Shown here: piece after piece, positions 1 through 64,000 of the stretch | Layout of the letters: each line of letters opens with the position of its first letter | How positions within the stretch are numbered: the first letter of the stretch is position 1 | Assembly (NCBI GenBank): GCA_902573115.1 | Contig: CACGIM010000002.1 | Coordinates: forward strand, 11,649 to 75,648 | Source of the DNA: an uncultured Candidatus Poseidoniales archaeon | Lineage (GTDB): Archaea > Thermoplasmatota > Poseidoniia > Poseidoniales > Thalassarchaeaceae | DNA length: 64,000 bases | Reading direction: 5' to 3' | Translations under genes and position numbers: made by a program | The notes under the pieces: generated by a model | The model's database searches: none | Seen by the model: the letters and a program-made list of their open reading frames with translations, nothing else | Told to the model about the DNA's origin: nothing

Positions 1-1
1 G

Positions 2-208
2 GCATTTATGTTCACCTTGGTTGGAACACAAGCATTGCTATCATCATTCAACTCATGGACATTCTATGTGTCAATATCGGCGGATCCAGTGGTAGCTATG
101 CAACTAATCGGGATTGTGGTCTTCATCTCCGTCATCCTCACACCTTATGGAATGAGGAGGATCAAGAAGATGGATTTGGTCGAGAAGGTCAAAGACCTAT
201 CACAGTAG
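2..208 (+). CDS. 5'-truncated ORF at the window edge. It encodes the C-terminal hydrophobic segment of a membrane protein.
   Basis: The frame is open from base 2 and the hydrophobic stretch IGIVVFISVILTPYG is present. No recognisable family. Confidence 0.2.
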   Translation, partial: AFMFTLVGTQALLSSFNSWTFYVSISADPVVAMQLIGIVVFISVILTPYGMRRIKKMDLVEKVKDLSQ

Positions 209-211
209 CGC

Positions 212-1000
212 ATGACCGTGAGAGTCGTAACTTGGAATCTGAATGGCATCCGAGCAGCCCATAGAAAGGGCTTGGAGGATTTCATTAAGGAAATTGATGC
301 TGACGTGATGTTGTTTCAAGAGGTTAGAGCATTACCCGAACAAATGCCCAAGGAGTGGTCTGAGCCAGAAGGCTACGAAGTGATTTGGCATCCTGCCCAA
401 AAAAAGGGATATTCGGGGGTAATGTCTTGTTCCAGGATAGGGATGGAGGAAATTAGTAGGGGGATAGACACGGAACTAGATGAAACCAGAGACCCAGAGG
501 GGAGAGTTCTAGTGACAAAACACGGAAATCTATCATGCGTCAATATTTACCTCCCCAACGGTTCTTCAAGAATGGAAAGGCAACAATACAAAGACCAGTG
601 GTTGGAGGATATGCTGGTTTGGAGTTGCCAGTTCTTGGATTCAGACGATCCCGCACTCCTTTGTGGGGACCTAAACATAGCTCATACCGAGGACGATATT
701 TGGGATCCGATTGGAAATAAGAGAACTTCGGGTTTCCTGGAGCATGAAAGGGAGTGGTTTGATCGGATGCTTTCAGCGGGATGGAATGACCTACTCAGGA
801 TACATGTTGGCCAGATGAAGGGCCCCTACTCTTGGTGGTCTAATTTCAGGAGAGCTAGAGAGAGAGATAGGGGATGGAGGATTGACTATATCCTGGCAAA
901 CAAAGCAGCTCTGCCAATGATGAAATCTGCTGAAATTATGAGAGAAGGGGGGCTAGTGGTTTCGGATCATGCCCCGGTAATCGTGGATCTTGAACTCTAA
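212..1000 (+). CDS. xth: Exodeoxyribonuclease III (AP endonuclease, EEP superfamily)
   Basis: N-terminus VVTWNLNGIRAA, QEV/LCGDLN/SDHAPV catalytic-motif pattern, about 260 aa. Confidence 0.85.
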   Translation: MTVRVVTWNLNGIRAAHRKGLEDFIKEIDADVMLFQEVRALPEQMPKEWSEPEGYEVIWHPAQKKGYSGVMSCSRIGMEEISRGIDTELDETRDPEGRVLVTKHGNLSCVNIYLPNGSSRMERQQYKDQWLEDMLVWSCQFLDSDDPALLCGDLNIAHTEDDIWDPIGNKRTSGFLEHEREWFDRMLSAGWNDLLRIHVGQMKGPYSWWSNFRRARERDRGWRIDYILANKAALPMMKSAEIMREGGLVVSDHAPVIVDLEL

Positions 1001-1074
1001 ACTGCCCTTTTCAAAAAAAATTTCAAAAAAAATGGAAACGAGACCTTTCAAGTAAGAACCGCGGAGGGAACCAC

Positions 1075-1869
1075 ATGGCCGATGTTCTTGCGAGCAGGCT
1101 AGAGACCTTACTACCAGGCGGTAAAGGTGTCTGGGTGCCTATGGACCATAGTTCCTCAGCTTTTCCCGAGAGAGGCATGGTCGACCCGGATTCATCGGTG
1201 GACTCGGCAATTGAAGGAGGCGCAGACGCGATAATATTGCACAAAGGTGCAGTGAGCTACCATTCCAAAAGAACAGGCTGGAGCCGATTTGTATGCCATG
1301 CCTCGCTATCGACCGTCCACGGGGGTAATCGTTCGCAAGACAAAATCTTAGTTGCTAATGCCACCGAAAGCATATCAAGAGGAGCTATTGCAATTTCTGC
1401 TCAGGTCAATTTGGGAGATCGCGCAGAACCTGAGATGATTCGTAGGATAGCTTCTATAACATCCGAATCTATTGTTGCTGGGATACCGGTCCTAGGTATG
1501 TTCTACCCCCGAGGTGAGAATCTACACTTGGAAGAGTCCGACATTACTGGTGGCGTGGCTCACGCGGCTAGGCTTGCTTGGGAAATTGGCTGCAATGTGG
1601 TAAAAGTGCCTTGGACGGGCTCAGAAGAATCATTCAGAATAGTCACCTCTTCTGTACCGATTCCCGTTCTTGTTTCCGGGGGGGCCAGAGATAGGGATTT
1701 TGCGGATATTCTCAAAATCGTTGAGCAATCTCTGATCGCGGGAGGGGCTGGCGTATGCATAGGAAGGCATGTTTTCGGTTCGGAAAAACCGGCATCCAGC
1801 ATTAAGGCGCTTCGCGCTATGGTCCATGATGGCGTCACTTCCGATGAAGCTTTGAAATATCTAGGGTGA
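1075..1869 (+). CDS. aroA': 2-amino-3,7-dideoxy-D-threo-hept-6-ulosonate (ADH) synthase, AroA' (DhnA-type class I aldolase family)
   Basis: VPMDHS, AHAARLAWEIGCNVVKV and AGGAGVCIGRHVF match the archaeal ADH synthase pattern. The SD-like GGAGG sits 8 nt upstream. The next gene is DHQ synthase II. Confidence 0.7.
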   Translation: MADVLASRLETLLPGGKGVWVPMDHSSSAFPERGMVDPDSSVDSAIEGGADAIILHKGAVSYHSKRTGWSRFVCHASLSTVHGGNRSQDKILVANATESISRGAIAISAQVNLGDRAEPEMIRRIASITSESIVAGIPVLGMFYPRGENLHLEESDITGGVAHAARLAWEIGCNVVKVPWTGSEESFRIVTSSVPIPVLVSGGARDRDFADILKIVEQSLIAGGAGVCIGRHVFGSEKPASSIKALRAMVHDGVTSDEALKYLG

Positions 1870-1873
1870 TAAA

Positions 1874-2809
1874 ATGCAAGTTTGGCTGGATAGCACCCAA
1901 CAAGGGGACTCGGAGTCCGAGAAAATAAGTAGGCGATGGTATGGAAGTTCTAGCGACGTTTCTGAGATACTTATCGATGACAGGGCCACTCAGGCCGAAG
2001 CTATGTCGATGATTGGGCTAGTCCCATGGATACTGATAAGGTGTCCAGACTGGTCTATGGTTCCATTGGAGAATTTAGTAGCTTCTTCTAGAGGTACTGG
2101 TACTCGGATTGCTATAGCAATCACCCAGGAAATTGATCTCAATGGCGTTTCCTATGCTCTTGGAATTGGGGCTGATGCGGTTCTAGTTCCGAGTGGGTTA
2201 ATATCCGAGGCAGAAAAAGTCGCGGCGGAGAGATTAGATCTTCAGCAAGAAGCTAAAGTTGCAGAGGTTTCTTTCATCGATGCAGAGGTATCTGGAATAG
2301 AAACCTGTGGCATGGGGGAGAGAGTATGCGTCGACCTCACTAGGAGATTGAATATCGGCCAAGGGATGGCTATAGGCTCTACTTCCAGCATGCTTTGCCT
2401 AATTCACGGCGAAACAGTGGAGTCCGAGTACGTCCCAACTAGGCCTTTCAGAGTCAACGCCGGTTCTGTCCATTCCTACATACTAATGTCCGATGGAAGC
2501 ACGAAGTATCTGAGTGAATTGAATTCAGGAGATGAAGTAGCTGTGGTCTCTGAAGATGGAATTTGTGATATTGCAAGAATTGGAAGATTGAAGATCGAAA
2601 ACAGACCGATGGTTTTGTTGAGATACTCCAATGCTGATTTGGAAGGCCAGATCGTGCTTCAACAGGCGGAGACCGTTAGACTGGTATCGCCGGAAGGAAA
2701 ATTGGTTTCAATCACAGAGATTCGAGCAGGGGACAGGATAGCAGTGATTTCCGATACTAGGTTTAGACACACTGGAATAGCGGTTGAAGGGAAGGTGATC
2801 GAGAAGTGA
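1874..2809 (+). CDS. aroB': 3-dehydroquinate synthase II (archaeal AroB')
   Basis: GERVCVD, HGETVESEYVPTRPFRVNAGSVHSYIL and RIGRLKIENRP are closely similar to the archaeal DHQS-II family. Sits 5 nt after aroA'. Confidence 0.75.
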   Translation: MQVWLDSTQQGDSESEKISRRWYGSSSDVSEILIDDRATQAEAMSMIGLVPWILIRCPDWSMVPLENLVASSRGTGTRIAIAITQEIDLNGVSYALGIGADAVLVPSGLISEAEKVAAERLDLQQEAKVAEVSFIDAEVSGIETCGMGERVCVDLTRRLNIGQGMAIGSTSSMLCLIHGETVESEYVPTRPFRVNAGSVHSYILMSDGSTKYLSELNSGDEVAVVSEDGICDIARIGRLKIENRPMVLLRYSNADLEGQIVLQQAETVRLVSPEGKLVSITEIRAGDRIAVISDTRFRHTGIAVEGKVIEK

Positions 2810-3672
2810 AGGTGCTTGGAAAGGGAAAAGCGAATGGAGCCATCTCAATCCTTCACTCTCTTGGCCTTGGTAAGGGCTGCTCCATCGGAATTGGGCTTTC
2901 GACAGAAGTAACCTTAGTTGACGAAAAGACGACAATATCTAACGATCGTCATGGTTTACTGGGTGCAGTTGAAACATGCTGGAGATCGGAAGGGTTGCCA
3001 TTTCCTGAGGAATTTGGTTGGGTCATAAGTAGTGATTTGCCAATTGGACAAGGGCTGAAGTCTAGTTCGGCTTTAGCTAATGCGGCTTTTCGGGCACTAA
3101 ACGCTGGATCGTGGACAGGCCTATCTGATCCGGATATTGCCGATCTATCTGTTGCAGCCCAAAGAATTGCAAAATGCACTGTCACGGGTAGCATGGACGA
3201 TACTTGGGCTTCATTACAAGGGGGTTGGAAATTAGTCGATCCGACACTTAGTTCCTCTGATTCAATAATTTTGGAAGGAGAGATCGAAGAAGATTATTGT
3301 GTAATTATCATACTAAGGGGGAGAAGGAAGGCAATTATTGCAGAAGATTCTTTTCGCCTCCAAGGACCGATTTTCGAAAGGTCATTGGCCTCAGTAATGT
3401 CAGGATCTCCGATAGACTCTCTTTCCTCAAATGGGATGGCAGTCGCAGCAGCAACCAATGATCATTTGGCCCTCAGAATCAGTAATTCGCTGATAGCATC
3501 CGGAGCAGTTGCTTCAGGGATAACCGGTTCTGGCCCATCCATCTCTGTACTTTGCTATAAAGAATGTAAAAACATGCTAAGAGACAAAATTCATGAGATG
3601 GATCTGGAGACAATATCCACTAGACTATCTCGATCTAGCGTTTTAGAGGAGGAGGCGACAGGTTGGGAATGA
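2806..3672 (+). CDS. aroK: Archaeal-type shikimate kinase (GHMP kinase family)
   Basis: GHMP motif LPIGQGLKSSSALANAA. The N-terminal pattern is that of archaeal shikimate kinases. 4-nt overlap with aroB'. Confidence 0.65.
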   Translation: MKVLGKGKANGAISILHSLGLGKGCSIGIGLSTEVTLVDEKTTISNDRHGLLGAVETCWRSEGLPFPEEFGWVISSDLPIGQGLKSSSALANAAFRALNAGSWTGLSDPDIADLSVAAQRIAKCTVTGSMDDTWASLQGGWKLVDPTLSSSDSIILEGEIEEDYCVIIILRGRRKAIIAEDSFRLQGPIFERSLASVMSGSPIDSLSSNGMAVAAATNDHLALRISNSLIASGAVASGITGSGPSISVLCYKECKNMLRDKIHEMDLETISTRLSRSSVLEEEATGWE

Positions 3673-4763
3673 GATTAGGAGATGATTTGAGAGTCACTCT
3701 ATTTGGAGAGAGTCATGGGACGTGTGTTGGAGCTCTAGTGGAAGGGATACCCCCGGGAACGAAAATTGATCTTGAGGCACTATCAGAGGATTTGAATCTG
3801 AGGAAGCCCGGAAGGAAGGGCGTTTCGCCAAGATCAGAGTCTGATGATTGTGAAATACTCTCCGGAGTATACCAGGGAAAAGCTACGGGGTGGCCAATCG
3901 TTTTGATTGCTCGAAATTCAAATGCACGATCTTCTGATTACAGATTCCTACCAGACCATCCTCGGCCGGGTCACGCGGACATGGTTGAGTCGATATGGTC
4001 AGAAGGTTCCTTTGATCCAAGAGGGGGTGGTTCACAGTCAGCCAGGCTTACACTAGGACTAGTAGCGGCAGGAAGTCAAGTTAGAGCTATCTTGAATAAA
4101 TCAGGCTGGTCTTGTTGCGCACATCTCAGTCGCGTTGGAGAAATTTCGGCGAAGCCACTCATGCAACTAGACAGAGTCAAATCTCTCGAAGAGGGATCGG
4201 TGATGGCCAAATTAAATTGCAGAGATCCAGAGGCAGCTATTCAAATGTTAGATTTCATAGACCAAACCAGGAAGGAGGGAGATTCGTTAGGCTCTGTTGT
4301 GGAGCTGATAATTGAAGGGGTCCCGATCGGAGTGGGAGACCCTTGGTTCGATGGAATAGAGCCTTCTCTCTCTCGAGGCCTTATGGCGATACCCGGAGCC
4401 AGGGCAATTGAGTTCTCCGACGGAGTCAGGTCTTCTGAGATGAGAGGCTCAGAGAGTAACGACATGTGGTTACCTGGAGAAGAGTCTCCAATACTAGAGG
4501 GAGCTGAAACTGGAGAGGCGGATGGTGCTCTTGGAGGGAGGTCGACTGGAGCTCCAATCAGGGTACTTGTCCATTTCAAGCCACCAAGTAGCTTCCCGAG
4601 GGAGCAATTCACACTCCACCTACCAAGCAACGAAAGGAAGGAACTCAGGGTAGGTGGGCGTCATGACCCAGTAATTGGACCGAGGGGAGCTCCGGTAGTT
4701 GAAGCAGTGGCAATGCTAGTCATCTGTGACCTAGGCATTACTGGGGGCCATCTGGAAAGCTAA
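3663..4763 (+). CDS. aroC: Chorismate synthase
   Basis: N-terminal LFGESHG motif, RPGHADM, about 365 aa. Overlaps the aroK end. Confidence 0.85.
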   Translation: MGMRLGDDLRVTLFGESHGTCVGALVEGIPPGTKIDLEALSEDLNLRKPGRKGVSPRSESDDCEILSGVYQGKATGWPIVLIARNSNARSSDYRFLPDHPRPGHADMVESIWSEGSFDPRGGGSQSARLTLGLVAAGSQVRAILNKSGWSCCAHLSRVGEISAKPLMQLDRVKSLEEGSVMAKLNCRDPEAAIQMLDFIDQTRKEGDSLGSVVELIIEGVPIGVGDPWFDGIEPSLSRGLMAIPGARAIEFSDGVRSSEMRGSESNDMWLPGEESPILEGAETGEADGALGGRSTGAPIRVLVHFKPPSSFPREQFTLHLPSNERKELRVGGRHDPVIGPRGAPVVEAVAMLVICDLGITGGHLES

Positions 4764-5692
4764 TTCCTACTCTCCAAGTACTGTTGTATTCTAAGCGGCA
4801 CGTTGACCGCAAACATAGATGCTATTACGATGAAAACGAGTATGGTGCCAAGCGCTACCCCATAGACGCTGGTCAGCTCAACACTCTCCTCCAACCTATT
4901 TGCTGCAACGGGATCTAGAATTCCTACGAACAAAGGAACTATTACATTGATGAAGAGTGTAATCATAGCAACTACCGCTGCAACTGCAGGGGTATATCCC
5001 AGTGCCTTCCTATACTTGCTAGATATACTGTTGACGTTCATTACGTATACCTCACCTGTTCTTATTGACGTATCGAGCATCGAGAACCTAATCACTCCGC
5101 TGGAAATTTCCATGTAAACTACTAAGGAGACAGCATATAGGATGAGTAGAAGCTTCTGTAAGGCCTCACTCTCAGGCAAGAAGCTAAGCCCGAACTCAAC
5201 CTTACTGCCAGCGAACCTGATTGTGACAATTATCAAAGAGATGTAGGATACCAATATAGCTCTCTGATCTCTCTGATATATGCCGTAAAATCCCCCAACG
5301 AGACCTATTATAATTAGAAGTAAGTGAATTCCTACTCCCAAGACCCCGATGCCAATGACGTTGGACAATGTGAACCAAGCTGTACCGGAAACCGGCGTTA
5401 GCATGAATGTCAGGAAGCACAGTATCAGGAGTGATGCTGATGCCCACATCTGAAGCGTTAGGACCATCTTGTTTGGCGAAACGAACTCTCTGTTTACCAA
5501 CAGTGGGCCTCCGAAAATTGTCTCTACCCATGAGGGGATCGTCACTTCGGGTACTGCGTCTTCTGGAATTCCAGTATCGTTCTTTATGGTTCCAGCAGCC
5601 TTCTTTCTGCTGGGAGCGGAAGATCTGACTACCTTTCCGTCATAGAGGTGCGAGGTATCTATCGACCCCTTCTGCCCTTCCTTCTCAACCAT
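4760..5692 (-). CDS. Polytopic membrane protein of about 7 TM, the last gene of the MoxR/DUF58 operon (possibly DUF95/SpoIIM-like)
   Basis: Multiple hydrophobic helices. The gap to the upstream DUF58 gene is 10 nt. Confidence 0.4.
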   Translation of the reverse strand: MVEKEGQKGSIDTSHLYDGKVVRSSAPSRKKAAGTIKNDTGIPEDAVPEVTIPSWVETIFGGPLLVNREFVSPNKMVLTLQMWASASLLILCFLTFMLTPVSGTAWFTLSNVIGIGVLGVGIHLLLIIIGLVGGFYGIYQRDQRAILVSYISLIIVTIRFAGSKVEFGLSFLPESEALQKLLLILYAVSLVVYMEISSGVIRFSMLDTSIRTGEVYVMNVNSISSKYRKALGYTPAVAAVVAMITLFINVIVPLFVGILDPVAANRLEESVELTSVYGVALGTILVFIVIASMFAVNVPLRIQQYLESRN

Positions 5693-5701
5693 ATCTTCAC
5701 C

Positions 5702-7021
5702 TCAGAATCCTCTTGCGCCTGCTAGCGCTGTAAATAGAAGCATGTCGGGTTCCCAATCCATTACATATGCTCCAAGCCCTCTTAATTCTGTCATCAAGAT
5801 GTCTCTTTCCGTCTTTAAGACCTCGTAGCCGGTTCTGTCTATCCTCCTCGCATCAAACTCGAACTCTAAGCTACTTGGAGAAAGTACCGTCACCTCAAAG
5901 CTTCTAGCTCTAAGATCCCTTACTGCGTCTACGATTGTGGGGTCATCCTCCAGAGGCGAGAGAATGATGATTGGACTGCCCCTGTGGATGTGTGGCATTA
6001 TTCTATTTGTTACGATCTTCAGCGGAGTGTTCCCTTTTGCCATTGCACCGGCAAGCTTCGTCAAGATGATGTATAGCTGCTTTTTTCCAGTGTCTCTGTC
6101 GACAGATACTATCTCGTCTCCGTAAACTACCACTCCTACCGAGTCTCTTCTGGACAAGAAATATTGAGTGAGACTGGCTGCTGCTCTAGTGCTATATACC
6201 AACGAATTCCTACTAACGGGTCCTGTCTCACTCACCGCTCTGCTATCTACAATAATGATGACATCGCTGACAGCATCCCTTTCGAACTCATTCACCATCA
6301 TTTTCCCATCTTGCCTTGCAGTTGCCTGCCAGTTTATTTTCCTCATTGGATCCCCTGGGAGATACTCCCTCAGATTGTAGAAGTTTGATCCCTCACCTGG
6401 ATTTCTGATATTGACTGCGCCTGTGAATATCTTTGGAACTCTACTCTTTATCATAGCGTCCTTGATATCTTCCATCTTTGGAAACACAAGGAAATCATCA
6501 TACAATTGGATTTCTTTTTCATTATGGAAAAGTCCTAGCTCATCTTGTACCCTGATGCACACTGGACCAATCGAATAAAACCCCCTCAAAGGAGTCTCAA
6601 TTGTGTAAGATATCATCGTCTCCCTCTTCGGGCCTATTTCCATCAGAACGTAGTTTGCCCCTTTCTTTATTCTCATTACTTCGGGAACTCGATCTCTGAG
6701 TTCCAATACCTTAGCGGTGTTCGAGTTGTTCTGAATTCTGAGCGTTACTTCGATCTCGCCATCCTCGAAAACTCTAGAGGAAGACGTTTTTCTCATTGCT
6801 ACAATACTCTGGAGCTGAACGCCCTCGTCGAAGGCTGCATCCTCCGAACGCCTACCTGTGGAAGCCACATCACCGTGTGCAGTTCTCAGAGCGGCCCAAG
6901 TAAGGAATGATAGAAGGACTACCGCAACTGTGACTAGTTGTTGGTTTCTCAGAACTAGTCCTAGTAAGTACATCGCTACCGATAGGGAGGCGAACATGGC
7001 TGATTTTCGGCTCCAGGCCAC
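5702..7021 (-). CDS. DUF58-family protein (vWA-like, MoxR-associated)
   Basis: N-terminal TM pair, central IIIVDSRAVSETG vWA/DUF58 core. 20 nt downstream of MoxR. GTG start with an in-frame ATG 8 codons in. Confidence 0.7.
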   Translation of the reverse strand: MAWSRKSAMFASLSVAMYLLGLVLRNQQLVTVAVVLLSFLTWAALRTAHGDVASTGRRSEDAAFDEGVQLQSIVAMRKTSSSRVFEDGEIEVTLRIQNNSNTAKVLELRDRVPEVMRIKKGANYVLMEIGPKRETMISYTIETPLRGFYSIGPVCIRVQDELGLFHNEKEIQLYDDFLVFPKMEDIKDAMIKSRVPKIFTGAVNIRNPGEGSNFYNLREYLPGDPMRKINWQATARQDGKMMVNEFERDAVSDVIIIVDSRAVSETGPVSRNSLVYSTRAAASLTQYFLSRRDSVGVVVYGDEIVSVDRDTGKKQLYIILTKLAGAMAKGNTPLKIVTNRIMPHIHRGSPIIILSPLEDDPTIVDAVRDLRARSFEVTVLSPSSLEFEFDARRIDRTGYEVLKTERDILMTELRGLGAYVMDWEPDMLLFTALAGARGF

Positions 7022-7040
7022 TCTCCCACCTCAGCATCAC

Positions 7041-8126
7041 TCAGACGGTAGGAACGTTTGCCGCATTCTTCCCATGGAGGATATCTCGAATTATCTCTCC
7101 GCTTTCAAGACCCTTAATCTGATGCTCGGGTTTTAGAATTATTCTGTGGGCTACGGCCAACTCTGCAATTGACTTTACATCATCCGGAGTAACGAAATCC
7201 CTCCCCCTCATCGCTGCGACGGCTCTACTTGTCTTCAGAAGTGCCTGTGACCCTCTGGGCGATGATCCAACCAGAACTCTGGGATCTTCCCTAGTTCTCG
7301 CAACGATATCGACCATGTATTCCCTTACTGATCTATCCACGTAAACTTCCTCGCATGAATTCTGCATCTTAACCACGATTGCAGGGTCGGTGATGCTGTT
7401 GACGTCCACGTCGTCTTTCTTTCTCTCAATTCTTCTCTGTAGGATTTCATTCTCGTCTGCTCTGTCAGGATATCCGACCATCATCTTCATCATGAATCTG
7501 TCAAGTTGTGCTTCCGGGAGAGGGTAGGTTCCTTCCTGCTCCACAGGATTTTGAGTAGCCATAGTCAGGAAAGGAGCGGGTAGCTTGTGAGTCACTACAC
7601 CTATGGTGACTTGCTTCTCCTGCATGGCCTCAAGAAGGGCCGCTTGGGTCTTGGGAGGAGCTCTGTTGATCTCGTCAGAAAGAAGCAGGTTACAGAATAT
7701 CGGACCTGGCTTGAATGTGAATTCTCCCTTCTTGGCATCATAGATATTTGTCCCGGTTATATCTGCTGGAAGAAGGTCAGGAGTGAATTGGACTCGCTTG
7801 AAGTCACATCCGAGTGCATCTGCAAAGGTATTGGTCATCAGTGTCTTTGCAAGTCCGGGAAAGTCCTCGAATAGTAAGTTTCCATTTGATAGAATGTTGA
7901 CCATCACGTTGTCTATCACATGTGACTTTCCAATGATGACTTTCTGAACTTCTGTGCTTATCGCTTGGCCCATAGCACCTGTCGCCGAGAGTACCTCGTC
8001 GATCTTACTAGACCCACGAGCTTCCTGGGCCTTTTTTGCCAATTCTGCATTATGTCCTCCCTGGTTGGCTGTTCTCATCCCTTCTGCTTGTTGTGTTTCG
8101 CTCATTTTCATCTCTCCATTTTTCAA
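7041..8126 (-). CDS. MoxR-family AAA+ ATPase
   Basis: Walker A-like GLAKT, AAA_3 pattern (HVIDNVMV...LFEDFPGLAKTLM) and the conserved C-terminal MoxR region. Confidence 0.85.
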   Translation of the reverse strand: MKNGEMKMSETQQAEGMRTANQGGHNAELAKKAQEARGSSKIDEVLSATGAMGQAISTEVQKVIIGKSHVIDNVMVNILSNGNLLFEDFPGLAKTLMTNTFADALGCDFKRVQFTPDLLPADITGTNIYDAKKGEFTFKPGPIFCNLLLSDEINRAPPKTQAALLEAMQEKQVTIGVVTHKLPAPFLTMATQNPVEQEGTYPLPEAQLDRFMMKMMVGYPDRADENEILQRRIERKKDDVDVNSITDPAIVVKMQNSCEEVYVDRSVREYMVDIVARTREDPRVLVGSSPRGSQALLKTSRAVAAMRGRDFVTPDDVKSIAELAVAHRIILKPEHQIKGLESGEIIRDILHGKNAANVPTV

Positions 8127-9787
8127 TTATTTTTTCCCCATCGCCGAATGGCCTGCATCAACTTGCGCAACTCTTGGGGCGTGTACGTCCGGCTTTGGCT
8201 ATAAGCCAATTCCACGAGACGTGGGTCGCCAATCATCGCTTGAACCTCGGGTGGTGGCGTCTGAGCCATTTCATCCCTCGTTAGGTCGTGATGTATCCTT
8301 ACTTTACTCAGTAATGCCGTTCGGACACGATTTCTGTATGAAGTGGGGTCTAATTTTTCTGGCCTCTGGTTGAACTTTGTTAAATCGAATACGTGTCTCC
8401 AGTTTTCCTTTTCAGGAGCCACCATCATGGCGACTAGAAGCAAAAGGCCCACGTTCAGAACCACTAGCCATTTCAGAAACTCGTTGGAAGTGAGTAGAAC
8501 CACAGTCCCCATAGTCTCAACAAACGGAGCCGAGACAACTCCCGTGACGTGGCGACTCTCGTCAAAGACTATCTGGAAGTTTCCTCTGTCTGACTTTATC
8601 GGAGCAGAAAGGTTTGCATTGTTGAACTCCATCATATCGTAAACTAGGATCTTGAAGAATCTCTCATTTCCCCCCCAGTCGTTGTTATTGAGGATTTCTT
8701 GAGTCCAGCAGTTGTTCTGCGTATATCCGCCAATGGCAGAACAATCCCTACTAAGCCCTCTATCTTCGGCGTCATCTAGTTCCCATAGTAAGTTCGAGAG
8801 CGCTTCGTCATCAGCAACAAAAACAATGCTTCCTGTTACTTCCAATTCCCCTACTCCTGAAGAAAAGGCACCCCTGTCAGTATTCGGAAGTTCGTCAAAC
8901 ACCTTGATTCCAGGGTAATCAAACCTCATCATTAGTTTTAGATCACCTGGTGCAGGATTCTCTGGATTTGTTGGGTCTCCATCTCCTTTTATGTCGATGA
9001 ATGCGGAGGGGGAGGCTTTCCCTAGAGTCATAATTTTCCTGCTGTTTGGATTATCAATATCCTCCAGTAAGGGCTCGAACTTCAGACCTGTGGGCGATTT
9101 GAACATCACTGGCATTCTGCAATCCCTCAGTCCATCAGGGTTCTGTATCTGGAAGGGTGTGCATCCTTGCATCGAAGCCCCGGCAGACATTTGTTCAACA
9201 TCTTGGCCGACGGATGTAGCGCTCCAAACATTGCCCCAATCGATGACTGGATTTGTTGTACCGGGTTCGATATATATCCAGTGCTGCTTCTCATCCCTAA
9301 GTGGGTCGTCGAAATATGTGACCCCAAACATTCCTGCCAAAATGTTTGCATTAGTGTTGTCTGCCGCAACTATGACCTTACCACCCTTCTCAGTGACGAA
9401 TTTGTATATCTCAGCTGCCTCGGTCTCATCAATCGGCTTCTCAGGAGCCACTACTGCAAGAAGGGTCCTGTGGGGGTCCTTCCAGTCGTTAACCAGCATT
9501 GGCGTTGACATTGTGTTAGCTACGTAATAACCCTCCTCCTCCTCAAAGGAGTCCCTCATGTCAGAGACCTGCCCATCGCCTTCAACTTCGTATGCAGAGT
9601 AGGCGGTCTCCTTGTTCGCAACGAAGAACATAGGCAAAACTAGTAGAAGAACTCCCGTGATTACCAATGAATAGGTTATGTTTCTATTGAACCTGTCATC
9701 GCTACTCAATTCCTCAGGCACCCAAAGCAACTCCCAATTCCAATTGGGCCTACGGCCCAAGCAACGCCCGGTCGACAAACATAACAC
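8123..9787 (-). CDS. DUF4350-like membrane-anchored protein (N- and C-terminal TM, large extracytoplasmic domain), the first gene of the MoxR operon
   Basis: TM helices near both ends. 4-nt ATGA overlap with moxR. The usual DUF4350–MoxR–DUF58 gene order. Confidence 0.4.
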   Translation of the reverse strand: MLCLSTGRCLGRRPNWNWELLWVPEELSSDDRFNRNITYSLVITGVLLLVLPMFFVANKETAYSAYEVEGDGQVSDMRDSFEEEEGYYVANTMSTPMLVNDWKDPHRTLLAVVAPEKPIDETEAAEIYKFVTEKGGKVIVAADNTNANILAGMFGVTYFDDPLRDEKQHWIYIEPGTTNPVIDWGNVWSATSVGQDVEQMSAGASMQGCTPFQIQNPDGLRDCRMPVMFKSPTGLKFEPLLEDIDNPNSRKIMTLGKASPSAFIDIKGDGDPTNPENPAPGDLKLMMRFDYPGIKVFDELPNTDRGAFSSGVGELEVTGSIVFVADDEALSNLLWELDDAEDRGLSRDCSAIGGYTQNNCWTQEILNNNDWGGNERFFKILVYDMMEFNNANLSAPIKSDRGNFQIVFDESRHVTGVVSAPFVETMGTVVLLTSNEFLKWLVVLNVGLLLLVAMMVAPEKENWRHVFDLTKFNQRPEKLDPTSYRNRVRTALLSKVRIHHDLTRDEMAQTPPPEVQAMIGDPRLVELAYSQSRTYTPQELRKLMQAIRRWGKNN

Positions 9788-9845
9788 GGTTATATGTTCC
9801 TGAGATTAGTTTGAGTTGGGACTAGCGAATTGTTTGTACTCGAGC

Positions 9846-10793
9846 TCATTTATTGCTTATTTTTCGAGGATAAAATATAGACATGAAAATTGCAGAAATG
9901 AGTGATATAATGCCAGGGGCGGGAAGATTGGATTTTATGGAGTCTTCAGAGTCACTAGGATTTGTCTCTTCTTCTCCTGAATCTCCAGATTCCCCTTTGG
10001 GAGGAGGTTCCACGCTTACCCTAACCTCGTCCTGACCAATAGCGTTAATTCCTTGATTTAGGGCCCTTTTCGAGCTAACAGTCACCGTGATATCGCAATG
10101 TCTTCTAGGATGACTTTCAGATGCGATCAGTCTTAGCTCAGCATCCTTGGTCTTTCCTGAGTCGATATTACCAATTGTCAATGAGTCTAAGCCGTTGTCC
10201 GAAGTAAGCAGCGGACAGTCGTCTTCCACCAATACTTCTCCTACTCCATCCTGACCATTACCATCGTTTCTGACAGTGACGGTGAGAATTGTTTCTGAAC
10301 CAGAGTTCATCGAGCCAAATGGATCTGAAATTTCTACAGAAATAGCAAATATCGTAGGGATCTCCAGATCTCCTTCTCTATTTTGGCTAGAAGCAGTTAG
10401 GTCTGGGACTCCCTGTCTTGAGGATATAGTTCCTGTTATCGAAAACTTCTCCTTTTTTTCGGCATCAAAGGCTTGAACGTCAATTCCTGATATCTTCAGA
10501 TCAAACGATTTGTTAGTACCTGAGGGGATGCTTTCTTCTTCCGGAGCGTCGAACTCGCCTCCAAAGGGAATTTCGTATTCTAGCTGAACTGTAATTTCGG
10601 TTATCCCAGAGTTTTCTATAAAGAACTCTACATTAACTGAACCTTCGGGTGAAATCTCAAACGGATTTGCCGAGTCCTCGTCTGGGTAATAAATCCCTAA
10701 TTCCCAAGATCCTAACTCTTGTGCTGATGCTGGACAAATGGGAAATGAAAATAGCAGAATTAAGACACCGAAGTATGACGAGTTGACTTTCAT
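9846..10793 (-). CDS. Secreted acidic protein with signal peptide and C-terminal hydrophobic anchor (CARDB/Ig-like)
   Basis: Signal peptide MKVNSSYFGVLILLFSFPICPASA and C-terminal TM GIISLISAIFMSIF. Starts 5 nt after the coxM stop. Confidence 0.45.
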   Translation of the reverse strand: MKVNSSYFGVLILLFSFPICPASAQELGSWELGIYYPDEDSANPFEISPEGSVNVEFFIENSGITEITVQLEYEIPFGGEFDAPEEESIPSGTNKSFDLKISGIDVQAFDAEKKEKFSITGTISSRQGVPDLTASSQNREGDLEIPTIFAISVEISDPFGSMNSGSETILTVTVRNDGNGQDGVGEVLVEDDCPLLTSDNGLDSLTIGNIDSGKTKDAELRLIASESHPRRHCDITVTVSSKRALNQGINAIGQDEVRVSVEPPPKGESGDSGEEETNPSDSEDSIKSNLPAPGIISLISAIFMSIFYPRKISNK

Positions 10794-10797
10794 TTCC

Positions 10798-11781
10798 CTA
10801 ACTCACCAGTAAACCTCTGCAAGCCCTTTTTGTTAAGACCTTCACCATCTTTCTCCTGTATGACGGTGAGAACCACGTGTTTTTGACCGGTTTAACGGCC
10901 TTTTTGATTGACTCTGCTAACTCATCCACGGAGCTATCCCCTTCCCAATTCTCCATCGCACTCTTTGATTCATCTTCGTGGAGCATGGGGATTGACTCCA
11001 ACCCGGTTGTGGCAACTCTGAGCTGAATTGGTTCCTTTTCAGTATTGCTTTTCCACAGTACTGCGACACCTGCCTCTGGGAAATCCCAAGACTCTCTCTG
11101 TCTCAGCTTCTGATAATCGCCTTGCCATTCCTTAGAGTCGCTTGGGAGTGTAATGTGAGTGATTAGCTCTCCTGGTTTGAGTACATTTCTTGTCATCCCA
11201 TCTAGTTTGAAGAAATCGCTAATCGGCATTGACCTCTTGCCACTCGGGGAAGCAATGTGTATTTGGGAATTCAAGCACATGAGAACTGGTGCTAAGTCCG
11301 CTTGATAGGTGGCAACACAGAGTGTGTTCTGATTTGGTATTACCCTACAATCTGCCCCAGTTCCGCAATCACACTTGTGGCACCAATCTATCGATTCTCT
11401 CCATGATTCCGATTGATTGATCCAATAGCATCTCGTATCCAGGCAAATGTTTCCACCGACTGTACCGGATCTCCTAATCATTACACTTGCGATTGACTCG
11501 GCGGCCTTGGCTAGGACCGGATGGGTGTGCTTGTCAGACGCCAATTCATTAATCCTGACCATGGCCCCAATGTGGGTAGTGCTCAACTCTTTTAGCTCAG
11601 AGACAGATGCTAGGGATATTACGTGACTCTTCACGTTGATGTGCCATTTGTAATTAGGAATCAAGTCGGTTCCACCGGCTATCCAATCGAATTCAAGCCC
11701 CGATTCGGATATTTCCCTTGATATTTCAATAGCTTCTTCAAGACTATTGGGGCTATGGAGTTTGAATGGGGGCATTCTCAT
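10798..11781 (-). CDS. Molybdenum hydroxylase medium subunit, FAD-binding (CoxM/CutB/XdhB-like)
   Basis: FAD_binding_5 pattern AGGTDLIP...GTVGGN. 4-nt overlap with the large-subunit gene. Confidence 0.75.
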   Translation of the reverse strand: MRMPPFKLHSPNSLEEAIEISREISESGLEFDWIAGGTDLIPNYKWHINVKSHVISLASVSELKELSTTHIGAMVRINELASDKHTHPVLAKAAESIASVMIRRSGTVGGNICLDTRCYWINQSESWRESIDWCHKCDCGTGADCRVIPNQNTLCVATYQADLAPVLMCLNSQIHIASPSGKRSMPISDFFKLDGMTRNVLKPGELITHITLPSDSKEWQGDYQKLRQRESWDFPEAGVAVLWKSNTEKEPIQLRVATTGLESIPMLHEDESKSAMENWEGDSSVDELAESIKKAVKPVKNTWFSPSYRRKMVKVLTKRACRGLLVS

Positions 11782-14564
11782 TCCACTTCACCCCTTTTCC
11801 TTCTCTCAGTGTGTTTCCATGCCGATCCAGCAAGTCTTGGGTCATCGAGATATGATGGGTCAGGAGTGACTCTGACCGCCCAACTCGGATCAGTCTGATC
11901 CGGAGGTATCGAAGGATCCAATCCGAAAAGAGCCCCATTGTAATATTCGCTTCTTTCTTCATCCAATCTTCTTGAATAATCCCTACTTGAATGCTCACTG
12001 GCCCTATTCTCAAGTGTTGTCTGTAAATCTGAGTAATTTAGAGAAGGAGGGGAAAGATGCAGAGGTTCGAGTATTCCTTCTGATTTGCACCTTTTCTCTA
12101 TTAGATTGAACACCTTCTCTGGAGTAAGGGGGAGCTCTGATGGGCGGACCCCTATTGCATCATAAACAGCATTGCAGACTGCGGGAAGTATCGGCAAAAG
12201 GGGTCCTTCACCAGCCTCTTTGGCCCCAAATGGACCCTCGGGATCATTTGATTCCACGATGATTGGAGTCACTTCAGGCATCTCGTGGACACTAGGTATC
12301 TTGTAGTCTAGCAAATCGGGATTTAGGAGGCTTCCATTTCTGCTGTATCGCATTTCTTCAGACAACACCTGCCCCATTCCCATATGGCATGAGCCGATTA
12401 TTTGCCCCTTAACTGCTAGAGGGTTAAGCGCCTTTCCGCAATCATGAGCAGCCCAGACCTTCTCTACATTGATTTGGCCGGTCTCGACATCAACTGTGAC
12501 TTCAGCTGCATATGCTGAGAACGAGTATGCGGGAGCGAGGCCTGCTGCGGCCCCTTTGTGGGTTTTACCCATAGGTGGTGTCCTGTATGCACCAGAAGAA
12601 ATTAGGGCACCCCTATCTTCCTGAGCCTTGTGAAGAGCCTCCAAATATGATACCCCTACTGAAGGGTCTGATTTCTGGAATATTCTTCGATCGCCGACAA
12701 TAAGACCCTGTTTATTCGAGTTAGTGATTTCCGCGGTCGCATCAATGAGATTGTTCCGGATATCCATGGCAGCAGAGATTGCAGCGTTCGCATTCATGAA
12801 GGTGACTCGTGAAGAGTAAGATCCCAGATCGACAGGGGATGTATCGGATTCTCTGGATTTTATCCTAATCATGTCAAGTGGCAGACCAAGTACTTCGGCC
12901 ACAGACTGGGCCACAACCGTGTCTGATCCCTGTCCGATTTCGGCGGCACCAGTATGTACTGTGACACCTCCATCCATGTCAATCTTGAGATGAACGGTGG
13001 CGTGCGGGAATTTATTCGGGTCCCAATGAATAGGTAGGCCGCTTCCAGATATGAAGAAGCCGCAACCAACACCTATCCCCTTCCCTAGTGGAAGCTTTCT
13101 GAATTTTTTAGTCCAACCGCTTTCCTGCCTCACTCTTTCTAAGCACTCTCTCATCCCAATGCTAGTCACCCTAAATCCTGTGATCGTCGAAGAGTGGGGA
13201 GGGAGTAGATTAGCAAGACGAAGAGAAATAGGATCAACAGAAAGTTGCTCTGCCAGGTGGTCGAGACCAACTTCTACTGCACATCTTGAGTTAACCGCTC
13301 CATGCCCTCTCATTGCCCCACTCGCTGGCTTGTTGGTCCAAACTCTAGCTCCAGTGTAGTGGAAAGACCCGATCTCATAAGGTGCAGTGTGCAAAACTCC
13401 GTTGTAATACGTAGTCACATGCCCGAATGATGCAAAGGCCCCACCGTCAATCAGAGCATCCGTTTCTATGCCGCAAATCCTTCCTTCTCCATCTGCGTGA
13501 AGATTCATTTCTATCCTAGATGGGTGGCGACCCCTATTTACCCAGTATACCTCTTCTCTATCGAACGTTATTCTAACTGGCCTCCCAGATTTTCGGGCCA
13601 GAATTGCGGCACACATTTCATGAGGAAATGGGTCCGATTTTCCACCAAAGCCACCACCTACAAATGTCCGGTGTACGTTTATCTGATGCATAGGGATTTC
13701 GAGAACATCGGCTAGTGCCCTATGGACGTAATGAGGCACTTGTTGAGGAGTGTATAGTGTCAGCCTCCCTGTGGGATCCCAATGAGCCACTACGGCATGT
13801 GGTTCAGTAAATGCGTGGTTTACTCCAGCGAAGACCCAGTCCTCTTTGTAGCTAGCTACAGAACTGCTGAGCATCCCCGAAACGTCTCCAAACTCTTGGA
13901 ATACTCGCTTTTGGACATTTGACTCTCCGATGTGATACTTCCCTCTATCGTGAATTGGTTCAACACTATCTTTGAGACCGTCCCTCATGTCATGAATTGA
14001 GTCGAGTATTTCGTACTCGACCTCAATTAGTCGCTCCGCCTCTCTTGCAGTGGCCTCGTCCTCGGCAGCTACGCACGCAACAAGGTCACCAGCGTGCCTA
14101 ACCTTGTCAACCGCCATTGCATGTTCGTCCTTTGTCACGGGAAGGACCCCAAATTTGTTCTTGGCATCGACCCCGGTTGCCACGGCTACAACTCCAGGTA
14201 GCTTCAGAGCTCTAGAGCAATCAATAGAGATAACCCTAGCATAGTGGTGGGGGGATCTTACAATCCTGCCAATTAATTCTCCTTTTATTCTAACGTCGTC
14301 TCCATAGTGAGCCTGACCAGTGACCTTCCAATTACCATCTACTAGCGCTGTATCTTTCCCAATTACCTGTCCACTTACTAGAGAATCGTGCCTGTGCGAA
14401 CCCCAGGGCTGCTGTAGTTTTCCCCCCTGAGAAGATGGTATCATATTCTCCTCAATTGGCTTAGAAAAACTATTCTTCCCACCTGATCCAGGTTTGGAAA
14501 ATGGTAATTTCCCTGGTTGCTGTTTGTAGCCGACCATTTCCTTTTCCTTTTCAGTCAAAATCAA
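11778..14564 (-). CDS. Molybdenum hydroxylase large subunit, molybdopterin-binding (xanthine dehydrogenase/aldehyde oxidoreductase family), with N- and C-terminal extensions
   Basis: The a/b-hammerhead and MoCo-binding domains are recognisable (GDDV, FGGGFGGK, GQGSDTV, AMRGHGAVNS). 928 aa against a typical length of about 780. Confidence 0.8.
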   Translation of the reverse strand: MILTEKEKEMVGYKQQPGKLPFSKPGSGGKNSFSKPIEENMIPSSQGGKLQQPWGSHRHDSLVSGQVIGKDTALVDGNWKVTGQAHYGDDVRIKGELIGRIVRSPHHYARVISIDCSRALKLPGVVAVATGVDAKNKFGVLPVTKDEHAMAVDKVRHAGDLVACVAAEDEATAREAERLIEVEYEILDSIHDMRDGLKDSVEPIHDRGKYHIGESNVQKRVFQEFGDVSGMLSSSVASYKEDWVFAGVNHAFTEPHAVVAHWDPTGRLTLYTPQQVPHYVHRALADVLEIPMHQINVHRTFVGGGFGGKSDPFPHEMCAAILARKSGRPVRITFDREEVYWVNRGRHPSRIEMNLHADGEGRICGIETDALIDGGAFASFGHVTTYYNGVLHTAPYEIGSFHYTGARVWTNKPASGAMRGHGAVNSRCAVEVGLDHLAEQLSVDPISLRLANLLPPHSSTITGFRVTSIGMRECLERVRQESGWTKKFRKLPLGKGIGVGCGFFISGSGLPIHWDPNKFPHATVHLKIDMDGGVTVHTGAAEIGQGSDTVVAQSVAEVLGLPLDMIRIKSRESDTSPVDLGSYSSRVTFMNANAAISAAMDIRNNLIDATAEITNSNKQGLIVGDRRIFQKSDPSVGVSYLEALHKAQEDRGALISSGAYRTPPMGKTHKGAAAGLAPAYSFSAYAAEVTVDVETGQINVEKVWAAHDCGKALNPLAVKGQIIGSCHMGMGQVLSEEMRYSRNGSLLNPDLLDYKIPSVHEMPEVTPIIVESNDPEGPFGAKEAGEGPLLPILPAVCNAVYDAIGVRPSELPLTPEKVFNLIEKRCKSEGILEPLHLSPPSLNYSDLQTTLENRASEHSSRDYSRRLDEERSEYYNGALFGLDPSIPPDQTDPSWAVRVTPDPSYLDDPRLAGSAWKHTERRKRGEVE

Positions 14565-15133
14565 ACCTCCTCCCCAAATCCCGGGTGAGGATCGCTCTTA
14601 GGGGAAGTAGAGTCTTCTACTCTGGCTCCCGATACCAAGATATCCGAGGCGGCTCTAACTGAGTCTACAATTTGCTGAAAACCTGTGCATCTACAGAGAT
14701 TCCCTTCTATTGCGGATTTTATCTCTTCATCTGAAGGAGAGCTATTCTCGGAAAGGAGTGCAGAAATAACAACTAGAAATCCTGGGGTGCAGAATCCGCA
14801 CTGACTTCCTCCAAACTCAGTGAAAGTCTGTTGTATTGGGTGTAAATGATGGCCATCTGAAAGGCCCTCCACCGTGGTAATACTAGCTCCATCGGCCTCT
14901 GTTGCCAGAGTCAAACAGGATAGTCTTGGATCACCGTCAATTAGTACTGAACAGCAGCCACAGGTCCCCATGTCACATCCTCTCTTGGTTCCAAGGCTCC
15001 CGACTTGTTCCCTAAGTACGTCTAACAAAATAGCGTTATTCTCTATGTGGAGCGTGATCTCAGCTCCATTTACTTCTGCTGTCCATTCTATCTCGTCGGG
15101 ATGTGGCAGCATGGGTAGTCGGTACTGCACCAT
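14561..15133 (-). CDS. Molybdenum hydroxylase small subunit, [2Fe-2S] (CoxS/CutC-like)
   Basis: Both 2Fe-2S clusters are present (CDMGTCGCCSV and CGFCTPGF...CRCTGF). Confidence 0.85.
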   Translation of the reverse strand: MVQYRLPMLPHPDEIEWTAEVNGAEITLHIENNAILLDVLREQVGSLGTKRGCDMGTCGCCSVLIDGDPRLSCLTLATEADGASITTVEGLSDGHHLHPIQQTFTEFGGSQCGFCTPGFLVVISALLSENSSPSDEEIKSAIEGNLCRCTGFQQIVDSVRAASDILVSGARVEDSTSPKSDPHPGFGEEV

Positions 15134-15174
15134 TAATCGAACCAGTCGGAGTCATCCTTTGAGCATTCGGTTCG

Positions 15175-15879
15175 TCATCGAATAGGGGGAAATTCTTCAA
15201 CGGCCCTCTTTAGCACCTCTGATTCTGCCCTCTTGAGGTGCTCACCAATTGTGCTCCTTGCGATATGCATCTCATCGGCCAGCTCCCTAAGGGTGATATC
15301 TGTCCCTTCATCATAATAACCCCTATTGACAGCTAATTCGAGGACTTCCATTTGCTTTTTTGTCAAGAAATCATATTCCGAGGAGTGCCCGTTCTTAAAC
15401 ATCTGAACACTTATGCTGTCAGGGGGCATGACCATTCTAAGCTGACTTAGAAAACTGCTTATCGAATCAGAAAGACCGTAAATCCTCAATTCCAAGCCAT
15501 TGACAGAATCTATCGCATATGGGGGGTAAACGTAGATGTTGGAGAGTTCGATTGCAGCAGCTGCTAAGCTATGTGTGCAGTGAATACTAGCTAAAATTCC
15601 CTCATCATTCTCCTCATGCATTTCTAGAACTGTAAAGCTGCTTAGATCGGATATTTCTGCAAGTTCTCTTCCTTCCTTCAGTTTTACCTCCGTCAATTGT
15701 GTAACACCATCAGGTCCCAATGAAAGGTGTCCAAGTACTTCGATTCTATCGCAAATATCCATCAAAGAATCGATTTCTTTTATTCCCCTGAGTGAACTAA
15801 ATTTCCACCTGAGTAGCACCTTCCTCATGGACCTCCGAATAGCTGGATGATATTGAACATTGGTCGATATTAGCCCCAA
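15175..15879 (-). CDS. HTH_10 (bat-type) transcriptional regulator
   Basis: C-terminal LTKKQMEVLELAVNRGYYD...TLRELADEMHIARSTIGEHLKRAE is the classic HTH_10 motif. An internal ATG 17 codons in would remove the overlap with the S8 gene. Confidence 0.6.
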   Translation of the reverse strand: MGLISTNVQYHPAIRRSMRKVLLRWKFSSLRGIKEIDSLMDICDRIEVLGHLSLGPDGVTQLTEVKLKEGRELAEISDLSSFTVLEMHEENDEGILASIHCTHSLAAAAIELSNIYVYPPYAIDSVNGLELRIYGLSDSISSFLSQLRMVMPPDSISVQMFKNGHSSEYDFLTKKQMEVLELAVNRGYYDEGTDITLRELADEMHIARSTIGEHLKRAESEVLKRAVEEFPPIR

Positions 15880-17081
15880 TAAGCCTCACGAATGGCTTGA
15901 TTGGCCTCCATACAGGCAACTACATCGCTCGGACGTTGGGGCATTACTGAATCTCCTAACAAATGTAGGATCATTGGGCCTGCATTTGACATATTTACCA
16001 CACCCCATCCCACTTGGGTGCATGGGGCAACTGGTGATATTGGCAGCGTACCAGAGCTTGGATTCCAGGTTGAAAAGCTAGGATACCAAGCAGACAGGTT
16101 CAGTGAGTCTCTGATATCGTCATTGGTTATCGAGAGATTAGTTCCGTTTACTAACAAGCCTTCCCTGTCTCCAAAAGCTCCTGAACCAATATCACCGCTA
16201 TGATTTCTAAGACTGGTCAGAACCAAGCTTAGAATTCCCGCGGTACGAGGAGTGGCGAAAGAAGTACCCGAGGTGGTATGATAGCCGTCTATGTCATCGT
16301 GATTTGGCAATTCTTGGGTCCAATCGGCAGCGATATCGGGATAGGACCCGCTCATGGTTTCTTTCTGATCGTCGTCCTCCTCTGCATAACCCGATATTCC
16401 TATTGACCAAGGCGGTCCAGCAGTTGAGTCTTGTACTGCCGGCGAGGGAGTGTTGTCTGCTGCCCCCGTGTGAATTTTGCCATTTTCTACAACCGCAACC
16501 CTTGTTGCGTCTTCAATCCCTGGTACTGGGATGGACCCTATGGGGCCGAACGAAGTGGAAATCACATCAACTAGAGGTTGGTTTGCAGCCGCTAGGACAG
16601 CAGCGTCGCTAAAGCCTTCTACAAAGAAAATCACAGCATCTGGATTGGCGTCAATAACTGCCCCTGTTACGGCAGTTCCGTGACCATCACTGGGATCGTC
16701 GAGGATTGGTATGTCAGTATTGTCTTCAGGAGTAGTTCCGATTATTCTGGATCCTTTGAACCAAACGATATCCCCCGCCCCTATTTGATCCCAGCAATCC
16801 CCTCGATCAGACTCATATCTCTCTTGCCAAGTACCGTTTTTTGAAATCTCACATACCATATTCACTCCCAACCCATCTAGTAGCCACTGGGGGTATGAAT
16901 CATTCATCGAAAAGTGATTGTGGTATACGTTGATTCCGGTATCTATTGGAGCAACTACGCTAAATGCACCGAATAAATCCTCCACCAAAACGAGATCTGC
17001 CTCTCCCTCGCTCTCATCCATACACCCAGCTAAGCTCGCGGAAATGACCAATATAGAGATCAGAGTAGTTAGGACCTTCAC
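15870..17081 (-). CDS. Subtilisin-like serine peptidase (S8), lipoprotein
   Basis: Lipobox LAGC. The catalytic triad motifs DTGI, HGTAVTG and SGTSFATP are present. Confidence 0.7.
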   Translation of the reverse strand: MKVLTTLISILVISASLAGCMDESEGEADLVLVEDLFGAFSVVAPIDTGINVYHNHFSMNDSYPQWLLDGLGVNMVCEISKNGTWQERYESDRGDCWDQIGAGDIVWFKGSRIIGTTPEDNTDIPILDDPSDGHGTAVTGAVIDANPDAVIFFVEGFSDAAVLAAANQPLVDVISTSFGPIGSIPVPGIEDATRVAVVENGKIHTGAADNTPSPAVQDSTAGPPWSIGISGYAEEDDDQKETMSGSYPDIAADWTQELPNHDDIDGYHTTSGTSFATPRTAGILSLVLTSLRNHSGDIGSGAFGDREGLLVNGTNLSITNDDIRDSLNLSAWYPSFSTWNPSSGTLPISPVAPCTQVGWGVVNMSNAGPMILHLLGDSVMPQRPSDVVACMEANQAIREAYWG

Positions 17082-17112
17082 AACCCTCCGAATTTAACAA
17101 CTAATTTGATAC

Positions 17113-17973
17113 TTAGGTTGACACGTTCTTCCTTTCAAGCGATAAAACCTCTGCACAAACCGCAATTGCAATTTCTTCGGGTGTGTCTGCTCCTATGTCC
17201 AGGCCAATAGGGCACCTGACAGAGTCAATCAGCCATTTCTCTACCCCACTCTCAATAGCCTTCTTCTTGAAAGCAGACCATTTCTTCCTTGATCCAATGG
17301 CCCCAATTCGAGGTCGTATTCCATCTTTGCAGACTTGGAGTAATGCCACTAGCATCTCTTCATCGACTGACCAGTCGTGACTCAATAGTAGGATGTCCGA
17401 GAAACGAGATAGCGATTCCTTACTTTCGCTCTTTAGAAAATCCTTAACGGATGAGCAGAATTTCCCCTCAGCGTTTGGATATCGCTGCTCATTACAGTAT
17501 TCCTCCCTGATATCGAATACGCTATACGACCATTCCAGAGAATCACAGACCCTTGCAATAGAAAGACCAACGTGCCCTCCGCCTGCAATCAGGATGTGAG
17601 GGCGGGGATTGATCACTTCCATAGCCACTGTCACTCGACCTCCGCATAGACTGTCGAGGGCAGGTGCCTCTTTTCCTTTACCATCTCTGTTTAACTCAAA
17701 TACCTCAACTTTCCCTCCCTTTTTCCTTAGGTAAGACAAATCTTGGAAGAGAAGATCCTGAAGTTCCCTTTCCACCGTTAACTCCAATCCTGCACCACCA
17801 ATAGTTCCAAATTTTTCTCCTGAAGAGCTGATGGCTAGCCTTGCTCCTGGTTTTCCCGGAACACTGCCCCTAGCCCTGACAACCGATGCAATGGCAACTC
17901 TTTCTCCGGCCTCTACCCTCTTGATGGCCCAATTAAGAACTACGACAGTCACAATGCTCCGTCGGGGTGCCAA
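17113..17973 (-). CDS. XdhC/CoxI-family molybdoenzyme maturation factor
   Basis: N-terminal ASVVRARGSVPGKPGARLAI and the C-terminal XdhC Rossmann domain (ILIAGGGHVG). Confidence 0.7.
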   Translation of the reverse strand: MAPRRSIVTVVVLNWAIKRVEAGERVAIASVVRARGSVPGKPGARLAISSSGEKFGTIGGAGLELTVERELQDLLFQDLSYLRKKGGKVEVFELNRDGKGKEAPALDSLCGGRVTVAMEVINPRPHILIAGGGHVGLSIARVCDSLEWSYSVFDIREEYCNEQRYPNAEGKFCSSVKDFLKSESKESLSRFSDILLLSHDWSVDEEMLVALLQVCKDGIRPRIGAIGSRKKWSAFKKKAIESGVEKWLIDSVRCPIGLDIGADTPEEIAIAVCAEVLSLERKNVST

Positions 17974-18022
17974 CCTTTGGAGTTGTGTAACTTATCAGAT
18001 GTGTTTGAGTTTTTCATTGCGA

Positions 18023-19333
18023 TTAGAATGATATGTCCAGAATCCAAAGTGCAACTCCCAAAATTAGGGCAGGGATAGTTGTATGTAGCGTGGCCCAAAG
18101 GCTGGCTAACCTGTGCCTTACCAAAAGCGGAAACAGAGCATCCCCATCCTGACTTATTGCGTTCGCGGCCAAAGCCGGGAATGATATCAGGTCCTTTGTG
18201 TAGGCGGTAATGGCGATTATTTGAGGGCCACAACCAGGTATCAATCCGATAAATGAAGCAACTACAACTGCAATAACTCCATCGCCATACTTCGCTAATT
18301 CTGCTTCATTGGTCCCAGAGAATAACATTGAAAATTCGAAAATTAGGTAAGCGGCCATTACCCAGAATGTTACGAATGCGGTTTCACTTGCGGAGTGTAT
18401 TAGTGTCTCTCTCATCGAGTATAGTTTGTCTCCAATTGAAGCTTCTGTATCATCACGAATCCAGGTTCTTTGAGATAAGTACAGAATTATCGACAAAGTC
18501 GTTCCAATCAAACCAATCCATGTAATGAATCCATGAAGCGAAAATGGATCATAATCTACTGATAGATCAAAATCGGGATCTTGAGAACTCCAAACCAGTA
18601 ACAACACCGCGAATACCAATCCAATTGAAGTAACTACCCACCATAAGGTGTAACCCTGATGAAGAAGGAAGTATCCTGGGCCGCTTTCTTCTTCCCTCCC
18701 AAGGTCATCAAAGACCATTTGAGAATCTTCAGAAACCTCTAATTTGCTTATTCCAGAGTCCTCAGTAAACTCTGAACCAAGGAAAAATCCACCCAAAGGA
18801 CGCTTTGGCGTGATTCCTAATCCGTCTACGAGGTAGCCCCATGTTACCCCTGTGAGGAAGGATATGGCGTGTACCGCTACTGCAGGAGCCACGAAAGAGG
18901 AGTCCGTGATAGCAGCACCTATTAAGACAAAAGCGGCATCTCCGAGAGTTGCTATAAGAGTCGCGATTACCGTTCCGTAGCTTACGAAACCCCTAGTGTA
19001 CATTGGCATGATTACAATTGCTCCGCCGCAACCAGGAGTGATGCCCATAACAGCGCCAATTATCGGCTGCCATCTTCTTTTTGACCGGATTACATCCACA
19101 AAACGTCCGGCGGTAATGTACTGTATCCAACTGAATAATAGAACCATCGCTGCAACAAATACAGTCACGGCCAGAAAGGCGTCTCGCATACTAACAACTA
19201 CCACTTCAATTACTTCAGCAGAGGTTGGCATTGCGTATTCGACCCCAAGTTTGTATAAATCATTTGACATCGAAGGATAAAGTAATCTGATAATCCAATT
19301 TTTTGATTTTGAAATATGAAACGCCAAATTCAA
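18023..19333 (-). CDS. Polytopic membrane protein or putative permease with an internal duplication (two PGCG-containing half-repeats)
   Basis: About 11 TM. The motifs GITPGCGGAIVIMPMY and GLIPGCGPQIIAITAY recur. I do not recognise the family. Confidence 0.4.
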   Translation of the reverse strand: MNLAFHISKSKNWIIRLLYPSMSNDLYKLGVEYAMPTSAEVIEVVVVSMRDAFLAVTVFVAAMVLLFSWIQYITAGRFVDVIRSKRRWQPIIGAVMGITPGCGGAIVIMPMYTRGFVSYGTVIATLIATLGDAAFVLIGAAITDSSFVAPAVAVHAISFLTGVTWGYLVDGLGITPKRPLGGFFLGSEFTEDSGISKLEVSEDSQMVFDDLGREEESGPGYFLLHQGYTLWWVVTSIGLVFAVLLLVWSSQDPDFDLSVDYDPFSLHGFITWIGLIGTTLSIILYLSQRTWIRDDTEASIGDKLYSMRETLIHSASETAFVTFWVMAAYLIFEFSMLFSGTNEAELAKYGDGVIAVVVASFIGLIPGCGPQIIAITAYTKDLISFPALAANAISQDGDALFPLLVRHRLASLWATLHTTIPALILGVALWILDISF

Positions 19334-19367
19334 TCATTTCAGGGCTCAGAATTAGAAATCCTCCATC

Positions 19368-19943
19368 TCAATTTTCATCATTTACTAATTTCAATATCTC
19401 ATGTAAATTAACTGCATCTTCGGGAGTATCTATGTTTAGATTTAGAAATCTGTCCGAAACCTCGAACCTACTGGCCTCAATTACTTCCCTCAATGGTAAA
19501 TTTGCTGAGCTTTTCCTTACCTTTCCGACATCCTCGCAAGCCAGTGCTAGGGGATGTCCGCCCCTTCCTTCCTTCATTGGGCAGCAGGTCTGATCTGAAC
19601 AAATTAGACGCTCCAGAGTTGAATCTGAGAAGCCAGGTCGGTCCACGGGAACAACGAGCAGTCTGTAATCCTCTGCCCCGGAGGAATCAATACTCTCAAT
19701 CCCTACCTTGAGAGATCCCGTTCTTCCTTTGTGAGGATCAGGATTTAGGACTACATTCACATCACTAACTATTTTGGAAATTTCTTCAAAGTTTGCTTCG
19801 TTCGTCACTATCGTAATATTGTCCACACGACCAGACAATCTTTGTGAAATCCAACTGATTAATGCTTGGGAGCCGACATCGATTAATGCCTTATCCCTAC
19901 CAAGCCTGATGCTTGAGCCAGCTGCAAGAATGACGCATTGCAT
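19368..19943 (-). CDS. Molybdenum cofactor nucleotidyltransferase (MocA/MobA-like, NTP_transf_3)
   Basis: N-terminal ILAAGSSIRLGRDKALI and about 190 aa. Lies beside the molybdoenzyme locus. Confidence 0.65.
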   Translation of the reverse strand: MQCVILAAGSSIRLGRDKALIDVGSQALISWISQRLSGRVDNITIVTNEANFEEISKIVSDVNVVLNPDPHKGRTGSLKVGIESIDSSGAEDYRLLVVPVDRPGFSDSTLERLICSDQTCCPMKEGRGGHPLALACEDVGKVRKSSANLPLREVIEASRFEVSDRFLNLNIDTPEDAVNLHEILKLVNDEN

Positions 19944-19976
19944 AACATCACCACCAAAATACTCTGACTTATCCCA

Positions 19977-20948
19977 CTAAATTAATCCGTCTAAAATACC
20001 ACTGAGATACGAAATGTAAACTAGGTAAGTAAGAATCATCATTGTTCCAATGTTTTTCGTAAACTCCTTCTCAGATATGAGCATCCATACTATGAATCCT
20101 GATGTTGCCATCACTACTAAGATGTCTCTTTGAAACTCTACATCGACAGGAATTCCATTCCCTACAATACTTGCAATCCCAATTATCCCCATGATGTTCA
20201 TCACATTGGAGCCAAGTACGTTTCCGACGGCAACCCCTCCTTGCCCTCTAAATCCGGCCACTAATGTAACAGCCAGTTCGGGCAAAGAAGTTCCCAGTGC
20301 TACCATTGTGAGCCCAATAACAGCCTCTGAGACTCCGAAAGTCTCAGCAATATTTGTCGAGCCCGTGACAAGTAATTCTGCACCGAACCATATCATTGCA
20401 CCGCCCAAAGCACAGGCTGGGATAGCAAGGGACATTTTGTTTGGAAGCCATGAGTCCTCGAACTCATACACATCTTCACCTGATATTGCAACTGAGTAGG
20501 TGTAGTAGTAGTAACCGATCAGGCACGCTAACATAACGATCCCTGCTAGAAAGGGAACTTTGCCAAAATAAACGAATATGGCCATGAAAAGAGTAGCGGC
20601 AACTACTGCCAAAGCATCTCTCTTTACTCCTATTTCTGTATCAGAATTAGCCCCCAATACGGCTGCTGCTCCCAAGACCAGCATCACGTTCGCGACATTA
20701 GAACCTAGAACACCTCCAACTGCAATATCTGGGGTATTGGCACTTATTGCGGCTAAAGCGACCGCTAGTTCTGGCAGGGAAGTACCCACTGCTACCACGG
20801 TGAAGCCAACTACCAATGGAGAAACGCTGAGGTTTTCCGATATTCTAGTGGCCCCCTGTACTAATCCCTCTCCACCTCCCATCAACAAGGCAAAGCCAGA
20901 TAGAACGAACAAAACGTCCAACAGGGTCTGTTCCACAATACGGCCCAT
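19977..20948 (-). CDS. Ca2+/Na+ antiporter (CaCA family, YrbG-like)
   Basis: Two alpha-repeats containing GTSLPELAV, 10 TM. Confidence 0.8.
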   Translation of the reverse strand: MGRIVEQTLLDVLFVLSGFALLMGGGEGLVQGATRISENLSVSPLVVGFTVVAVGTSLPELAVALAAISANTPDIAVGGVLGSNVANVMLVLGAAAVLGANSDTEIGVKRDALAVVAATLFMAIFVYFGKVPFLAGIVMLACLIGYYYYTYSVAISGEDVYEFEDSWLPNKMSLAIPACALGGAMIWFGAELLVTGSTNIAETFGVSEAVIGLTMVALGTSLPELAVTLVAGFRGQGGVAVGNVLGSNVMNIMGIIGIASIVGNGIPVDVEFQRDILVVMATSGFIVWMLISEKEFTKNIGTMMILTYLVYISYLSGILDGLI

Positions 20949-20992
20949 GATCGTTTACAGATTACTGTTTTCGTATTCCAAGACTGATTGAG

Positions 20993-23932
20993 TCAATCCA
21001 CAGATTTCCGAATATGTCTCAGAACAATCTCCACACTTGGGATTGTATGGTCCTCCAAGGTTGGAGAGAAGGGTACTGGGGTATCAAGTGCTCCCACCAC
21101 CACGGGAGCAGACTCTAATCTCCAAAATGACTCCTCTACGATCCTACTGACCACGGTGTGCCCAAAACCCCCGGTCCATTGGGCTTCCTGCAGAACTATC
21201 ACCCTACCGGTCCTGATTACAGATTGGATGCATGTATCTGCATCAAAAGGAAGTAGAGTTCTAAGATCGATGACCTCAACCTCGGTTCCATTTTTTGCAG
21301 CTTCTTCTGATGCTCTTAGAGCCACATGGACCATAGCTCCCCATGTTATTATTGTTATATCTCTACCACCTCTTAGAACTCGCGCCTCTCCAATTGAGAG
21401 CTGCCCTTTTGAAACCCTATTTTGGACAGCAGTTGTATCCACTATTTGGTTGATATTATCCCCCCAACCAGTCAATCCACCTCTCAAACCGTAAAGTCCA
21501 ATGTGTTCTAGGAAAACGACAGGATCTGGAAGTTGGTGGGACTCTATCAACAAATCATATGCATCCTGTGGATTGCTTGGGGCGACCAAAATCAATCCAG
21601 GATCATTAGCCATCCAGGATTCAATCATATTTGCGTGATATGGGCCGCTTCGAGTTTTAGCTCCCAATGGAATTCTAACTGTTAAGGGGACCTCTGCCCC
21701 CCACCTCCATCTTAGCTGAGCAGTATTATTTAACAACGGATTGAGGGCAAGTGCCGCAAATCCTCCAAATTGAATCTCTGCCAGGGGGCGCATGCCCCCC
21801 AATGCAGCTCCAGTAGCTGAGTGGATAATAATAGCCTCCGAGAGAGGCATGTCCAGGAGGGCCTTGTGATGGCCCTTCGACTTCAAAGGAAGATTCATTC
21901 CGAAGGCCCCAGCAACCTCCATGTCTTCTCCCATAAATACGATTTGATCTCCGAATTGATCTGCCAGAGTCGCCATGGCATTCTGAATTGACCTGCTATA
22001 ACTCCAAGAGTTGGGTGCATCGGAAAATTCGATTGATTGCTCTCCGGGTGCCAATGATTGGTCCACTTGCTTTAAGTCTCTATTTATTCTAGATAGTTGA
22101 TTTTCATGAGAGGAAGCGTCCTGAATTGAAGTGATGCCCATAACAACGGAGTTTCCCTCGGGCCATTCCATTTTTTCTAATTGCTCCCTAGACCTTAAGA
22201 TTGCAATTTCCTCCTTCTCAACCATTTCACTCAGCTCTCCTTCACTAACGCCCATGTTGATGAGAGCTTCCATGTGGTTCGGAAGAGGGTCTTTATTTGA
22301 CCAATATGAAATCAAATCCCTATCTACATAGCCCGGAGGATTACCCGAAGCGGCCCCAAGATACAAATCATCATGATGATGGGCATGTCCGCAGCCTCTC
22401 ATTGTCTCGACATGGATTAGAGTTGCCCCCCCTCCGCTTAATGCGAATTCTCTGGAAACCGCAGTAGATGAATAGAAACTAGTTGGATCGGATCCATCGA
22501 TTGTCCAAGATGGGATTCCCATCCCGTGTCCTTTGTCGCCGAATGTTTCTGCTCCGGATTGTGAAGATGCGAATGTGTCTAGGGCAATTTGATTATTCTG
22601 AATCATGTAGCAAATTGGAAGGCCGCGAACACCCGCGAAATTCATAGCCTCCCAAAATTCTCCACTGCTACTGCAACCCTCGCCAACAGGTGCTAGATGG
22701 AACCTTTCAATTCCCAATCTCTTAGCAGCAAGAGCCACTCCAGTTGTTGTTGCACTGGCTATTGGCAGTGGTGCGGTGGGCGGTAAGATTCTCTTTTCCC
22801 AGTTCCCAATATGTAAGTCTCTTCCGCCACATCCCTCATGTCCACCGTTCATGTATGATTCTGATTTACCCATTTGGGCAGAAAGAACCTCGATCGTTGT
22901 TTGCCCCATTGCCAAAGCAAGACCAACATCTCTGATCATGGGCGCGACGACATCTGCCTTATGGGACTCATTTTTAGGAAGATCAACTGCTCTAATCAGT
23001 GCCGAGGCACATGCAACCACGCCTTCCTGCCATGTAGATCTGAATCCTTTTCCTCCAAATTTGCTCCCATCTGGAGCTGGTAAACCAGAGGTAAATAGGT
23101 CCTTTAGTTGCTCATCAACTAGTCTTGTTCTTGTCATCCATTTTTGCCATTGAATTCTCTGACCGATTGTAACCGAATAAGAATGTGCAATTCTTCTCAA
23201 GCAAAGACTCACGTCGATCAGGAATCTTTCTGCTCTTCTTGCAAGGTGAACATAACCACCCCTAAGTGGAATAACCTCCAGACCCCCCAGCTCTAGGAGG
23301 TCAGGTTCGAGCAATCTATCTGAAAGTTTTGCCCTGAGTTTGGAAACGAAAAAAATAGAAAAATCGTGGAACTCTTTCCCGTTGAATTGTTCCTTTTTTT
23401 CACATTCATTCCAGCAGTCCAATACAAGATTGAGATAACCATCATGCCTTTCGGCCATGAACCTAATTAGCTCATTACGCGCTGAATCCTCTTTGATCGG
23501 CCTTGAAAACTCTAATGGGGATTCTGGGCTCCAACCCAGGCCCCAAATTACAGGCAAATCAGATTGTTTAGCAGGCTCCCCGTAAATCTGTTGTTTTGCT
23601 GATGGTTCACTAACATTATTTTCGTTCCTCTTTTTTGCCTCTTCTTGTAGTATTGCCATGTTTGTATTGGGTTTTCTCTCCCAAATCACAACCTCTCTGG
23701 ACCTTCCCTTGCCAGAGGAAGAGCGGTCTATGGTGGCCCTGACTCTTTTTCCGCAGCTTGAACAGCGCCTATCTAATTTGTTTCCGTTATTGGATTTAAT
23801 TTTCCAAGTCTGATGAAAACCACACTTAGGGCATTGCCAGACTCCTCTCCTCACCCCTCCCATAGGGCTGGCAAGACATACTACTACAACAATTATTCGG
23901 ATTATTGAATAGTCTTTTACCACATTATTCAT
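20993..23932 (-). CDS. Fused 2-oxoacid dehydrogenase E1 component (alpha and beta in one polypeptide) with an N-terminal extension of about 280 aa that includes a Cys4 Zn ribbon
   Basis: TPP motif GEGCSSSGEFWEAMNFAGVRGLPICYMIQNN. The transketolase-like Pyr domain and C-terminal domain follow (IVFMGEDME..., NPQDAYDLL). Zn-ribbon CPKCG..CSSCG near the N-terminus. No E2 or E3 gene is nearby. Confidence 0.75.
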   Translation of the reverse strand: MNNVVKDYSIIRIIVVVVCLASPMGGVRRGVWQCPKCGFHQTWKIKSNNGNKLDRRCSSCGKRVRATIDRSSSGKGRSREVVIWERKPNTNMAILQEEAKKRNENNVSEPSAKQQIYGEPAKQSDLPVIWGLGWSPESPLEFSRPIKEDSARNELIRFMAERHDGYLNLVLDCWNECEKKEQFNGKEFHDFSIFFVSKLRAKLSDRLLEPDLLELGGLEVIPLRGGYVHLARRAERFLIDVSLCLRRIAHSYSVTIGQRIQWQKWMTRTRLVDEQLKDLFTSGLPAPDGSKFGGKGFRSTWQEGVVACASALIRAVDLPKNESHKADVVAPMIRDVGLALAMGQTTIEVLSAQMGKSESYMNGGHEGCGGRDLHIGNWEKRILPPTAPLPIASATTTGVALAAKRLGIERFHLAPVGEGCSSSGEFWEAMNFAGVRGLPICYMIQNNQIALDTFASSQSGAETFGDKGHGMGIPSWTIDGSDPTSFYSSTAVSREFALSGGGATLIHVETMRGCGHAHHHDDLYLGAASGNPPGYVDRDLISYWSNKDPLPNHMEALINMGVSEGELSEMVEKEEIAILRSREQLEKMEWPEGNSVVMGITSIQDASSHENQLSRINRDLKQVDQSLAPGEQSIEFSDAPNSWSYSRSIQNAMATLADQFGDQIVFMGEDMEVAGAFGMNLPLKSKGHHKALLDMPLSEAIIIHSATGAALGGMRPLAEIQFGGFAALALNPLLNNTAQLRWRWGAEVPLTVRIPLGAKTRSGPYHANMIESWMANDPGLILVAPSNPQDAYDLLIESHQLPDPVVFLEHIGLYGLRGGLTGWGDNINQIVDTTAVQNRVSKGQLSIGEARVLRGGRDITIITWGAMVHVALRASEEAAKNGTEVEVIDLRTLLPFDADTCIQSVIRTGRVIVLQEAQWTGGFGHTVVSRIVEESFWRLESAPVVVGALDTPVPFSPTLEDHTIPSVEIVLRHIRKSVD

Positions 23933-23976
23933 AAATTATCGAAAAATCTTCATCAAAATTGATTTATTTGTGTTTA

Positions 23977-24096
23977 AAACCACAATAAAAAGGTAGACTA
24001 AGTATATTTTTACCGTATAAAATATATACTTTTACTTTTACATGTATATTATTCTTTGAAACCACAATAAAAAGATTAACTTAATTCCATTTTACC
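23977..24096. repeat. AT-rich intergenic region with an imperfect direct repeat of about 82-bp period (identical 16-mer aaaccacaataaaaag twice, each followed about 20 nt later by attttacc)
   Basis: Read directly from the sequence at 23977-23992 and 24059-24074. Lies between the moeZ stop and the E1 start. Confidence 0.6.
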
Positions 24097-24098
24097 AC

Positions 24099-25250
24099 TT
24101 AATATTTTATTATTGATGAGTCTATGGTATCAGACCATAGATGAATCCCTCCCAGTAGATTGTACACATTTTCCTTGCTCCACCCATTATCTGACAGAAA
24201 TCTGACAACCGCATCTGATCTAACCCCTGTCCTGCAATATACCACAATGTCATTATCTCTTGGCAACTCTTGCATTTTCGACGGGACTTCCAAATGCATT
24301 ATTCTCAAATCGGTCCCTTGCAATGAAGTAATTGCCTCCTCATCGGCTCTTCTCACATCTAAAAGGAAAGGTTTCCAACCTTGAGCACGCTTATTCACGA
24401 AATCAATCGGGGAAATTTCCAAAGTGTTCGAGGAAGTTGGATCTACAGGATCTTGTGTGGGCTCGCAAGCGGCCATTACAAGCTCTTCTGACATTTCTGT
24501 AATTGGCTTTCTTGTTGTGTCTTTACCGTAAGTTAGTAGTCGGGTAGCCATTGTTTTGACGTCAATTACCAACAATTGACCGGATAGGGATTTGCCGATT
24601 CCAAGTAGGATTTTAATCGCTTCACTAGCTTGCATAGTTCCGATAATTCCAGGAAGAACGCCCAATACCCCGGCTTCAGCACAATTCGGAGCTAGCTCAG
24701 GGGATGGTGCGGATGGGAACAAATCTCGATAATTTGGGCCATTATTGTAGTTGAATACACTAACCTGACCTTCGAATCTATGTATGCTTCCAAAAATCCA
24801 TGGCGTACCCAGAATTTCACAAGCATCACTGATTGTGTATCGAGTGGGAAAATTGTCTGAACCATCAATGACAACATCCCATCCCGCCAGCAAATGGAGA
24901 GAGTTCCCTGCATTTAATCTGGTATTGAAACTCACAACATCTACTCCAGGATTCAATTCTGATATACTCCTTCTTGCCGAATCCGATTTCAACGAGCCGA
25001 CATCAGATGTGGAGTGAATAATCTGTCTTTGAAGATTGGAAATGTCAACTTCATCGTCATCAATAATTCCAATTTTACCTATTCCTGCGGCTGCCAGATA
25101 TAGAAGAGCAGGAGATCCTAGGCCTCCAGCCCCAATCACCATTACTGATGACTGGCGCAATGCTTTCTGACCATCCTCCCCCACATCTGGTAGAATTATG
25201 TGGCGCGCGTATCTAGCTCGCTCATTTGGGCTCAATTGATCTTTTGCCAT
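24099..25250 (-). CDS. moeZ: MoeB/ThiF-type E1-like adenylyltransferase with C-terminal rhodanese domain (MoeZ/UbaA-like)
   Basis: GAGGLGSP nucleotide-binding motif and CxxC pairs, C-terminal rhodanese with the catalytic CRTG motif. Confidence 0.8.
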   Translation of the reverse strand: MAKDQLSPNERARYARHIILPDVGEDGQKALRQSSVMVIGAGGLGSPALLYLAAAGIGKIGIIDDDEVDISNLQRQIIHSTSDVGSLKSDSARRSISELNPGVDVVSFNTRLNAGNSLHLLAGWDVVIDGSDNFPTRYTISDACEILGTPWIFGSIHRFEGQVSVFNYNNGPNYRDLFPSAPSPELAPNCAEAGVLGVLPGIIGTMQASEAIKILLGIGKSLSGQLLVIDVKTMATRLLTYGKDTTRKPITEMSEELVMAACEPTQDPVDPTSSNTLEISPIDFVNKRAQGWKPFLLDVRRADEEAITSLQGTDLRIMHLEVPSKMQELPRDNDIVVYCRTGVRSDAVVRFLSDNGWSKENVYNLLGGIHLWSDTIDSSIIKY

Positions 25251-25259
25251 ATCTTCAGC

Positions 25260-26219
25260 TCAGTGTTGATCCTCTAACCACCTCTCGGCATCAATAGCGG
25301 CCTGACAACCCATTCCAGCGGCTGTGATGGCTTGTCTGTATCTCGTATCTACCACATCTCCTGCCGCAAATACCCCGGGGACACTGGTCATAGTGTGTTC
25401 CTGAGGAAGGATGTAACCAGAATCATCGGTTTCTAGCTGCCCTTCCAGGAAAGCTGTGATTGGCTTGTGACCGATTGCTATGAATGCTCCAGTGCAATTA
25501 ATCTCCTCGATTTTTCTATCTCTTGGGTCCTCTAGAATTGCGCCCTCTAGTCCATTTTCTCCCGCTATCCAACTTTTGACCTGTCTGTGGGTTTTTATCT
25601 CGATCTTCGGATGATCTGCGGCCCTTTCGTACATCACCTTGGAAGCTCTAAACACATCCCTGCGATGAATTATAGTGACCTTGCTCGCAAAACGAGTTAG
25701 AAAAGTTGCCTCCTCCATTGCAGAATCTCCGCCTCCAACTACAATTATTTCTTCATCTTTAAAGAAAGCACCATCACATGTGGCACAGGTTGAGATCCCC
25801 CTGCCTTTTTGATCGTCCTCGCCGTCTGCACCTAGCCAAATGGCCTCTGCTCCGGTGCAGATAATCAATGATTGGGACCTGTATTCCTCCCCCTCGACCC
25901 AAACTGTGAACGGTCGCTTCGTCAGGTCGACTCTCTCGACATTCTTGTCCTGAATCTCAAGTCCGAACCTTTCAGCTTGCTCCCTCATGTCAATCATCAT
26001 CTCAGGCCCACCTATTCCTTTCGGATATCCGGGAAAATTTTCGACGTCTGAAGTCAGCATCAATTGCCCCCCAGACATATACCCTGCAAACATCAATGGT
26101 TCGAGGAGTGCTCTTGCAGAGTACAAACCTGCGGTGTATCCAGCAGGCCCCGAACCAACGATGATCACGTTTCGTACGTCGACGCCCATAAGCCCTCCAG
26201 ACACCCGACATCCTTTCAA
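25260..26219 (-). CDS. trxB: Thioredoxin-disulfide reductase
   Basis: GSGPAGYTAG FAD motif, redox-active CATC, GGGDSA NADPH motif. Confidence 0.85.
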   Translation of the reverse strand: MKGCRVSGGLMGVDVRNVIIVGSGPAGYTAGLYSARALLEPLMFAGYMSGGQLMLTSDVENFPGYPKGIGGPEMMIDMREQAERFGLEIQDKNVERVDLTKRPFTVWVEGEEYRSQSLIICTGAEAIWLGADGEDDQKGRGISTCATCDGAFFKDEEIIVVGGGDSAMEEATFLTRFASKVTIIHRRDVFRASKVMYERAADHPKIEIKTHRQVKSWIAGENGLEGAILEDPRDRKIEEINCTGAFIAIGHKPITAFLEGQLETDDSGYILPQEHTMTSVPGVFAAGDVVDTRYRQAITAAGMGCQAAIDAERWLEDQH

Positions 26220-26289
26220 TCTTGAGAGTCGTCATACTTCAGAAACCAAATGGAAAATAATAATATATCAATCCCAATAAACCAGTATC

Positions 26290-26613
26290 ATGCCAAAATA
26301 CATGTATTCTGGAAACTACACAGAAAAAGGAGTAGCTGGACTTCTAAAGGATGGAGGAAAGGCCCGCCACGAGGAAGCAGAAAGAAGCGCGGAAGCTATG
26401 GGAGGGTCATTGGAAGCGTACTACTGGGCCTATGGTACAATGGACTTCTTAATGATAGTAGACATCCCATCGGAGGCTATGGCAATCAGATTCTCCCTCC
26501 ACGTTGGAGCATCCGGCGTCTTCAATGGGAAATTGACGCCACTGATTTCCGTAGAACAAATGGAGTCAGCCACATCAACTGATCTCCCAGAAGTGAGGCT
26601 GCCCGGCGAGTGA
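26290..26613 (+). CDS. GYD-domain small protein
   Basis: About 107 aa. The MPKYM... N-terminus and AYGTMDF region fit the GYD family pattern. A TATA-like aataataatatat sits about 25 nt upstream. Confidence 0.4.
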   Translation: MPKYMYSGNYTEKGVAGLLKDGGKARHEEAERSAEAMGGSLEAYYWAYGTMDFLMIVDIPSEAMAIRFSLHVGASGVFNGKLTPLISVEQMESATSTDLPEVRLPGE

Positions 26614-26618
26614 ATCGG

Positions 26619-27014
26619 TTACTCGGACATTGCCGCGACAGCACCTACTGCTGCTCTGGCGTGAGGCTCCAACCTAGGTCCGATATGCTGGGGTTCTGCC
26701 CCGGGGCCGATGATTCCGAGTCCGATAGGTTTGTTGTGAGTTATCTGAAGCTCAATCACTGCTTTGGTCACTGACTGCCCCATGACCAGACCATGGTCTG
26801 TTTCTCCCCTTTCAATTATGCCAAGGACTATCGCCCCGTCTACATTATCCTTCTTTAGCATCCTATCGAGTGCTAAGGGTGCCTCCATTGAACCTGGGAC
26901 CCAAATGATTTCAGAAACAACCCAATTCTTTGACTCTGCTTCTTGTATGGCGAATTCTAACATACTTTCGACTTCTTCTCTGTGGAAGGATCCGCAAACT
27001 ATTCCCAAATTCAT
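26619..27014 (-). CDS. ribH: 6,7-dimethyl-8-ribityllumazine synthase
   Basis: About 131 aa, the archaeal-length lumazine synthase pattern (GSMEAP, GLGIIGPG). Confidence 0.8.
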   Translation of the reverse strand: MNLGIVCGSFHREEVESMLEFAIQEAESKNWVVSEIIWVPGSMEAPLALDRMLKKDNVDGAIVLGIIERGETDHGLVMGQSVTKAVIELQITHNKPIGLGIIGPGAEPQHIGPRLEPHARAAVGAVAAMSE

Positions 27015-27628
27015 TTATTTTCCTCCATTCTCATCATTGTCTCTACTATTGCCTGAGTTCTTGAGTCAACCTCTATATTGACTTCTTGTCCGACTTGCTT
27101 ATCACCTATCGTCGTCACCCTTATCGTCTCCGGAATGATATACAAATGGAACACGTCTTCTGAAACTTCCCCGACTGTGAGAGACATACCATCAACCGCT
27201 ATGTATCCCTTCTCAAGTATGAATGGCCTACAAGAGTCTGGATTTTCCAAAACTAAGCTAATTCCATCATCTACATGATCCCTAGCCATTATTCTGGCCT
27301 TAGTCAAAATGTGCCCTGATAGAATGTGCCCCCCCAGTTCGTCTCCTAGTTTCAGTGACCTTTCGATATTAACAATGTCTCCTGTTTTTTTATTTCCCAT
27401 AGTAGATTTGCCAAGAGTTTCCTCAATTGCATCGAACTTAGCAATACATCCATCAAGAGAAACTACAGTCATACAAACCCCATCAAGAGCAACACTAGCT
27501 CCGATTTCCAATCCTTCAGTGAAACCCTCCAAGTCAATTGAAAAAGTCGAGATAGAGCCATTTTGAACCACATTGGTAATAGTTGCCTTTCCGTCTACAA
27601 TTCCTGTGAACATACTAATCCTCCTCAT
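27011..27628 (-). CDS. ribE: Riboflavin synthase (lumazine-binding, bacterial/eukaryotic-type alpha chain)
   Basis: MFTGIV N-terminus and duplicated lumazine-binding repeats (GASVALDGVCMTV / SLTV). Confidence 0.8.
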   Translation of the reverse strand: MRRISMFTGIVDGKATITNVVQNGSISTFSIDLEGFTEGLEIGASVALDGVCMTVVSLDGCIAKFDAIEETLGKSTMGNKKTGDIVNIERSLKLGDELGGHILSGHILTKARIMARDHVDDGISLVLENPDSCRPFILEKGYIAVDGMSLTVGEVSEDVFHLYIIPETIRVTTIGDKQVGQEVNIEVDSRTQAIVETMMRMEENK

Positions 27629-28073
27629 ATGGTCCGCCCTTCGTTCCCGGCCAGAGATCTAGAATTCTTGCAATTATTTTTCTTGTCCCATCAAGATCAT
27701 CTGAGAGACCTTCGACCCGGGTGACCTGTACGTGGCCATAACCATGTTCTTCTAGGCCGTTTCTTATAGCGTCAATAGAATGCTTCTGATCATATCCCAA
27801 AGCGATAATGTCAGGCTTAACGGCCTCCAGAATATCAAAAATCGGTATTCCGGGAGGGTTTCCAATGATTGCTTGATCAACTGGCTTTAATCCCTCAACC
27901 ATCCTTCTTCTGAGATTCTGCCCTGTGACTGGCTCGTGTTTCTGTATTCTTACAGTCTCATCATGGGCGATCACGACCACTAGCTCATGGCCCAGTGACT
28001 TTGCCTGCTCAACATAATGAAGATGCCCTGCATGCAGAAGATCAAAAATCCCAACGGCCATCACTCTAACCAT
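27615..28073 (-). CDS. ribL: Archaeal FAD synthetase (CTP-dependent FMN adenylyltransferase)
   Basis: Cytidylyltransferase-fold motif GIFDLLHAGH, about 150 aa. Confidence 0.75.
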   Translation of the reverse strand: MVRVMAVGIFDLLHAGHLHYVEQAKSLGHELVVVIAHDETVRIQKHEPVTGQNLRRRMVEGLKPVDQAIIGNPPGIPIFDILEAVKPDIIALGYDQKHSIDAIRNGLEEHGYGHVQVTRVEGLSDDLDGTRKIIARILDLWPGTKGGPYEED

Positions 28074-28103
28074 GCTACAGTCCTTTGTTTTCCAAATTAG
28101 TCT

Positions 28104-28820
28104 TTAATCAATTGCAGAAGTAATTTCTTCTCCAGTGATCATTGGAATTCCGTTTGCAAGAGAGTATGCCCTTGCGCCATCGAGAGAAAGAGCTCCATCC
28201 CCCTCCGGTTCTAGCATTTCGGCCCCTATCGTGCAGGGCACCATTCCAGCAAGTCTGGCAATGGAAACCGCCAATTCTGTGTGGCCTTGTCTAGTCTTCA
28301 GGCCGCCAGGAGCCTCTCTGCATACAGGTATGTGTCCCGGAGTCCTAAATTCTAAGCCAAATGCCGTAATGGCATCTTCGCTACTTCTTCCGATCATCTC
28401 CCCAGAGAGCTCTCCGAACCTTCTAGTCGTAAGTGCCCTATCTCTGTCGGTGATTCCAGTGAATGTTTCTCTGTGATTCAATGAGAGCGTGAAAGCCGAT
28501 CGATTGTCGTATTGGAGGTCATCGGTAATGAGTTTACCAAGAACGGGATTCTCTTCTACAAGAGTTGGATGAGTGTGAATATCTTGCAACCAAGGTAACC
28601 CAAAGATCTCGCCAATCTCATTTCCTATCGCAAGGAATAACAACCCACCGCAGTCATTTCTGAGTGTTCTGATCACCTCAGGAGTGGCAGCACTAGCTGG
28701 CCACAGCAAATCGGTCTCCCTTTCTCTGAAATCTGAATCGAATACCATTACAGGTTTTCCTGTTGCAAATGCAGCTATCGCTCTCCCTACCTCCGACTCC
28801 ATGTCTACCGGAGGGGTCAT
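28104..28820 (-). CDS. ribB: 3,4-dihydroxy-2-butanone 4-phosphate synthase
   Basis: Matches the DHBP synthase pattern (VFDSDFRERETDL, TGITD.DRA). Confidence 0.8.
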   Translation of the reverse strand: MTPPVDMESEVGRAIAAFATGKPVMVFDSDFRERETDLLWPASAATPEVIRTLRNDCGGLLFLAIGNEIGEIFGLPWLQDIHTHPTLVEENPVLGKLITDDLQYDNRSAFTLSLNHRETFTGITDRDRALTTRRFGELSGEMIGRSSEDAITAFGLEFRTPGHIPVCREAPGGLKTRQGHTELAVSIARLAGMVPCTIGAEMLEPEGDGALSLDGARAYSLANGIPMITGEEITSAID

Positions 28821-28877
28821 ACCTACCCTTTCTTTTCGGTCTAGAAAAAGTCATGTTTACCGACGGTAGCGCAAAGT

Positions 28878-29750
28878 ATGGTGGATATCGTGAAGGCTTC
28901 AGCACCCCTAAGGGTAGATCTTGCCGGAGGATGGACTGATGTAGCGCCTTTCCCTTCGGATTTTGGAGGTGAAGTTGTTAACTTTGCAATAAACAAGAGA
29001 GTTGTTGCAACACGTGATGTGAAATCTACAGATTATCCTCTGGAGTTTGACTTCCCGGTTCCAAGGGGGTCCGGACTTGGTACTAGCTCGGCGATGTATG
29101 TGGCGATTTCAGCACTTTCTTCTACCAAGGAGGCTTCTGGGCCAAGGATAATGGCAGAGGAGGCCCACAAAATGGAATATCAAAGCGGCAACTTATGTGG
29201 TAGACAAGACCAGTGGGCGTCTGCTTTGGGGGGTTTCAATCACCTACTTTTCCTTGGAGATTCAGTCGAAGAGATGCCATTTGAGCCAGCCAAGTCTGCA
29301 AAAAATTGGTTGAAGAAACACCTAATTATCTCATTTTCCGGTATTTCAAGAAATTCTGGCGAAATGCAGAGGTCTGTATGGGAGTCTTATTCCAGGGGAG
29401 AGGGCAAAACATTGGAAGGACTACACAGAATCAGAGGAGCGGTCAAACCTATGGCTATTGGACTTCAGCAGGATAGAAGGGACATGGTGGTGACTTCATT
29501 AGGTGAGATTTGCAAAGGAGTAGATTTGATTAATCCCGAGATTCATGATCCATTTCGCTCAGTTGTATACCCTCTAATCGAAAATGGGTCGGTCGCAGCA
29601 TGGAAAGCACTTGGAGCCGGCGGAGGTGGATGTTCGGCTATTCTTTGTTCTCCTTTTGGATTGGATACGGCCAACGAAGCGCTTAGAAATGCCGGATGGG
29701 AAATTATTGATTGGGATTTTGAGGATGAAGGTGTAATGCTAGGAACATGA
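28878..29750 (+). CDS. GHMP-family sugar kinase (HddA/fucokinase-like)
   Basis: N-terminal APLRVDLAGGWTDV motif typical of the GHMP sugar-1-kinase/HddA clade, GHMP motif PRGSGLGTSSA, C-terminal GAGGGGC. Confidence 0.5.
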   Translation: MVDIVKASAPLRVDLAGGWTDVAPFPSDFGGEVVNFAINKRVVATRDVKSTDYPLEFDFPVPRGSGLGTSSAMYVAISALSSTKEASGPRIMAEEAHKMEYQSGNLCGRQDQWASALGGFNHLLFLGDSVEEMPFEPAKSAKNWLKKHLIISFSGISRNSGEMQRSVWESYSRGEGKTLEGLHRIRGAVKPMAIGLQQDRRDMVVTSLGEICKGVDLINPEIHDPFRSVVYPLIENGSVAAWKALGAGGGGCSAILCSPFGLDTANEALRNAGWEIIDWDFEDEGVMLGT

Positions 29751-29795
29751 TACTATAGTCCGAACGCTCAAACCTAACCTTGGTCTCCGGGCATC

Positions 29796-32700
29796 ATGGG
29801 CGCACGCAGAGCTGTGTATGCTTCGACGATACTACTCATCCTCATAGCGCCATTAAGCTCCTCTTCCATTCATCAAGAGCAAGATCGAATTGGGGGATTT
29901 GATGCAGATGGCGTTTGGTCCCCTAGCGTAGAGCTGGAGATCCACAGAGAATGGTGGACAGAATGGAGCAGAGATAAGGATCACAACGCACTAGACGATC
30001 GTCTGGAGTGGCTCATTGAACAACCAGGGGAAATCCAAAGAAATTGGTGGAAAAGGGCTCCAGATGGAAGTGCAAGAGTTTTCGTGGATTATGATCATCA
30101 TCCAACAGATGCGGATATTTACGCTTTGGAGTCTATTGGGGTGAAAGTGACCCACCGATTCGAGTACCTTGACACGGTTTCGGCTTCGGCACCATTCGAT
30201 ATAATCGTCAGGGAAGATGGGATTAGATCCCTATCAGGGGTAGTGATGATTGAGGATCTAGGTCTTGCAGAAACAAATATGCATGAAGCGAATCCAAACA
30301 TGGGAGTAGACTCGGTTTGGCAGGATCTGGGGTTAGATGGAACGGGCTCTGTGATCGCAGTATTGGATACTGGAGTTAGGGGGGATCATGAAGGTCTAAA
30401 TGACATGGATGACGATCCATTTACCTGCATAGATGATCCTCCCGAGCCTGATCCTCTTGACCCCGAACCTGAACCAATTCCTTCAGACTGTGACCCTAAA
30501 ATCATAGCTTTCTTTGACGCGGTTATAACCGACGAGGAACAGGATCCCTCGACGTCTTATGATTCGGGTACACATGGGACTCACGTAGCTGGAATAGCGG
30601 CTGGTTCTGGGGGAGGGCAAAGTGACTCAAGTACAGGTCTTAGGTACGTTGGGGCAGCTCCTGGCGCGTATCTGATCAATATCTTGGGATGTTGCGATGG
30701 TGACATAGAAGATGTAATGCAAGGAGCGGAATGGGCAATAAACAACAAAGACAAGTATGGTATCGATATCGTAACGTCTTCTCTTGGCGAGCAGCAATTA
30801 GAATTGCATCTCGATAACGACGGAAATTCCGCTTGGAGTCGTCAGATGGACATGGTCGTGGAGGCGGGAATTATCACGACCTTGTCTGCTGGTAACGAGT
30901 TTGGAGGTGCGACTCTCGCGGGATGCAACACAATAGATAGTCCCGGAGATGCGAGGCTGCCAGTCACGGTAGCAAGTTTGGATAAGAATCTAGGTTTAGC
31001 CATATACAGTAGTAGGGGGTATACCTCCGATCTTAGGGTAAAACCTGATGTTGCGACAATCGGATCCAATATAATGGCCCCAGATGCGGCGACCCAAGAT
31101 GGTTACACAAGTAAGTCAGGCACCAGTATGGCCACCCCATTAATGGCAGGAATCGCTGCTCTGATGGTTCAGGCAAATCCCGATTTAACCCCTTCCGAGT
31201 TCAAGGATATTATCTCAGCCCACGCAATAGAGCGAGAAATTCAGCTACTTAATGACCCTGGATTTAATGATTGCAGCATATTAGAAAGTCGTCCGGATAA
31301 CGAGTTCGGCTATGGGCAAGCAGACCCCACTGCCTTCGTCGAAGCGGCCGGAAGCATTGATCGTTCACTCAATGTTTCTATGGATGTGAATACTCTAGAA
31401 CAAATTGGTAATGAAAGCTATGTTACTGGCACATCCTCCGGAGCCGCACCTGGAACTGGTAGCGTCGAGGTTAAGGTAGGAGGGGGAGAGTGGTTTGTAG
31501 CAGCTGACCTATCGATAAATGGGGACTGGTCATCGTGGAGCATCAAATTGGATCCTCATGAAAAATCGGGGAACTCCACCATTTACGCAAGACTAGCGGT
31601 TTCTGAAGACAGTGTGTCACCAGTTGACGCTCGCAGGGTTGTGTTGGTCGATGCGCAAGCAACCGGAAGCTCATCCTCGCCTGGTGGATTGGTGAATTTA
31701 GGCCCTATTACATTCTTCATTCCATTCATTGTTGCAATTGTTTTGGTTGTCTTCATTGGAAGGAAAGAGGCGTGGACGTTCGATCAGGAAGATTCTGACA
31801 AAGACGATTCGAAAATGTCCTCGGCCGATTTGGAAAAGTCAGACTATCAGACTATCATTGAAAGGTTCTCTAATGGTTTCAAAGAGCTGGGCAAGGGTGG
31901 CACGATAACTGATAACTCAGTGAAGAGGGTACTGACTCTTTGTGTTCTGTATTTTGCACAGGGACTTCCTTCTGGATTCGCCATAGTTACCTTTGCAGCT
32001 TACCTAGTCTCAAACGGAGTCTCAGTCCCAGAGATAGCTATTCTATTTGCAACCGTGTCTCTCCCTTGGACATTCAAGTGGATTTGGGGGCCGCTAGTTG
32101 ATTCAGTGTATGTGGAAAGGTACGGCCCCAGAAGACAGTGGATTCTATTCGCACAAACAGGGATGGCCATATCACTGGGCTCCCTATTGCTGGTCTCTGA
32201 TTTGAATGGGCAAATAGATCTTGTTGCGAGGATTCTGTTCATTCACAACATTTTCGCATCGATGCAGGATGTCGCTACGGACGCTCTAGCTGTTGAGGTT
32301 TTGCAGCCTGATGAGGTCGCCAGAGTAAATGGACTCATGTTCGCTGCAAAGAGGGTCGGGATTATCTTCGGAGGTGCCGTTTTGGGTGTACTGATATCGA
32401 AGATTGGTATCTCTGGAGTCATTGCAGCTCAGTTAGTAATGCTAGCGATTATTATTGTCGTGCCACTAACTATGGTGGAAAAGGAAGGTGTGAAGCTTTT
32501 CCCATGGTCCAAATCACATGAAGGGCTTGATTCATCTGAAGATCGAGCTGATTCGGAGGCGTTGATCGCAGAAGTTGTAGATGAGTCGGATCTATCTCCC
32601 TGGGAAGAGGAGGATGAGTTTAGAGTTGCTAGAACAGTCGGATTTAGTATAGCTGAAGACTCTGTTTCCTTCGCTTCATTCTTCGCAATTCTTGGAATCT

Positions 32701-33671
32701 CGATTTGGCTCTTTGGATTCGTAATTGACGTTTTTACAGTGGATTGGACCTTCGGAAAACATGTGAGAGAAGGGTTTCCCGCACTGGAAGGCAAGAAAAT
32801 CCTAGGGCTGGATATTTTGCCGTGGTCTGGAACCAATAGAGTCAGTTTAGCATTAATCTTGCTTTCAGTCTTCTCGGTAGTTTACTCAAGATTCTCTGAC
32901 TCGGAACAAAGTGCATCATTACCCAACCCCTTCCTTTTGCTACCAGAGTCTAGTAGAATAACGATTGCCAGAACTTCATTCTACCTCACCAAGGCCTTCT
33001 CGGTAAGGTCTGCTTTCCTACTTGTTATTGCTGGCTTGCTTGGAGAGCTGTATTATTTCACTAGCCCAATTTACGTTGATATATTCATCAACGAGGCTGG
33101 GTGGTCACAAGAGAAGTATAATGGGATTGTGGGGGGTATAGCGCTGCTAGGTTCCGTTACTGGACAAATAATTGGAGGGATTCTCGGGGACAAGTTCGGG
33201 ATTCGCAGAGTTGCGATGGTGTCATTTGTGGTTCTCGCTCTTGCAAACGCTACTTTTGCATTCCTAGAGCCTTTCTGGGGCAATACGATCATTATGACTG
33301 TCTATCTCATTGGACAGTATTTTGTAGCGGGCATAGCCTTAATTTGCATAATTTCTCTTTGTATGAGATTGACATGGAGCAAAGTAGGCGGAACTCAATT
33401 TACTGCCTACATGTCCATACTGAACACTTCGGTAGTATTCGCATACACATTAACTGAGAGGATGATTTCGATATTCAACTATACCTCTGCAATATACATC
33501 GGAGCTGCACTTACACTGGTGACTACATTCTTCCTCTTCTTCATTGATGAGAATGAGACTGACAGAGTATTGGAGGGAAGAGATACAGGAGAGGATGAGA
33601 TAGATGATCTGGGAGAGTCTGTTTGGTTGAAAAAGGAGCAAGGGGGAGAGAATCCTGTCACGTCTTCATGA
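29796..33671 (+). CDS. Fusion protein: secreted S8 subtilase domain, a single TM anchor, and a C-terminal AmpG-like MFS transporter domain of 12-14 TM
   Basis: Signal peptide. S8 triad motifs AVLDTGV, HGTHVAG and GTSMATP. The TM is PITFFIPFIVAIVLVVFIG. MFS signature LPWTFKWIWGPLVD plus 12-14 TM. One uninterrupted 1291-codon frame. Confidence 0.7.
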   Translation: MGARRAVYASTILLILIAPLSSSSIHQEQDRIGGFDADGVWSPSVELEIHREWWTEWSRDKDHNALDDRLEWLIEQPGEIQRNWWKRAPDGSARVFVDYDHHPTDADIYALESIGVKVTHRFEYLDTVSASAPFDIIVREDGIRSLSGVVMIEDLGLAETNMHEANPNMGVDSVWQDLGLDGTGSVIAVLDTGVRGDHEGLNDMDDDPFTCIDDPPEPDPLDPEPEPIPSDCDPKIIAFFDAVITDEEQDPSTSYDSGTHGTHVAGIAAGSGGGQSDSSTGLRYVGAAPGAYLINILGCCDGDIEDVMQGAEWAINNKDKYGIDIVTSSLGEQQLELHLDNDGNSAWSRQMDMVVEAGIITTLSAGNEFGGATLAGCNTIDSPGDARLPVTVASLDKNLGLAIYSSRGYTSDLRVKPDVATIGSNIMAPDAATQDGYTSKSGTSMATPLMAGIAALMVQANPDLTPSEFKDIISAHAIEREIQLLNDPGFNDCSILESRPDNEFGYGQADPTAFVEAAGSIDRSLNVSMDVNTLEQIGNESYVTGTSSGAAPGTGSVEVKVGGGEWFVAADLSINGDWSSWSIKLDPHEKSGNSTIYARLAVSEDSVSPVDARRVVLVDAQATGSSSSPGGLVNLGPITFFIPFIVAIVLVVFIGRKEAWTFDQEDSDKDDSKMSSADLEKSDYQTIIERFSNGFKELGKGGTITDNSVKRVLTLCVLYFAQGLPSGFAIVTFAAYLVSNGVSVPEIAILFATVSLPWTFKWIWGPLVDSVYVERYGPRRQWILFAQTGMAISLGSLLLVSDLNGQIDLVARILFIHNIFASMQDVATDALAVEVLQPDEVARVNGLMFAAKRVGIIFGGAVLGVLISKIGISGVIAAQLVMLAIIIVVPLTMVEKEGVKLFPWSKSHEGLDSSEDRADSEALIAEVVDESDLSPWEEEDEFRVARTVGFSIAEDSVSFASFFAILGISIWLFGFVIDVFTVDWTFGKHVREGFPALEGKKILGLDILPWSGTNRVSLALILLSVFSVVYSRFSDSEQSASLPNPFLLLPESSRITIARTSFYLTKAFSVRSAFLLVIAGLLGELYYFTSPIYVDIFINEAGWSQEKYNGIVGGIALLGSVTGQIIGGILGDKFGIRRVAMVSFVVLALANATFAFLEPFWGNTIIMTVYLIGQYFVAGIALICIISLCMRLTWSKVGGTQFTAYMSILNTSVVFAYTLTERMISIFNYTSAIYIGAALTLVTTFFLFFIDENETDRVLEGRDTGEDEIDDLGESVWLKKEQGGENPVTSS

Positions 33672-33921
33672 GATCATCGGAGGCGCCGATCGGGATTTCC
33701 TTGTCTTCACTCAGACCATATGTCCCTATTGCACGAGGGCTTTCAGAACCCTTGATTCGAAGGGGTTTAGTTACATCGAGGTAAATCTTGACAGCTTTGA
33801 TGGATTGAGAAAGGAGGTAGTTGCTGTGACAGGTCACAGAACGGTCCCAGTTGTCTTCGATATGAGAGGCGAAGAACCGGTCTTTGTAGGGGGCTCGGAC
33901 CATTTAATCGAATACGTCTAG
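33670..33921 (+). CDS. Glutaredoxin-like ORF (CPYC active site) with no ATG/GTG/TTG start. Expression is uncertain.
   Basis: Frame +1 relative to the upstream gene translates to ...DFLVFTQTICPYCTRAF...TVPVVF...GGSDHLIEYV*. The frame is open from 33631 and contains no canonical start before CPYC. Confidence 0.45.
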   Translation, partial: EIIGGADRDFLVFTQTICPYCTRAFRTLDSKGFSYIEVNLDSFDGLRKEVVAVTGHRTVPVVFDMRGEEPVFVGGSDHLIEYV

Positions 33922-34877
33922 AGGCTCCATGATTCCGTTATCCCACCTGCAATCATGATCCTCAAGAATGTAGATCCTCCTGTGAATGTAGCTGTCAGAG
34001 TGTACTCTTCTGAGGGAGATGGAATAGTACCTAGAGTCCCTATCTCACTGGCCCCTGGACCCCATACCCTCTCAAGAGCGGAAACTGACAAGTGGTCCCG
34101 TAGAGTCATAGTTATCGTGGATCCCGCGCCACTTTCTGCATCAAGGAAGTAAATCATCTCATCCCAGCCACCGTCGGAGGGATGGTCACTGACCAGGAAG
34201 GTATCCCTAAATTCAAAGTCTGTTCCAGTATCTTCCCAAGTATTGCTAAACCAGTCTCCACCCCTTACGAAGTATACATCCCCCGTGTGCCCTTCCCCCC
34301 TATCTGACAGCATCATTCTGAGATTATCTATGCCCGATTGATCCTTCCAAACAAACGTGGAGAAGAATCCCGCTTCACTATCAAAAACATAGTCCAATCT
34401 TGAGCCATCATTAGATGTTGCGAATACTGTGACTATACCTCCATTCAAATCCGAGACAATCGCTTCCCACTCGACAGAAAATAGGGTAAATGACCATGAG
34501 TTTCCTTCCTCTAATGGAAATTTGAGAACTGTTTGGGGCTCTCCGTTCTCAAATGCACTTAGATCGGTGTGGGTGATCCTCCCAAGAAACGGGTTGTGAT
34601 TCAATACTGCATGCCTCCTTGCCTCTGTTAAGCTGGAGATTGCCAGCATATATGCCGTACCATCCTCTTCACTCGTACTGGCAACTACAAGCCTAGTTGT
34701 GTCATCACTAAATTCAGGCGTAGAGAAGGTGTATAGCCACCAGTCTCCAACTTCCCAAGATGGAACATCAATAGGTCCCTGATCGCCTCTTTTTTCTGTA
34801 TCGGAACCACTAACACAACCTGACAAACAGGAAGCTAGCAAAACAATGAGAGTAGCAACTGCTCCGCCTTTCATCAT
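33918..34877 (-). CDS. Secreted lipoprotein, function unknown
   Basis: Signal peptide with lipobox LSGC, acidic, about 319 aa. Confidence 0.45.
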   Translation of the reverse strand: MMKGGAVATLIVLLASCLSGCVSGSDTEKRGDQGPIDVPSWEVGDWWLYTFSTPEFSDDTTRLVVASTSEEDGTAYMLAISSLTEARRHAVLNHNPFLGRITHTDLSAFENGEPQTVLKFPLEEGNSWSFTLFSVEWEAIVSDLNGGIVTVFATSNDGSRLDYVFDSEAGFFSTFVWKDQSGIDNLRMMLSDRGEGHTGDVYFVRGGDWFSNTWEDTGTDFEFRDTFLVSDHPSDGGWDEMIYFLDAESGAGSTITMTLRDHLSVSALERVWGPGASEIGTLGTIPSPSEEYTLTATFTGGSTFLRIMIAGGITESWSL

Positions 34878-34923
34878 TTATGCCACGTGAACAAGGGCCT
34901 CATGAGTCTGACGCTTCCCGGAA

Positions 34924-37080
34924 TCAAAGCGCACCTAGCTCTCCTGTCTTAGTTAGAAGGCCGGCTATCACGACGCTGACGATACTCATCAACTTGATTA
35001 GGATGTTCAGTGATGGACCACTAGTATCCTTGAAAGGGTCTCCTATTGTGTCCCCAACAACTGCGGCGCTGTGGGCTTCGTCACCTTTTGATGCTCCATC
35101 TATGTGACCTTGCTCAATTGCCTTCTTCGCATTGTCCCATGCTCCTCCAGCATTAGCCATGAAGAGGGCCATTAGAACTCCGGACGCAGTCGCTCCGGCT
35201 AGGGCTCCACCTAGAGCCGCGCTTCCCAGTAAGATACCGATAATTACCGGTGCTGACACTGCAACAACACCTGGCATGACCATTTCCCTAAGTGCAGCTT
35301 TGGTCGATATTTCGACACATGTTGCACTGTCAGGCTCTACTCCATCTCTTCCTTCCAAAAGTCCGTCGATCTCCCTAAATTGTCTCCTTATTTCGGTAAT
35401 CATATCCTCTGCAGCTCTACCAACTGACTTCATTGTCATAGCAGCAACCACGAAAGGAAGCGATGCCCCCACCAGCAGCCCGATCACTACAAGCGGCTCG
35501 GTCAGGCTGAGGTCTGCTGCCTGAAGGTCTGCGCTGGTCTTGAAGGCCGCAAAAAGAGCGAGTGCGGTAAGCGCTGCACTTCCAATTGCGAAGCCCTTTC
35601 CAATAGCTGCAGTTGTATTTCCTATGGAGTCCAGCCCATCTGTGATTTCCCTAACGTCATCGCCAAGTCCCGACATCTCGGCTATTCCACCAGCATTGTC
35701 AGCAACTGGGCCATATGCATCTACGGTCATTGTGACTCCAACAGTGCCGAGCATGCCCATTGCCGCCATGGCTATGCCATACAATCCAGCATCTCCACCG
35801 CCCATGACATGATTGGCTCCAAAGATTCCAGCGGCCATCAGTAGCACAGGAATGAAAACAGATTGCATCCCAACTGCTAAACCGGCTATGGCATTGGTAG
35901 CACTTCCAGTTTTACTGGCCTCACCTATGTATGGGATAGCTTGGACCTTGACGCCGAAGACATCCTCTATTCCGGTGTAATATTCCGTGACAAGACCGAT
36001 TAGAATGCCCACTAGTGCGCCTATAGCTACAGCTTGAATCACAGTTGTATCAAGATCAAGATAGTTCAGTGCAACGAATCCACCGGCGATGAAAAGGCCA
36101 GCACCAATGAAAGTTGTATTCCTTAGTGCTGCTCCTGGATCCATATTCTTCATGGCCGTTATTGAGAAAACCCCCACAATCGATGCAATGTATCCCACGA
36201 TAGCAAGGACAATAGGAATCATCACGTAATCGCTGCCCAATGTCTCTTTTGCGGCATAAGCTATCACCATTGCCGCAATTATGCTTCCAACGAACGACTC
36301 GAAAATATCTGCCCCCATACCTGCTACATCACCAACATTGTCTCCGACATTGTCGGCTATAACTCCGGGGTTGCGAGGGTCATCCTCAGGGATTCCAGCC
36401 TCGACCTTGCCAACCAGATCCGCTCCTACATCTGCAGCCTTGGTGTATATTCCACCTCCAACCCTAGCGAACAGAGCTATGGATGATGCGCCCATTCCGA
36501 AACCTGCGATATTGTCAACGGTCAGAAACTCGGTCTCTGTGAAATAGTACATAATTGAAATCCCAAAGAGCCCGAGGCCCCCTACTGCGAGACCCATCAC
36601 GGCACCGCCGTTGTATGATGTAGTCAGAGCTTCTGGTTGCCCCCCGTCAGCAGCAGCCTGTGCAGTTCTACCATTGGCACTGGTGGCAGATCGCATTCCT
36701 GAGAACCCAGCTGCAACGCTGCAAAGGGCACCAATCACGAAAGCTATCATTGTCTCCAGACCCAGGCCGTCTTCTTCCGGACCGATAAACAGTAAAGCGG
36801 CCACTACAACAATAAATATTGACAGCATCCTATATTCTGCAAACAAGAATGCCATTGCTCCATCCTGTATCCTTCCCGTGATCTTGGCCACAGTTTCGTT
36901 CTCTATCTCAATCGAGTTCACTTTGTTGTACAGGAAGAATGCAACCGCCAATCCGAAAAGTCCAGCTGCAATACCCAGTATACCTATTTGTTCTCCGTCC
37001 ATTATTCCACCATCAGTTCTGCCGGGCGAAAAGAGTGGCGTATTTAATCCAAATCCAATCCAAAATGCGCCATAGTGCAT
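34924..37080 (-). CDS. hppA: Membrane-bound H+/Na+-translocating pyrophosphatase
   Basis: 718 aa. The family [14 protein letters not shown] and DNVGDNVGD motifs are present. Confidence 0.9.
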
Positions 37081-37979
37081 TACGTTAGATTGGCTTGCAC
37101 GACCGAAGCGAATGAGCTGAGGACTCCAGCACCATCATGATCTCTCTGGAATGAGTCTAATTCTTCCTTTGTTATGTGGCCCCATTCAAATGCCCGGTTC
37201 ACCCTAGCCCTAGCAGCCTCCGGGTGAAATTGTACCCCCCATGACTGTAGAGGGTTTCCTTGGTCATCATTAACTCTGACAGCTGTAACTTTGTTATGAT
37301 CTGCAGAACCTAGTAGAGTACAACCATCTGGCACCGAGGTAACATGGTCCTGATGAGAGTAAAGAGCCACTGGGGAGTCATTAATTCCACTTCTCCTAGA
37401 TGAGAATAGGACATCAGATTTGCCCAAATCAGTTAATTCCAAGTCCCAAACTCCGCTAGAAAATGTATCTGCCCTCTCGACATTAGCGCCCAAAGATTTG
37501 CAGAGGAGTTGGTGGCCAAAGCAAATGCCAAGTGTCGGGATACCGGTCATTGACGAGCTCCGAAGCAAAGAAGCTGCGCCATCCATCCACCCCTCCCAAG
37601 TTGAGACATTTCTCCTAGATCCACTACAGACTACCGCATCAGGCGAAATTCTCTGAATCCAATTGGCAATTCGTTCATCTTCCCCATGTAATGGCATTGC
37701 AAACCTCCCGAAGTTAACGGTATTACCTGCCAATTCCAACTTACACTCCTGCCAAAATGGGAATTCGTCGTCCCATTTGGGGACGTCAAGCACGGAAAGA
37801 GGTGCTAGCCCTTCTTCTTCTGCCCTAAGTCCAGATTCTTCTGATTGCATTTGTGGGGTTAGGAGAATAACCTCTACCGGGCCAAACTTGGCAATAGGAT
37901 AGACCACTTCCTGATTTCCTCCATGGCCGAACTCCGATCTTTCCACCAGTAAGTCAATCAGAATAATTTTCGTAACCAT
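37080..37979 (-). CDS. Class I glutamine amidotransferase-like protein
   Basis: GATase1 nucleophile elbow GICFGHQLL and downstream His/Glu. Confidence 0.55.
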
Positions 37980-38006
37980 GTTCTCAGACTCCGCAGGGGC
38001 AATTGT

Positions 38007-38318
38007 TTGAAAGACCCCCGGTCCCTCATAAGCCCGATAGCAATGGTTGACAAGCAGCTGATTCTAGATTCGGTGGGCCCTGTACAGGCGGTTCTGGATG
38101 CTCATGATGGCGAGGTTAACGTGATGGATACTACTGACGGAGTGATCATGATTTCTCTCGAAGGGGGATGCACGGGCTGCAGTGCAACACCAATGACGGC
38201 TATGCAGATCTATTATTCTCTAATGAAGTTGGAAGAGGTAAACGATGTGGTGTTCGTGAATGGAGAGCTGCCAGCATACATGAGGTCTTTCATTGATGAC
38301 AAGTTGAACGCTGAGTAA
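38007..38318 (+). CDS. NifU-like (Nfu) C-terminal domain protein
   Basis: GGCTGC motif. The likely true start is the internal MVDKQ at 38043. Confidence 0.55.
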   Translation: MKDPRSLISPIAMVDKQLILDSVGPVQAVLDAHDGEVNVMDTTDGVIMISLEGGCTGCSATPMTAMQIYYSLMKLEEVNDVVFVNGELPAYMRSFIDDKLNAE

Positions 38319-38319
38319 A

Positions 38320-38700
38320 TCACTCATCCTCGATTCTTGCTTTCATTATCTTGTGTGGATTGGCTTCTCCTTGCACATCTTTACCCTTGATGTTCATCAT
38401 TGAGGATAAGGCGACTATTATTGCGATTACCCCAAAGGGTCTAGCTATGTTGTCAGAACCCCATATCTCACCACCGGAGTAGTGCAGTAGGAACAGTAAA
38501 GCCGCTGAAGTAAGACAAATACCAGCGATTACCCTTTGAGCTATTAATTCGCTTCTTTGAGTTCTAGAAAGTGATCCGATTGACATCCATAGAAAGACCG
38601 CTAAGCTGCACATTCCGAGGGAGGCTGTCTCAGTCAGCTCGAGATAATCCACGACCATCCCTGTAGAGTTCGACTTGTGTAAGTTATGTTCCATCAACAA
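38320..38700 (-). CDS. Small membrane protein, unknown
   Basis: 3-4 TM helices. No recognisable family. Confidence 0.3.
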   Translation of the reverse strand: MLMEHNLHKSNSTGMVVDYLELTETASLGMCSLAVFLWMSIGSLSRTQRSELIAQRVIAGICLTSAALLFLLHYSGGEIWGSDNIARPFGVIAIIVALSSMMNIKGKDVQGEANPHKIMKARIEDE

Positions 38701-38730
38701 GCCAATATATCTTCATGATTTTCGACCACC

Positions 38731-39123
38731 ATGGGGGTTTCGCCCAGGTCTAGGTGGTCCAACAGGGACGATTCTTCATACAAGGAAAAAATGACTTCGA
38801 AAGAATGGAAGCCCAAGTCTCACAACTGGGGCAGGTCATCTGGAGAGTCTTCTGCTGCTATTCTACTGATTGGCCAAGTAGTAAGCCTCGCTTCTCTAGC
38901 AATGATCTATGCGGGCTCAGAGAGATCCCAGATTAGCCATTCGGAGTCATATCAGACCTGGATATTGGGGGGCAATGCACTAATTGTTGCAACGGCATCT
39001 GGACTGTTGTCCTTCTTACTACTTTTTAGAATCTCAATTTCGAGGAAAGCTCCACGCCGACGAAGAAGATTGGCTAGATTTTGGCTATTATTATGGTCAA
39101 TCGCCATCATATCAATAGTTTAG
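38731..39123 (+). CDS. Small membrane protein, unknown
   Basis: Two TM helices and a basic C-terminal RRRRR. Confidence 0.3.
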   Translation: MGVSPRSRWSNRDDSSYKEKMTSKEWKPKSHNWGRSSGESSAAILLIGQVVSLASLAMIYAGSERSQISHSESYQTWILGGNALIVATASGLLSFLLLFRISISRKAPRRRRRLARFWLLLWSIAIISIV

Positions 39124-39190
39124 CATACTGCACTTCAATAGTTCTCGGCGCAACAAACTTGATTCAATACTGCTGGGACAGATAGGTTGA

Positions 39191-40069
39191 ATGAACCCTG
39201 TAGCTGGATTTACACTAGCCATTTCTGGAACTCTGATGTTTGTTAGTACCGTCTTTTTTGCGACCTCGACGCCTTTTCCATTCTTTGATACCGAGGATGA
39301 AGAAAACGTGGAGTTGGACTTCTCAGGGATGGGGGGTAACCTAACTCTGGAAGACTATGGCACGGAAACCCTTGGTTGGGCAGTCTATACCTTTGGAGAT
39401 TATTTGGACGATGATGGAGATGGATTCTACGACTTGTGTTCATTGATTGAAATTACAGTTCTCACTGAGGATTCTAACAACTCCTCGGAAGATTCTGAAG
39501 TAGTAAGATTCAACCAAAAATGCGTTGAGGGGTTCGAGAGAGACGACATAGAGGAAATGATTTACGTAGGACAGATATGTTATGATCCGGAGAATAGCTC
39601 GCTTCCCAGATGTTCTTGGGGAAATTACACATTTGAGTCGAATTACTTCGTTAGTTTAGTTCAGGAAAGTGAGCCACCAGAGGTAAGTTTCGGATCTTTT
39701 TTGGTAGAATGGTTTCGGTCCGGTCTCGCGACAGGAAGAAGCATGCTCTGTGGTTCGACTGTCTTGATGCTTATTGGGCTAATTATTAATTTGTTTTCAA
39801 CCGAAAAGGATGATCTTGGCATAACAAAAGTCGACGCCAATAAGGCTGATTGGAGAGCATATTCTCTATCTGGTCAGGAGAGGGGTGACGATGGGCTTCC
39901 TAAGGCATTCACGAGGCATTCTGAGAAGAAGGACATCTTCAGGAAACCCAGAAAAGGAAACAGGAGGGGGGGCGTGCATAAAACTGGTGGACTCCACCTA
40001 GGGGGGTGGACCGAAGAAGATTCCAACAAGGAATACAAGAAAAAGGTACAAGATCGCAGAGACAGGTGA
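39191..40069 (+). CDS. Membrane protein with an acidic Cys-containing extracytoplasmic domain (DDDGDGFYD Ca-binding-like motif) and a basic tail
   Basis: N-terminal TM, an acidic domain, a second TM, then a Lys/Arg-rich C-terminus. Contains a G7 tract at 39966-39972. Confidence 0.35.
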   Translation: MNPVAGFTLAISGTLMFVSTVFFATSTPFPFFDTEDEENVELDFSGMGGNLTLEDYGTETLGWAVYTFGDYLDDDGDGFYDLCSLIEITVLTEDSNNSSEDSEVVRFNQKCVEGFERDDIEEMIYVGQICYDPENSSLPRCSWGNYTFESNYFVSLVQESEPPEVSFGSFLVEWFRSGLATGRSMLCGSTVLMLIGLIINLFSTEKDDLGITKVDANKADWRAYSLSGQERGDDGLPKAFTRHSEKKDIFRKPRKGNRRGGVHKTGGLHLGGWTEEDSNKEYKKKVQDRRDR

Positions 40070-40258
40070 CTAATATCAATTAACCTTAGAAAAAGGGAAA
40101 AAATAACACGGCTAGAGACAACGCGACTATGACTCCGATCGCTCTAACTAGGAATCTGAATACGGATTCAAGGACCATTCCACTGTAGGGTTCACGGCTT
40201 TTCCTAACATACACCCTTTTAGGCTGATCTTCATCCATATCGATGACCTCCTTTTAGA

Positions 40259-41032
40259 TTAGTCTCTCTTCATTTGGAAGATCGGTATTGGAGACATCTT
40301 GTGTTTATTTTCCTCGTTGAACCTTCGATATATCCCTAGCACTTCTAATTCTCTTGAAGATAGATTATGGGTGGATTTAGATTCTTCAACTGACATTGCC
40401 CACTCCAACTCGGAGTATGATGCTCCCATCTGATCCTCGTCTGTTCTCCCATCATCCCACAGACCATCGGTTGGGGGTGCCTCCAAAATTTGCTTCAATA
40501 TTCCAAGCCCCTCGCCCAATGAGTAGACTTCGGATTTGTAAAGATCGGCGATTGGAGATATGTCAACGCCACCATCACCATACTTAGTAAAGAATCCAAC
40601 TCCGAAGTCTTCTACCCTGTTTCCTGTCCCAACTACGATTCCATCATTAGACCCGGCTATTGCATAGAGAGTGGCCATTCGCAGTCTAGCCCTTGAATTA
40701 GCAAGAGCTAGATCTGTTATTTTATTGCCTTTTAGATCGTCCCTGAAGCTATCGAATGAGGATGTCAAATCCACCTCACGTGCATCAATGTTCGGCCATT
40801 TTGCCTGCAACCATTCAATGTGGTTTTTTGATAGGTCATACTGAGACTGGTCTTGGTATATTGGCATGTTCAATACTATAGTTTCCATCCCAGTATTAGC
40901 ACACAATGTCGAAGTGACTGCCGAGTCGATACCTCCAGAGGCCCCAACAACGAGAGTTTTGATTGAGTTCTTTTCGGTATACTGACGGATCCAAGAAGAG
41001 ATATCCTGCGCTACTTGCAGCCATTCAGTCAT
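40259..41032 (-). CDS. nadE: NH3-dependent NAD+ synthetase
   Basis: PP-loop VVGASGGIDSAV. Pattern fits the NadE family. Confidence 0.8.
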   Translation of the reverse strand: MTEWLQVAQDISSWIRQYTEKNSIKTLVVGASGGIDSAVTSTLCANTGMETIVLNMPIYQDQSQYDLSKNHIEWLQAKWPNIDAREVDLTSSFDSFRDDLKGNKITDLALANSRARLRMATLYAIAGSNDGIVVGTGNRVEDFGVGFFTKYGDGGVDISPIADLYKSEVYSLGEGLGILKQILEAPPTDGLWDDGRTDEDQMGASYSELEWAMSVEESKSTHNLSSRELEVLGIYRRFNEENKHKMSPIPIFQMKRD

Positions 41033-41041
41033 TTCAATACC

Positions 41042-41707
41042 TCAGTGACAAGCCACACCGTACTTCTTTAGCCTCCAATAGTTGTAAGGCCATGGGGTAA
41101 TGAATCCTGCAACTAGCATAGGTACAATAACCCACCAAGTCAGCTTGGCTCCACCGGTCAAGACTAAGTCTACGGCGTTCATTGCCGCCTCCATTGAAAT
41201 CATGGAAATTAGAGACATCCCGATAGCGACTCTGAAGGCTTCATTTAAGGCCATTTGAGCTGATAGGATAATGGTCTCAAGAGCTATAGAGGTCAGGATC
41301 CCATTGAACATTGCCAGTGCCATGATCATCATCGGGGTCCAGCCGGATTCGGTGAAAATGAACTGAAATGCCGCAATGGTTCCAAAGTCTCCGATACTGC
41401 AGCCGAGTAGGCACCATTTGGTATTGTGAGCGGATTGTCTCCAAACACTCCCATCCCGCCAATGGAATTCTTCCCCCAAGCCATCCACAGTATATCCAGC
41501 AGATCTTACCGCACTGCTCAAATCCGTTCTAGAGATTCCATCATGACTTACCTCTGCAAAACCCTGATTGTGGTCAACGACGGCAGAGACAACCCCCGAC
41601 AGTTGCTCAATAGCTGCCTTTACGTTGTTGGAGCAGCCATCGCATGTCATGCCCCCGACGTCTAAACGAGTCGTCTCGGGCATAGACTGAACTGATGCAT
41701 AGGGCAT
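41042..41707 (-). CDS. Heavy-metal-associated (HMA) domain fused to a small integral membrane domain
   Basis: N-terminal GMTCDGC metal-binding motif. The C-terminal half has a CLLGCSIGDFG motif and 3-4 TM. Confidence 0.55.
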   Translation of the reverse strand: MPYASVQSMPETTRLDVGGMTCDGCSNNVKAAIEQLSGVVSAVVDHNQGFAEVSHDGISRTDLSSAVRSAGYTVDGLGEEFHWRDGSVWRQSAHNTKWCLLGCSIGDFGTIAAFQFIFTESGWTPMMIMALAMFNGILTSIALETIILSAQMALNEAFRVAIGMSLISMISMEAAMNAVDLVLTGGAKLTWWVIVPMLVAGFITPWPYNYWRLKKYGVACH

Positions 41708-41785
41708 TTTAACTCTTGCAATTTCTATTTCAAAAACTCAAACGGTCCCCTCAAGTTCAATACAAAGCCATAGGTCGGTGGGCCG

Positions 41786-44700
41786 ATGAGCGTGCCTGTT
41801 TCTCCTGGTGACCTTGACCCGGTTTCTCTCGAAGGGTCGATCGTAAAGAAATGGGAAGAGGAGGGTACATTCTCTGAGTCGATAAACTCAAGGAAGAATT
41901 CTGGAGTGCCTTTCACATTTCTGGAAGGACCGCCTACGGCCAATGGAAAGCCAGGAATTCATCACGTTCTTTCCAGGTTGTTCAAGGACATGGTCTGTCG
42001 ATGGAAGTCAATGGAGGGGCATGTTGTGGAGCGGAAAGGAGGTTGGGATACCCATGGTCTTCCTGTGGAAATTGAAGTCCAGAAACAACTGAGCCTGATG
42101 TCGAACGAAGCTATCGAAAAGTTCGGGATGGAAGAGTTTAATCAGAAGTGCAAGGAGAGTGTGTGGACTTACGAAGAAGCTTGGAGAGAAATGACAGAGA
42201 GGATGGGATTCTGGGTCGATATGGAAGATCCTTACGTCACTCTGCATGACGAATATATCGAGTCCGCCTGGTGGTCGTTGAAACAGATGTTCGAAAAGGG
42301 GTTGCTATTCAGAGGGCACAAAGTTCTACCATACTGCCCCCAAACAGGAACCAGCTATTCCACACATGAAGTTTCACAGGGATACAAAGAAGTCTCTGAG
42401 CCAGCTGTTTTTGTAAAGTTTCGAATCGAAGGCGATGACGCCTCGGTCTTAGCATGGACTACAACTCCTTGGACTCTGCCCGGCAATGTTGGACTGGCTG
42501 TTGGGCCGGAGGTAACCTATTGCAGAGTTAGGATAACAGAGCCTCCTTCAGACTCTTGGGAAGGAAGAGGTGGAGCACAAGTTGGCGAAGAGCTGATTCT
42601 CGCAAAGGATCTAATCGGAAGCGTACTTAGAAACCACGCAGAAGTAATCGAGGAGTTCAACGGCTCAGATCTCGTTGGAAAGGCATACTCGCCCCTTTTT
42701 CCAGGGGCTGTGGAGAAGGGCAACTCACAGACCGCGTGGACAATTGTTGCTGCAGACTTTGTGACAACTACAGATGGTACAGGAGTTGTCCACACGGCAG
42801 TGATGTACGGAGAGGATGATTACAGGTTAGGTATGGAGGTTGGTTTCCCTGCGCAGCACACCGTAGGAATGGATGGTGCCTTCCTTGAGGGTGTACATGA
42901 ATCTCTGGATGGCAGATATGTGAAAGATTGCGATGACAGGATAATCGATCTTTTAGACTCGCAAGGGCTTCTTTACAGGGAGCACGAGTACACTCATGAC
43001 TACCCTCATTGTTGGAGAACAGACCATCCTCTTCTCTACTACGCGATGGACAGCTGGTTTGTTAGGATGACAGCCGTTAAGGACCAGATACTAGATCACA
43101 ATGCCAGTGTGGAATGGGCACCTGAATGGACAGGAACCAAGAGAATGGGAGAATGGCTATCCAACATCAAGGATTGGGCTATTAGCCGTGAACGGTACTG
43201 GGGAACCCCGATTCCTGTCTGGATCTGCCCGGACTGCGGAACGGAACATTGTGTTGGGAGTATCGAGGAGATGAGCTCGATGAAGACAGAATCCTCCCCA
43301 ATCCCACCAGAGCTCCATAGGCCGTATGTAGATGATGTCAGGCTCTTGTGCCCTCAGAAGGGCTGCTCAGGCGAGATGATTAGGGAACCCTACGTCATGG
43401 ATTGCTGGTTCGACTCAGGCTGTGCCTCTTTTGCCCAATGGCACTACCCATTTGAGAACGAGGAGCTCTTTGAGGGGTCGTTCCCGGTTGACTACATTTG
43501 CGAGGCTGTGGATCAAACAAGAGGGTGGTTTTACTCACTCCTGGCAGTTTCTACCTCTGTATTTGACCAACCGTGCTTCCGGAGATGCCTCTCTCTTGGG
43601 CATATTTTAGACAAAGACGGTAAGAAGATGAGCAAGTCTAGGGGGAATGTGGTAGATCCATGGAATCATTTCAACAAAGAAGGTGCTGACTCAATCAGAT
43701 GGTACATGACCACCCAAAGTGCACCATGGTCACCTACAAATTTTGATCCGAATGGAGTAAGAGAATCCTATGCAAAGATGTTCTTGACATTATGGAACGT
43801 GTATCGCTTCCATGCAGACTATGCTGCTCTGGATGGATTTGACCCTGAAGACGGTTCTGGATTCGTAGAGGTGACTGAAAGAAGTTCTTTGGATAGGTGG
43901 GTGCTATCAAAGTTAACCGATATGGCGGATAGCTATCACTCCAGCTTCGTTTCTTGGGACTTCCACAAGGCAGGCAGAGGATTGGAGGACTTCGTTGTAA
44001 ATGATCTATCGAACTGGTATGTACGTAGATCTAGGAGAAGGTTGTGGGATGAGGCCGACAGTAAGGACAAAAGGGCTTGCCAGCACACATTACACGAGGT
44101 CTTACTAATCGTTTGCAGACTAATGTCCCCGGTATCTCCTTTCATGCCCGATCATATACACAGAGAGCTAACCGGATCATCAGTACACTTAGCAGATTGG
44201 CCAGTGGGCTCAGATATAGTTGAAAGATCCCTACCCCCGAGGGACTTGATTCTTGAACAGGAGATGACGCTAGTCAGGTCTCTTGCAGAGGCGGGAAGAA
44301 GAATTCGAGTGGAGTCGGGCAGAAGGCAGAGGCTCCCCTGCAGGACTGGTTGGGTGATCGGCGGACCTGACATTTCCCGTTTCAGTGATATTCTGGCAGA
44401 GGAACTTAATGTCGAACATTTGTACTCTGAGGAGGATCTTGATTCCTTCCAAAGAGTGGTGCTAGAGCCAAACAGAAAGGTGTTAGGTGGAAAATGCCGA
44501 TCAGACTTACCAGCAGTTCTTGAAGAGCTCTACGAATCTGATCCCGAATCACTGCTATTGGAGATAGAAGCGGGAATCGCGGCTTTAGCTGGATATGAGA
44601 TAACAATTGAAGACATTGAAATCAGGAGAGTCGAAAAGGAGGGGTTTGCGGCCCAGACATTATCTCTGGAGGAAGGAGATGTGTCCATAGTTTTGGACAT

Positions 44701-44968
44701 GCACACTGATGAAGATCTCTTGTCCAAGGGCATAGCAAGAGACATAACCCGTAGGGTCCAAGCAAAGAGGAAAGAGCTTGACCTACGAGTGGAAGATACA
44801 ATCAACTTGTCAGTGTGGGTATATGGCGTGACCCTGAATCAGGAAGACTGGCAGCACGTGATTTCAGAAACAAGGGCTGGCGAGAGTTCACTAAACAAAG
44901 GGGATCCTAAATCTGATTTTGACAACTTTGAAATTGATGGTAGCAACATCTCTTTCCAGATTCGGTGA
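41786..44968 (+). CDS. ileS: Isoleucyl-tRNA synthetase
   Basis: HIGH-type motif PTANGKPGIHH and KMSKS motif, about 1060 aa. Confidence 0.9.
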   Translation: MSVPVSPGDLDPVSLEGSIVKKWEEEGTFSESINSRKNSGVPFTFLEGPPTANGKPGIHHVLSRLFKDMVCRWKSMEGHVVERKGGWDTHGLPVEIEVQKQLSLMSNEAIEKFGMEEFNQKCKESVWTYEEAWREMTERMGFWVDMEDPYVTLHDEYIESAWWSLKQMFEKGLLFRGHKVLPYCPQTGTSYSTHEVSQGYKEVSEPAVFVKFRIEGDDASVLAWTTTPWTLPGNVGLAVGPEVTYCRVRITEPPSDSWEGRGGAQVGEELILAKDLIGSVLRNHAEVIEEFNGSDLVGKAYSPLFPGAVEKGNSQTAWTIVAADFVTTTDGTGVVHTAVMYGEDDYRLGMEVGFPAQHTVGMDGAFLEGVHESLDGRYVKDCDDRIIDLLDSQGLLYREHEYTHDYPHCWRTDHPLLYYAMDSWFVRMTAVKDQILDHNASVEWAPEWTGTKRMGEWLSNIKDWAISRERYWGTPIPVWICPDCGTEHCVGSIEEMSSMKTESSPIPPELHRPYVDDVRLLCPQKGCSGEMIREPYVMDCWFDSGCASFAQWHYPFENEELFEGSFPVDYICEAVDQTRGWFYSLLAVSTSVFDQPCFRRCLSLGHILDKDGKKMSKSRGNVVDPWNHFNKEGADSIRWYMTTQSAPWSPTNFDPNGVRESYAKMFLTLWNVYRFHADYAALDGFDPEDGSGFVEVTERSSLDRWVLSKLTDMADSYHSSFVSWDFHKAGRGLEDFVVNDLSNWYVRRSRRRLWDEADSKDKRACQHTLHEVLLIVCRLMSPVSPFMPDHIHRELTGSSVHLADWPVGSDIVERSLPPRDLILEQEMTLVRSLAEAGRRIRVESGRRQRLPCRTGWVIGGPDISRFSDILAEELNVEHLYSEEDLDSFQRVVLEPNRKVLGGKCRSDLPAVLEELYESDPESLLLEIEAGIAALAGYEITIEDIEIRRVEKEGFAAQTLSLEEGDVSIVLDMHTDEDLLSKGIARDITRRVQAKRKELDLRVEDTINLSVWVYGVTLNQEDWQHVISETRAGESSLNKGDPKSDFDNFEIDGSNISFQIR

Positions 44969-45009
44969 TGTGGCCCTTATTCTAGTCAAAATTGTGGCAA
45001 TTGATGGAG

Positions 45010-46437
45010 TCACATGTCCTGAACATAGGACTGAGGGAGCTGCATTTCTAAGCCGAACAAAGGGTCGGGGTCTGTTGAGTCGTGATAAGCGATAAATGAA
45101 CCCCCGTCTGGTAAAATCCCCATACTTGCAAAGTCGAACCTTATGTCATTCCCAGCACCGGAGGTCGAATCTAAATCTCCTTGTCCTAGGTAGGTGATAA
45201 TATCCGGTTCCAAGTTTTCGGAGAAGCCTCTGACATGGTAGGCAACATCCACATCAGGCCCCTCGGCGCTCTGGAATCTGACATTTAGAACAAACAGGTC
45301 GTGAACACCGCTAGAGTGAAACTCCCACTCCTCTATATCAGTAGCCCTTTCGGAGAGATTGTAAGTCTGGTTATTCCATGTCTCACCCCCATCCCATGAA
45401 AGCATGTGCGTCAGGGAATTTCCAGCAGAACTCACACAGTGCAGCGCAGTAGAAGAGTCAAATGCGCAGTACTGAGATGGGAGGGAGGATCCATTCATAG
45501 TGACGCCAGTCCACCAGTTCAGAGAAGTGTCAAGATATGCATCACTCCCGTCAATGAAGTAATTCGGGAAATAAAGTCCTCCGGAAGGGACTGGAAAAGC
45601 TCTCATTTCCTTATGTGGCTTGGTAAAGTCCCACTCCTGACCCAAATCCTGAGGATTTAAGTCGACCTCCATGATATCGAGGTTCTCGTCTCTATCTGGG
45701 AAGCCAAAATAGTCGTAGTTCAAACCGTCGGTCGAAAGTTGTCCACCCACGTTTTGGACTTGATGCCAAAAGTTGGAAATTACCAAACTTGCCCAAGGTC
45801 CGTTCCCGTACAAACCCCCATTTATTGGGCCGACAATCTCTACCTGCCAAGACCGATCATAGAACGGTTCTGGAGTCCTGTTGAAGCACCAACTCCACTC
45901 AGCATCCTCGGCATCGTAAAAGAATGCGTAGAACTGGTCCGCACCACTAGTGCTTGGATATGGGAACCACCCCATTGAGATCAAGTCCCCGTTCGTTGCC
46001 TGAACGATGCTACCCTCTCCCAAGCCCTCTTGCCCGGGAACGGTTGGTTTCCACTCCCTGCATCCAAGCTGGGAGAAAATCGTTGGCCTGTATTCTTGCC
46101 AGGTTAATCCTCGATCCTCCGACCATGTAGGATACTCCCCCCCAAAGTTGAGTATCCAACCCTCCTTGGTGGCTGCTAGATAGTGCTCGCAGCAGTTCCC
46201 ACCATGCTCATTTCCGAAAACAGTCCATGTCGCGTTACCCCAAGTCTGGTTTTGAAGTGGGTCTGCTACTGTGAAATTTCTTGTATCCTCGTGTGAACTG
46301 GGGTCAATTAGGTAATACCCATCGTCCCAATTTATTGATTCATCGGAGGGAATTACTTCCTCTAAACAACCCGGCAAAATGACAAGAAATGCAATTGTCA
46401 GAGAGGCTAGGGCTCTGGTGGGAACGCCCGGAAGCAT
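45010..46437 (-). CDS. Secreted lipoprotein with BNR/Asp-box repeats (sialidase-like beta-propeller)
   Basis: Lipobox LPGC. Asp-boxes SEDRGLTW and SWDGGETW. Confidence 0.5.
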   Translation of the reverse strand: MLPGVPTRALASLTIAFLVILPGCLEEVIPSDESINWDDGYYLIDPSSHEDTRNFTVADPLQNQTWGNATWTVFGNEHGGNCCEHYLAATKEGWILNFGGEYPTWSEDRGLTWQEYRPTIFSQLGCREWKPTVPGQEGLGEGSIVQATNGDLISMGWFPYPSTSGADQFYAFFYDAEDAEWSWCFNRTPEPFYDRSWQVEIVGPINGGLYGNGPWASLVISNFWHQVQNVGGQLSTDGLNYDYFGFPDRDENLDIMEVDLNPQDLGQEWDFTKPHKEMRAFPVPSGGLYFPNYFIDGSDAYLDTSLNWWTGVTMNGSSLPSQYCAFDSSTALHCVSSAGNSLTHMLSWDGGETWNNQTYNLSERATDIEEWEFHSSGVHDLFVLNVRFQSAEGPDVDVAYHVRGFSENLEPDIITYLGQGDLDSTSGAGNDIRFDFASMGILPDGGSFIAYHDSTDPDPLFGLEMQLPQSYVQDM

Positions 46438-46477
46438 AAACCTCGTATGTGTCGGTGATATATCGCACTTTCACAAC

Positions 46478-47911
46478 TCATTTCAGACGCCAAGTGACTC
46501 CGTCGGACCCATCTTCGACTATAACTCCGGCCTTAGATAACTCATTTCTAATCTCGTCCGCTCGAGCCCAGTCCTTGGAAGCCCTCGCCTTTTCCCTCTC
46601 CGAGAGGAGCCCCTCCACCATTGGTGCAATCTCTGAGAGTTTACCCTCGGAGCTTTTCATTGTAGAGAGGACTCCGGTGTCTTCAGGAAGTAGTCCTAGA
46701 ACCTCTCCTGCGTACTCACCTATCCATCCTGTGCACTCACCGATTTCTTCTTCCTTGTCTCCAGAATCCAAGAGAAATCTGAGCCTCTTAGTCACGGACT
46801 GTACCTCGACCAGTGCTGTCCTTGTGTTAAAGTCGTCATTCATCCCTTTTTTTAGGCTTTTAGAACATTCTAACAGAAATTTATTTTCCCTCCAATCCAT
46901 TTTCCCAACGGTGGAAAGACCTTCGCCGTAGCATGTTATTAATCTGCTGTGGTGTGACTTTGCATCTTCCAGCATCACTTGATTAAAATCCATTGGCTGC
47001 CTGTAGGGTGCGTTAATTAGGGAATATCTTAGAACTAGGGGGTCAATCTTCTCAAGGGCATCTGATATGGTCCAGAAATTACCCAGAGACTTGCTCATTT
47101 TCTCTCCTTCGACATTAATCATTCCATTATGGATCCAGTATTGTACAACTGGATCGTGGCCCAGACAACACTCTGACTGGAATATCTCAGCTTCGTGGTG
47201 AGGGAAAATCAAATCTGACCCGCCGCCGTGGATGTCGAACCTCTCGCCGAGATGCTTCAGAGACATGGCAGAACACTCAATATGCCACCCTGGTCTACCA
47301 GGCCCCCAAGGGCTATCCCAAGATGGCTCTCCTGGCTTTGCCATCTTCCATAGAGCGAAATCTCTGTGGTCTCTCTTTCCAGACCCAGTCTTATCCACTC
47401 TCCCACCAGCTCCAGCTCGAACCATTTCTAACGTTTGACCAGTAAGCTGTCCGTACTTCCCAGGAGATGTTTCAATCTCGAAGTATACACCATCCCCCCC
47501 TTGGTATGCATGCCCCTTCTCAACAAGATCGGAAACCATAGCGATGATTTCAGGAATAGTCTCTGTGACCCTAGGATAGGCATCCGCACGAATCACATTT
47601 AATGCGTCCATACAATTGAAGTAATCAGAAATATATCTGTTTGCGAGCTCTAGGAAGTCAATGCCTTCCTCATTAGCGGCAGAGATTATTTTATCATCGA
47701 CGTCAGTAAAGTTGGTTATGTAATTGACCATGTATCCGCTCTTCCTGAGCCATCTGACTATTATATCGAAAGATATAGCCTGCCTTGCGTGCCCTATGTG
47801 ACTGGGAGAGTAAGGAGTTATTCCGCATGCATATAGCCCCAATTTTCCCTCCTCTAAAGGAACAAGGTCTCTTTTTGACCTTGATCTTGTGTCGTATACC
47901 CTCTGTGTCAC
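46478..47911 (-). CDS. cysS: Cysteinyl-tRNA synthetase
   Basis: CGITPYSPSHIGHAR (HIGH) and KMSKSLGN motifs. Confidence 0.9.
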   Translation of the reverse strand: MTQRVYDTRSRSKRDLVPLEEGKLGLYACGITPYSPSHIGHARQAISFDIIVRWLRKSGYMVNYITNFTDVDDKIISAANEEGIDFLELANRYISDYFNCMDALNVIRADAYPRVTETIPEIIAMVSDLVEKGHAYQGGDGVYFEIETSPGKYGQLTGQTLEMVRAGAGGRVDKTGSGKRDHRDFALWKMAKPGEPSWDSPWGPGRPGWHIECSAMSLKHLGERFDIHGGGSDLIFPHHEAEIFQSECCLGHDPVVQYWIHNGMINVEGEKMSKSLGNFWTISDALEKIDPLVLRYSLINAPYRQPMDFNQVMLEDAKSHHSRLITCYGEGLSTVGKMDWRENKFLLECSKSLKKGMNDDFNTRTALVEVQSVTKRLRFLLDSGDKEEEIGECTGWIGEYAGEVLGLLPEDTGVLSTMKSSEGKLSEIAPMVEGLLSEREKARASKDWARADEIRNELSKAGVIVEDGSDGVTWRLK

Positions 47912-47938
47912 TGGACTGGTGGAGGGGAGTTCCCAACA

Positions 47939-48640
47939 TCAACCCCTCGCCGTTTCTACAAACTTTGTGAACAATGGGTCATGATCAATTCTCTCAGGGT
48001 GCCATTGAACACCGAGGCAGAATCTTTTGTCGTCCCTTTCTACGGCCTCTATGAGGCCATCGTGCTCTGCGATGGCTGATATTGAGAGTGAACCAGGGTC
48101 GGATACTCCTTGATGATGTGCTGAATTTACCACTACTGATTTCCCCATTAGGCTATGCAGTAGGGATCCCTCGACTACCTCCACACCATGATCTGAGGTT
48201 CCTCCGTCAAATGCCCCATGACCCTCGTGACCTGGTGTTGTGTCCAGATGCTGATACATGGACCCCCCATGAGCAACACTAAGGATTTGCATACCCCTAC
48301 ATATTCCCAGGATTGGCATATCCCTTTCCAATGCGCCACGGATCAATCCAAGCTCGGCATCATCCTGCTCTTGGAAAAACTCCTTTGTCATTTCTTCCGG
48401 TTCTTGGTCGTAGTTAGACGGAGATATATCTGGGCCACCTGAAACTAATAATCCTTCAATACTGTCAAGAATCCGAGTCATGTCCCCTGCTGGCGGAATA
48501 ATTAATGGGATCCCACCCGCTTTGTTGATTACTGATATGTATGCGGATGGGAGTACGGCTGCATGTCTCTCCCAATCACCAAATGCAGTGCTAACAACCG
48601 TGTCTCGAATGAAGCAAGTGATGCCGATAACTGGCTTCAT
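47939..48640 (-). CDS. Gamma-glutamyl hydrolase-like class I glutamine amidotransferase (peptidase C26, PuuD-like)
   Basis: Nucleophile elbow LGICRGMQ and His/Glu pair QWHPE. Confidence 0.7.
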   Translation of the reverse strand: MKPVIGITCFIRDTVVSTAFGDWERHAAVLPSAYISVINKAGGIPLIIPPAGDMTRILDSIEGLLVSGGPDISPSNYDQEPEEMTKEFFQEQDDAELGLIRGALERDMPILGICRGMQILSVAHGGSMYQHLDTTPGHEGHGAFDGGTSDHGVEVVEGSLLHSLMGKSVVVNSAHHQGVSDPGSLSISAIAEHDGLIEAVERDDKRFCLGVQWHPERIDHDPLFTKFVETARG

Positions 48641-49041
48641 TCATACACCGCCGACTCCCGGACAAGGCGGGCATGCCTGAAAGACATCACCCCAATCACT
48701 ATGAATGAAATCCCACCTATTAATAGGAATAAGTGGGAGATTATAGCGAGTCCTGACATGTCAGACCACCCAACTGCTAATCTCGCCCCTCCTAGCGCCA
48801 TCGCTAGAGCTAGAAGCATTGATGCGTGCATGTAATGGTGCCTGTTGGCATCATTAATTTGGGACAATACGCCCAAAATTATCATTGGAAGTCCCATAAA
48901 TGCTGGAATTAATGCAGTGACCGATGGTGGGTCAGCTGACTGGACAAAATAAGCTAAAGCGCCCCAACCGGAAAGTATTGATCCTTGAATGATTGCTATC
49001 CTAGGGACTGTCTGGCCCATCATGGTGAATTGCTCTGCCAT
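48637..49041 (-). CDS. Small 4-TM membrane protein, co-transcribed with the C26 amidotransferase
   Basis: 4-nt overlap with the upstream gene. Hydrophobic. Confidence 0.35.
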   Translation of the reverse strand: MAEQFTMMGQTVPRIAIIQGSILSGWGALAYFVQSADPPSVTALIPAFMGLPMIILGVLSQINDANRHHYMHASMLLALAMALGGARLAVGWSDMSGLAIISHLFLLIGGISFIVIGVMSFRHARLVRESAVYE

Positions 49042-49090
49042 AACTACGGGCTATGCTAATGACTTATGATAATCGCTATCATGAGCTCTG

Positions 49091-51106
49091 CTAGGTCCTG
49101 CCATGAATCTCGTCATCTCGTTTCTGGATCTGCTCCCACAGAATCTCAGCTACGTCCAATACCTCCATCTCTGATCCTATTGCATCAAGGCCATCCTTTA
49201 CCATTACCGAGCAGAACGGGCATCCAACAGCTACGGTATCGCAGCCAGTATCGGAAAGCTCCTCTGCCCTGATCACATTCACCCTCTTGTCTGAATCCTC
49301 CTCCATCCACATCTGAGCTCCCCCCGCTCCGCAACAAAAAGAGTCTTGGCCATGTCTTTCTGGCTCTACGTCGACTCCACTGATTACGTTCCTAGGTTCT
49401 TCGATGATTCCACCTATCCTCCCCAAGTAGCATGGGTCGTGAAACGTGATTGACCTTTCATCATCTCCTTGGACATCTCCAAGATAGGGAAGCTTCGCTT
49501 CTTCCTGTAGCTTCGAAAGTATCTCTGTGTGGTGGAAAACCTCAAGATCTTCTCCCCCGTAATCTGCATACTCCTTTCCAAGAGTATGGAAACAATGTGG
49601 ACAAGAGGCAATAATTCTCTTCACACCCAACTCTTGAAATGTCATCATATTTGTCTCTGCAAGCATCTGAAAAAGGTATTCATTTCCTGCTCTTCTTGCG
49701 GGATCTCCGGAACAACCTTCTTGCATTCCTAGGATTCCAACGTCAAGACCTGCCTCCTTTAACAATGAGATAGTAGACCTCGCAACCTTCTGATTCCTTT
49801 CATCGAAGCTTGCAGCACAACCAACAAAGTAGATGTATTCGGCCGGTTCACCTATTTTCACATCAAGATCAGCAGCCCAATCGGCCCTCTCATGCTCTCC
49901 AAATCCATAAGGGTTTGAAGCTGATTCTATATTGCCCATGGCCGTATTCAGGATTTCTGGATACTCCATAGTCTCCATCATTGCGTTCCTTCTAAGATCC
50001 GTTAGTTTGGGAACGTGTTCAATGTAGAGTGGGCACACATCCACACATGCATTACAAGTTGTACATGCCCAAACTGCCTCATCAGTAATCCTCTGCATCA
50101 TAGTTTCCTCCGGGGTCTCGCCCTTCAGTAGCAATGGAGCATGCTCGTTTGCGTAATTTCTGACATCATGAATTACTTGCATCGGATTCAAACTTTTTCC
50201 AGAAGCGTATGCCGGGCAAACGTCCTGACACCTAGCACATGACGTGCATGACCATCCGTCGATTAGTTGTCTCCATGTGTATTGGGTGTAGGTACTGACT
50301 CCAAATGAGTCGATGTCCAATTCTTCTAGTGGTATTGCGTTGCCATCATCATCGGTTGCCAGAGGTCGCATTTTTGCACTAGGTCCAGTATCATGAAAGA
50401 AGACATTTGGAACCGCCATCACTAAGTGCATATGCTTAGAAAGTGGGATGAGAAACAAGAATACTGAGATTGCCAACATATGGAGCCAGTATGCGATTAC
50501 TACTGTCCTGTCCTCCAGACCATGTTGCCCGATTTGGTAACCGATCGGTTCCCAAAAGCGACTTGGGTCCTCCTTTGACTCGATCATGAACGATGTTGAA
50601 GTGATTGTGAAGATGAGTAGGAGTATTACATTTCCCTCAAGTTGGGACTTGCCTTTGAGTTTGTCAGGAGTGAAAACTACCCTCCTGAGCAATGCGGCCA
50701 CGCACCCTATCAGCGCCATCGTATATCCTAGCTCAACCATTCCGTTCCAAGGTCCAACTAGGATATCGGGTAGAATCTTACCTGAAAACGCATTAGCGGT
50801 GGCTAGATCGAGCATATCAGAAGCTAGCATTAGGAACCCCCAGAACATGAGAACGTGCATGGTTCCCACAACCCTGTCTCTGAGTACCTTCTTTTGACCT
50901 AACCACCCAATTACGAACTCAACCATCCTGGGTCCCCAAGCATCAAATCTAGAGTCGGATGAGCCGATTAAAACAAGTCTAGTGGCTTTGGAAACTTGGT
51001 AGACAAAGAATCCAATTGATGCTCCGCCCATCACAAGGAGGATCATCCATCCATCCAAAGGGCCGTATGTTTGCAAAAGAGGGTGTTCCACGGGGACTCC
51101 TCGCAC
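49091..51106 (-). CDS. HdrDE-like membrane Fe-S oxidoreductase: an N-terminal NarI-type b-haem membrane domain fused to a 2x[4Fe-4S] ferredoxin domain and duplicated CCG (Cys-rich) domains
   Basis: About 6 TM with conserved His, then CTSCARCQDVCP and CTTCNACVDVCP, then CCG motifs (CPHCFH, CCGAGG). GTG start. Confidence 0.65.
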   Translation of the reverse strand: MRGVPVEHPLLQTYGPLDGWMILLVMGGASIGFFVYQVSKATRLVLIGSSDSRFDAWGPRMVEFVIGWLGQKKVLRDRVVGTMHVLMFWGFLMLASDMLDLATANAFSGKILPDILVGPWNGMVELGYTMALIGCVAALLRRVVFTPDKLKGKSQLEGNVILLLIFTITSTSFMIESKEDPSRFWEPIGYQIGQHGLEDRTVVIAYWLHMLAISVFLFLIPLSKHMHLVMAVPNVFFHDTGPSAKMRPLATDDDGNAIPLEELDIDSFGVSTYTQYTWRQLIDGWSCTSCARCQDVCPAYASGKSLNPMQVIHDVRNYANEHAPLLLKGETPEETMMQRITDEAVWACTTCNACVDVCPLYIEHVPKLTDLRRNAMMETMEYPEILNTAMGNIESASNPYGFGEHERADWAADLDVKIGEPAEYIYFVGCAASFDERNQKVARSTISLLKEAGLDVGILGMQEGCSGDPARRAGNEYLFQMLAETNMMTFQELGVKRIIASCPHCFHTLGKEYADYGGEDLEVFHHTEILSKLQEEAKLPYLGDVQGDDERSITFHDPCYLGRIGGIIEEPRNVISGVDVEPERHGQDSFCCGAGGAQMWMEEDSDKRVNVIRAEELSDTGCDTVAVGCPFCSVMVKDGLDAIGSEMEVLDVAEILWEQIQKRDDEIHGRT

Positions 51107-51199
51107 AGGTTAACCTGATAGTGCTGCGATAGACAATAAGCCCTTGAATCAACCGCATGGTAGGCCAACCCTCATGGCCTAATGGGTCAGCCAAAGAAT

Positions 51200-52187
51200 A
51201 TGGCCAGAGCCTTCGCCCCGGGCAAGTGTATTCTTTTCGGTGAGCATGCTGTTGTTTTTGGACATCCTGCAGTAGCGGTTGCAGTTGACCAAGGGGTCAC
51301 GGTTTCCCTGAGAGAGTCCGATAACTGGAAGCTGGGGGGGGTCTTATTTTGATCCGTCCCAACACCCTCATATTACCCATATAATGAAAAATGTATACAG
51401 TTATTCGGGAAAACCATTGGACATAGAGGTACATAGTGACCTATTTTCAGCTGCGGGCATGGGGTCTTCGGCTGCACTCTCAAATGCATTTGGTGCTGCT
51501 ATGCATATGCTAATTTACCCAGACGAAGATCTGGATCAAATAAAGATGGCCAAATTAGCACATTCTGCCGAAGCTACTGCTCAGAAGGGTAGGGCAAGCC
51601 CCACGGATACGGCCACCAGCGCATTAGGTGGTTGTGTAGTCGTTTCAGGAGTAAAGGTACCAGGAACGAGGCATGTGTTCGATACTAGTCTTGAAACCCC
51701 GGAGGGAAAGAGAAAATGGGCAATAAATGCGGTCGATATTCCAGAGGGGATTAGCGATTCATGGCTGGTGATTGGATACTCTGGAGTTGGCTCGCCCACG
51801 GGAAGAATGGTCGCCAAAGTGGCCAAGCTGATTAGTGAAATGCCTCAGAAGATAGAGGAAATGAAGGCGATTGCAAATATTACTAATGCAGGACTTACCG
51901 CACTCTCTGCTGGTAATTTAGAAGCTCTTGGAATCGCCATGGATGCTTGTCACGAAAAGTTACAAAAATTGGAGGTTAGTACGCCAGACCTCGATCGGAT
52001 GGTTGAGGCTTCAAGACCTTACTCGCTTGGTGCAAAATTAACCGGTGCGGGAGGAGGGGGTTGTATGGTTGCTTTGACTCGTGATCCAGACAGGGTATCC
52101 GAAGCTATCGAGGTCTCGGGAGGGGTTCCGCTTAGGTCAAAACTTGGTTCTGAAGGAGTTAGAGTCTACCGGGAAAAAATACAATAG
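51200..52187 (+). pseudogene. mvk: Mevalonate kinase interrupted by a +1 frameshift in a G8 homopolymer (51334-51341). This is either a sequencing artefact or a disrupted gene.
   Basis: ATG at 51200 gives [21 protein letters not shown]... (the MK N-terminal motif) and stops at 51350. The ORF 51384-52187 carries the GHMP motifs (GMGSSAA, KLTGAGGGGC). Removing one G joins the two parts in frame. Confidence 0.65.
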
Positions 52188-52215
52188 GTGTTTCCAATGT
52201 TAAATTTCTTTATAT

Positions 52216-52224
52216 TATCATTTA
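52216..52224 (+). promoter_or_regulatory. Candidate archaeal TATA box (tttatatta) about 26-34 nt upstream of the TBP start codon
   Basis: AT-rich octamer matching the archaeal TATA consensus. Position fits a short-leader or leaderless transcript. Confidence 0.3.
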
Positions 52225-52249
52225 TAAGTCAAAGTTAATTCGAAGTCCT

Positions 52250-52966
52250 ATGTTAAGTGATGAAGAAAGACTAACCGTAGTTAATGTTGTAGCCTCGACC
52301 AGGGTAGCTGAGGAGTTAGATCTACCAGACATTGCAATTCAATTAAATTGCGAATATGAACCTGAACAATTCCCCGGGGTTGTTTACAGAGTTGTGGACC
52401 CAAAGTTAGCTATCCTAATGTTTAGATCTGGAAGAGCTGTTTGCACTGGCGGAAAGAACGAGGACAACATCCAAACCGGAATCGAGAGGATGATCGGAGA
52501 CCTTAGAGATGCTGGAATCGACACATGGGACCTGAAAGACGTTGAGATCGAGGTCCAGAACATGGTGGCTACTTACTCTCTTTTCTACCCAGAGGACTAT
52601 GGTGAGGTGGCCAGAATGGATGATATCAACACTAAGGTCATCGACGAAAAAGGCGGAGGAATTCGAGCGGCTACTGATGAAGAAGTTGAGAACGAAGATC
52701 CGAGGATAAGAGGAATTCTGCAAGGAGAGCCCTTAGCTGCTCTCCCGAGGAAGCTCAATCTCAACAACCTAACATTCCATTTACCATTCGATAAAGTCGA
52801 ATACGAACCAGAACAGTTTCCTGGTCTCATTTACAGACTTGATTATCCTCGAGTTGTTTGTCTCATATTTGGAAGCGGAAAAATGGTCATTACTGGAGCT
52901 CGTCACAAGGATGAGATTTTAGAGGCTGTTGAGCAAATAAAGGATGAGCTTGCAGATCTGCTCTGA
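52250..52966 (+). CDS. tbp: TATA-box binding protein with an acidic insertion of about 48 aa in the second repeat
   Basis: Two TBP repeats, each with EYEPEQFPG. 238 aa against the typical 180-190. Confidence 0.85.
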   Translation: MLSDEERLTVVNVVASTRVAEELDLPDIAIQLNCEYEPEQFPGVVYRVVDPKLAILMFRSGRAVCTGGKNEDNIQTGIERMIGDLRDAGIDTWDLKDVEIEVQNMVATYSLFYPEDYGEVARMDDINTKVIDEKGGGIRAATDEEVENEDPRIRGILQGEPLAALPRKLNLNNLTFHLPFDKVEYEPEQFPGLIYRLDYPRVVCLIFGSGKMVITGARHKDEILEAVEQIKDELADLL

Positions 52967-52977
52967 GACTCGGACCA

Positions 52978-55900
52978 ATGTTATTGAGCAAACCGACATC
53001 CAGCGGCATGCGCCGGCCCTCAATCACGATTCTTGTAATGGCACTGATCACAACAGCGCCTATTTCAATGAACATCCCACTGAGCATTTCACCTGAAATT
53101 TCCTATGGTCCCGATTTGGATTCTAGATTAGAAGTACAGGCAAGAACTACTTTCAGCTCTGAAGTACCAGTTTGGCGCGTGAACGACAATTGGATGTACG
53201 ATGGCTACCTAGACGTGGCAGACTTCGTTGCTGGATCGGGGGTCTCGACCGACGTAGAGACACTTGAAGGCAGTCTCGACCGAACTGTCGAAGACGTATA
53301 TGTAACTGATATCGAGAACAATGATACTCTGGTTTACAGAGTTGTCTCTGTAGGAGAGTATGATTCAGATGGCCCCATTAGCATAGACGGAACGAATGGC
53401 TGCTTGTTCGTGGAAATTGTGACTGATGAAATAATGAGAGCTTCCGATTTGGCGACCTACTCTCAAGAAGCATCGGTTAATGTTTACTTTTGGCCATCGT
53501 TTTTCGGAACCTGTGTATCTTGGTTGAATGAATCGATTGGCGTCTTATCTGTAGAAAATACATTCGTCCCACCTTTGGAGAATTATGATTTCCCGATCTC
53601 TGTTGGAGAGTCTTGGCAAATGGGATACCAACAAGACATTGAATTCAGCGGATCTAGCAACTATGTAGACATACCAAATGATACAAGCGATACTAACTCT
53701 TCCAGTTGGACAGTGGTCAGCCAAGGTAACTCGGGTGTTTCATACCCTGGTTGCTACCAGTCTTTCAATGTCACAAACTACGATTCTAACGGCGATGAGG
53801 TTGGGTACAACTGGTTCTGTCCTGCAATAAGGGGGGAAATAAAGAGCTCGTTTGTCCAAGCATTCGGTTTTGTCGCTGTGCACGAGCTAGTTGCATACCA
53901 ACCAGTGACTAGGTCAAAGGAAATCACAATTGACGTGGAATACCCCCTCTCTCCGACTGATATAGAAATATCCACATGGATCAATGTCACCCAGGGGGGG
54001 CAACCAGTGTCCGGACAGAGCTTGCAATTCAGATACGAGTCTGAAAATTATACAGAGAACATTACTACTGAGGCCAATGGATCTTATCATCTCACTATTA
54101 ATTCTGGGAGTCAACCAGATGACTCATTTGGCCAGGGCGAGCTGGGCAGTCATGGATTGGTAGCATGGATCGAGACTTCCAGAATAATAGGGGCTAAAAC
54201 TCTGATTATCGACTCAAACATCCATGAAATCGATCTTGTCACAAAATCTGAAGGAGTATCGGTTCAAAGATATAGGCCCCATACAGGTAACATGATTACT
54301 CTTGATTCTGATATTAGCTTCTCTGCTATATCTGGAGATGTTCTTACATTCTCAATTCCTGTCCTAAATAGGGGACTAGCCACTTCTCCTGAGTCTACAA
54401 TGGCAATCAATTCCCCGGATGGTACATCTGTTTACGGAATAGTACCTCAACTCAATAGCCTTCAAGAGTCGCGAATTGAGCTGAATTGGACAGTCCCAGA
54501 ATCCCAGACCTTCGGAAATGTTTACCTTTATTTCGAGATAGATCCAGACGAGCAGATAACAGAGGACGGTAATAGGTCGAACAACCAAGGATCCTTTTTT
54601 CTCTACATAGGAGCCTTGCCTGTAGCCGCACTCTACGCTCAGTCCGAGGCCATGACCTTCGAATCGATTGAAATTGACGGTAGTTCGTCCTATGACCCAG
54701 ATGAGGGGGATATTTCTTGTCTTTTCCAAATTGATGACGTGGGCGGTAGCACATACGAAATTGAGGATGACGACTGTGTTTTGCAGACATCATGGCAGGA
54801 CGATGGCAACTACAGTGTTACTCTTGTTGTGACCGACTCGGAAAGCGACTCAGATTACACAATTTTACAGATATCGGTATTGAATAGGCCACCACAGGTA
54901 GAAATCGGTGCTGACTCGGAAGAGGTGGTTGTAACTGAACAAATAATCTTCAGAATCATAAATAGTAGTGACCAAGATACTCAGAATCCATCGGCCCCTA
55001 TTGAGTTTAAGTGGGACAAGGAATGCTTGGAGGGCAGGGTAAGCCAAGTTTGTACCCTAAATCCAATGGATGAAGGAAATTTCACCGTGAATCTAGAAGC
55101 TACAGATGACGACGGTGCCAAAACAACTACTGAGCACACAATTGGCGTAATCAATCTCGCACCCAGCAATCCCGTGGCTGAGCTATATTTGGAAGAAGTT
55201 CGGATTTTCCCAGACAGCAGGGGGGTGTTCACGGTAAATGAGGGGGAGGTGGTGACTTTTTGGGGTCAAGCAGAGGATTCTCCCAATGATTTGGATTCAT
55301 TAATTCAAGTTTGGAGGCCGGATGCAGAAGACTATCCTGAGTGGAATTTCACAAGTATTGGGCAAAGGAGTACAGTGTACAACGTTTCTTACAATACTTC
55401 TGGAATGCACCTTGCAACACTTCAAGTCTTTGACAATGATGCTGAGAGCTCAGAGTTATTGATTATTCCAATTCAAGTAAACAACCTCCCACCTGAGATC
55501 TCCCCGATTACAACAATTCTAGGGGACTTGGAAGAGGACGAAGAATTTACTATTTATCCGACCGTTGAGGACTCTATGAACGACTTTGGTAGTCTGACTT
55601 ATTGCTTCGACATGGACCCGGCCCTCGATACAGACTCAGATGGATTATTATCGAACGATTGCAATATAGAGTCACCAGTCCTCACTCACTCTTGGCCTGA
55701 CTCCAAGAGCGCTCCTTCGTCAGTAGTTTTCTTTGTTTTTGATGATGATGGGGATGCAGATTCTGTAGAGTTCAAGTTTAATGTCATAAACTCGCCTCCC
55801 GACGCTCTAGCTTCTGCGAGCGAATCAAATCCCACCGAGGGTGATAAAATAATTCTTAGTGCAAATGGGACTGTAGATTCCCAAGCCGATATGGACTCGC

Positions 55901-56478
55901 TGATTTTTCAATGGGACACTGACGTATCAGTGGACTCCGATGGTGATGGGGATCCAACAAACGATGTTGACTACACGGGAAGGTGGATTGAGATCTCATA
56001 TGAATCAGGAGGATCAAAGACAGCTAAGCTAACTGTTCTTGATGATAGCGGATCAAGAAACTCAATAACAATGGAAATTGAAGTGGCGGAATCGCCCCGG
56101 AGCATCGCAGGAACTGTAGCTTCCAACATAGTAATTATTGCGATAATAGTCCTAACATCTTTGGGTGGTGCATTTGTTGTTTTGAGGGGTACGGGGAAGC
56201 AAGAAAATCAGAAAGACGAAGAAGAAGAAAGGTTTGACTATGATTCTGCTTTTAGCGAGATGGAGGAAGGGGACATAGAAGATAACAGTGCTCCTGCATC
56301 ATTCGAATCGGAATTCTCATCTGATGAGGAAATAAATATACCCGGAATTGATGAGGTGATAAGGGAGCTATCGGACTTAGATGAAGAACAAACTAATGAA
56401 GTCCCCCGCGCACCTGACTTGGGTGAAGAAAAACCTAATTTGGACCTTGATGACATAGAAGCACTCTTTGAGGAGTAG
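52978..56478 (+). CDS. Large cell-surface protein with multiple PKD-like repeats, a C-terminal TM and an acidic cytoplasmic tail
   Basis: Signal/TM at the N-terminus. Repeated SSYDPDEG, FKWDKEC, CFDMDP and FQWDTD PKD-like motifs. TM IVIIAIIVLTSLGGAFVVL. The 110-aa tail is rich in D/E. Confidence 0.6.
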   Translation: MLLSKPTSSGMRRPSITILVMALITTAPISMNIPLSISPEISYGPDLDSRLEVQARTTFSSEVPVWRVNDNWMYDGYLDVADFVAGSGVSTDVETLEGSLDRTVEDVYVTDIENNDTLVYRVVSVGEYDSDGPISIDGTNGCLFVEIVTDEIMRASDLATYSQEASVNVYFWPSFFGTCVSWLNESIGVLSVENTFVPPLENYDFPISVGESWQMGYQQDIEFSGSSNYVDIPNDTSDTNSSSWTVVSQGNSGVSYPGCYQSFNVTNYDSNGDEVGYNWFCPAIRGEIKSSFVQAFGFVAVHELVAYQPVTRSKEITIDVEYPLSPTDIEISTWINVTQGGQPVSGQSLQFRYESENYTENITTEANGSYHLTINSGSQPDDSFGQGELGSHGLVAWIETSRIIGAKTLIIDSNIHEIDLVTKSEGVSVQRYRPHTGNMITLDSDISFSAISGDVLTFSIPVLNRGLATSPESTMAINSPDGTSVYGIVPQLNSLQESRIELNWTVPESQTFGNVYLYFEIDPDEQITEDGNRSNNQGSFFLYIGALPVAALYAQSEAMTFESIEIDGSSSYDPDEGDISCLFQIDDVGGSTYEIEDDDCVLQTSWQDDGNYSVTLVVTDSESDSDYTILQISVLNRPPQVEIGADSEEVVVTEQIIFRIINSSDQDTQNPSAPIEFKWDKECLEGRVSQVCTLNPMDEGNFTVNLEATDDDGAKTTTEHTIGVINLAPSNPVAELYLEEVRIFPDSRGVFTVNEGEVVTFWGQAEDSPNDLDSLIQVWRPDAEDYPEWNFTSIGQRSTVYNVSYNTSGMHLATLQVFDNDAESSELLIIPIQVNNLPPEISPITTILGDLEEDEEFTIYPTVEDSMNDFGSLTYCFDMDPALDTDSDGLLSNDCNIESPVLTHSWPDSKSAPSSVVFFVFDDDGDADSVEFKFNVINSPPDALASASESNPTEGDKIILSANGTVDSQADMDSLIFQWDTDVSVDSDGDGDPTNDVDYTGRWIEISYESGGSKTAKLTVLDDSGSRNSITMEIEVAESPRSIAGTVASNIVIIAIIVLTSLGGAFVVLRGTGKQENQKDEEEERFDYDSAFSEMEEGDIEDNSAPASFESEFSSDEEINIPGIDEVIRELSDLDEEQTNEVPRAPDLGEEKPNLDLDDIEALFEE

Positions 56479-56492
56479 CCTGCGGGGCGTGC

Positions 56493-56963
56493 GTGGTTAA
56501 CCTATTCAGGCTTCTTGGACTGCCGAATCCAAGTAATTCCCCTAAGGTTGATTCAATGGGTTTGAAGTCTGCCTTCGAACCTGGCCCTAAAGCAGGAAAT
56601 AAGTTCCATGACCTTGGTGAGTCTAGATGGTCTGAAAGGACAGAAAGGATGACCGAGAGGCCCAATAGGAGGGTAATTTATCTAGAGCCAGACAATCTCC
56701 ATAGACTTCAAATGGATGGGATAGAAGGTAATCTTTCAATGGGTGATATGGTAATTGTAGATCTAAATTCTCTCAATCACATGCCTAGCCAGCAGTCGGT
56801 CTGCTCCAGAAGAGTACAGGATCTGGGAGATAGGACTGGACTTCCAGTATTCGCTCTGAATGAGGATGACACACTACTAATGGTGGCTGGGGCTAGAATG
56901 AGGGTTGACACACACAAGCACAAACTGGGATCACAAGTTTTGGAGAGAGCCATAGACAACTAG
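56493..56963 (+). CDS. sepF: SepF-like (DUF552) cell-division protein
   Basis: N-terminal amphipathic MVNLFRLLGL. The C-terminal domain (VIYLEPDNL...MVIVDLNSLNH...RRVQDL.DRTGLPVFALNEDDTLLMVAGARMRV) fits the SepF pattern. Confidence 0.5.
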   Translation: MVNLFRLLGLPNPSNSPKVDSMGLKSAFEPGPKAGNKFHDLGESRWSERTERMTERPNRRVIYLEPDNLHRLQMDGIEGNLSMGDMVIVDLNSLNHMPSQQSVCSRRVQDLGDRTGLPVFALNEDDTLLMVAGARMRVDTHKHKLGSQVLERAIDN

Positions 56964-56966
56964 CAC

Positions 56967-57170
56967 TTACTCCTCCTCTAGCCAATCGTCTAGATCTCCG
57001 TTTAGCACTTCTTTCAAAGCGTGGTCAGTAAAATCTCTGTATGTCTCCCATTTGGCTATCTCGGATACGTCTTCTGCCCTGGCAATCTTCCTTGATATGG
57101 AATCGTTTGAGTAGATTACGCATTTGCGTAGGAAGTTAGCAATCAGAGCTCTGCGTTCTTCTAAATCCAT
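56967..57170 (-). CDS. Small acidic protein, unknown, 4 nt downstream of bcp
   Basis: 67 aa. Apparently in an operon with bcp. Confidence 0.3.
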   Translation of the reverse strand: MDLEERRALIANFLRKCVIYSNDSISRKIARAEDVSEIAKWETYRDFTDHALKEVLNGDLDDWLEEE

Positions 57171-57174
57171 CGTG

Positions 57175-57651
57175 CTATACCTTCAGTGCTTCAATCAAAG
57201 TATCGACGTGTCCCTTGGTCTTTACTCCATACCCCGCCCATGAAATAGTGCCATCAGACTCAATTGCAAACGTTGACCTCAGGGTCCCCATGTATGTTTT
57301 TCCATACATGCTCTTCTCCCTCCAAGTGCCAAATAATTCGTGTAAAGAGGCGTCTTCATCAACGATCAATTCAAAGGGTAAATCATGCTTATCGATAAAC
57401 TTCTGATGAGACTTAGCCCCATCCGTAGAGACTCCAAATACACGCCATCCGCTTTCAGAGAGTCTGCCGAAGTTATCTCTGAAGTCACAAGCCTGTGTTG
57501 TACATCCGGGTGTATTATCACGAGGGTAGAAGTAGAGGATTAACCTATCTCCAGAAGATAATATTTCTGATAGGGAGATCGTTGTTCCATCGGTGATCGT
57601 TGCCTCGAAGTCTGGGGCCTTTTCCCCGACCGTCAACTCTGTTGGTGCCAT
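57175..57651 (-). CDS. bcp: Peroxiredoxin Bcp/PrxQ (thiol peroxidase)
   Basis: FYPRDNTPGCTTQAC active-site motif. Confidence 0.85.
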   Translation of the reverse strand: MAPTELTVGEKAPDFEATITDGTTISLSEILSSGDRLILYFYPRDNTPGCTTQACDFRDNFGRLSESGWRVFGVSTDGAKSHQKFIDKHDLPFELIVDEDASLHELFGTWREKSMYGKTYMGTLRSTFAIESDGTISWAGYGVKTKGHVDTLIEALKV

Positions 57652-57688
57652 GGCACTTCGGAAGGTCTAGGATTCATGAAGGCTACCA

Positions 57689-58252
57689 TCATTCGATATA
57701 CGATTTCAGAGATACTGAGGCAGGCATTGAGGGAGGTTCACTGAAGCCGAAACAGGTGGTATTCTGAAACTTCGCCTTAGACCCAATACTCACTCCATTT
57801 AGTGAGCCTTCCGCATCTAGAACTCTGGAAATTGATCTTACGGAGTACCACTCTCTTCTCCCATCCCTGGTTTTGCCGTGGGTGATTGTTCCGAAAATCA
57901 GTTTCCCAAAAAAAGCCTCGAATGAAGCGATGAACCAAAGTGGACGCCACAGAGGTAAAATTAGAGAAATTCCCCATCTAATTCTGATTGATAATGCGTC
58001 TGCGGAAACAAAAATCTCTCTCTTACCTCTTTTGACTTCAAAATCTACGATTCTCACCTCCTCGAATGTGTATATTCGGGAAACGTAATCCGCATGTGTA
58101 GCCGATGGAGAAAGAAGCACTCTAGTTCCATCTGGCTTTGCCCACATTATGTTTGTGAAATTGCCTAGTATTGACTCACTCCAATCGCCGATTACTATTC
58201 TGTGCCCGGTGGAGAATCCGGTAGAAGTAATTCTTCCTCTGAAAATATCCAT
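57689..58252 (-). CDS. Hypothetical protein
   Basis: 187-aa ORF lying between nth and bcp on the same strand. No recognisable family. Confidence 0.3.
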   Translation of the reverse strand: MDIFRGRITSTGFSTGHRIVIGDWSESILGNFTNIMWAKPDGTRVLLSPSATHADYVSRIYTFEEVRIVDFEVKRGKREIFVSADALSIRIRWGISLILPLWRPLWFIASFEAFFGKLIFGTITHGKTRDGRREWYSVRSISRVLDAEGSLNGVSIGSKAKFQNTTCFGFSEPPSMPASVSLKSYIE

Positions 58253-58984
58253 CTATCTCCCCATTTCCTCTTTTATCCTCTTCTTCGTTGCCGCCCATGA
58301 GCATATTGGGCACGACCTTAGATCATGCCTAAGTGCAGGGCAGTATTCTCTCCCAAAATAGATAATTTGTAGATGCCTCCTATTCCATGTATTTTTTGAA
58401 AAAAGTGACTTCAGGTCTTTTTCTGTCCTCTCTACGTTACTTCCGTTTGATAGACCCCATCTTGCCGCTAGACGATGTATGTGAGTATCAACTGGGAATG
58501 CTGGAATTCCAAACGCCTGGGCCATAACTACGCTAGCTGTCTTGTGCCCCACTCCGGCTAGAGATTCTAGAAATTCCCAGTCGGCCTTTACCTCCCCTCC
58601 AGCTTCTAAAATTTGTAGGGCCATCCTACTGAGATTTTTGGCCTTCGTAGGCGCTAACCCGATCTCTCTGATGTATCCATGTATCTCTTCAATTCCCAGA
58701 GATGCCATATCGGAAGGTGTACTGGCTGCCTGGAATAGATTGGGAGTCACCTCGTTCACCTTTTTGTCAGTGGTTTGTGCGGATAGCATGACGGCTACAA
58801 GAAGTGTGTATGGGTCTTTGTGATCGAGTGGTATAGGCGTTTCCGGATATAACTCGTCGAGTTTGGTGCCAATGATCTCGGCTTTCTCGGAACGGCGCAA
58901 GCTCAGTCCTCCATCCCTGGAACGTCTTCCCTCCATCCGATAATCATCCCTGCTGCAATACAACCAAAGAAGGGGATATAGCAA
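58253..58984 (-). CDS. nth: Endonuclease III (HhH-GPD DNA glycosylase with a C-terminal Fe-S cluster)
   Basis: LLVAVMLSAQTTD, LAGVGHKTA (HhH), C-terminal CPALRHDLRSCPIC. The true start is probably an internal ATG. Confidence 0.8.
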   Translation of the reverse strand: MLYPLLWLYCSRDDYRMEGRRSRDGGLSLRRSEKAEIIGTKLDELYPETPIPLDHKDPYTLLVAVMLSAQTTDKKVNEVTPNLFQAASTPSDMASLGIEEIHGYIREIGLAPTKAKNLSRMALQILEAGGEVKADWEFLESLAGVGHKTASVVMAQAFGIPAFPVDTHIHRLAARWGLSNGSNVERTEKDLKSLFSKNTWNRRHLQIIYFGREYCPALRHDLRSCPICSWAATKKRIKEEMGR

Positions 58985-59135
58985 GCCAAGTACATCTCAG
59001 CACCCCACTCCTCAGATCCTCCGCTAATCGCCCAGCCTACGACAGCAAGAATCAGACCTGGTACTGCCCCCAATGACCCGAACAGTAGCGATCTTCCCAA
59101 ACCCATAATCAATTCACCAACCCGAGAGAATTGTC

Positions 59136-60833
59136 CTAATCGTTAGGTCTTCTCCATGACCATTTTGCCATAATAGCTGTTTGGGAGATGGACAAACCGA
59201 GTGCCCACCAGATCCAGATTGGCAAACCAAGTACATATCCTGAGGAGTCATCCCACCACCAAAAGTCTTGAGCTAGTACAAAAATGCCTGTCAACCCCAA
59301 TAGGTATAGAGCTTCATTTGATCCTGCCCCCCTACTTTCCAATGTTAATCGCTTCCCGGTGAATGCATACTGGGATGCTAGCAGGGCAAATATTGCCGCA
59401 GCCAACGATGGAACTACTGCAGTAGGAACCGCAGCCTTCACAGGTTGGATCCACCATCCATCAAATGATTCGGGGGAAAATAATGCAAGAAAAACAATCG
59501 CTTCACCAGCTAATATGGAGCAGACGACTGATCGGCCATCTATGTTGTCAGAAAAGGCTGTGGCAAATACCGAAGGGAACATTACCGCATACATTGAGAA
59601 TGCAAGGAGCCCTAAATCAAGGATTGAGAGATCCGACCAAAGGGATAGGACAAGACCGGTTATTGCCAAACTAATTATTACCGATTCTCTTGAAATAACA
59701 GGATTCTCTCCTCCTTGCTCTCCTATCCACGAAACAGACTCGCTCAAATCATCCATCTCACCCTGCCGGTGGCTACCTTTTGGAATTAGGTCTCTTGTCA
59801 CCAATGAACCAGTAGCTAGGAGCTGTGAGTCCATTGTGGACATGAGAGCTGCAAGGCCTGCAACAAGCACCAGTCCGCCAAGCCATTCTCCTCCAACTTC
59901 CATAATCATAGTTGGTAGGATATTGTCAGACCCAGTTCTGTCCAGACCTGGGTATCTGATGTGACCAATAATCCCGATCATTATTGGTGGGAGGAAGGCC
60001 AACCATGCTACTGCTGGGTATAAGGTAGCCATCTTTCCTATGGACTCATCGCTATCTGCTGCGCAAAGTCTCTGATATAGCTGGGGAAACATTGGGTCAG
60101 CGAAAAGCCACAACAGCATTGTGCTTGTCCAGACTAACAAGACATAATTTCCCTCCCTATTTAGAAGTCTTGAGGTGTCCTCGTTAGATCTGAGACTGTC
60201 CATGGCGGCCTCGATACCACCCGCATCTCCTACTACCATTGCCAGACCTACCCATAGCAACGCTAGAGCCAACGCTCCTTGGGCAACATCAGTCCTAACA
60301 ACTGCCTTCAGGCCGCCTGTTAGCGTATATCCAACTACTAAGACCGTTACAAGGACAGCTCCTACCCACTCAGGTCCTCCAAAAAGTGCAGAGAAAACTA
60401 TGCCTGCCGCTCTAGGTTGTAGAGCCAAATAAGGAATTGTGGCCAAAACAAGAATTGATGCCATGGTGATCTGGGCGTTTCTAGATCCGGTCTGGCCTCT
60501 AATCATCTCGGGCGCAGTGATTGCCCCATGTTGGATTGACCTAGCCCTAATTCTCCTTCCCAATACAAACATCGAGACGGCCATGAAGCCTGTCCCAAAT
60601 GCCATTATTGGTAGAAAGGAAAGTCCTACTCTGTATGCGGCACCACTTGATCCATATACCGTAAATGCACTAAAGTTGGTTGCTGCCATAGTAACTAACA
60701 AAATTGGCCCAGTCAGCCCCCTTTCAGCTAGGTAGTAAGATTCGTCTTCATTTCCCAAATCTCGTCTAGCCCAAATAGCAAATAGCATCATTGCAATTGC
60801 ATATGCGGAAACGATGAGCCAAGCAGAAGACAT
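59136..60833 (-). CDS. Sodium:solute symporter (SSS) family transporter
   Basis: GGLKAVVRTDVAQG signature and about 13 TM. Carries a loop motif shared with the C-terminus of the S8-MFS fusion. Confidence 0.75.
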   Translation of the reverse strand: MSSAWLIVSAYAIAMMLFAIWARRDLGNEDESYYLAERGLTGPILLVTMAATNFSAFTVYGSSGAAYRVGLSFLPIMAFGTGFMAVSMFVLGRRIRARSIQHGAITAPEMIRGQTGSRNAQITMASILVLATIPYLALQPRAAGIVFSALFGGPEWVGAVLVTVLVVGYTLTGGLKAVVRTDVAQGALALALLWVGLAMVVGDAGGIEAAMDSLRSNEDTSRLLNREGNYVLLVWTSTMLLWLFADPMFPQLYQRLCAADSDESIGKMATLYPAVAWLAFLPPIMIGIIGHIRYPGLDRTGSDNILPTMIMEVGGEWLGGLVLVAGLAALMSTMDSQLLATGSLVTRDLIPKGSHRQGEMDDLSESVSWIGEQGGENPVISRESVIISLAITGLVLSLWSDLSILDLGLLAFSMYAVMFPSVFATAFSDNIDGRSVVCSILAGEAIVFLALFSPESFDGWWIQPVKAAVPTAVVPSLAAAIFALLASQYAFTGKRLTLESRGAGSNEALYLLGLTGIFVLAQDFWWWDDSSGYVLGLPIWIWWALGLSISQTAIMAKWSWRRPND

Positions 60834-60882
60834 GTGTCCCGGAGGGGACCCCTAGCATTATGATGTCTGTGAGGGGGGGGAA

Positions 60883-61434
60883 CTACCAAGGGAACTTGTA
60901 AACCCATATTATGAAGTCATTAAGAATACATTGGATTGCGAGCAAAATTGCCCCCATGATCATTAGTCCTGAGCCCTCGACTCCATCCTTGTAGGAACCG
61001 TAAGCTAACATCCCTAGCATCACATTACCCATTGAGGTAAGAAATAAGGTTCCAATTACGAGTAAAAAGGTCCATGTGTAGTCATTCTCAATATGGAAAA
61101 TAGTACTCTCGATCCAAAGGGCGGATGGGATGAGAAATAAAGCATAGGACAAGAGCAATCGTTTTGCTCCTTTGCCGTCAGAAATACCCCATGGCCACCT
61201 CATAGATGAAAGAGTGGTTTCGTCTAATTGGTAGAATACAATGTACCAATACATCAGAAAGCCAAATGCAGCAATGAACATGAATGGGACAATGTATGTT
61301 TGCCATGACAAGGGAACTCCCCCCCATAGAGAGTTTGGATCTTCAACATGGGACAATCCGTATGCATAAGATACGAGGACCAAAGGTCCAAACACGAAAG
61401 TGAACCCAAGTACCAGCCTTCGAGAAATGTCCAT
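60883..61434 (-). CDS. Membrane protein with 5-6 TM, unknown
   Basis: Hydrophobic and Trp-rich. Confidence 0.35.
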   Translation of the reverse strand: MDISRRLVLGFTFVFGPLVLVSYAYGLSHVEDPNSLWGGVPLSWQTYIVPFMFIAAFGFLMYWYIVFYQLDETTLSSMRWPWGISDGKGAKRLLLSYALFLIPSALWIESTIFHIENDYTWTFLLVIGTLFLTSMGNVMLGMLAYGSYKDGVEGSGLMIMGAILLAIQCILNDFIIWVYKFPW

Positions 61435-61471
61435 AATTTTTGGGCGCGGCCTAACATGATAAAATAAAGCC

Positions 61472-62032
61472 GTGTTCCTTCTCCCCGTTTCAATGGGGGT
61501 TCCGTACGAAGAGCCTGATTTTATGGTAATCTCAAAACATCGTGGTTTCGAGGTCAGGTTTTATTCGGATACAGTTCAAGCTCGAGTAAGAACGACCGGG
61601 CAGGATTGGAAAGGGTCAAGCGGAGGGTTCAGGAGGATTGCAGGATATATTTTCGGGGGGAACAACAGGAATGAGATGATAGCAATGACAGCTCCTGTAC
61701 ACATCTGGGAGGAGGATGATGGAATGATGATGGCATTTACAATGCCATCAGAATATTCGGAAAATAGCCTTCCCCTTCCAAATGATGAGGGTGTTCAGAT
61801 AGAAAGGCAGGAAGGTGGGGGATTCTGTGCTTTGAAATTCTCAGGTCTTTCCGGGCCCAGGAAGTCTAAAAGGCTGATAAGAAGGCTTACTTTAATGATT
61901 GAGGGTGAGGGTTTGAAGATCACAGGACCGGCCCTACTAGCAATATATGACAATCCCAACACAACATTACCATTCTTAAGAAGAAACGAAATTCTCATCC
62001 CAATAGATATTGAGCTACCCAAAGCAAATTAA
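61472..62032 (+). CDS. SOUL/HBP-family haem-binding-like protein
   Basis: PYEEPDF...FEVRFY...GF.RIAGYIFGGN...MTAPV pattern. Confidence 0.6.
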   Translation: MFLLPVSMGVPYEEPDFMVISKHRGFEVRFYSDTVQARVRTTGQDWKGSSGGFRRIAGYIFGGNNRNEMIAMTAPVHIWEEDDGMMMAFTMPSEYSENSLPLPNDEGVQIERQEGGGFCALKFSGLSGPRKSKRLIRRLTLMIEGEGLKITGPALLAIYDNPNTTLPFLRRNEILIPIDIELPKAN

Positions 62033-62053
62033 TCCGGACCCACAGCTGCAATA

Positions 62054-62770
62054 GTGCAGAGGTGCGGAGTGACAGATGTTGCTAGGGCTCTAGATCTTGA
62101 GCAGGTAAGCCTCCTATTAGTCCTTAGAGGGTGTTCAGAACCTGATGTCATTAGGCTTAGAAAAATTGCAGAGGAAAAGGGGATTCCCGTTCGTGATTCA
62201 TCGAAGAATGATATGTGGAGGATGGCTAGAAGGAATAATGGAGCCGAGCCTCCTCCAATTTTGGCACTGGTGGGAAGAGATCCTGATGCTAGTGTAGACG
62301 AAGTCCTTGGCGCTGGTGGTTTGGCTTGGCTTCTTGCAGGAGCCAGATACCCGGTCAACATTGGATTCACTATTCGAACAGCTGAGGTTAGTGGTTCCAA
62401 TGCAGTCTTTGTAGACGGAGACCTTAGCCACGCTCAGAAGAAGTCTGCAAAGAGAGCTTCAATGAAGGCACATAGGTTCATGCCTGTTCATTGGGTACAA
62501 GGTGATGAGTTGGTAAGATTGGCGAAGGCATCGGGTTTCAGAGTGATTGCATTGGAGGATACTGGAAGTTTAGAGCCTTGGGAAGAGGATCTTACAGGGG
62601 ATGTTCTTCTCGTGGTAGGGGGGGAGAAAGACGGTATTTCCGATTCGATTCTTGGTGAATGTGACTCTGTATTGCGTATCCCTATGTCGGGATTCGTTCC
62701 ATCCTACAACCTTCAGGCACCAATGGCTGTTGTCGCTGCAGAAGCATTGAGGCAGAGGAGATACGTCTAG
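62054..62770 (+). CDS. SpoU/TrmH-family RNA 2'-O-methyltransferase
   Basis: SPOUT motifs (LEDTGSLEP, LLVVGGEKDGIS, IPMSGFVPSYNLQAPMAV). Confidence 0.7.
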   Translation: MQRCGVTDVARALDLEQVSLLLVLRGCSEPDVIRLRKIAEEKGIPVRDSSKNDMWRMARRNNGAEPPPILALVGRDPDASVDEVLGAGGLAWLLAGARYPVNIGFTIRTAEVSGSNAVFVDGDLSHAQKKSAKRASMKAHRFMPVHWVQGDELVRLAKASGFRVIALEDTGSLEPWEEDLTGDVLLVVGGEKDGISDSILGECDSVLRIPMSGFVPSYNLQAPMAVVAAEALRQRRYV

Positions 62771-63912
62771 AAATTTGAGTCTAGTTCCCGACCGATGATC
62801 AAACGTTGAATCTGACTGGTTCCTTCAAAAATCTGGTAAATCTTAGCTCCTCTCATCCTTCTAGCCACAGGGTATTCTTCCGAGTAACCATATCCACCTA
62901 GAATCTGTACAGCATCAGTAGTGACCTCCATACCAATATCTGCAGCGAACCTTTTCGCATGTGCCGCCTTTAGAGTGGCCCTCTCCCCACTATCTATTGC
63001 ACAAGCAGCACTGTAGGCTAGTAGTCTGGCGGCCTCTATTTTTGTTGCCATATCTGCAAGCATGAAAGAAATTGATTGATGTTGAGAGATCGGCTTCCCG
63101 AAAGTCTTCCTCTCCTTCGCGTATTTCCAGGCTTCCTCCATAGCTCCTCGAGCGTTGCCAAGAGCTCCTGCGGCTACCGCTGGTCTTGAGTGATCAAATG
63201 CCTTCATCGCATTCATCCAACCTCCGTTCTCTACACCTCCAACCAAATTGCCTTCGGGGACCCTGACGTCAGTAAACACAACCCCTCTCGTATCGGAACA
63301 TCTCTGTCCCATATTTACTTCCTTTTTTCCAAGCTCTACACCAGGGGTATCTGCGTCAACTATGAATCCACTAAGCCCCCCATAACCTGCTGGCTTATTT
63401 GTGTAGGCTAGTACGAAGAACCAGTCCGCATATCCTGCTCCAGATATCCATGCCTTGCTTCCATTTATTACGTATTCATCTCCATCCTTGACGGCCTCTG
63501 TCTTCAGGGACTGGACGTCGGATCCTGCATCTGGTTCAGTGACACAATATGCGGCTAGCTTGCCTGACACAACTCTCCCGAAATATTCTTTTTTCTGATC
63601 CTCAGTACCTCCGGTGAGGATTGGCAAAGTTGCCAACATGGTATGGTAAGCTGCTGTCCCAAAACCGGGGTCGCCTCTTGAAACCTCTTCGCAGATAATT
63701 ATCTCGTCCAAAGCGGACATGCCCTGCCCACCATATTTCTCTGGTATGGTGACATTTAGGAGTCCTAATTCGTGGGCTTTCTTTATTGTCTCTAGGGGAT
63801 ATGTTCCCTCCCTGTCCCATTCCTCTGCGTAGGGAATTACTTCCTCGTCGCAAAACTCCCTTGCCATGTCACGAATCATTAGCTGCTCTTCACTCAGTGT
63901 AAAATCAACCAT
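62767..63912 (-). CDS. Acyl-CoA dehydrogenase
   Basis: ACAD N-terminus (LSEEQ..IRDMAREF), the PS1/PS2-like region and catalytic Glu near the C-terminus (YQIFEGTSQIQRLIIGR). Confidence 0.85.
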   Translation of the reverse strand: MVDFTLSEEQLMIRDMAREFCDEEVIPYAEEWDREGTYPLETIKKAHELGLLNVTIPEKYGGQGMSALDEIIICEEVSRGDPGFGTAAYHTMLATLPILTGGTEDQKKEYFGRVVSGKLAAYCVTEPDAGSDVQSLKTEAVKDGDEYVINGSKAWISGAGYADWFFVLAYTNKPAGYGGLSGFIVDADTPGVELGKKEVNMGQRCSDTRGVVFTDVRVPEGNLVGGVENGGWMNAMKAFDHSRPAVAAGALGNARGAMEEAWKYAKERKTFGKPISQHQSISFMLADMATKIEAARLLAYSAACAIDSGERATLKAAHAKRFAADIGMEVTTDAVQILGGYGYSEEYPVARRMRGAKIYQIFEGTSQIQRLIIGRELDSNF

Positions 63913-64000
63913 GGATGAACCAGCAATCAGCAGTATATGAGTGATTTCTGGTCTTACTCTTTTTGCACCAAGTGTAGATTACTCACTAATTTACAATTGA

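What the first reader, a model, noticed from the sequence alone, without database searches (positions are those of the whole stretch)
29796..33671. Secreted subtilase fused in one polypeptide to an AmpG-like MFS transporter
A single 1291-codon frame encodes four parts in order. First a signal peptide plus a complete S8 peptidase with the D, H and S motifs present. Then a single TM anchor. Then a cytoplasmic linker of about 60 aa. Last an MFS domain of 12-14 TM with the LPWxxKxxWxPxxD signature of AmpG/acetyl-CoA-transporter-like permeases. Tethering an extracellular protease to an importer would couple protein breakdown directly to uptake of the products, which suits a proteolytic heterotrophic lifestyle. 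I do not know this architecture from characterised proteins. The peptidase domain also carries an unusual acidic Pro-rich insert (DDPPEPDPLDPEPEPIPSDCDP) between the Asp and His regions.
Basis: partly seen in the sequence, partly recalled or inferred. Interest (0 to 1): 0.75.

Follow-up and report, generated by a model that had tools for sequence, protein, structure and literature searches.

The report
Membrane-tethered subtilase fused to AmpG-like transporter
Marine Group II archaea make one conserved protein that joins an outward-facing protein-cutting enzyme to an AmpG-like membrane transporter, which probably lets the cell keep the peptides it cuts, though no uptake has been measured.

Summary
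Window 29796..33671 (+) is one 1291-codon gene. In order it encodes a signal peptide, a pro-region, a complete S8 subtilase, an all-beta domain, one TM anchor, a ~50-aa linker and a 14-TM MFS closest to AmpG and SLC33A1.

It is not an assembly artefact. The uninterrupted fusion recurs in more than 120 protein clusters and in about 50 Poseidoniales species genomes, including single-cell and long-read assemblies. A 47%-identical version occurs in Marine Group III. The catalytic D/H/N/S residues are invariant in 41 of 41 sequences. Both halves are under strong purifying selection (dN/dS 0.01-0.05), whereas the anchor and linker are not (0.6-0.7).

The S8 module is swappable. At the same locus, other Poseidoniales lineages carry the same anchor-linker-MFS core behind either an M28 metallopeptidase with intact metal ligands or an unassigned Cys-rich domain.

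The best reading is that proteolysis is tethered to uptake of its products. This is inferred, not shown. The substrate and transport direction are unknown, and non-peptidase fusions such as cupredoxin exist in the same MFS clade.

Databases hold the fusion with automatic names only. I found no paper describing it. I rate it a new variant of a known kind.

The parts
29796..33671 (+). Whole gene: 1291 codons plus stop, encoding the subtilase-anchor-linker-MFS fusion protein
   Evidence: ORF listing. Full-length homologues at 59-99% identity in more than 120 clusters. The frame is uninterrupted in all complete related loci.
29796..29870 (+). Signal peptide, aa 1-25 (MGARRAVYASTILLILIAPLSSSSI). 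The n-region carries a mostly conserved Arg-Arg.
   Evidence: Hydropathy peak at aa 7-25. N-termini of 41 homologues compared. No dedicated signal-peptide predictor was available.
29871..30305 (+). N-terminal pro-region, aa 26-170. It has a conserved Trp-rich stretch followed by a beta-alpha-beta-beta-alpha-beta unit (aa ~93-153) typical of subtilase propeptides.
   Evidence: AF2 secondary structure with pLDDT 68-84 for this stretch. Weak profile alignment to the pro-region of Tk-SP, PDB 3afg. No Pfam I9 hit. Mean column conservation 0.75.
30306..31316 (+). S8 subtilase catalytic domain, aa 171-507. Catalytic codons: D191 (30366-30368), H260 (30573-30575), oxyanion N367 (30894-30896), S444 (31125-31127).
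   Evidence: Pfam PF00082, E=1.2e-44, full model length. Best solved relative is Tk-SP 3afg, E=2e-36 (single sequence) and 1.2e-40 (profile). D/H/N/S invariant in 41/41 sequences and this is the most conserved region, 0.90. dN/dS 0.02.
30426..30491 (+). Cys-bracketed acidic Pro-rich insert, aa 211-232 (CIDDPPEPDPLDPEPEPIPSDC), between the Asp and His regions
   Evidence: Conserved in MGII fusions, including both Cys. Absent from the nearest unfused S8 relatives and from the MGIII fusion. No non-synonymous change against L001.
31317..31700 (+). Post-catalytic all-beta domain (aa 508-620) and Ser/Gly-rich stalk (aa 621-635)
   Evidence: AF2 gives a run of beta strands at aa ~526-618 with pLDDT about 60-83. 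No Pfam match. Conservation 0.75.
31701..31766 (+). Single TM anchor ('TM0'), aa 636-657, with an FFxP(F/W)F-type motif shared by all N-terminally extended relatives
   Evidence: Strongest hydropathy peak in the protein, 2.73. Helix in the AF2 model. A similar anchor is present in the S8, M28, cupredoxin and unassigned-ectodomain forms. dN/dS 0.71.
31767..31916 (+). Cytoplasmic linker, aa 658-707. It is poorly conserved and variable in length, and ends in a conserved LTxNKxRR just before TM1.
   Evidence: Conservation 0.22 with 31% gaps. dN/dS 0.57. AF2 pLDDT is low apart from one helix.
31917..32480 (+). MFS N-bundle, TM1-6 (aa 708-895). It contains the PAT-family signature LPWTFKWIWGPLVD (32061-32102), a motif-A-like ERYGPRRQW (32115-32141) and the acidic TM4 cluster QDVATDALAVE (32265-32297).
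   Evidence: Pfam MFS_1, Acatn and BT1. Alignment to E. coli AmpG and human SLC33A1. K761, D825 and D829, which align with AmpG K62, D125 and D129, are invariant in 58 sequences. dN/dS 0.05.
32481..32900 (+). Acidic central loop (aa 896-947) and an extra pair of TM helices (aa ~948-1035) between the two bundles
   Evidence: Hydropathy. AF2 helices at aa ~959-981 and ~1013-1033. This is the least conserved part of the transporter, 0.37. Some AmpG orthologues are reported to have an internal two-helix insertion here (PMC11568325).
32928..33545 (+). MFS C-bundle, TM7-12 (aa 1045-1250), with a second motif-A-like GDKFGIRR (33186-33209)
   Evidence: AF2 pLDDT 70-91. Foldseek top hits are AmpG structures, with 8zke at target TM-score 0.86. 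dN/dS 0.01.
33546..33668 (+). Acidic C-terminal tail, aa 1251-1291, inferred to be cytoplasmic
   Evidence: Composition of 14 D/E and 4 K/R. Low pLDDT.

Best explanation
The gene encodes a single-chain ecto-protease/importer. The signal peptide exports the N-terminal part, so a pre-pro-subtilase of the archaeal Tk-SP type folds outside the cell. It is held a short stalk away from the membrane by one anchor helix (TM0). A floppy ~50-aa cytoplasmic linker then leads into a 14-TM MFS of the peptide/acetyl-CoA (PAT, AmpG-like) group. That MFS keeps the Lys and Asp residues that the AmpG structural study (PMC11568325) places in AmpG's substrate cavity and discusses in relation to protonation.

The proposed mechanism is that the tethered protease cuts dissolved or particle-bound protein at the cell surface. 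The resulting short peptides are released within nanometres of the transporter's outward-facing cavity and are taken up with protons before they diffuse away. This would be privatised proteolysis.

Shown here: the architecture, its conservation, intact catalytic residues, purifying selection on both halves, and the interchangeability of the ectodomain with another peptidase at the same locus. Inferred: topology, import direction, peptide substrate and hand-off.
For: Architecture and family assignment.

The fusion is real and old.
- More than 120 full-length clusters at 59-99% identity.
- About 50 species-level Poseidoniales genomes, including single-cell (AG-343-E09, AG-422-I18) and long-read (LRMED-022, 1.6-Mb contig) assemblies.
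- A 47%-identical version in Marine Group III, in a different gene neighbourhood.

Both halves are functional.
- D191/H260/N367/S444 are invariant in 41/41 sequences, and S8 is the most conserved region.
- The AmpG-equivalent K761/D825/D829 are invariant.
- dN/dS is 0.02 for S8 and 0.01-0.05 for the MFS, against 0.57-0.71 for linker and anchor.

There is independent recurrence with an unrelated peptidase.
- Peptidase_M28 + anchor + linker + the same MFS lies upstream of the same abhydrolase / 320-aa protein / H+-PPase neighbours.
- At least 55 full-length M28-MFS sequences at 55-100% identity have all five M28 metal-ligand motifs invariant.
- A further group has M28 joined to a more divergent PAT-like membrane domain.

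Topology is internally consistent. There is one anchor before an MFS whose motif-A loops must be cytoplasmic, giving 15 TM in all, N-terminus out and C-terminus in.

Literature context.
- S08A and M28A are the dominant, highly transcribed 'extracellular peptidases' of MG-II/III (PMC4660358; PMC5069720).
- AmpG is reported as a predicted proton-motive-force-driven importer of peptide-bearing muropeptides (PMC11568325).
- A. baumannii AmpG1 tethers the lytic transglycosylase that makes its substrate (PMC13507758).
Against: No transport or protease assay exists for any member.

The PAT/AmpG-like clan carries chemically diverse substrates. From established knowledge of these families, these include muropeptides, acetyl-CoA, siderophores and folates. 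SLC33A1 moves its substrate out of the cytosol, so neither substrate nor direction follows from family resemblance.

The protein scores far below the curated cut-offs of the AmpG (121 vs 350 bits) and RhtX/FptX (99 vs 356) models.

The same MFS clade is also fused to a cupredoxin domain, to FG-GAP repeats and to a 3-keto-disaccharide-hydrolase domain. In many MGIIb genomes the orthologous gene carries an unassigned Cys-rich domain instead of a peptidase. Ectodomain fusion is therefore not specific to peptidases.

A subtilase is an endopeptidase, and its products may be too long for an MFS.

The AF2 model gives no reliable geometry between the protease and the transporter, because the S8 part has pLDDT below 50.

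Whether the protease stays attached after maturation is unknown.
Confidence: 0.55

Rival explanations
1. Co-localisation without hand-off. The subtilase is a general surface protease (nutrition, surface-protein maturation or turnover), and the MFS carries an unrelated solute. The fusion only ensures membrane anchoring, equal stoichiometry or co-expression.
For: The same MFS clade is fused to non-peptidase domains: cupredoxin, FG-GAP and 3-keto-disaccharide hydrolase. Unassigned ectodomains occupy the orthologous locus in MGIIb. The linker and anchor are poorly constrained. The PAT clan is not restricted to peptide substrates (plus established knowledge of these families).
Against: One TM helix already anchors the protease, so a 14-TM domain under dN/dS 0.01-0.05 is not needed for anchoring. 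Two unrelated peptidase families, both with intact active sites, were recruited to the same core at the same locus. The fusion has been kept across MGII and MGIII.
Confidence: 0.2
2. Envelope recycling or sensing, in the manner of AmpG. The protease trims the cell's own surface (glyco)proteins or a specific extracellular protein. The MFS then re-imports a defined fragment for recycling or as an inducer signal, rather than for bulk nutrition.
For: The closest solved relatives by fold are AmpG permeases, which import cell-wall turnover fragments and feed a signalling pathway. A. baumannii AmpG1 is physically coupled to the hydrolase that acts on the cell's own wall. The gene appears as a single conserved locus in each of the 80 genomes recovered, like a housekeeping function.
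Against: No murein-type substrate is known in these archaea (established knowledge; not tested here). No regulator or recycling enzyme is conserved next to the gene. The neighbours are riboflavin genes, a GHMP kinase, an unknown 319-aa protein and H+-PPase. Swapping an endopeptidase for an M28 exopeptidase or an unrelated domain fits a generic substrate better than a specific one.
Confidence: 0.12
3. Export and processing. The MFS exports a peptide or other precursor, and the outward-facing peptidase matures it. This would be analogous to leader-peptide removal by subtilisin-like LanP after export, or to peptidase-containing ABC exporters.
For: MFS proteins include exporters, and SLC33A1 in this clan moves substrate out of the cytosol (established knowledge; sequence and fold resemblance to SLC33A1). 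Extracellular S8 leader peptidases are a known kind (established knowledge).
Against: No precursor peptide or biosynthetic genes are conserved in the neighbourhood, either in the window or in the MGIII and M28 loci. The closest relatives by fold and profile are AmpG importers. An M28 exopeptidase or a non-peptidase domain can replace the S8.
Confidence: 0.06
4. Artefact. The two domains are separate genes joined by a mis-assembly, frameshift or read-through error.
For: Most sequences come from metagenome assemblies. No reads were available for this window.
Against: The same uninterrupted frame occurs in more than 120 clusters from ENA, JGI, NCBI, Tara and Logan. It also occurs in about 50 species genomes, including single-cell and long-read assemblies, and at 47% identity in MGIII. 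Composition is uniform across the junction. The anchor and linker are homologous across all forms.
Confidence: 0.01

Closest known systems
E. coli AmpG anhydromuropeptide permease (PAT family, TC 2.A.1.25; PDB 9c3f, 8zgz, 8zke, 9j9z)
   Same: It is the best structural match of the MFS half (Foldseek E=1.4e-12; 8zke target TM-score 0.86). It is also the best profile match among solved transporters (6.5e-16). Shared features are the LPxxxKxxWxPxxD signature, Lys62 and Asp125/Asp129 equivalents, motif A, and 14 TM rather than 12.
   Different: Identity is only about 14-15%. The score is far below the TIGR00901 cut-off. The extra helix pair is internal rather than C-terminal. The host is an archaeon, where no murein is known (established knowledge). 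AmpG has no N-terminal ectodomain, anchor helix or protease.
Acinetobacter baumannii AmpG1 with its periplasmic Ig-like domain that binds the lytic transglycosylase Slt (PMC13507758)
   Same: It is an AmpG-family permease physically coupled to the extracytoplasmic hydrolase that produces its substrate. The authors interpret this as substrate channelling and privatisation. This is the same logic proposed here.
   Different: The coupling there is non-covalent, through a domain inserted in the middle of the transporter. The enzyme is a glycan-cleaving transglycosylase. Here the enzyme is a protease covalently fused at the N-terminus through an extra TM helix.
Tk-SP, the subtilisin-like protease of Thermococcus kodakarensis (PDB 3afg)
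   Same: It is the closest solved S8 (E=2e-36 by sequence, 1.2e-40 by profile). It has the same layout of propeptide, catalytic domain and C-terminal beta domain.
   Different: Tk-SP is a soluble secreted enzyme. The window protein adds the 22-residue Cys-bracketed acidic Pro-rich insert, a stalk, a TM anchor and a transporter.
Mammalian PepT1/PepT2 (SLC15, POT-family MFS) extracellular domain that binds trypsin (PMC4597091)
   Same: It is an MFS peptide importer whose extracellular domain is proposed to recruit a protease to the site of peptide uptake (title and abstract only).
   Different: It belongs to a different MFS family. The ectodomain is inserted between TM9 and TM10. The protease is a separate secreted protein, not part of the polypeptide.
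Peptidase-containing ABC transporters (PCATs) and LanP/LanT-type systems
   Same: A peptidase and a transporter act on the same peptide, and in PCATs they are in one polypeptide (established knowledge).
   Different: Those are ABC exporters with a cytoplasmic C39 cysteine peptidase that removes leader peptides. Here the transporter is an MFS, the peptidase is an extracellular S8, and there is no precursor gene nearby.

Membership tests
Peptidase family S8 (subtilases), Pfam PF00082 | Profile match above the curated threshold over the whole catalytic domain | tested here: met
   153.2 bits against a cut-off of 21.8, model positions 1-288/288, aa 182-507.
Peptidase family S8 (subtilases), Pfam PF00082 | Catalytic triad in the order Asp-His-Ser, plus the oxyanion-hole Asn | tested here: met
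   D191, H260, N367 and S444 lie in canonical motifs and are invariant in 41/41 homologues.
Peptidase family S8 (subtilases), Pfam PF00082 | N-terminal propeptide (I9-type intramolecular chaperone) and a secretion signal | tested here: inconclusive
   AF2 gives a beta-alpha-beta-beta-alpha-beta unit at aa ~93-153 with pLDDT 68-84. There is a weak alignment to the Tk-SP pro-region. There is no Pfam I9 hit. The signal peptide was judged from hydropathy only.
Major facilitator superfamily, Pfam PF07690 | Profile match above threshold, two six-helix bundles and motif A in the TM2-TM3 loop | tested here: met
   95.6 bits against a cut-off of 33.4. AF2 gives a 6+6 core at pLDDT 70-90. ERYGPRRQW and GDKFGIRR are the motif-A-like loops. 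All Foldseek hits are MFS transporters.
AmpG family muropeptide transporters (NCBIfam TIGR00901; equivalogs NF008238, NF008867) | Score at or above the curated family cut-off | tested here: not met
   TIGR00901 scores 121.2 bits against a cut-off of 350. NF008867 scores 60 against 656. NF008238 scores 45 against 756. It resembles AmpG but is not a member of the AmpG family as curated.
AmpG family muropeptide transporters (NCBIfam TIGR00901; equivalogs NF008238, NF008867) | AmpG-type fold with two extra TM helices and conserved Lys62, Asp125 and Asp129 | tested here: met
   AmpG structures are the top Foldseek hits. The model has 14 TM. K761, D825 and D829 align with these residues and are invariant. 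The extra pair is internal, as reported for some orthologues.
AmpG family muropeptide transporters (NCBIfam TIGR00901; equivalogs NF008238, NF008867) | Transports GlcNAc-anhydroMurNAc(-peptides) | not testable with these tools
It is unlikely, because these archaea are not known to make murein (established knowledge).
Acetyl-CoA transporter family (Pfam PF13000, Acatn / SLC33A1) | Profile match above threshold along the protein | tested here: inconclusive
   45.7 bits exceeds the 23.7 cut-off, but the match covers only model positions 4-85 of 546. The PDB match to SLC33A1 (E about 7e-12) is confined to TM1-TM5.
RhtX/FptX siderophore transporters (TIGR02718) | Score at or above the curated cut-off | tested here: not met
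   99 bits against a cut-off of 356.15.
Peptidase-containing transporters of the PCAT type | ABC exporter with an N-terminal cytoplasmic C39 peptidase domain | tested here: not met
   No ABC or C39 domains are present. The transporter is an MFS and the peptidase is an S8 placed before a signal-anchored TM helix.

The most novel reading that the evidence does not exclude
Poseidoniia (Marine Groups II and III) possess a modular class of 'ecto-enzyme-TM0-PAT transporter' proteins. A conserved anchor-linker-14-TM importer core acquires interchangeable extracellular modules at one locus: S8 endopeptidase, M28 exopeptidase, or a new Cys-rich beta domain. This would make a covalent hydrolysis-to-uptake machine that privatises the products of extracellular proteolysis. 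It would be a protein-degrading counterpart of 'selfish' polysaccharide uptake, and possibly a main route by which these very abundant planktonic archaea consume dissolved protein.
Probability: 0.4. Interest if true: 0.85.

Novelty: new variant of a known kind. Interest (0 to 1): 0.64.

Why it matters
Marine Group II archaea are among the most abundant heterotrophs in the surface ocean and remain uncultured. Their role in protein turnover has been inferred mainly from 'extracellular' S8 and M28 peptidase genes and transcripts (PMC4660358, PMC5069720, PMC6864105).

If a conserved S8, and in other lineages an M28, is in fact the outer half of a transporter, two things follow. Those peptidases are cell-bound rather than released. 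And hydrolysis products are captured by the cell that made them instead of becoming public goods. That changes how enzyme-activity and carbon-flux measurements attributed to these archaea should be read.

It also gives a concrete, clonable target for testing what they eat. For transporter biology it would be the first covalent fusion of an endopeptidase to an MFS importer. It would extend the enzyme-tethering logic recently shown for A. baumannii AmpG1.

Tried and rejected
- AlphaFold2 on aa 92-1291 with a 58-sequence alignment gave a usable MFS half and a usable beta domain. The S8 catalytic domain came out at pLDDT below 50, because the alignment is shallow (59-95% identity). No statement about protease-transporter geometry is possible.
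- AlphaFold2 on the MGIIb short-form ectodomain used 14 fragmentary sequences and gave mean pLDDT 45. It was not taken to a fold search.
- The homologue search with the short-form ectodomain returned only 18 fragments and no occurrence outside this gene family.
- hhalign of the short-form ectodomain against the long form's pro-region and post-S8 domain found no relationship, with probability below 1%.
- Pfam at E up to 10 on the pro-region, the post-S8 domain and three unassigned ectodomains found nothing credible.
- The conserved 319-aa neighbour has no Pfam or PDB match.
Residues 170-1291 were used instead.
- Literature searches for the fusion found no description: MGII/Poseidoniales with subtilisin, MFS, AmpG or major facilitator, plus generic S8-MFS fusion terms. 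The library holds only open-access papers, so absence is not proof.
- Chimeric assembly was rejected.
- A second copy of the transporter in the window was rejected: tblastn finds only this gene.
- The neighbour-joining tree of MFS domains places the short forms inside the MGII S8 clade and M28/cupredoxin forms in a sister clade. It is crude and is used only as a hint that ectodomains were exchanged.

Full report
**Observation.**
Window 29796..33671 (+) is a single ATG-initiated ORF of 1291 codons. Base composition is even across it, and nothing in the composition profile marks the junction between its two halves.

Pfam places a complete Peptidase_S8 domain at aa 182-507 (E=1.2e-44, model positions 1-288 of 288). 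An MFS domain follows from aa ~715, with additional Acatn and BT1 matches at its start. In NCBIfam the best transporter models are the AmpG family (TIGR00901, E=4e-35) and RhtX/FptX (E=3e-28). Both score far below their curated cut-offs: 121 against 350 bits and 99 against 356.

Hydropathy shows three features before the polytopic region:
- a signal-like N-terminus at aa 7-25;
- one very strong anchor at aa 636-654, followed by GRKEAW;
- a 50-57 aa hydrophilic stretch.

**The fusion is real and conserved.**
A search of 5.8 billion clustered proteins returned more than 120 full-length clusters at 59-99% identity. All carry both S8 and MFS Pfam domains. They come from ENA, JGI, NCBI, Tara and Logan. 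The only names attached are automatic: 'hypothetical protein', or JGI's 'subtilisin family serine protease/MFS family permease'.

A scan of one genome per GTDB species found 80 loci, and every one carries a Marine Group II / Poseidoniales-type label. Two of these are single-cell genomes and one lies on a 1.6-Mb long-read contig. The closest is Euryarchaeota archaeon UBA462, at 95% identity. In every complete locus the frame runs uninterrupted from the signal peptide to the end of the MFS. The single exception, L050, contains 398 N.

At 50%-identity clustering the S8-MFS architecture collapses to two clusters. One is the MGII cluster. The other is 47% identical, and its members are labelled Marine Group III or Poseidoniia. 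It sits in a different, archaeal gene neighbourhood. Mis-assembly is excluded.

**Both halves are under selection.**
In 41 complete homologues D191, H260, N367 and S444 are invariant. The S8 catalytic domain is the most conserved region (mean column conservation 0.90), and the two MFS bundles score 0.77-0.78. The anchor scores 0.48 and the linker 0.22 with 31% gaps, the lowest values in the protein.

Against the 95%-identical relative L001, dN/dS values are:
- S8 domain: 0.02
- MFS bundles: 0.05 and 0.01
- anchor: 0.71
- linker: 0.57

The picture is of two constrained functional modules joined by a tether that need only span the membrane and reach the transporter.

**The protease half.**
The closest solved structure is Tk-SP of Thermococcus kodakarensis (3afg), with E=2e-36 by sequence and 1.2e-40 by family profile. 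The profile alignment extends weakly into the Tk-SP pro-region.

The AF2 model is poor for the catalytic domain but informative at both ends. At aa ~93-153 it gives a beta-alpha-beta-beta-alpha-beta unit with pLDDT 68-84, which is the layout of subtilase propeptides. At aa ~526-618 it gives an all-beta domain with pLDDT around 60-83. The ectodomain is therefore a pre-pro-subtilase with a C-terminal beta domain, followed by a 15-residue Ser/Gly stalk.

It is conserved throughout the MGII fusions. The nearest unfused S8 relatives lack it (Asp-to-His spacing 46-54 residues against 69 here), and so does the MGIII fusion. Its role is unknown. A disulfide-closed acidic surface loop is my inference from the sequence.

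**The transporter half.**
By sequence the nearest solved proteins are human SLC33A1 (E about 7e-12, TM1-5 only) and E. coli AmpG. With the family profile AmpG becomes the best transporter hit, at 6.5e-16. Foldseek on the AF2 model ranks AmpG structures first (E=1.4e-12, and target TM-score 0.86 for inward-facing 8zke), followed by SLC33A1.

The alignment puts K761, D825 and D829 opposite AmpG Lys62, Asp125 and Asp129. [quoted passage not shown] All three are invariant in 58 homologues.

The model has 6 + 2 + 6 helices. AmpG also has 14 TM, and some orthologues are reported to carry the extra pair between the bundles, as here. The protein therefore works like a member of the PAT/AmpG-like group. 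It fails the curated AmpG-family threshold, so I do not file it as an AmpG.

**Topology.**
No dedicated predictor was available, so this is inferred. The evidence is a cleavable signal-like N-terminus, one anchor with basic residues on its C-terminal side, motif-A-like loops (ERYGPRRQW after TM2 and GDKFGIRR in the C-bundle) that are cytoplasmic in all MFS proteins, and 15 TM in total. Together these put the protease outside and both ends of the MFS inside.

**The subtilase is one interchangeable module.**

- About 25 of the 80 species loci, mostly Thalassarchaeaceae, match only from aa ~599 onward. In those genomes the gene lies in the same neighbourhood: riboflavin genes, a GHMP-type kinase just upstream, and a ~320-aa unknown protein downstream. 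It encodes an 880-900 aa protein made of a signal peptide, a ~215-aa Cys-rich domain with no Pfam match, and then the same anchor, linker and MFS.
- The representative search also found the same core behind a Peptidase_M28 domain, behind a cupredoxin domain and behind other unassigned domains. Standalone 420-470 aa relatives occur at 32-40% identity, and there are C-terminal fusions to FG-GAP and 3-keto-disaccharide-hydrolase domains.
- All N-terminally extended forms share a signal peptide, a TM0 with an FFxP(F/W)F-type motif and a ~50-aa linker.

The M28 form is the most informative. It is followed by the same abhydrolase, 320-aa protein (58% identical to MGIIb copies) and H+-PPase (85-88% identical) as the S8 and short forms, so it is a positional orthologue. 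At least 55 full-length M28-MFS sequences at 55-100% identity keep all five M28 metal-ligand motifs invariant. A further group joins M28 to a more divergent PAT-like membrane domain.

A crude neighbour-joining tree of the MFS domains puts the short forms inside the MGII S8 clade. This hints at replacement of S8 rather than independent origin.

**Mechanism.**
The best-supported reading is tethered proteolysis coupled to uptake. The subtilase cuts protein at the cell surface, and the adjacent transporter imports the peptides, probably with protons.

Support for this reading:
- two unrelated peptidase families, both catalytically intact, were recruited to the same core;
- both halves are strongly constrained;
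- S08A and M28A are the two families reported as the dominant, highly transcribed 'extracellular' peptidases of MG-II/III (PMC4660358; PMC5069720; also PMC6864105), and none of the three papers uses the terms 'MFS' or 'major facilitator';
- there are characterised precedents for tethering a hydrolase to the transporter of its product. A. baumannii AmpG1 binds the lytic transglycosylase Slt through a periplasmic domain (PMC13507758). PepT1/2 ectodomains bind trypsin (PMC4597091).

Evidence against:
- substrate and direction are untested;
- the clan includes non-peptide substrates and at least one outward-moving member, SLC33A1 (established knowledge);
- non-peptidase ectodomains occur in the same clade;
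- an endopeptidase may produce peptides too long for an MFS;
- shedding of the protease after maturation cannot be excluded.

I put this explanation at about 0.55. Co-localisation without hand-off is about 0.2, AmpG-like recycling or sensing about 0.12, export-and-process about 0.06, and artefact about 0.01.

**Novelty and verdict.**
The sequences are public and automatically annotated, so the protein itself is not new to databases. I found no paper that describes the fusion, and the MGII literature treats these S8 and M28 enzymes simply as extracellular peptidases. Both domains belong to well-known superfamilies, and the principle of coupling a hydrolase to the importer of its product is known in non-covalent form.

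What is new is the covalent N-terminal fusion of an endopeptidase to an AmpG-like MFS through an extra TM helix. Also new are its conservation across Poseidoniia and the modular exchange of the ectodomain at one locus. I classify it as a new variant of a known kind, with interest 0.64.

Noticed in passing
L055 7383..10037 (+); L073 7296..9968 (+); about 25 loci among L053-L077: In many MGIIb (Thalassarchaeaceae) genomes the syntenic gene lacks S8. Instead it has a ~215-aa Cys-rich, beta-rich ectodomain (motifs NHPT, YMYFWG, GYGEI, ESGNCGG, FRMYYS) with no Pfam match and no relatives outside this gene family. P0124 and P0129 ectodomains look related to it by eye.
   Followed up: partly
L081 6001..8610 (+); also L082 and L083: A Peptidase_M28-anchor-linker-MFS fusion (869 aa) lies upstream of the same abhydrolase, 320-aa protein and H+-PPase genes. 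At least 55 diverged full-length members have invariant metal-ligand motifs. A sister group (for example P0435, 908 aa) has M28 joined to a more divergent PAT-like polytopic domain.
   Followed up: yes
window 33918..34877 (-): A 319-aa protein with a lipoprotein-like N-terminus (LLASCLSGC) lies convergent to the fusion gene. It is conserved next to the S8, short and M28 forms in 74 loci. It has no Pfam or PDB match. It may be a functional partner.
   Followed up: partly
window 29796..29870; N-termini of L001-L079: Most S8-type fusions carry a twin arginine in the signal n-region (for example GRRA, SRRAVAL), which resembles a Tat motif. The short, M28 and MGIII forms do not. A Tat-exported ectodomain ahead of a polytopic membrane domain would be unusual.
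   Followed up: no
window 15870..17081 (-): A second, divergent S8-like ORF of 403 aa (Pfam E=1e-8) lies directly beside an HTH_10 regulator (15175..15879). Xanthine-dehydrogenase-type molybdoenzyme genes lie nearby (11778..14564, 17113..17973).
   Followed up: partly
L085 1686..3668; proteins P0131, P0150, P0219: The same MFS clade is also fused to an N-terminal cupredoxin (plastocyanin/azurin-like) domain. It also has C-terminal fusions to a 3-keto-disaccharide-hydrolase domain and to FG-GAP repeats. This transporter core seems generally prone to acquiring extracytoplasmic modules.
   Followed up: partly
window 26619..29750: A riboflavin gene cluster lies on the minus strand: lumazine synthase, riboflavin synthase, a cytidylyltransferase-like FAD-synthase candidate and DHBP synthase. 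A GHMP-type kinase on the plus strand ends 45 nt before the fusion gene. It matches upstream sequence in 59 fetched sources, but is not upstream of the M28 form.
   Followed up: partly
L013 and L014 (TMED192); L022 and L079 (SP42): Two MAGs each appear to hold two S8-MFS copies at ~63% identity to the query. It is not clear whether these are paralogues or bin redundancy. The pairs L038/L049 and L046/L080 are single genes split across contig ends.
   Followed up: no
window 33658..33903 (-): An 81-aa ORF overlaps the 3' end of the fusion gene on the opposite strand, in the convergent intergenic region. It is probably spurious.
   Followed up: no

What the first reader, a model, noticed from the sequence alone, without database searches (positions are those of the whole stretch)
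33597..33700. Near-identical motif shared by the tail of the S8-MFS fusion and a loop of the SSS symporter at 59688-59761
The final 22 aa of the fusion, EIDDLGESVWLKKEQGGENPVTSS, match the loop EMDDLSESVSWIGEQGGENPVISRES (aa 359-384) of the SSS transporter 26 kb away. The match also holds at the DNA level: gagtctgtt and gagcaagg.ggagagaatcctgt are nearly identical in both genes. Homology continues across the fusion gene's stop codon (tca TGA gatcatcgg against tca AGA gaatcgg), so the stop arose by a single A-to-T change inside a once-longer shared segment. Two unrelated transporter families share this short acidic cytoplasmic module. That suggests either a recently exchanged cassette or a common docking motif for one partner protein, for example a regulator or the downstream glutaredoxin.
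Basis: seen in the sequence. Interest (0 to 1): 0.6.

Follow-up and report, generated by a model that had tools for sequence, protein, structure and literature searches.

The report
Transporter tail copied into another transporter
A 66-base piece from the end of one transporter gene was copied once, in frame, into a floppy internal loop of an unrelated transporter gene 26 kb away in a marine archaeon; the copy has since drifted almost freely, so it is a mutational fossil and not a shared functional module.

Summary
Window 33592-33658 (+) and 59698-59764 (-) match at 82% over 67 nt (blastn E=5e-14). This is the longest inverted repeat in the window.

- **The MFS tail is ancestral.** The acidic tail (…DDLGESxWW…GGExPVxx*) and its stop codon are conserved at the same position in more than 100 Poseidoniales (Marine Group II archaea) orthologues.
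- **The SSS loop is derived.** It is an exact 22-codon insertion, present only in one shallow Thalassarchaeaceae subclade. The sister clade and all outgroups have an empty site (…SQLH|ISRES…).
- **The similarity past the stop codon is native SSS sequence.** It is also present in the empty allele, so no A-to-T change created the stop.
- **The insert is not an artefact.** It occurs on at least 22 independent contigs.
- **It is not a mobile cassette.** No third copy turned up in protein or DNA searches.
- **It is barely constrained.** Insert dN (0.18-0.44) is about equal to dS, whereas the rest of the gene has ω≈0.13. AlphaFold2 predicts a disordered loop.

Best explanation: a single, one-way, illegitimate copy-paste from the MFS gene to the SSS gene. 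The copy was tolerated in a cytoplasmic loop and is now decaying.

Interest is low to moderate.

The parts
33593..33658 (+). Donor block: 66 nt, essentially the last 22 codons of the MFS tail before the final TSS* (DEIDDLGESVWLKKEQGGENPV). It also holds the start region of the overlapping glutaredoxin frame.
   Evidence: Repeat arm. The tail is conserved at this position in orthologues.
59698..59763 (-). Inserted copy: 66 nt (22 codons, GEMDDLSESVSWIGEQGGENPV) inside the SSS gene. It is absent from the sister clade and from all outgroups.
   Evidence: AlphaFold2 predicts coil with pLDDT below 50 for residues 353-379.
29796..33671 (+). S8 peptidase-MFS transporter ORF (1291 aa). This is the donor gene.
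   Evidence: Pfam Peptidase_S8 at 182-507, MFS_1 from 715.
59136..60833 (-). Sodium:solute symporter (SSS) ORF (565 aa). This is the recipient gene.
   Evidence: The Pfam SSF match stops at residue 357, just before the insert.
33659..33680 (+). Right flank of the donor (CACGTCTTCATGAGATCATCGG, spanning the MFS stop codon). It resembles the native right flank of the target site.
   Evidence: Smith-Waterman score 9, reached by 23 of 5000 shuffles. A role as an annealing guide is inferred, not shown.
59681..59697 (-). Native SSS sequence directly 3' of the insert (TATTTCAAGAGAATCGG = ISRES). It is identical in the empty-site allele.
33604..33921 (+). Glutaredoxin reading frame overlapping the MFS tail. 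The ATG at 33604 is followed by an in-frame TGA at 33628-33630. The rest of the frame (33631-33921, CPYC motif) is intact but has no canonical start codon.

Best explanation
In the common ancestor of one shallow Thalassarchaeaceae (Marine Group IIb) subclade, 66 bp from the 3' end of the MFS transporter gene were copied once into the SSS symporter gene about 26 kb away. The copy is inverted on the chromosome but has the same sense and frame relative to the gene.

**Shown.**
- The donor is window 33593-33658. It is an old, conserved acidic C-terminal tail that also overlaps the start of a glutaredoxin gene.
- The block landed between CA and TATT of the sequence …AGC CAA CTT CA|T ATT TCA….
- It added 22 residues to the loop that follows the helix aligning with the Na2-site helix (core TM8) of SGLT1. 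Only 1 nt (left) and 0 nt (right) of junction homology are visible.
- The loop was tolerated. It is predicted to be disordered and has since diverged at roughly the neutral rate in every descendant lineage.
- The 82% identity seen in the window is therefore the decayed remnant of an originally near-identical copy.

**Inferred.**
- The event was an illegitimate repair or replication accident. It could have been repair of a break in the SSS gene by copying from, or capturing, an ectopic fragment.
- A pre-existing resemblance between the two right flanks (TTCAtGAGA…ATCGG against TTCAaGAGA-ATCGG) possibly guided it.
- The loop carries no function of its own.
For: **Direction of the copy.**
- All 15 aligned SSS orthologues, from 93% down to 43% identity, lack the segment. 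The closest (P0002) reads PKGSQLH-ISRES where the window reads PKGSHRQ[22 aa]ISRES. The DNA alignment shows a clean gap of exactly 66 nt.
- The MFS tail motif and its stop position are conserved in about 120 orthologues and 22 species-level genomic loci across Poseidoniales.

**The insert is real and arose once.**
- The 565-aa form occurs in several distinct sequence variants (at least seven full-length cluster members) from independent assemblies. P0241 alone is on 22 contigs.
- In the neighbour-joining tree the insert-bearing sequences form one clade (58% bootstrap). The empty-site clade is its sister (100%), and all outgroups are empty.

**Common origin with the tail.**
- The majority consensus of five insert variants matches the consensus of three close MFS tails at 58 of 63 positions (92%). 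That is higher than any single insert achieves against the tail consensus (73-85%).
- For example, the tail ancestor TGG TGG became TGG TTG in the window tail and TCG TGG in the window insert.

**Relaxed constraint.**
- In the flanks, dS is 0.19-0.32, dN about 0.03 and ω about 0.13 for pairs of distinct lineages; the near-identical window/L011 pair has dS 0.04.
- In the insert, for the same pairs, dN is 0.18-0.44 and dS is 0.08-0.68.
- Pooling two independent pairs gives 21.3 nonsynonymous and 9.7 synonymous changes. That is compatible with neutrality and about 4 SD away from the ratio seen in the flanks (my own arithmetic).

**Structure.**
- The insert is coil with pLDDT below 50 (residues 353-379), between helices 305-349 and 379-399.
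- The preceding helix aligns with SGLT1 residues 358-420.

**Not a repeat family.**
- There are two copies in the window.
- Across all 38 fetched loci the motif occurs only in SSS inserts and MFS tails.
- Two hits in JGI metagenomes: one insert and one tail.
- No hits in viral contigs.
- No third protein family.
- The donor region has no unusual fold (z=0.34).
Against: - The molecular mechanism is not observable from sequence. The right-flank resemblance (p≈0.005) was noticed post hoc, and the simplest annealing model predicts a 69-nt product, not 66 nt.
- Monophyly of the insert-bearing clade has only 58% bootstrap support. Spread by homologous recombination between strains, or a precise loss in the empty clade, cannot be excluded.
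- All five variants keep exactly 22 codons and the QGGENP end is comparatively well preserved. Weak selection on part of the loop is therefore not excluded; 22 codons give little statistical power.
- I could not recover the MFS tails of the other insert-bearing strains. Occasional gene conversion between the two copies remains untested outside the window genome.
- The peptide word-index search failed to return even the known SSS positives, so its negative result is weak.
Confidence: 0.85

Rival explanations
1. The segment is a functional short linear motif (a docking or regulatory module) that both transporters use to bind the same cytoplasmic partner, for example the downstream glutaredoxin. 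The copy was retained by selection for that reason.
For: - Both positions are expected to be cytoplasmic. By established topology, the MFS C-terminus and the loop after core TM8 of LeuT-fold SSS proteins face the cytoplasm.
- The insert has kept its length (22 codons) and an open frame in five diverged variants, and the QGGENP end changes little.
- The MFS tail motif itself is conserved across Poseidoniales.
Against: - The insert's dN is 6-15 times the dN of the flanks and about equal to dS.
- The residues that are conserved in MFS tails (DLGES, WW) are freely replaced in the inserts: DSGEN, DLGDS, SW, EG, WS.
- The sister clade and all other SSS orthologues function without the loop.
- Part of the conservation of the tail can be explained by its dual coding with the glutaredoxin start.
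- AlphaFold2 gives no structure for the loop.
Confidence: 0.06
2. The block is a small mobile or repetitive element that inserts in frame into genes, like the Rickettsia palindromic elements or a MITE. The two copies would then be two insertions of the same element.
For: It is short (66 nt), in frame, and lies in a surface or loop position. These are the hallmarks of the in-frame RPE insertions known from Rickettsia (my own knowledge).
Against: - The MFS copy is not an insertion. It is the orthologous, ancient C-terminus of the gene.
- No terminal inverted repeats, target-site duplication or stable fold were found.
- There are only two copies in 64 kb, and none elsewhere in about 550 kb of related loci, in JGI metagenome contigs or in viral contigs.
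Confidence: 0.02
3. The two copies are kept similar by ongoing gene conversion (concerted evolution). Alternatively, the insert was acquired from a different strain's MFS tail through imported DNA and not from the resident gene.
For: - The window's insert is no closer to the window's own tail (80%) than to the tail of a related species, L013 (83%). A foreign donor allele is therefore possible.
- P0242 looks like a recombinant between SSS lineages (distance matrix), which shows that strains do exchange DNA at this locus.
Against: - Within the window genome the copies differ at 12 of 67 positions, and other strains' inserts are equally distant. Homogenisation is therefore not operating at a detectable rate.
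- A foreign donor would change only the source of the template, not the nature of the event.
Confidence: 0.05
4. The similarity is chance, convergence on an acidic low-complexity peptide, or an assembly chimera.
For: The peptide is acidic and glycine-rich. An unrelated repeat protein (P0262) carries TGGENPVT fifteen times by chance.
Against: - DNA-level identity of 82% over 67 nt, including synonymous positions, with E=5e-14.
- Shuffles give zero matches.
- The insert is present on at least 22 independently assembled contigs from different samples and sources.
Confidence: 0.01

Closest known systems
Capture or copying of ectopic DNA at a chromosomal double-strand break ('filler DNA', templated insertion). 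Examples: NHEJ-dependent capture of heterologous fragments in Sinorhizobium meliloti (PMC6379672), and the yeast and mammalian cases cited there (mitochondrial DNA and Ty cDNA capture).
   Same: A short stretch identical to sequence elsewhere appears at a new site. Junction homology is nil or 1 nt, there is no target-site duplication, either orientation is possible, and it is a one-off event.
   Different: - Here it is a natural, fixed event in an uncultured archaeon.
- The donor is a resident gene 26 kb away.
- The product is in frame and survived inside an essential-looking transporter gene.
- No Ku/LigD or other repair machinery was examined. Archaeal end joining is thought to rely on microhomology and on the primase (PMC12019639), which in that study produced mostly 1-2 bp indels.
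Microhomology-primed template switching during replication or repair (the model from bacterial genetics for templated mutations; my own knowledge).
   Same: The donor and target right flanks share an imperfect 15-16 nt resemblance next to the junction that could have primed copying. An inverted copy is what a switch to the opposite strand would produce.
   Different: - Classical cases involve nearby quasi-palindromes and a few bases, not 66 nt copied from 26 kb away.
- The simple annealing register predicts 69 nt, not the observed 66 nt.
Rickettsia palindromic elements (RPE): short repeats inserted in frame into protein-coding genes (my own knowledge).
   Same: A short in-frame insertion adds a surface loop to an otherwise conserved protein and is tolerated.
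   Different: RPEs are multi-copy, palindromic selfish repeats. This block has one donor and one copy, shows no palindrome, and the donor is ordinary coding sequence.
Motif or exon shuffling that transfers short linear motifs between proteins.
   Same: A peptide tail of one membrane protein is transplanted into a cytoplasmic loop of another.
   Different: There is no sign that the motif's function travelled with it. The copy evolves near-neutrally.

Membership tests
Ectopic templated insertion / dispersed micro-duplication | The inserted segment is absent from orthologues of the recipient (derived state). | tested here: met
   All 15 aligned orthologues and the six full-length 543-aa sister-cluster sequences examined have an empty site. 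The DNA gap is exactly 66 nt.
Ectopic templated insertion / dispersed micro-duplication | The donor sequence is present elsewhere in the same genome and is ancestral at that place. | tested here: met
   The MFS tail and its stop position are conserved in about 120 orthologues and 22 genomic loci.
Ectopic templated insertion / dispersed micro-duplication | Nucleotide-level identity beyond chance, converging on one ancestor. | tested here: met
   82% over 67 nt, E=5e-14. The consensus of the inserts matches the consensus of the tails at 92%.
Ectopic templated insertion / dispersed micro-duplication | Illegitimate junctions: little or no homology and no target-site duplication. | tested here: met
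   A 1-nt overlap (A) at the left junction and none at the right. No duplication of target bases.
Ectopic templated insertion / dispersed micro-duplication | Dependence on a break-repair or template-switch pathway. | not testable with these tools
   Only the product is visible. The right-flank resemblance (p≈0.005) is suggestive.
Mobile in-frame repeat (MITE / RPE-like) | Multiple dispersed copies. | tested here: not met
   Two copies in the window. Elsewhere the motif occurs only in SSS inserts and MFS tails.
Mobile in-frame repeat (MITE / RPE-like) | Terminal inverted repeats or a palindromic fold, and a target-site duplication. | tested here: not met
   The fold z-score is 0.34. The junctions show neither TIRs nor a TSD.
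Conserved short linear (docking) motif shared by two transporters | Purifying selection on the motif in both hosts. | tested here: not met
   The insert's dN is about equal to its dS, against ω≈0.13 in the flanks. The key tail residues are replaced in the inserts.
Conserved short linear (docking) motif shared by two transporters | Presence of the motif across orthologues of both families or in further families. | tested here: not met
   The motif is absent from all SSS proteins outside one subclade. No third family was found, although one search had low sensitivity.
Conserved short linear (docking) motif shared by two transporters | A demonstrated common binding partner. | not testable with these tools
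   This needs a pull-down or two-hybrid experiment.
Gene conversion between paralogous segments | A homologous segment already present at both loci before the exchange. | tested here: not met
   The empty SSS allele has nothing at the site.

The most novel reading that the evidence does not exclude
The block could be one visible product of an active process in Marine Group II archaea that copies short stretches of resident genes into distant sites. Such a process could be primase/polymerase-driven or cDNA-mediated, and would act as a regular source of new protein loops. In that case the copy in the SSS loop might retain a weak shared function with the MFS tail, for example through the preserved QGGENP end. 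Nothing here excludes that many such events exist genome-wide. I could compare only about 100 kb with relatives, and found no second case.
Probability: 0.08. Interest if true: 0.6.

Novelty: new member of a known kind. Interest (0 to 1): 0.3.

Why it matters
This is a clean natural example, with donor, empty site, filled site and several diverged descendants all available, of how a prokaryotic membrane protein gains a new loop by illegitimate copying of a piece of another gene.

It can be used as a small internal clock. The copy's divergence is about equal to the synonymous divergence of the host gene. It also gives a sequence-level marker for one Thalassarchaeaceae subclade.

It warns against reading short shared peptides as functional modules without checking orthologues. 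It opens no new biology unless such events prove frequent in these archaea.

Tried and rejected
- **Profile search with a 27-column alignment of tails and inserts.** I replaced it with a concatenated peptide. That returned only one MFS fragment and not even the known SSS positives, so it is a weak negative.
- **Looking up the window's 1291-aa fusion protein.** It is not on record, and the close-relative MFS proteins were missing from the protein index. I therefore could not pair MFS tails with SSS inserts from the same foreign genome. The genome scan reached only ±10 kb and the two genes lie 26 kb apart.
- **The 3024-aa hit P0262** (E=9e-17). It is a repeat protein with a chance TGGENPVT in each of 15 repeats. 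Rejected as unrelated.
- **Hairpin or palindrome in the donor.** None found.
- **Annealing model using the right-flank resemblance.** It predicts a 69-nt insert, but 66 nt is observed. I kept it only as a possibility.
- **L004's odd last codon** (ACA instead of GTT). I considered it as evidence for a different original junction and rejected that as over-reading a single codon.
- **Scan for other templated indels between the window and relatives**. Only the SSS insert came up. The method is crude: it chains HSPs and handles coding regions best.
Full report
**What is there.** The window comes from a Marine Group II archaeon. The homologues are named Candidatus Thalassarchaeaceae or Poseidoniales. 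The closest species-level genome is Euryarchaeota archaeon UBA462, at 95% identity over the MFS C-terminus.

- The + strand carries a 1291-aa ORF (29796-33671) with a Peptidase_S8 domain followed by an MFS transporter.
- The - strand carries a 565-aa sodium:solute symporter (SSS; 59136-60833).
- The last 25 codons of the MFS gene and codons about 358-379 of the SSS gene share a block of 67 nt at 82% identity with no gaps: 33592-33658 against 59764-59698. It is the longest inverted repeat in the window, and blastn gives E=5e-14.
- Shuffled controls give no such match.

**Which copy is ancestral.** I aligned the SSS protein with 15 orthologues ranging from 93% to 43% identity. None has the segment. 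The closest (P0002, 543 aa) reads …DLIPKGSQLH-ISRESVIIS…, where the window reads …DLIPKGSHRQ-GEMDDLSESVSWIGEQGGENPV-ISRESVIIS…. At DNA level the difference is one clean 66-nt gap in otherwise 93%-identical sequence.

The MFS tail shows the opposite pattern. About 120 orthologues and 22 genomic loci from different Poseidoniales species all carry an acidic tail with the same recognisable pattern. Examples are DEFDDLGESPWWDAEEGGEQPVASA*, DEPDDLGESPWWDEEGGGKPVAAT* and, further out, DTDLGERPDWWKDEDLQPSTS*. All stop 2-3 residues after the P-V/S position. The tail and its stop codon are therefore old, and the SSS loop is a recent copy of the tail.

The SSS codons opposite the stop (ATT TCA AGA GAA TCG = ISRES) are native SSS sequence and are identical in the allele without the insert.

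**Exact anatomy.** The simplest reading needs no extra substitutions. The 66 nt at 33593-33658 (G GAT GAG ATA … AAT CCT GT) were placed between CA and TATT of the empty site …AGC CAA CTT CA|T ATT TCA AGA….

- One base (A) is shared at the left junction and none at the right.
- There is no target-site duplication.
- There are no terminal inverted repeats.
- The donor region has no unusual fold (z=0.34).
- The copy is inverted on the chromosome but is in the same sense and frame in the gene, so the same peptide is read.
- Immediately to the right, the donor (CACGTCTTCATGAGATCATCGG) and the pre-existing target (TATTTCAAGAGAATCGG) resemble each other more than shuffles do (23 of 5000).

It may have helped an invading or switching strand to anneal, but this is inference, and the simplest register would give 69 nt, not 66.

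**Reality and age.**
- The 565-aa form is not an assembly artefact. Its 90% cluster has 21 members. P0241 alone lies on 22 contigs from ENA, Logan, JGI and NCBI assemblies of different samples. Further variants were recovered with their DNA.
- Five distinct insert variants exist, all exactly 22 codons:
  - GEMDDLSESVSWIGEQGGENPV (window)
  - GEIDDLSESVSWKGEQGGENPV
  - NEIDDLGESVWSAEGQEGENPV
  - NKIDDSGENVWSMEGQGGDNPV
  - DEIGDLGDSVEGIETQGGENPT
- A neighbour-joining tree on the 542 gap-free columns puts the insert-bearing sequences in one clade (58% bootstrap). That clade is sister to the empty-site clade (100%), and all outgroups are empty. A single gain close to the base of a rapid radiation is the most economical reading.
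- The majority consensus of the inserts matches the consensus of three closely related tails (window, L038, L013) at 58 of 63 resolved positions (92%). Individual inserts match the tail consensus at only 73-85%. The copies therefore converge backwards in time on one sequence, approximately DEIDDLGESVWWKEEQGGENPV.

**Selection.** I used Nei-Gojobori counts.

| Region | dS | dN | ω |
|---|---|---|---|
| SSS gene outside the insert (pairs of distinct lineages) | 0.19-0.32 | ≈0.03 | ≈0.13 |
| Insert, same pairs | 0.08-0.68 | 0.18-0.44 | ≈0.5-1 pooled; single pairs 0.3-3.4 |

The near-identical window/L011 pair (flank dS 0.04) is left out of these ranges.

Pooling two phylogenetically independent pairs gives 21.3 nonsynonymous and 9.7 synonymous changes over 104.8 and 27.2 sites. 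That is compatible with neutrality and about four standard deviations from the ratio in the flanks (my own arithmetic). Residues that are conserved in MFS tails (DLGES, WW) are freely replaced in the inserts.

AlphaFold2, run with the orthologue alignment, predicts the insert as coil with pLDDT below 50 (residues 353-379), between helices 305-349 and 379-399. The preceding helix aligns with residues 358-420 of human SGLT1, the helix carrying the Na2-site serines. By the established LeuT-fold topology, the loop after it faces the cytoplasm, as does an MFS C-terminus. The topology is from established knowledge and was not tested here.

**Is the motif anywhere else?**
- Within the window: only the two copies.
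- Across all 38 fetched loci (about 0.5 Mb of related DNA): only SSS inserts and MFS tails.
- JGI metagenome contigs, with a 41-nt degenerate pattern fitting both tails and inserts: one insert and one tail.
- Viral contigs: none.
- Full HMMER scan of 1.84 billion representative proteins with the 43-residue tail: MFS fragments, a 2473-aa protein at borderline E=9e-4 with no significant matched stretch (not examined), and one 3024-aa repeat protein whose 15 repeats each contain TGGENPVT by chance.
- Word-indexed search of 5.8 billion proteins: only an MFS fragment with the window's exact tail. It also missed the known SSS positives, so it counts for little.

There is no evidence for a cassette that visits other genes, nor for a motif shared by transporter families in general.

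**Mechanism and verdict.** The event and its direction are shown. The mechanism is inferred.

A one-off, non-homologous copy of 66 bp into a distant site matches the known class of filler or templated insertions made during double-strand-break repair or template switching. Capture of foreign fragments at chromosomal breaks has been demonstrated in bacteria (PMC6379672). Archaeal end joining is thought to use microhomology and the replicative primase, although the indels seen experimentally are mostly 1-2 bp (PMC12019639).

Only an insertion that is a multiple of three, free of stop codons and located in a permissive loop would survive in this conserved transporter. That filter explains the neat in-frame appearance without invoking function.

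The docking-motif idea is not supported. Weak constraint on the QGGENP end cannot be excluded with 22 codons.

The finding is real and tidy, but it is ordinary in kind.

Noticed in passing
window 33604-33921 (+); compare L038 640-760, L013 10905-11222, L002 5523-5813: The glutaredoxin gene overlaps the MFS tail in the +1 frame in every Poseidoniales locus that reached the MFS stop codon (22 of 24 loci). In close relatives it starts at the ATG inside GATGATCTGG. In the window a single G-to-T change at 33628 turns TGG TGG into TGG TTG in the MFS frame and GGA into TGA in the glutaredoxin frame. This puts a stop at codon 9 and leaves the intact CPYC domain without any ATG, GTG or TTG start. The same 'WL' tail occurs on an independent ENA contig (P0261), so it is a real variant. 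Whether the glutaredoxin is still made is open; it could use a non-canonical start or reinitiation, or it could be a fresh pseudogene.
   Followed up: partly
window 29796-33671 (+); L013 7055-10972; L002 1636-3939 and 4001-5563: The S8 peptidase and the MFS transporter form one continuous ORF in the window (1291 aa) and in UBA462 (1305 aa). They are two separate genes (767 aa and 520 aa, 61 nt apart) in a relative whose MFS protein is 79% identical. Most other orthologues are about 885 aa with no S8 Pfam hit. The window's fusion protein is not on record in the protein or contig collections.
   Followed up: partly
window 43616-43648 (+) and 47078-47110 (-): The second-longest inverted repeat (33 nt, 79%) is the KMSKS signature of two class I aminoacyl-tRNA synthetase genes. 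It reads DGKKMSKSRGN in the 1060-aa ORF and EGEKMSKSLGN in the 477-aa ORF. This is conserved-motif homology, not a copy event.
   Followed up: partly
window 23965-24023 and 24047-24105: Two direct copies of a 59-nt AT-rich stretch (71% identical, 82 nt apart) lie in the intergenic region upstream of the - strand ORF ending at 23932. This may be a duplicated promoter region.
   Followed up: no
P0242 compared with P0241, P0247 and P0248 (distance matrix): One SSS variant (P0242) has the P0241-type insert but is intermediate in distance to the other lineages: 15 differences from P0241 and 32 from P0247 or P0248, where P0241 shows 40-47. This suggests homologous recombination between strains within this gene.
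   Followed up: no
window 59689-59697 (-) / the codon before the insert; L001 2415-2422: The codon just upstream of the insertion point differs consistently. It is CTT (or ATT) in empty alleles, and CGG, TGG or CGT in filled alleles. This may be a scar of the insertion event or an early substitution.
   Followed up: no

Follow-up and report, generated by a model that had tools for sequence, protein, structure and literature searches.

How would a cell translate a gene that seems to be complete, save for its start? The question is raised by an open reading frame (ORF) of an uncultured archaeon, which encodes a glutaredoxin (Grx) and begins inside the last codons of the preceding gene. A first-pass annotation had proposed three ways out: a third fused domain hidden by a single-base indel, a programmed +1 frameshift or a non-canonical start. 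We analysed the locus within the whole stretch of 64,000 nucleotides that contains it (the window) and against its counterparts in related genomes. What we find is a dithiol (CPYC) glutaredoxin gene of standard type, translated on its own, in a marine group II archaeon (Poseidoniales/Thalassarchaeaceae). As read from the sequence, it is an ordinary ATG-started gene, which a single G-to-T change has provided with a stop at codon 9.

An intact glutaredoxin, conserved across the order

33631 to 33921, forward strand: Grx body, intact, 96 sense codons and TAG, with CPYC at 33721-33732, TVP at 33841-33849 and GGSD at 33889-33900.

Frame +1 translates, from 33631 to 33918, as KRSKGERILSRLHEIIGGADRDFLVFTQTICPYCTRAF...HRTVPVVF...VGGSDHLIEYV, then reaches TAG at 33919-33921. 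To judge from this translation, the class I dithiol motif set is complete: CPYC active site, cis-Pro TVP and GG-D glutathione-site motif. The match to Pfam Glutaredoxin (PF00462) scores 54.5 bits for a gathering threshold of 22.9 (E = 1.3e-14). The description of an intact textbook Grx ORF at 33631-33921 was thus well founded. Among solved structures the best match is E. coli Grx3 (E = 2.2e-08), the alignment beginning at residue 34 of the 105-aa form of the protein, while the scores against the NCBIfam GrxC equivalogs TIGR02181 and NF007923 stay below cut-off (46.3 vs 90 and 42.8 vs 129, respectively). With the class I dithiol glutaredoxins (PF00462; E. coli Grx3/GrxC, PDB 1FOV, 3GRX) the protein shares the thioredoxin-fold core and the CPYC/TVP/GG-D motifs. 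Unlike them, it carries in the window clade an N-terminal extension of about 30 residues, the first part of which is a by-product of the overlap with the upstream gene; in the window allele, moreover, the body is severed from its start codon.

The gene occupies the same position throughout the order: 40 Poseidoniales genomes have it, mostly with 65-91% amino acid identity to the window Grx, the identity going down to 46-54% in the four most distant. A search for a second Grx, or for a thioredoxin, across the 64,000 nt of the window found none.

An ancestral start, cut off by a premature stop

33588 to 33598, forward strand: Shine-Dalgarno-like GGAGAGGATGA, 5 nt upstream of ATG 33604, read from the sequence.
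33604 to 33630, forward strand: what is left of the Grx 5' end, ATG I W E S L F G and premature TGA.
33628 to 33630, forward strand: premature stop TGA, G to T at 33628 changing GGA (Gly9) into TGA; 8 of 8 aligned relatives have G.

The body was correctly reported to be devoid of ATG, GTG and TTG: there is none from the TGA at 33628-33630 to the first beta-strand (beta1). A gene without a start it is not. On the 5' side of this TGA, beyond the point at which the first reading halted, the same frame holds TAG (33601-33603), ATG at 33604, then I W E S L F G and the TGA itself, so that the window reads, in the Grx frame, stop-MIWESLFG-stop-KRSKGERIL. The ATG lies eight codons upstream of the TGA, and its equivalent opens a 105-codon gene in the closest relatives. 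Their proteins (P0001-P0005, 87-97% identity, 105 aa) have the N-terminus MIW[EG]SLFGGKRSKGERIL; codon 9 of the relatives is GGA (Gly) where the window has TGA, and, when the junction is aligned with eight of them, T at 33628 appears in the window only. Each of the 47 related loci that we compared offers one or more ATG, GTG or TTG codons, in frame with the Grx domain, on the way from the last in-frame stop to beta1. The window allele alone has none after the TGA. The Shine-Dalgarno-like sequence, which includes GGAG and GAGG, would serve the ATG at 33604; a 5-nt core of this type precedes 14 of the 56 ORF starts of the window, for a background of 8%.

We take the TGA for a genuine stop, not a recoded codon, because TGA, the commonest bona fide stop of the window, ends 28 of its 56 long ORFs. 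Selenocysteine insertion or other recoding was ruled out: UGA aligns with Gly (GGA) in all relatives, and an Rfam search of the junction found neither SECIS nor any other element. Nor was a stable RNA structure found at the junction (fold z-score -1.15), and the window contains no tRNA gene. A Grx fold with an in-frame TGA is also found in the Uxx-star family (NF041212), UGA-containing Grx-like selenoproteins, to whose profile the window Grx is weakly similar (40.5 bits for a cut-off of 66). There, however, UGA stands in place of the first active-site Cys, whereas here it stands in place of Gly9, far from an intact CPYC.

An overlap, but neither a fusion nor a coupled pair

29796 to 33671, forward strand: S8 subtilase-MFS transporter fusion gene, 1291 aa (Pfam Peptidase_S8 1.2e-44, MFS_1 3.7e-27).

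The Grx ORF does overlap, in the +1 frame, the end of the 1291-aa gene (29796-33671), as had been stated. The stop of the latter is TGA at 33669-33671, and the ancestral Grx gene runs across the last 68 nt of this upstream gene. In most related loci an upstream ORF of 1233-1321 codons ends 28 nt before the Grx beta1 codon, and the position of this stop is fixed across the order. Comparison of the orthologous loci, which had been recommended to decide between a fused and a separate gene, speaks for the latter: at none of the 47 related loci does the Grx frame stay open for more than 88 codons upstream, and it always differs from that of the upstream gene, so that the relatives carry a separately, canonically started Grx. 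Fusion to the subtilase-MFS gene was rejected, as it is seen in no relative. The idea of a third domain lost by an indel fails as well: the junction aligns without gaps, the G5 tract has the same length and the upstream gene is always in another frame.

Coupled gene pairs come to mind here (Huber et al. 2019, PMC6728339; PMC10666635), where a gene likewise overlaps the 3' end of its upstream neighbour. Yet termination-reinitiation coupling works at 4, 1 or 8 nt (PMC10666635), while the overlap in the window clade is 68 nt. In coupled pairs the stop and the start share 1-8 nt or are at most about 14 nt apart (PMC10666635); here 65 nt separate ATG 33604 from the stop further downstream, at 33669. 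Only lineages with a start at GTG -11 (counted from beta1) or, hypothetically, at ATC 33673 would be open to coupling.

33658 to 33903, reverse strand: antisense 81-aa shadow ORF, not a gene; no Pfam match where called on contig L049.

The overlap also matters for annotation. Gene callers overlook Grx and call in its place an antisense 81-aa 'hypothetical protein'. We attribute the missed calls to the 68-nt same-strand overlap, which exceeds Prodigal's limit. Among 5.8 billion proteins, the homologues of the antisense ORF form a single 90% cluster, corresponding to one species-level cluster, while the Grx frame of the opposite strand is conserved across Poseidoniales. Having no Pfam match and homologues in one species-level cluster only, the antisense ORF is the shadow of the Grx frame, as the first reading had suspected. 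It is nevertheless represented in public protein sets by 14 sequences on about 38 contigs, and is called even on L049, where Grx is intact.

A natural variant carried by a recombining haplotype

Was a base lost, gained or misread? The 29 close contigs align to the window without gaps across the junction, and the G5 tract, present at 33642-33646 as initially described, has the same length in the nearest relatives. Gapless alignments extend over 1608 nt to L048, 5559 nt to L049 and 1151 nt to L050. An indel, or a frameshift at the G5 tract, was rejected since every alignment is gapless. A simple sequencing error, the case in which the first-pass proposal was to be abandoned, does not account for the lesion either: this is a substitution, G to T at 33628, found again in 20 other contigs.

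These 20 contigs come from 20 sample accessions (ENA, TARA, JGI, Logan, NCBI), and six close contigs have GGA at codon 9. The TGA carriers were found only indirectly, via the tail of the subtilase-MFS protein and via the cluster of the antisense shadow ORF; a scan of metagenome DNA with a pattern permitting G or T at 33628 matched one contig, with GGA. Since the same TGA recurs in 20 other environmental contigs, it is natural variation that we see here, and neither a missing start nor an indel or sequencing error. An artefact of sequencing or assembly, be it a miscalled base or one that was dropped or inserted, may be considered effectively refuted: the same T occurs at the same site in contigs of different samples and assemblers, it belongs to a shared multi-site haplotype, all alignments are gapless and the rest of the window is cleanly coding (coding density 95.7%, no other broken gene). 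In the subtilase-MFS frame the substitution turns TGG into TTG (W to L), so that, in the tail of the protein, a conserved WW has Leu in place of its second Trp.

33585 to 33735, forward strand: divergent haplotype patch carrying the TGA, common to other TGA contigs, on different flanking backgrounds.
33630 to 33634, forward strand: A5 run resulting from a second change specific to the haplotype, 33633 G to A (E to K in S8-MFS, synonymous in Grx).

Compared with L049, the window shows 0 mismatches in 373 positions of the left flank, 12 in 151 of the patch and 0 in 186 of the right flank; with L050, 3 in 167 of the patch and 13 in 373 of the flank. The TGA allele lies on at least three flanking backgrounds, and about one in three of the contigs obtained from this population carry it. 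An apparent excess of changes private to the window in Grx dissolved once L049 and L050 placed them in the shared haplotype. Any functional meaning of the A5 run is speculative. The peptide of the Grx body exists in two variants, LHEIIGGADR and DFLVFTQTICPYCTR; the GG variant marks the TGA-linked haplotype, and is also present in rare GGA recombinants (L068, L070).

The Shine-Dalgarno-like motif and ATG 33604 are kept in 19 of the 20 carrier contigs, the ATG being absent from L065, a contig of low coverage. The 20 contigs display only singleton defects: no indel or frameshift, and no further internal stop save a singleton at codon 104 in L061. In the part of the gene that codes for Grx only, the non-singleton polymorphisms are three synonymous for one non-synonymous, at the variable last residue (few counts, from a biased sample), and the stretch 33672-33845 has zero diversity. 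We do not rely on these two observations, because carriers were retrieved by way of an exactly identical antisense product, so that similarity in this region was imposed from the outset; for the polymorphisms, intact alleles may in addition have passed on shared variants through recombination, and low coverage affects many contigs.

What becomes of the protein

Gene structure, substitution, its recurrence in nature and the lack of indel or fusion are established above; the effect on expression is our inference. The ancestral gene, as the close relatives have it, has 105 codons, starts at the ATG equivalent to 33604 and overlaps the 3' end of subtilase-MFS by 68 nt. The G to T change at 33628 makes a TGA of Gly codon 9 (GGA), and ribosomes starting at ATG 33604 would then produce the octapeptide MIWESLFG only. 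As this clade offers no further canonical start ahead of the catalytic domain once the TGA is passed, residual Grx would have to come from inefficient near-cognate initiation (ATC 33652, CTG 33655, ATC 33673/33676) or from read-through of UGA. We think it probable, therefore, that this naturally segregating nonsense allele is null or strongly hypomorphic for Grx, the expression of the protein being most likely lost or strongly reduced. That the downstream ORF is still perfect would reflect a young lesion, at a locus that recombines freely with intact alleles. Segregating nonsense alleles and young unitary pseudogenes present the same picture: one disabling substitution close to the 5' end of an otherwise perfect ORF, with intact alleles coexisting in the population. 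Unlike young pseudogenes, however, the TGA allele is frequent and lies on several recombinant backgrounds, in a gene conserved across the order and with no secondary decay seen, so that loss of function is not proven. Indeed, given the strong conservation of Grx at this position in the whole order, a null allele should be costly. The intact ORFs of the carriers and their polymorphism pattern would fit continued translation, yet this is weak evidence, as variants are shared with intact alleles by recombination and fetching was biased.

33652 to 33657, forward strand: near-cognate ATC and CTG, candidate weak restart sites, -15 and -14 from beta1, with GGAG at 33635-33638 and 33645-33648.
33673 to 33678, forward strand: ATC ATC, -8 and -7 from beta1, beginning 1 nt after the S8-MFS stop.

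If translation does continue, where might it start? Useful levels of Grx could come from a non-canonical start downstream of the TGA, the latter being then nearly neutral, an explanation that we regard as unlikely. Neither the sequence nor the relatives offer a positive sign of such a start or of a +1 frameshift. Initiation might be assisted by a Shine-Dalgarno motif at ATC 33652 or CTG 33655, both of which have GGAG motifs upstream, or follow termination, at ATC 33673 or 33676, 1 and 4 nt after the subtilase-MFS stop. A start anywhere from -15 to -7 still yields a complete Grx domain. The N-terminal extension is dispensable in other lineages, where starts range from -31 to -11 and the extension has stops where a downstream start exists; some relatives even have ATG directly past the upstream stop, at -8 (L046) or at -7 (L014, L016, L023). 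The short distance at 33673 fits the fact that reinitiation is efficient only when stop and start are very close (PMC10666635), and the allele is common, with an intact ORF in its carriers. On the other side, in E. coli initiation from near-cognate codons reaches about 0.1-3% of that from AUG (bioRxiv 10.1101/063800), and we found no archaeal precedent in the literature retrieved. Reinitiation after a stop is lost, in Haloferax, at about 22 nt (PMC10666635); ATC 33652 and CTG 33655 are 21 and 24 nt past the TGA. No Shine-Dalgarno-like motif was found 5' of 33673 or 33676. The same ATC, CTG and GGAG exist in relatives that use ATG, which means that nothing has evolved for the purpose of restarting. 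The CTG at 33655, where it had been pointed out as the only candidate start, is conserved, and we rejected this conservation as evidence of a start: dual coding explains it, as Pro-Val in S8-MFS together with Leu in Grx forces C-T-G. Initiation at codons other than AUG, GUG and UUG is known, the AUU of E. coli infC being an example, and ATC and CTG behind GGAG are the only possible in-frame restarts here. Unlike the known cases, they are candidates only, and not specific to the TGA allele.

Read-through of UGA 33628 (context UGA-A) from ATG 33604, often enough to make full-length Grx, seems to us improbable. UGA is generally the leakiest stop codon, yet basal read-through usually does not exceed 1%. 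Maintenance of the start codon and Shine-Dalgarno-like motif in nearly all carriers would suit this explanation, and so would the identity of the residue at codon 9, functionally unimportant since the overlapping frame carries the extension as a passenger. The role of TGA as the window's commonest stop, the junction devoid of Rfam element and of marked folding, and the low-coverage carrier without ATG argue against it.

More improbable still is a +1 ribosomal slip from the subtilase-MFS frame on the A5 run (UUG AAA AAG G, 33627-33636), which would fuse the transporter to Grx. In the TGA haplotype only, tRNA-Lys on AAA 33630-33632 can re-pair perfectly with AAA 33631-33633, in the Grx frame, and the change that allows it, 33633 G to A, is specific to this haplotype, 5 nt from the TGA mutation. 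But the 0-frame A-site codon is AAG (Lys), neither slow nor a stop, and the runs on which sliding is known to occur are far longer than five A's. Each of the 47 related loci has a start of its own and none is fused, and the GGA relatives do not have the A5 run. Programmed +1 frameshifts of the prfB, Ty1 or antizyme type need a slow or stop A-site codon, a stimulator and a conserved shift site; the window has none of the three, Rfam and the fold z-score revealing no known element or stimulatory structure.

A redox gene with a common stop

What we describe concerns a known gene family, in which a nonsense polymorphism exists at the level of the population; the system is not of a new kind. A conserved redox gene is found with a premature stop, a common one, in an archaeal population sampled around the globe. 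Either Grx is dispensable for part of this population, or its translation restarts without a canonical start codon. We hold it unlikely that the widespread wild TGA allele still makes functional Grx by efficient initiation at a codon other than AUG, GUG or UUG or, less likely, by UGA read-through or a +1 slip; if it did, population data would have brought to light a natural case of non-canonical translation in an archaeon that is uncultured.

The glutaredoxin gene and its start

Downstream of an in-frame TGA, the glutaredoxin (Grx) body translates without interruption over 96 residues (33631-33918) up to a TAG at 33919-33921, and scores 54.5 bits on Pfam PF00462, the threshold being 22.9. The intact frame with CPYC, TVP and GG.D motifs described in the first-pass annotation is thus borne out. 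The protein belongs to the class I dithiol glutaredoxins, yet scores under the cut-offs of the GrxC equivalog. Its best solved relatives are structures of E. coli Grx3, with an alignment beginning just before the first beta-strand (beta1). Record titles make the host a marine group II archaeon (Poseidoniales/Thalassarchaeaceae).

Between the TGA and the domain there is indeed no ATG, GTG or TTG, and the CTG at 33655 and the G5 run at 33642-33646 are where that annotation had placed them. Upstream, the same frame reads TAG(33601) ATG(33604) ATC TGG GAG AGT CTG TTT GGT TGA(33628). Because the closest database proteins (87-97% identity) are 105 residues long and begin with MIW[EG]SLFGGKRSKGERILSRLHEII, matching this upstream frame, the gene has its own start, ATG 33604. 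The absence of a start codon therefore holds for the body 3′ of the TGA and not for the gene, severed from its ATG by a stop at codon 9. The gene does overlap the end of the 1291-residue gene (29796-33671), uniting an S8 subtilase domain and an MFS transporter. The features of the locus are as follows.

33604, forward: ATG, Grx start, from the same-frame reading and the MIW[EG] N-termini of the closest proteins
5′ of ATG 33604, forward: Shine-Dalgarno-like GGAGAGGATGA, from the sequence
33628-33630, forward: premature stop TGA, codon 9, Gly in relatives
33721-33732, forward: CPYC, from translation of the Grx body
33841-33849, forward: TVP, from the same translation
33889-33900, forward: GGSD, from the same translation
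Roughly 33585-33735, forward: TGA-bearing haplotype patch, from the mismatch pattern against related contigs L049 and L050
33658-33903, reverse: 81-residue antisense ORF, shadow of the Grx gene
33918-34877, reverse: 319-residue neighbour, conserved, with no Pfam family

The antisense call, suspected to be a shadow, is just that: its product lies antisense to the conserved Grx frame. It is deposited as an 81-residue hypothetical protein (cluster P0174) from NCBI, JGI, ENA, Logan and TARA, and is called on L049 (4868-5113) despite an intact Grx there. Prodigal limits same-strand overlaps to 60 nt, and Grx was likely missed by gene callers because its overlap with the upstream gene, 68 nt, exceeds this value.

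On the other side, the Grx stop (TAG, 33919-33921, forward) and that of the 319-residue gene (33918-33920, reverse) lie within a palindrome, CTAG (33918-33921), the convergent genes being separated by zero intergenic bases. The neighbour's product begins with a hydrophobic segment, then has a Cys-containing LLASCLSGC, which gives it a lipoprotein-like look. Both in the window and in related contig L043, its gene is flanked by Grx on one side and an H+-pyrophosphatase gene on the other; its pairing with Grx is also present in L044 and L046, contigs that end short of an identifiable pyrophosphatase gene.

A substitution creating a genuine stop

It had been proposed that Grx was a third fused domain, lost through a single-base indel at the G5 tract. 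The junction alignment of the window with seven contigs of close relatives is gapless, with T at 33628 in the window and G in all others: GGA became TGA. Comparisons with L048 (1608 nt, 96.8%), L049 (5559 nt, 99.0%) and L050 (1151 nt, 97.0%) are gapless as well, and the G5 tract is equally long in the window and its nearest relatives. In 47 of 47 related loci at least one canonical start lies between the last in-frame stop and beta1, and the Grx frame is open for at most 88 codons upstream. There, the frame of the upstream ORF (1233-1321 codons in fully covered loci) invariably differs from that of Grx, and in 44 loci this ORF ends with TGA exactly 28 nt before the beta1 codon. Gapless alignments, separate starts and discordant frames remove the indel and the fusion: Grx is separately started everywhere in this set, and fused nowhere.

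TGA works as a true stop in this genome, ending 28 of the 56 long ORFs of the window. These ORFs cover 95.7% of the window, and the Grx locus is the only unusually large inter-ORF gap. Selenocysteine is excluded because the TGA aligns with Gly rather than Cys; neither a SECIS or other Rfam element nor an unusually stable RNA structure was found at the junction. The allele thus falls outside selenoproteins, and by the defining criteria the locus is no programmed frameshift; nor do Grx and the subtilase-MFS gene in the window's clade qualify as a termination-reinitiation pair. Read-through of the UGA into the Grx body is quite improbable.

The TGA allele in nature

A first further TGA contig was reached via P0121, a subtilase-MFS tail protein (tail ...VWLKKEPGGENPVTSS). 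As gene callers call the shadow ORF where Grx cannot be called, the antisense product was then used as the search handle for carriers. The 90% cluster to which it belongs comprises 14 sequences from about 38 contigs, and looking up members with the window's marker residues gave 21 further contigs. Codon 9 is TGA in 20 contigs, which stem from 20 sample accessions (TARA, JGI, Logan, three NCBI and several ENA assemblies), some of which may re-assemble overlapping data, and GGA in six close contigs; a rough, biased estimate puts the allele at about one third.

The window and the GGA-bearing L049 are identical over 373 nt to the left and 186 nt to the right of the patch, with 12 mismatches in the 151 nt inside. 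L050 and the window show 3 mismatches over 167 nt of patch and 13 over 373 nt of flank, a flank in which L050 agrees with the GGA-bearing L048. All four combinations of flank and junction type are seen, and TGA carriers occupy at least three flanking backgrounds. This mixing reflects population recombination, or partly strain-chimeric assemblies. Under either, the haplotype occurs in nature, so that base-calling error, which had been envisaged, is excluded: the TGA is a real, common allele. Found in 20 accessions, it can scarcely be an artefact.

Because carriers were fetched through exact matches to the antisense product, similarity across 33661-33903 is forced; hence neither the zero apparent diversity at 33672-33845 nor the polymorphism counts can serve as evidence of a sweep or of purifying selection. 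Two carriers bear further defects, both singletons in short contigs: in L065 (coverage about 1.8x) ATG 33604 is also lost (ACG), and in L061 a TAG appears at codon 104. These could be first signs of decay, or just errors.

The TGA haplotype has two changes of its own, G to T at 33628 and G to A at 33633. The latter replaces E by K in the transporter tail, is synonymous in Grx and generates an A5 run. The transporter frame then reads UUG AAA AAG G (33627-33636), where a +1 slip of tRNA-Lys would reach the Grx frame one codon 3′ of the TGA. No element that would stimulate such a slip was found, which makes the sequence probably a coincidence, and we give slippage very little credence as a source of Grx.

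The overlap across the order

A motif conserved in the subtilase-MFS tail, D-L-G-E-S-x-W-W-x-x-E-x-G-G-x-x-P-V-A, is retained even in lineages where the Grx frame has stops in that stretch. Over the initial portion of the overlap it is therefore the tail's frame that is under selection, and the Grx N-terminal extension is a passenger, useful solely as a start provider. Grx starts have shifted repeatedly (-31, -30, -28, -22 to -19, -17, -16, -13 and -11 codons from beta1). A stop in the extension does no harm provided that a start lies further downstream: in L020, a stop in the same column as the window's TGA has two ATGs after it. What makes the window's clade vulnerable is that the ATG at -31 is its sole canonical start. 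The change at 33628 turns the second Trp of the tail motif into Leu (W to L). Leu is found there in three other lineages, and the Grx stop could therefore be a side effect of selection or drift acting on that tail.

Start turnover is unusually fast across the order, and erosion is also seen elsewhere. L010 has ATA in place of the usual ATG at -22 (about 1435-1504), leaving only a GTG at -11, 3 nt before the upstream stop; a TTG at -13 in L025 and a GTG at -16 in L032 are the only remaining starts. In the upstream partner, a single ORF of roughly 1240-1320 codons, an S8 subtilase of the secreted type is fused with an MFS transporter of the 12-TM class. At least 25 marine group II genomes conserve this fusion beside Grx, with the DLGES-x-WW-x-x-E-x-GG-x-x-PVA motif in its cytoplasmic tail and its stop fixed 28 nt before beta1.

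Consequences for Grx production

Ribosomes starting at ATG 33604 encounter the UGA after eight codons, with no canonical restart, and Grx output would be lost or strongly lowered. The TGA allele is probably a recent null or strong hypomorph. Conservation of the gene in 40 genomes of the order, the commonness of the allele and a decay limited to singletons in low-coverage contigs count against a plain null. For non-canonical initiation downstream of the TGA, the candidates among near-cognate codons are ATC 33652 and CTG 33655, with GGAG motifs upstream, 21 and 24 nt 3′ of the TGA, and ATC 33673 and 33676, 1 and 4 nt after the transporter stop. Conservation of the CTG is no evidence for a start, because dual coding forces it. 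Near-cognate codons are weak, at about 0.1-3% of AUG in E. coli (bioRxiv 10.1101/063800), and 21 and 24 nt are near the limit of reinitiation in Haloferax, which is 40-60% lower at 13-14 nt and abolished at about 22 nt (PMC10666635). We consider efficient non-canonical initiation unlikely.

The TGA is a segregating nonsense polymorphism, a phenomenon of an already known kind, and proof that Grx is produced from this allele is the sole route to something more interesting. The protease-transporter fusion and its constant pairing with Grx may merit separate study.
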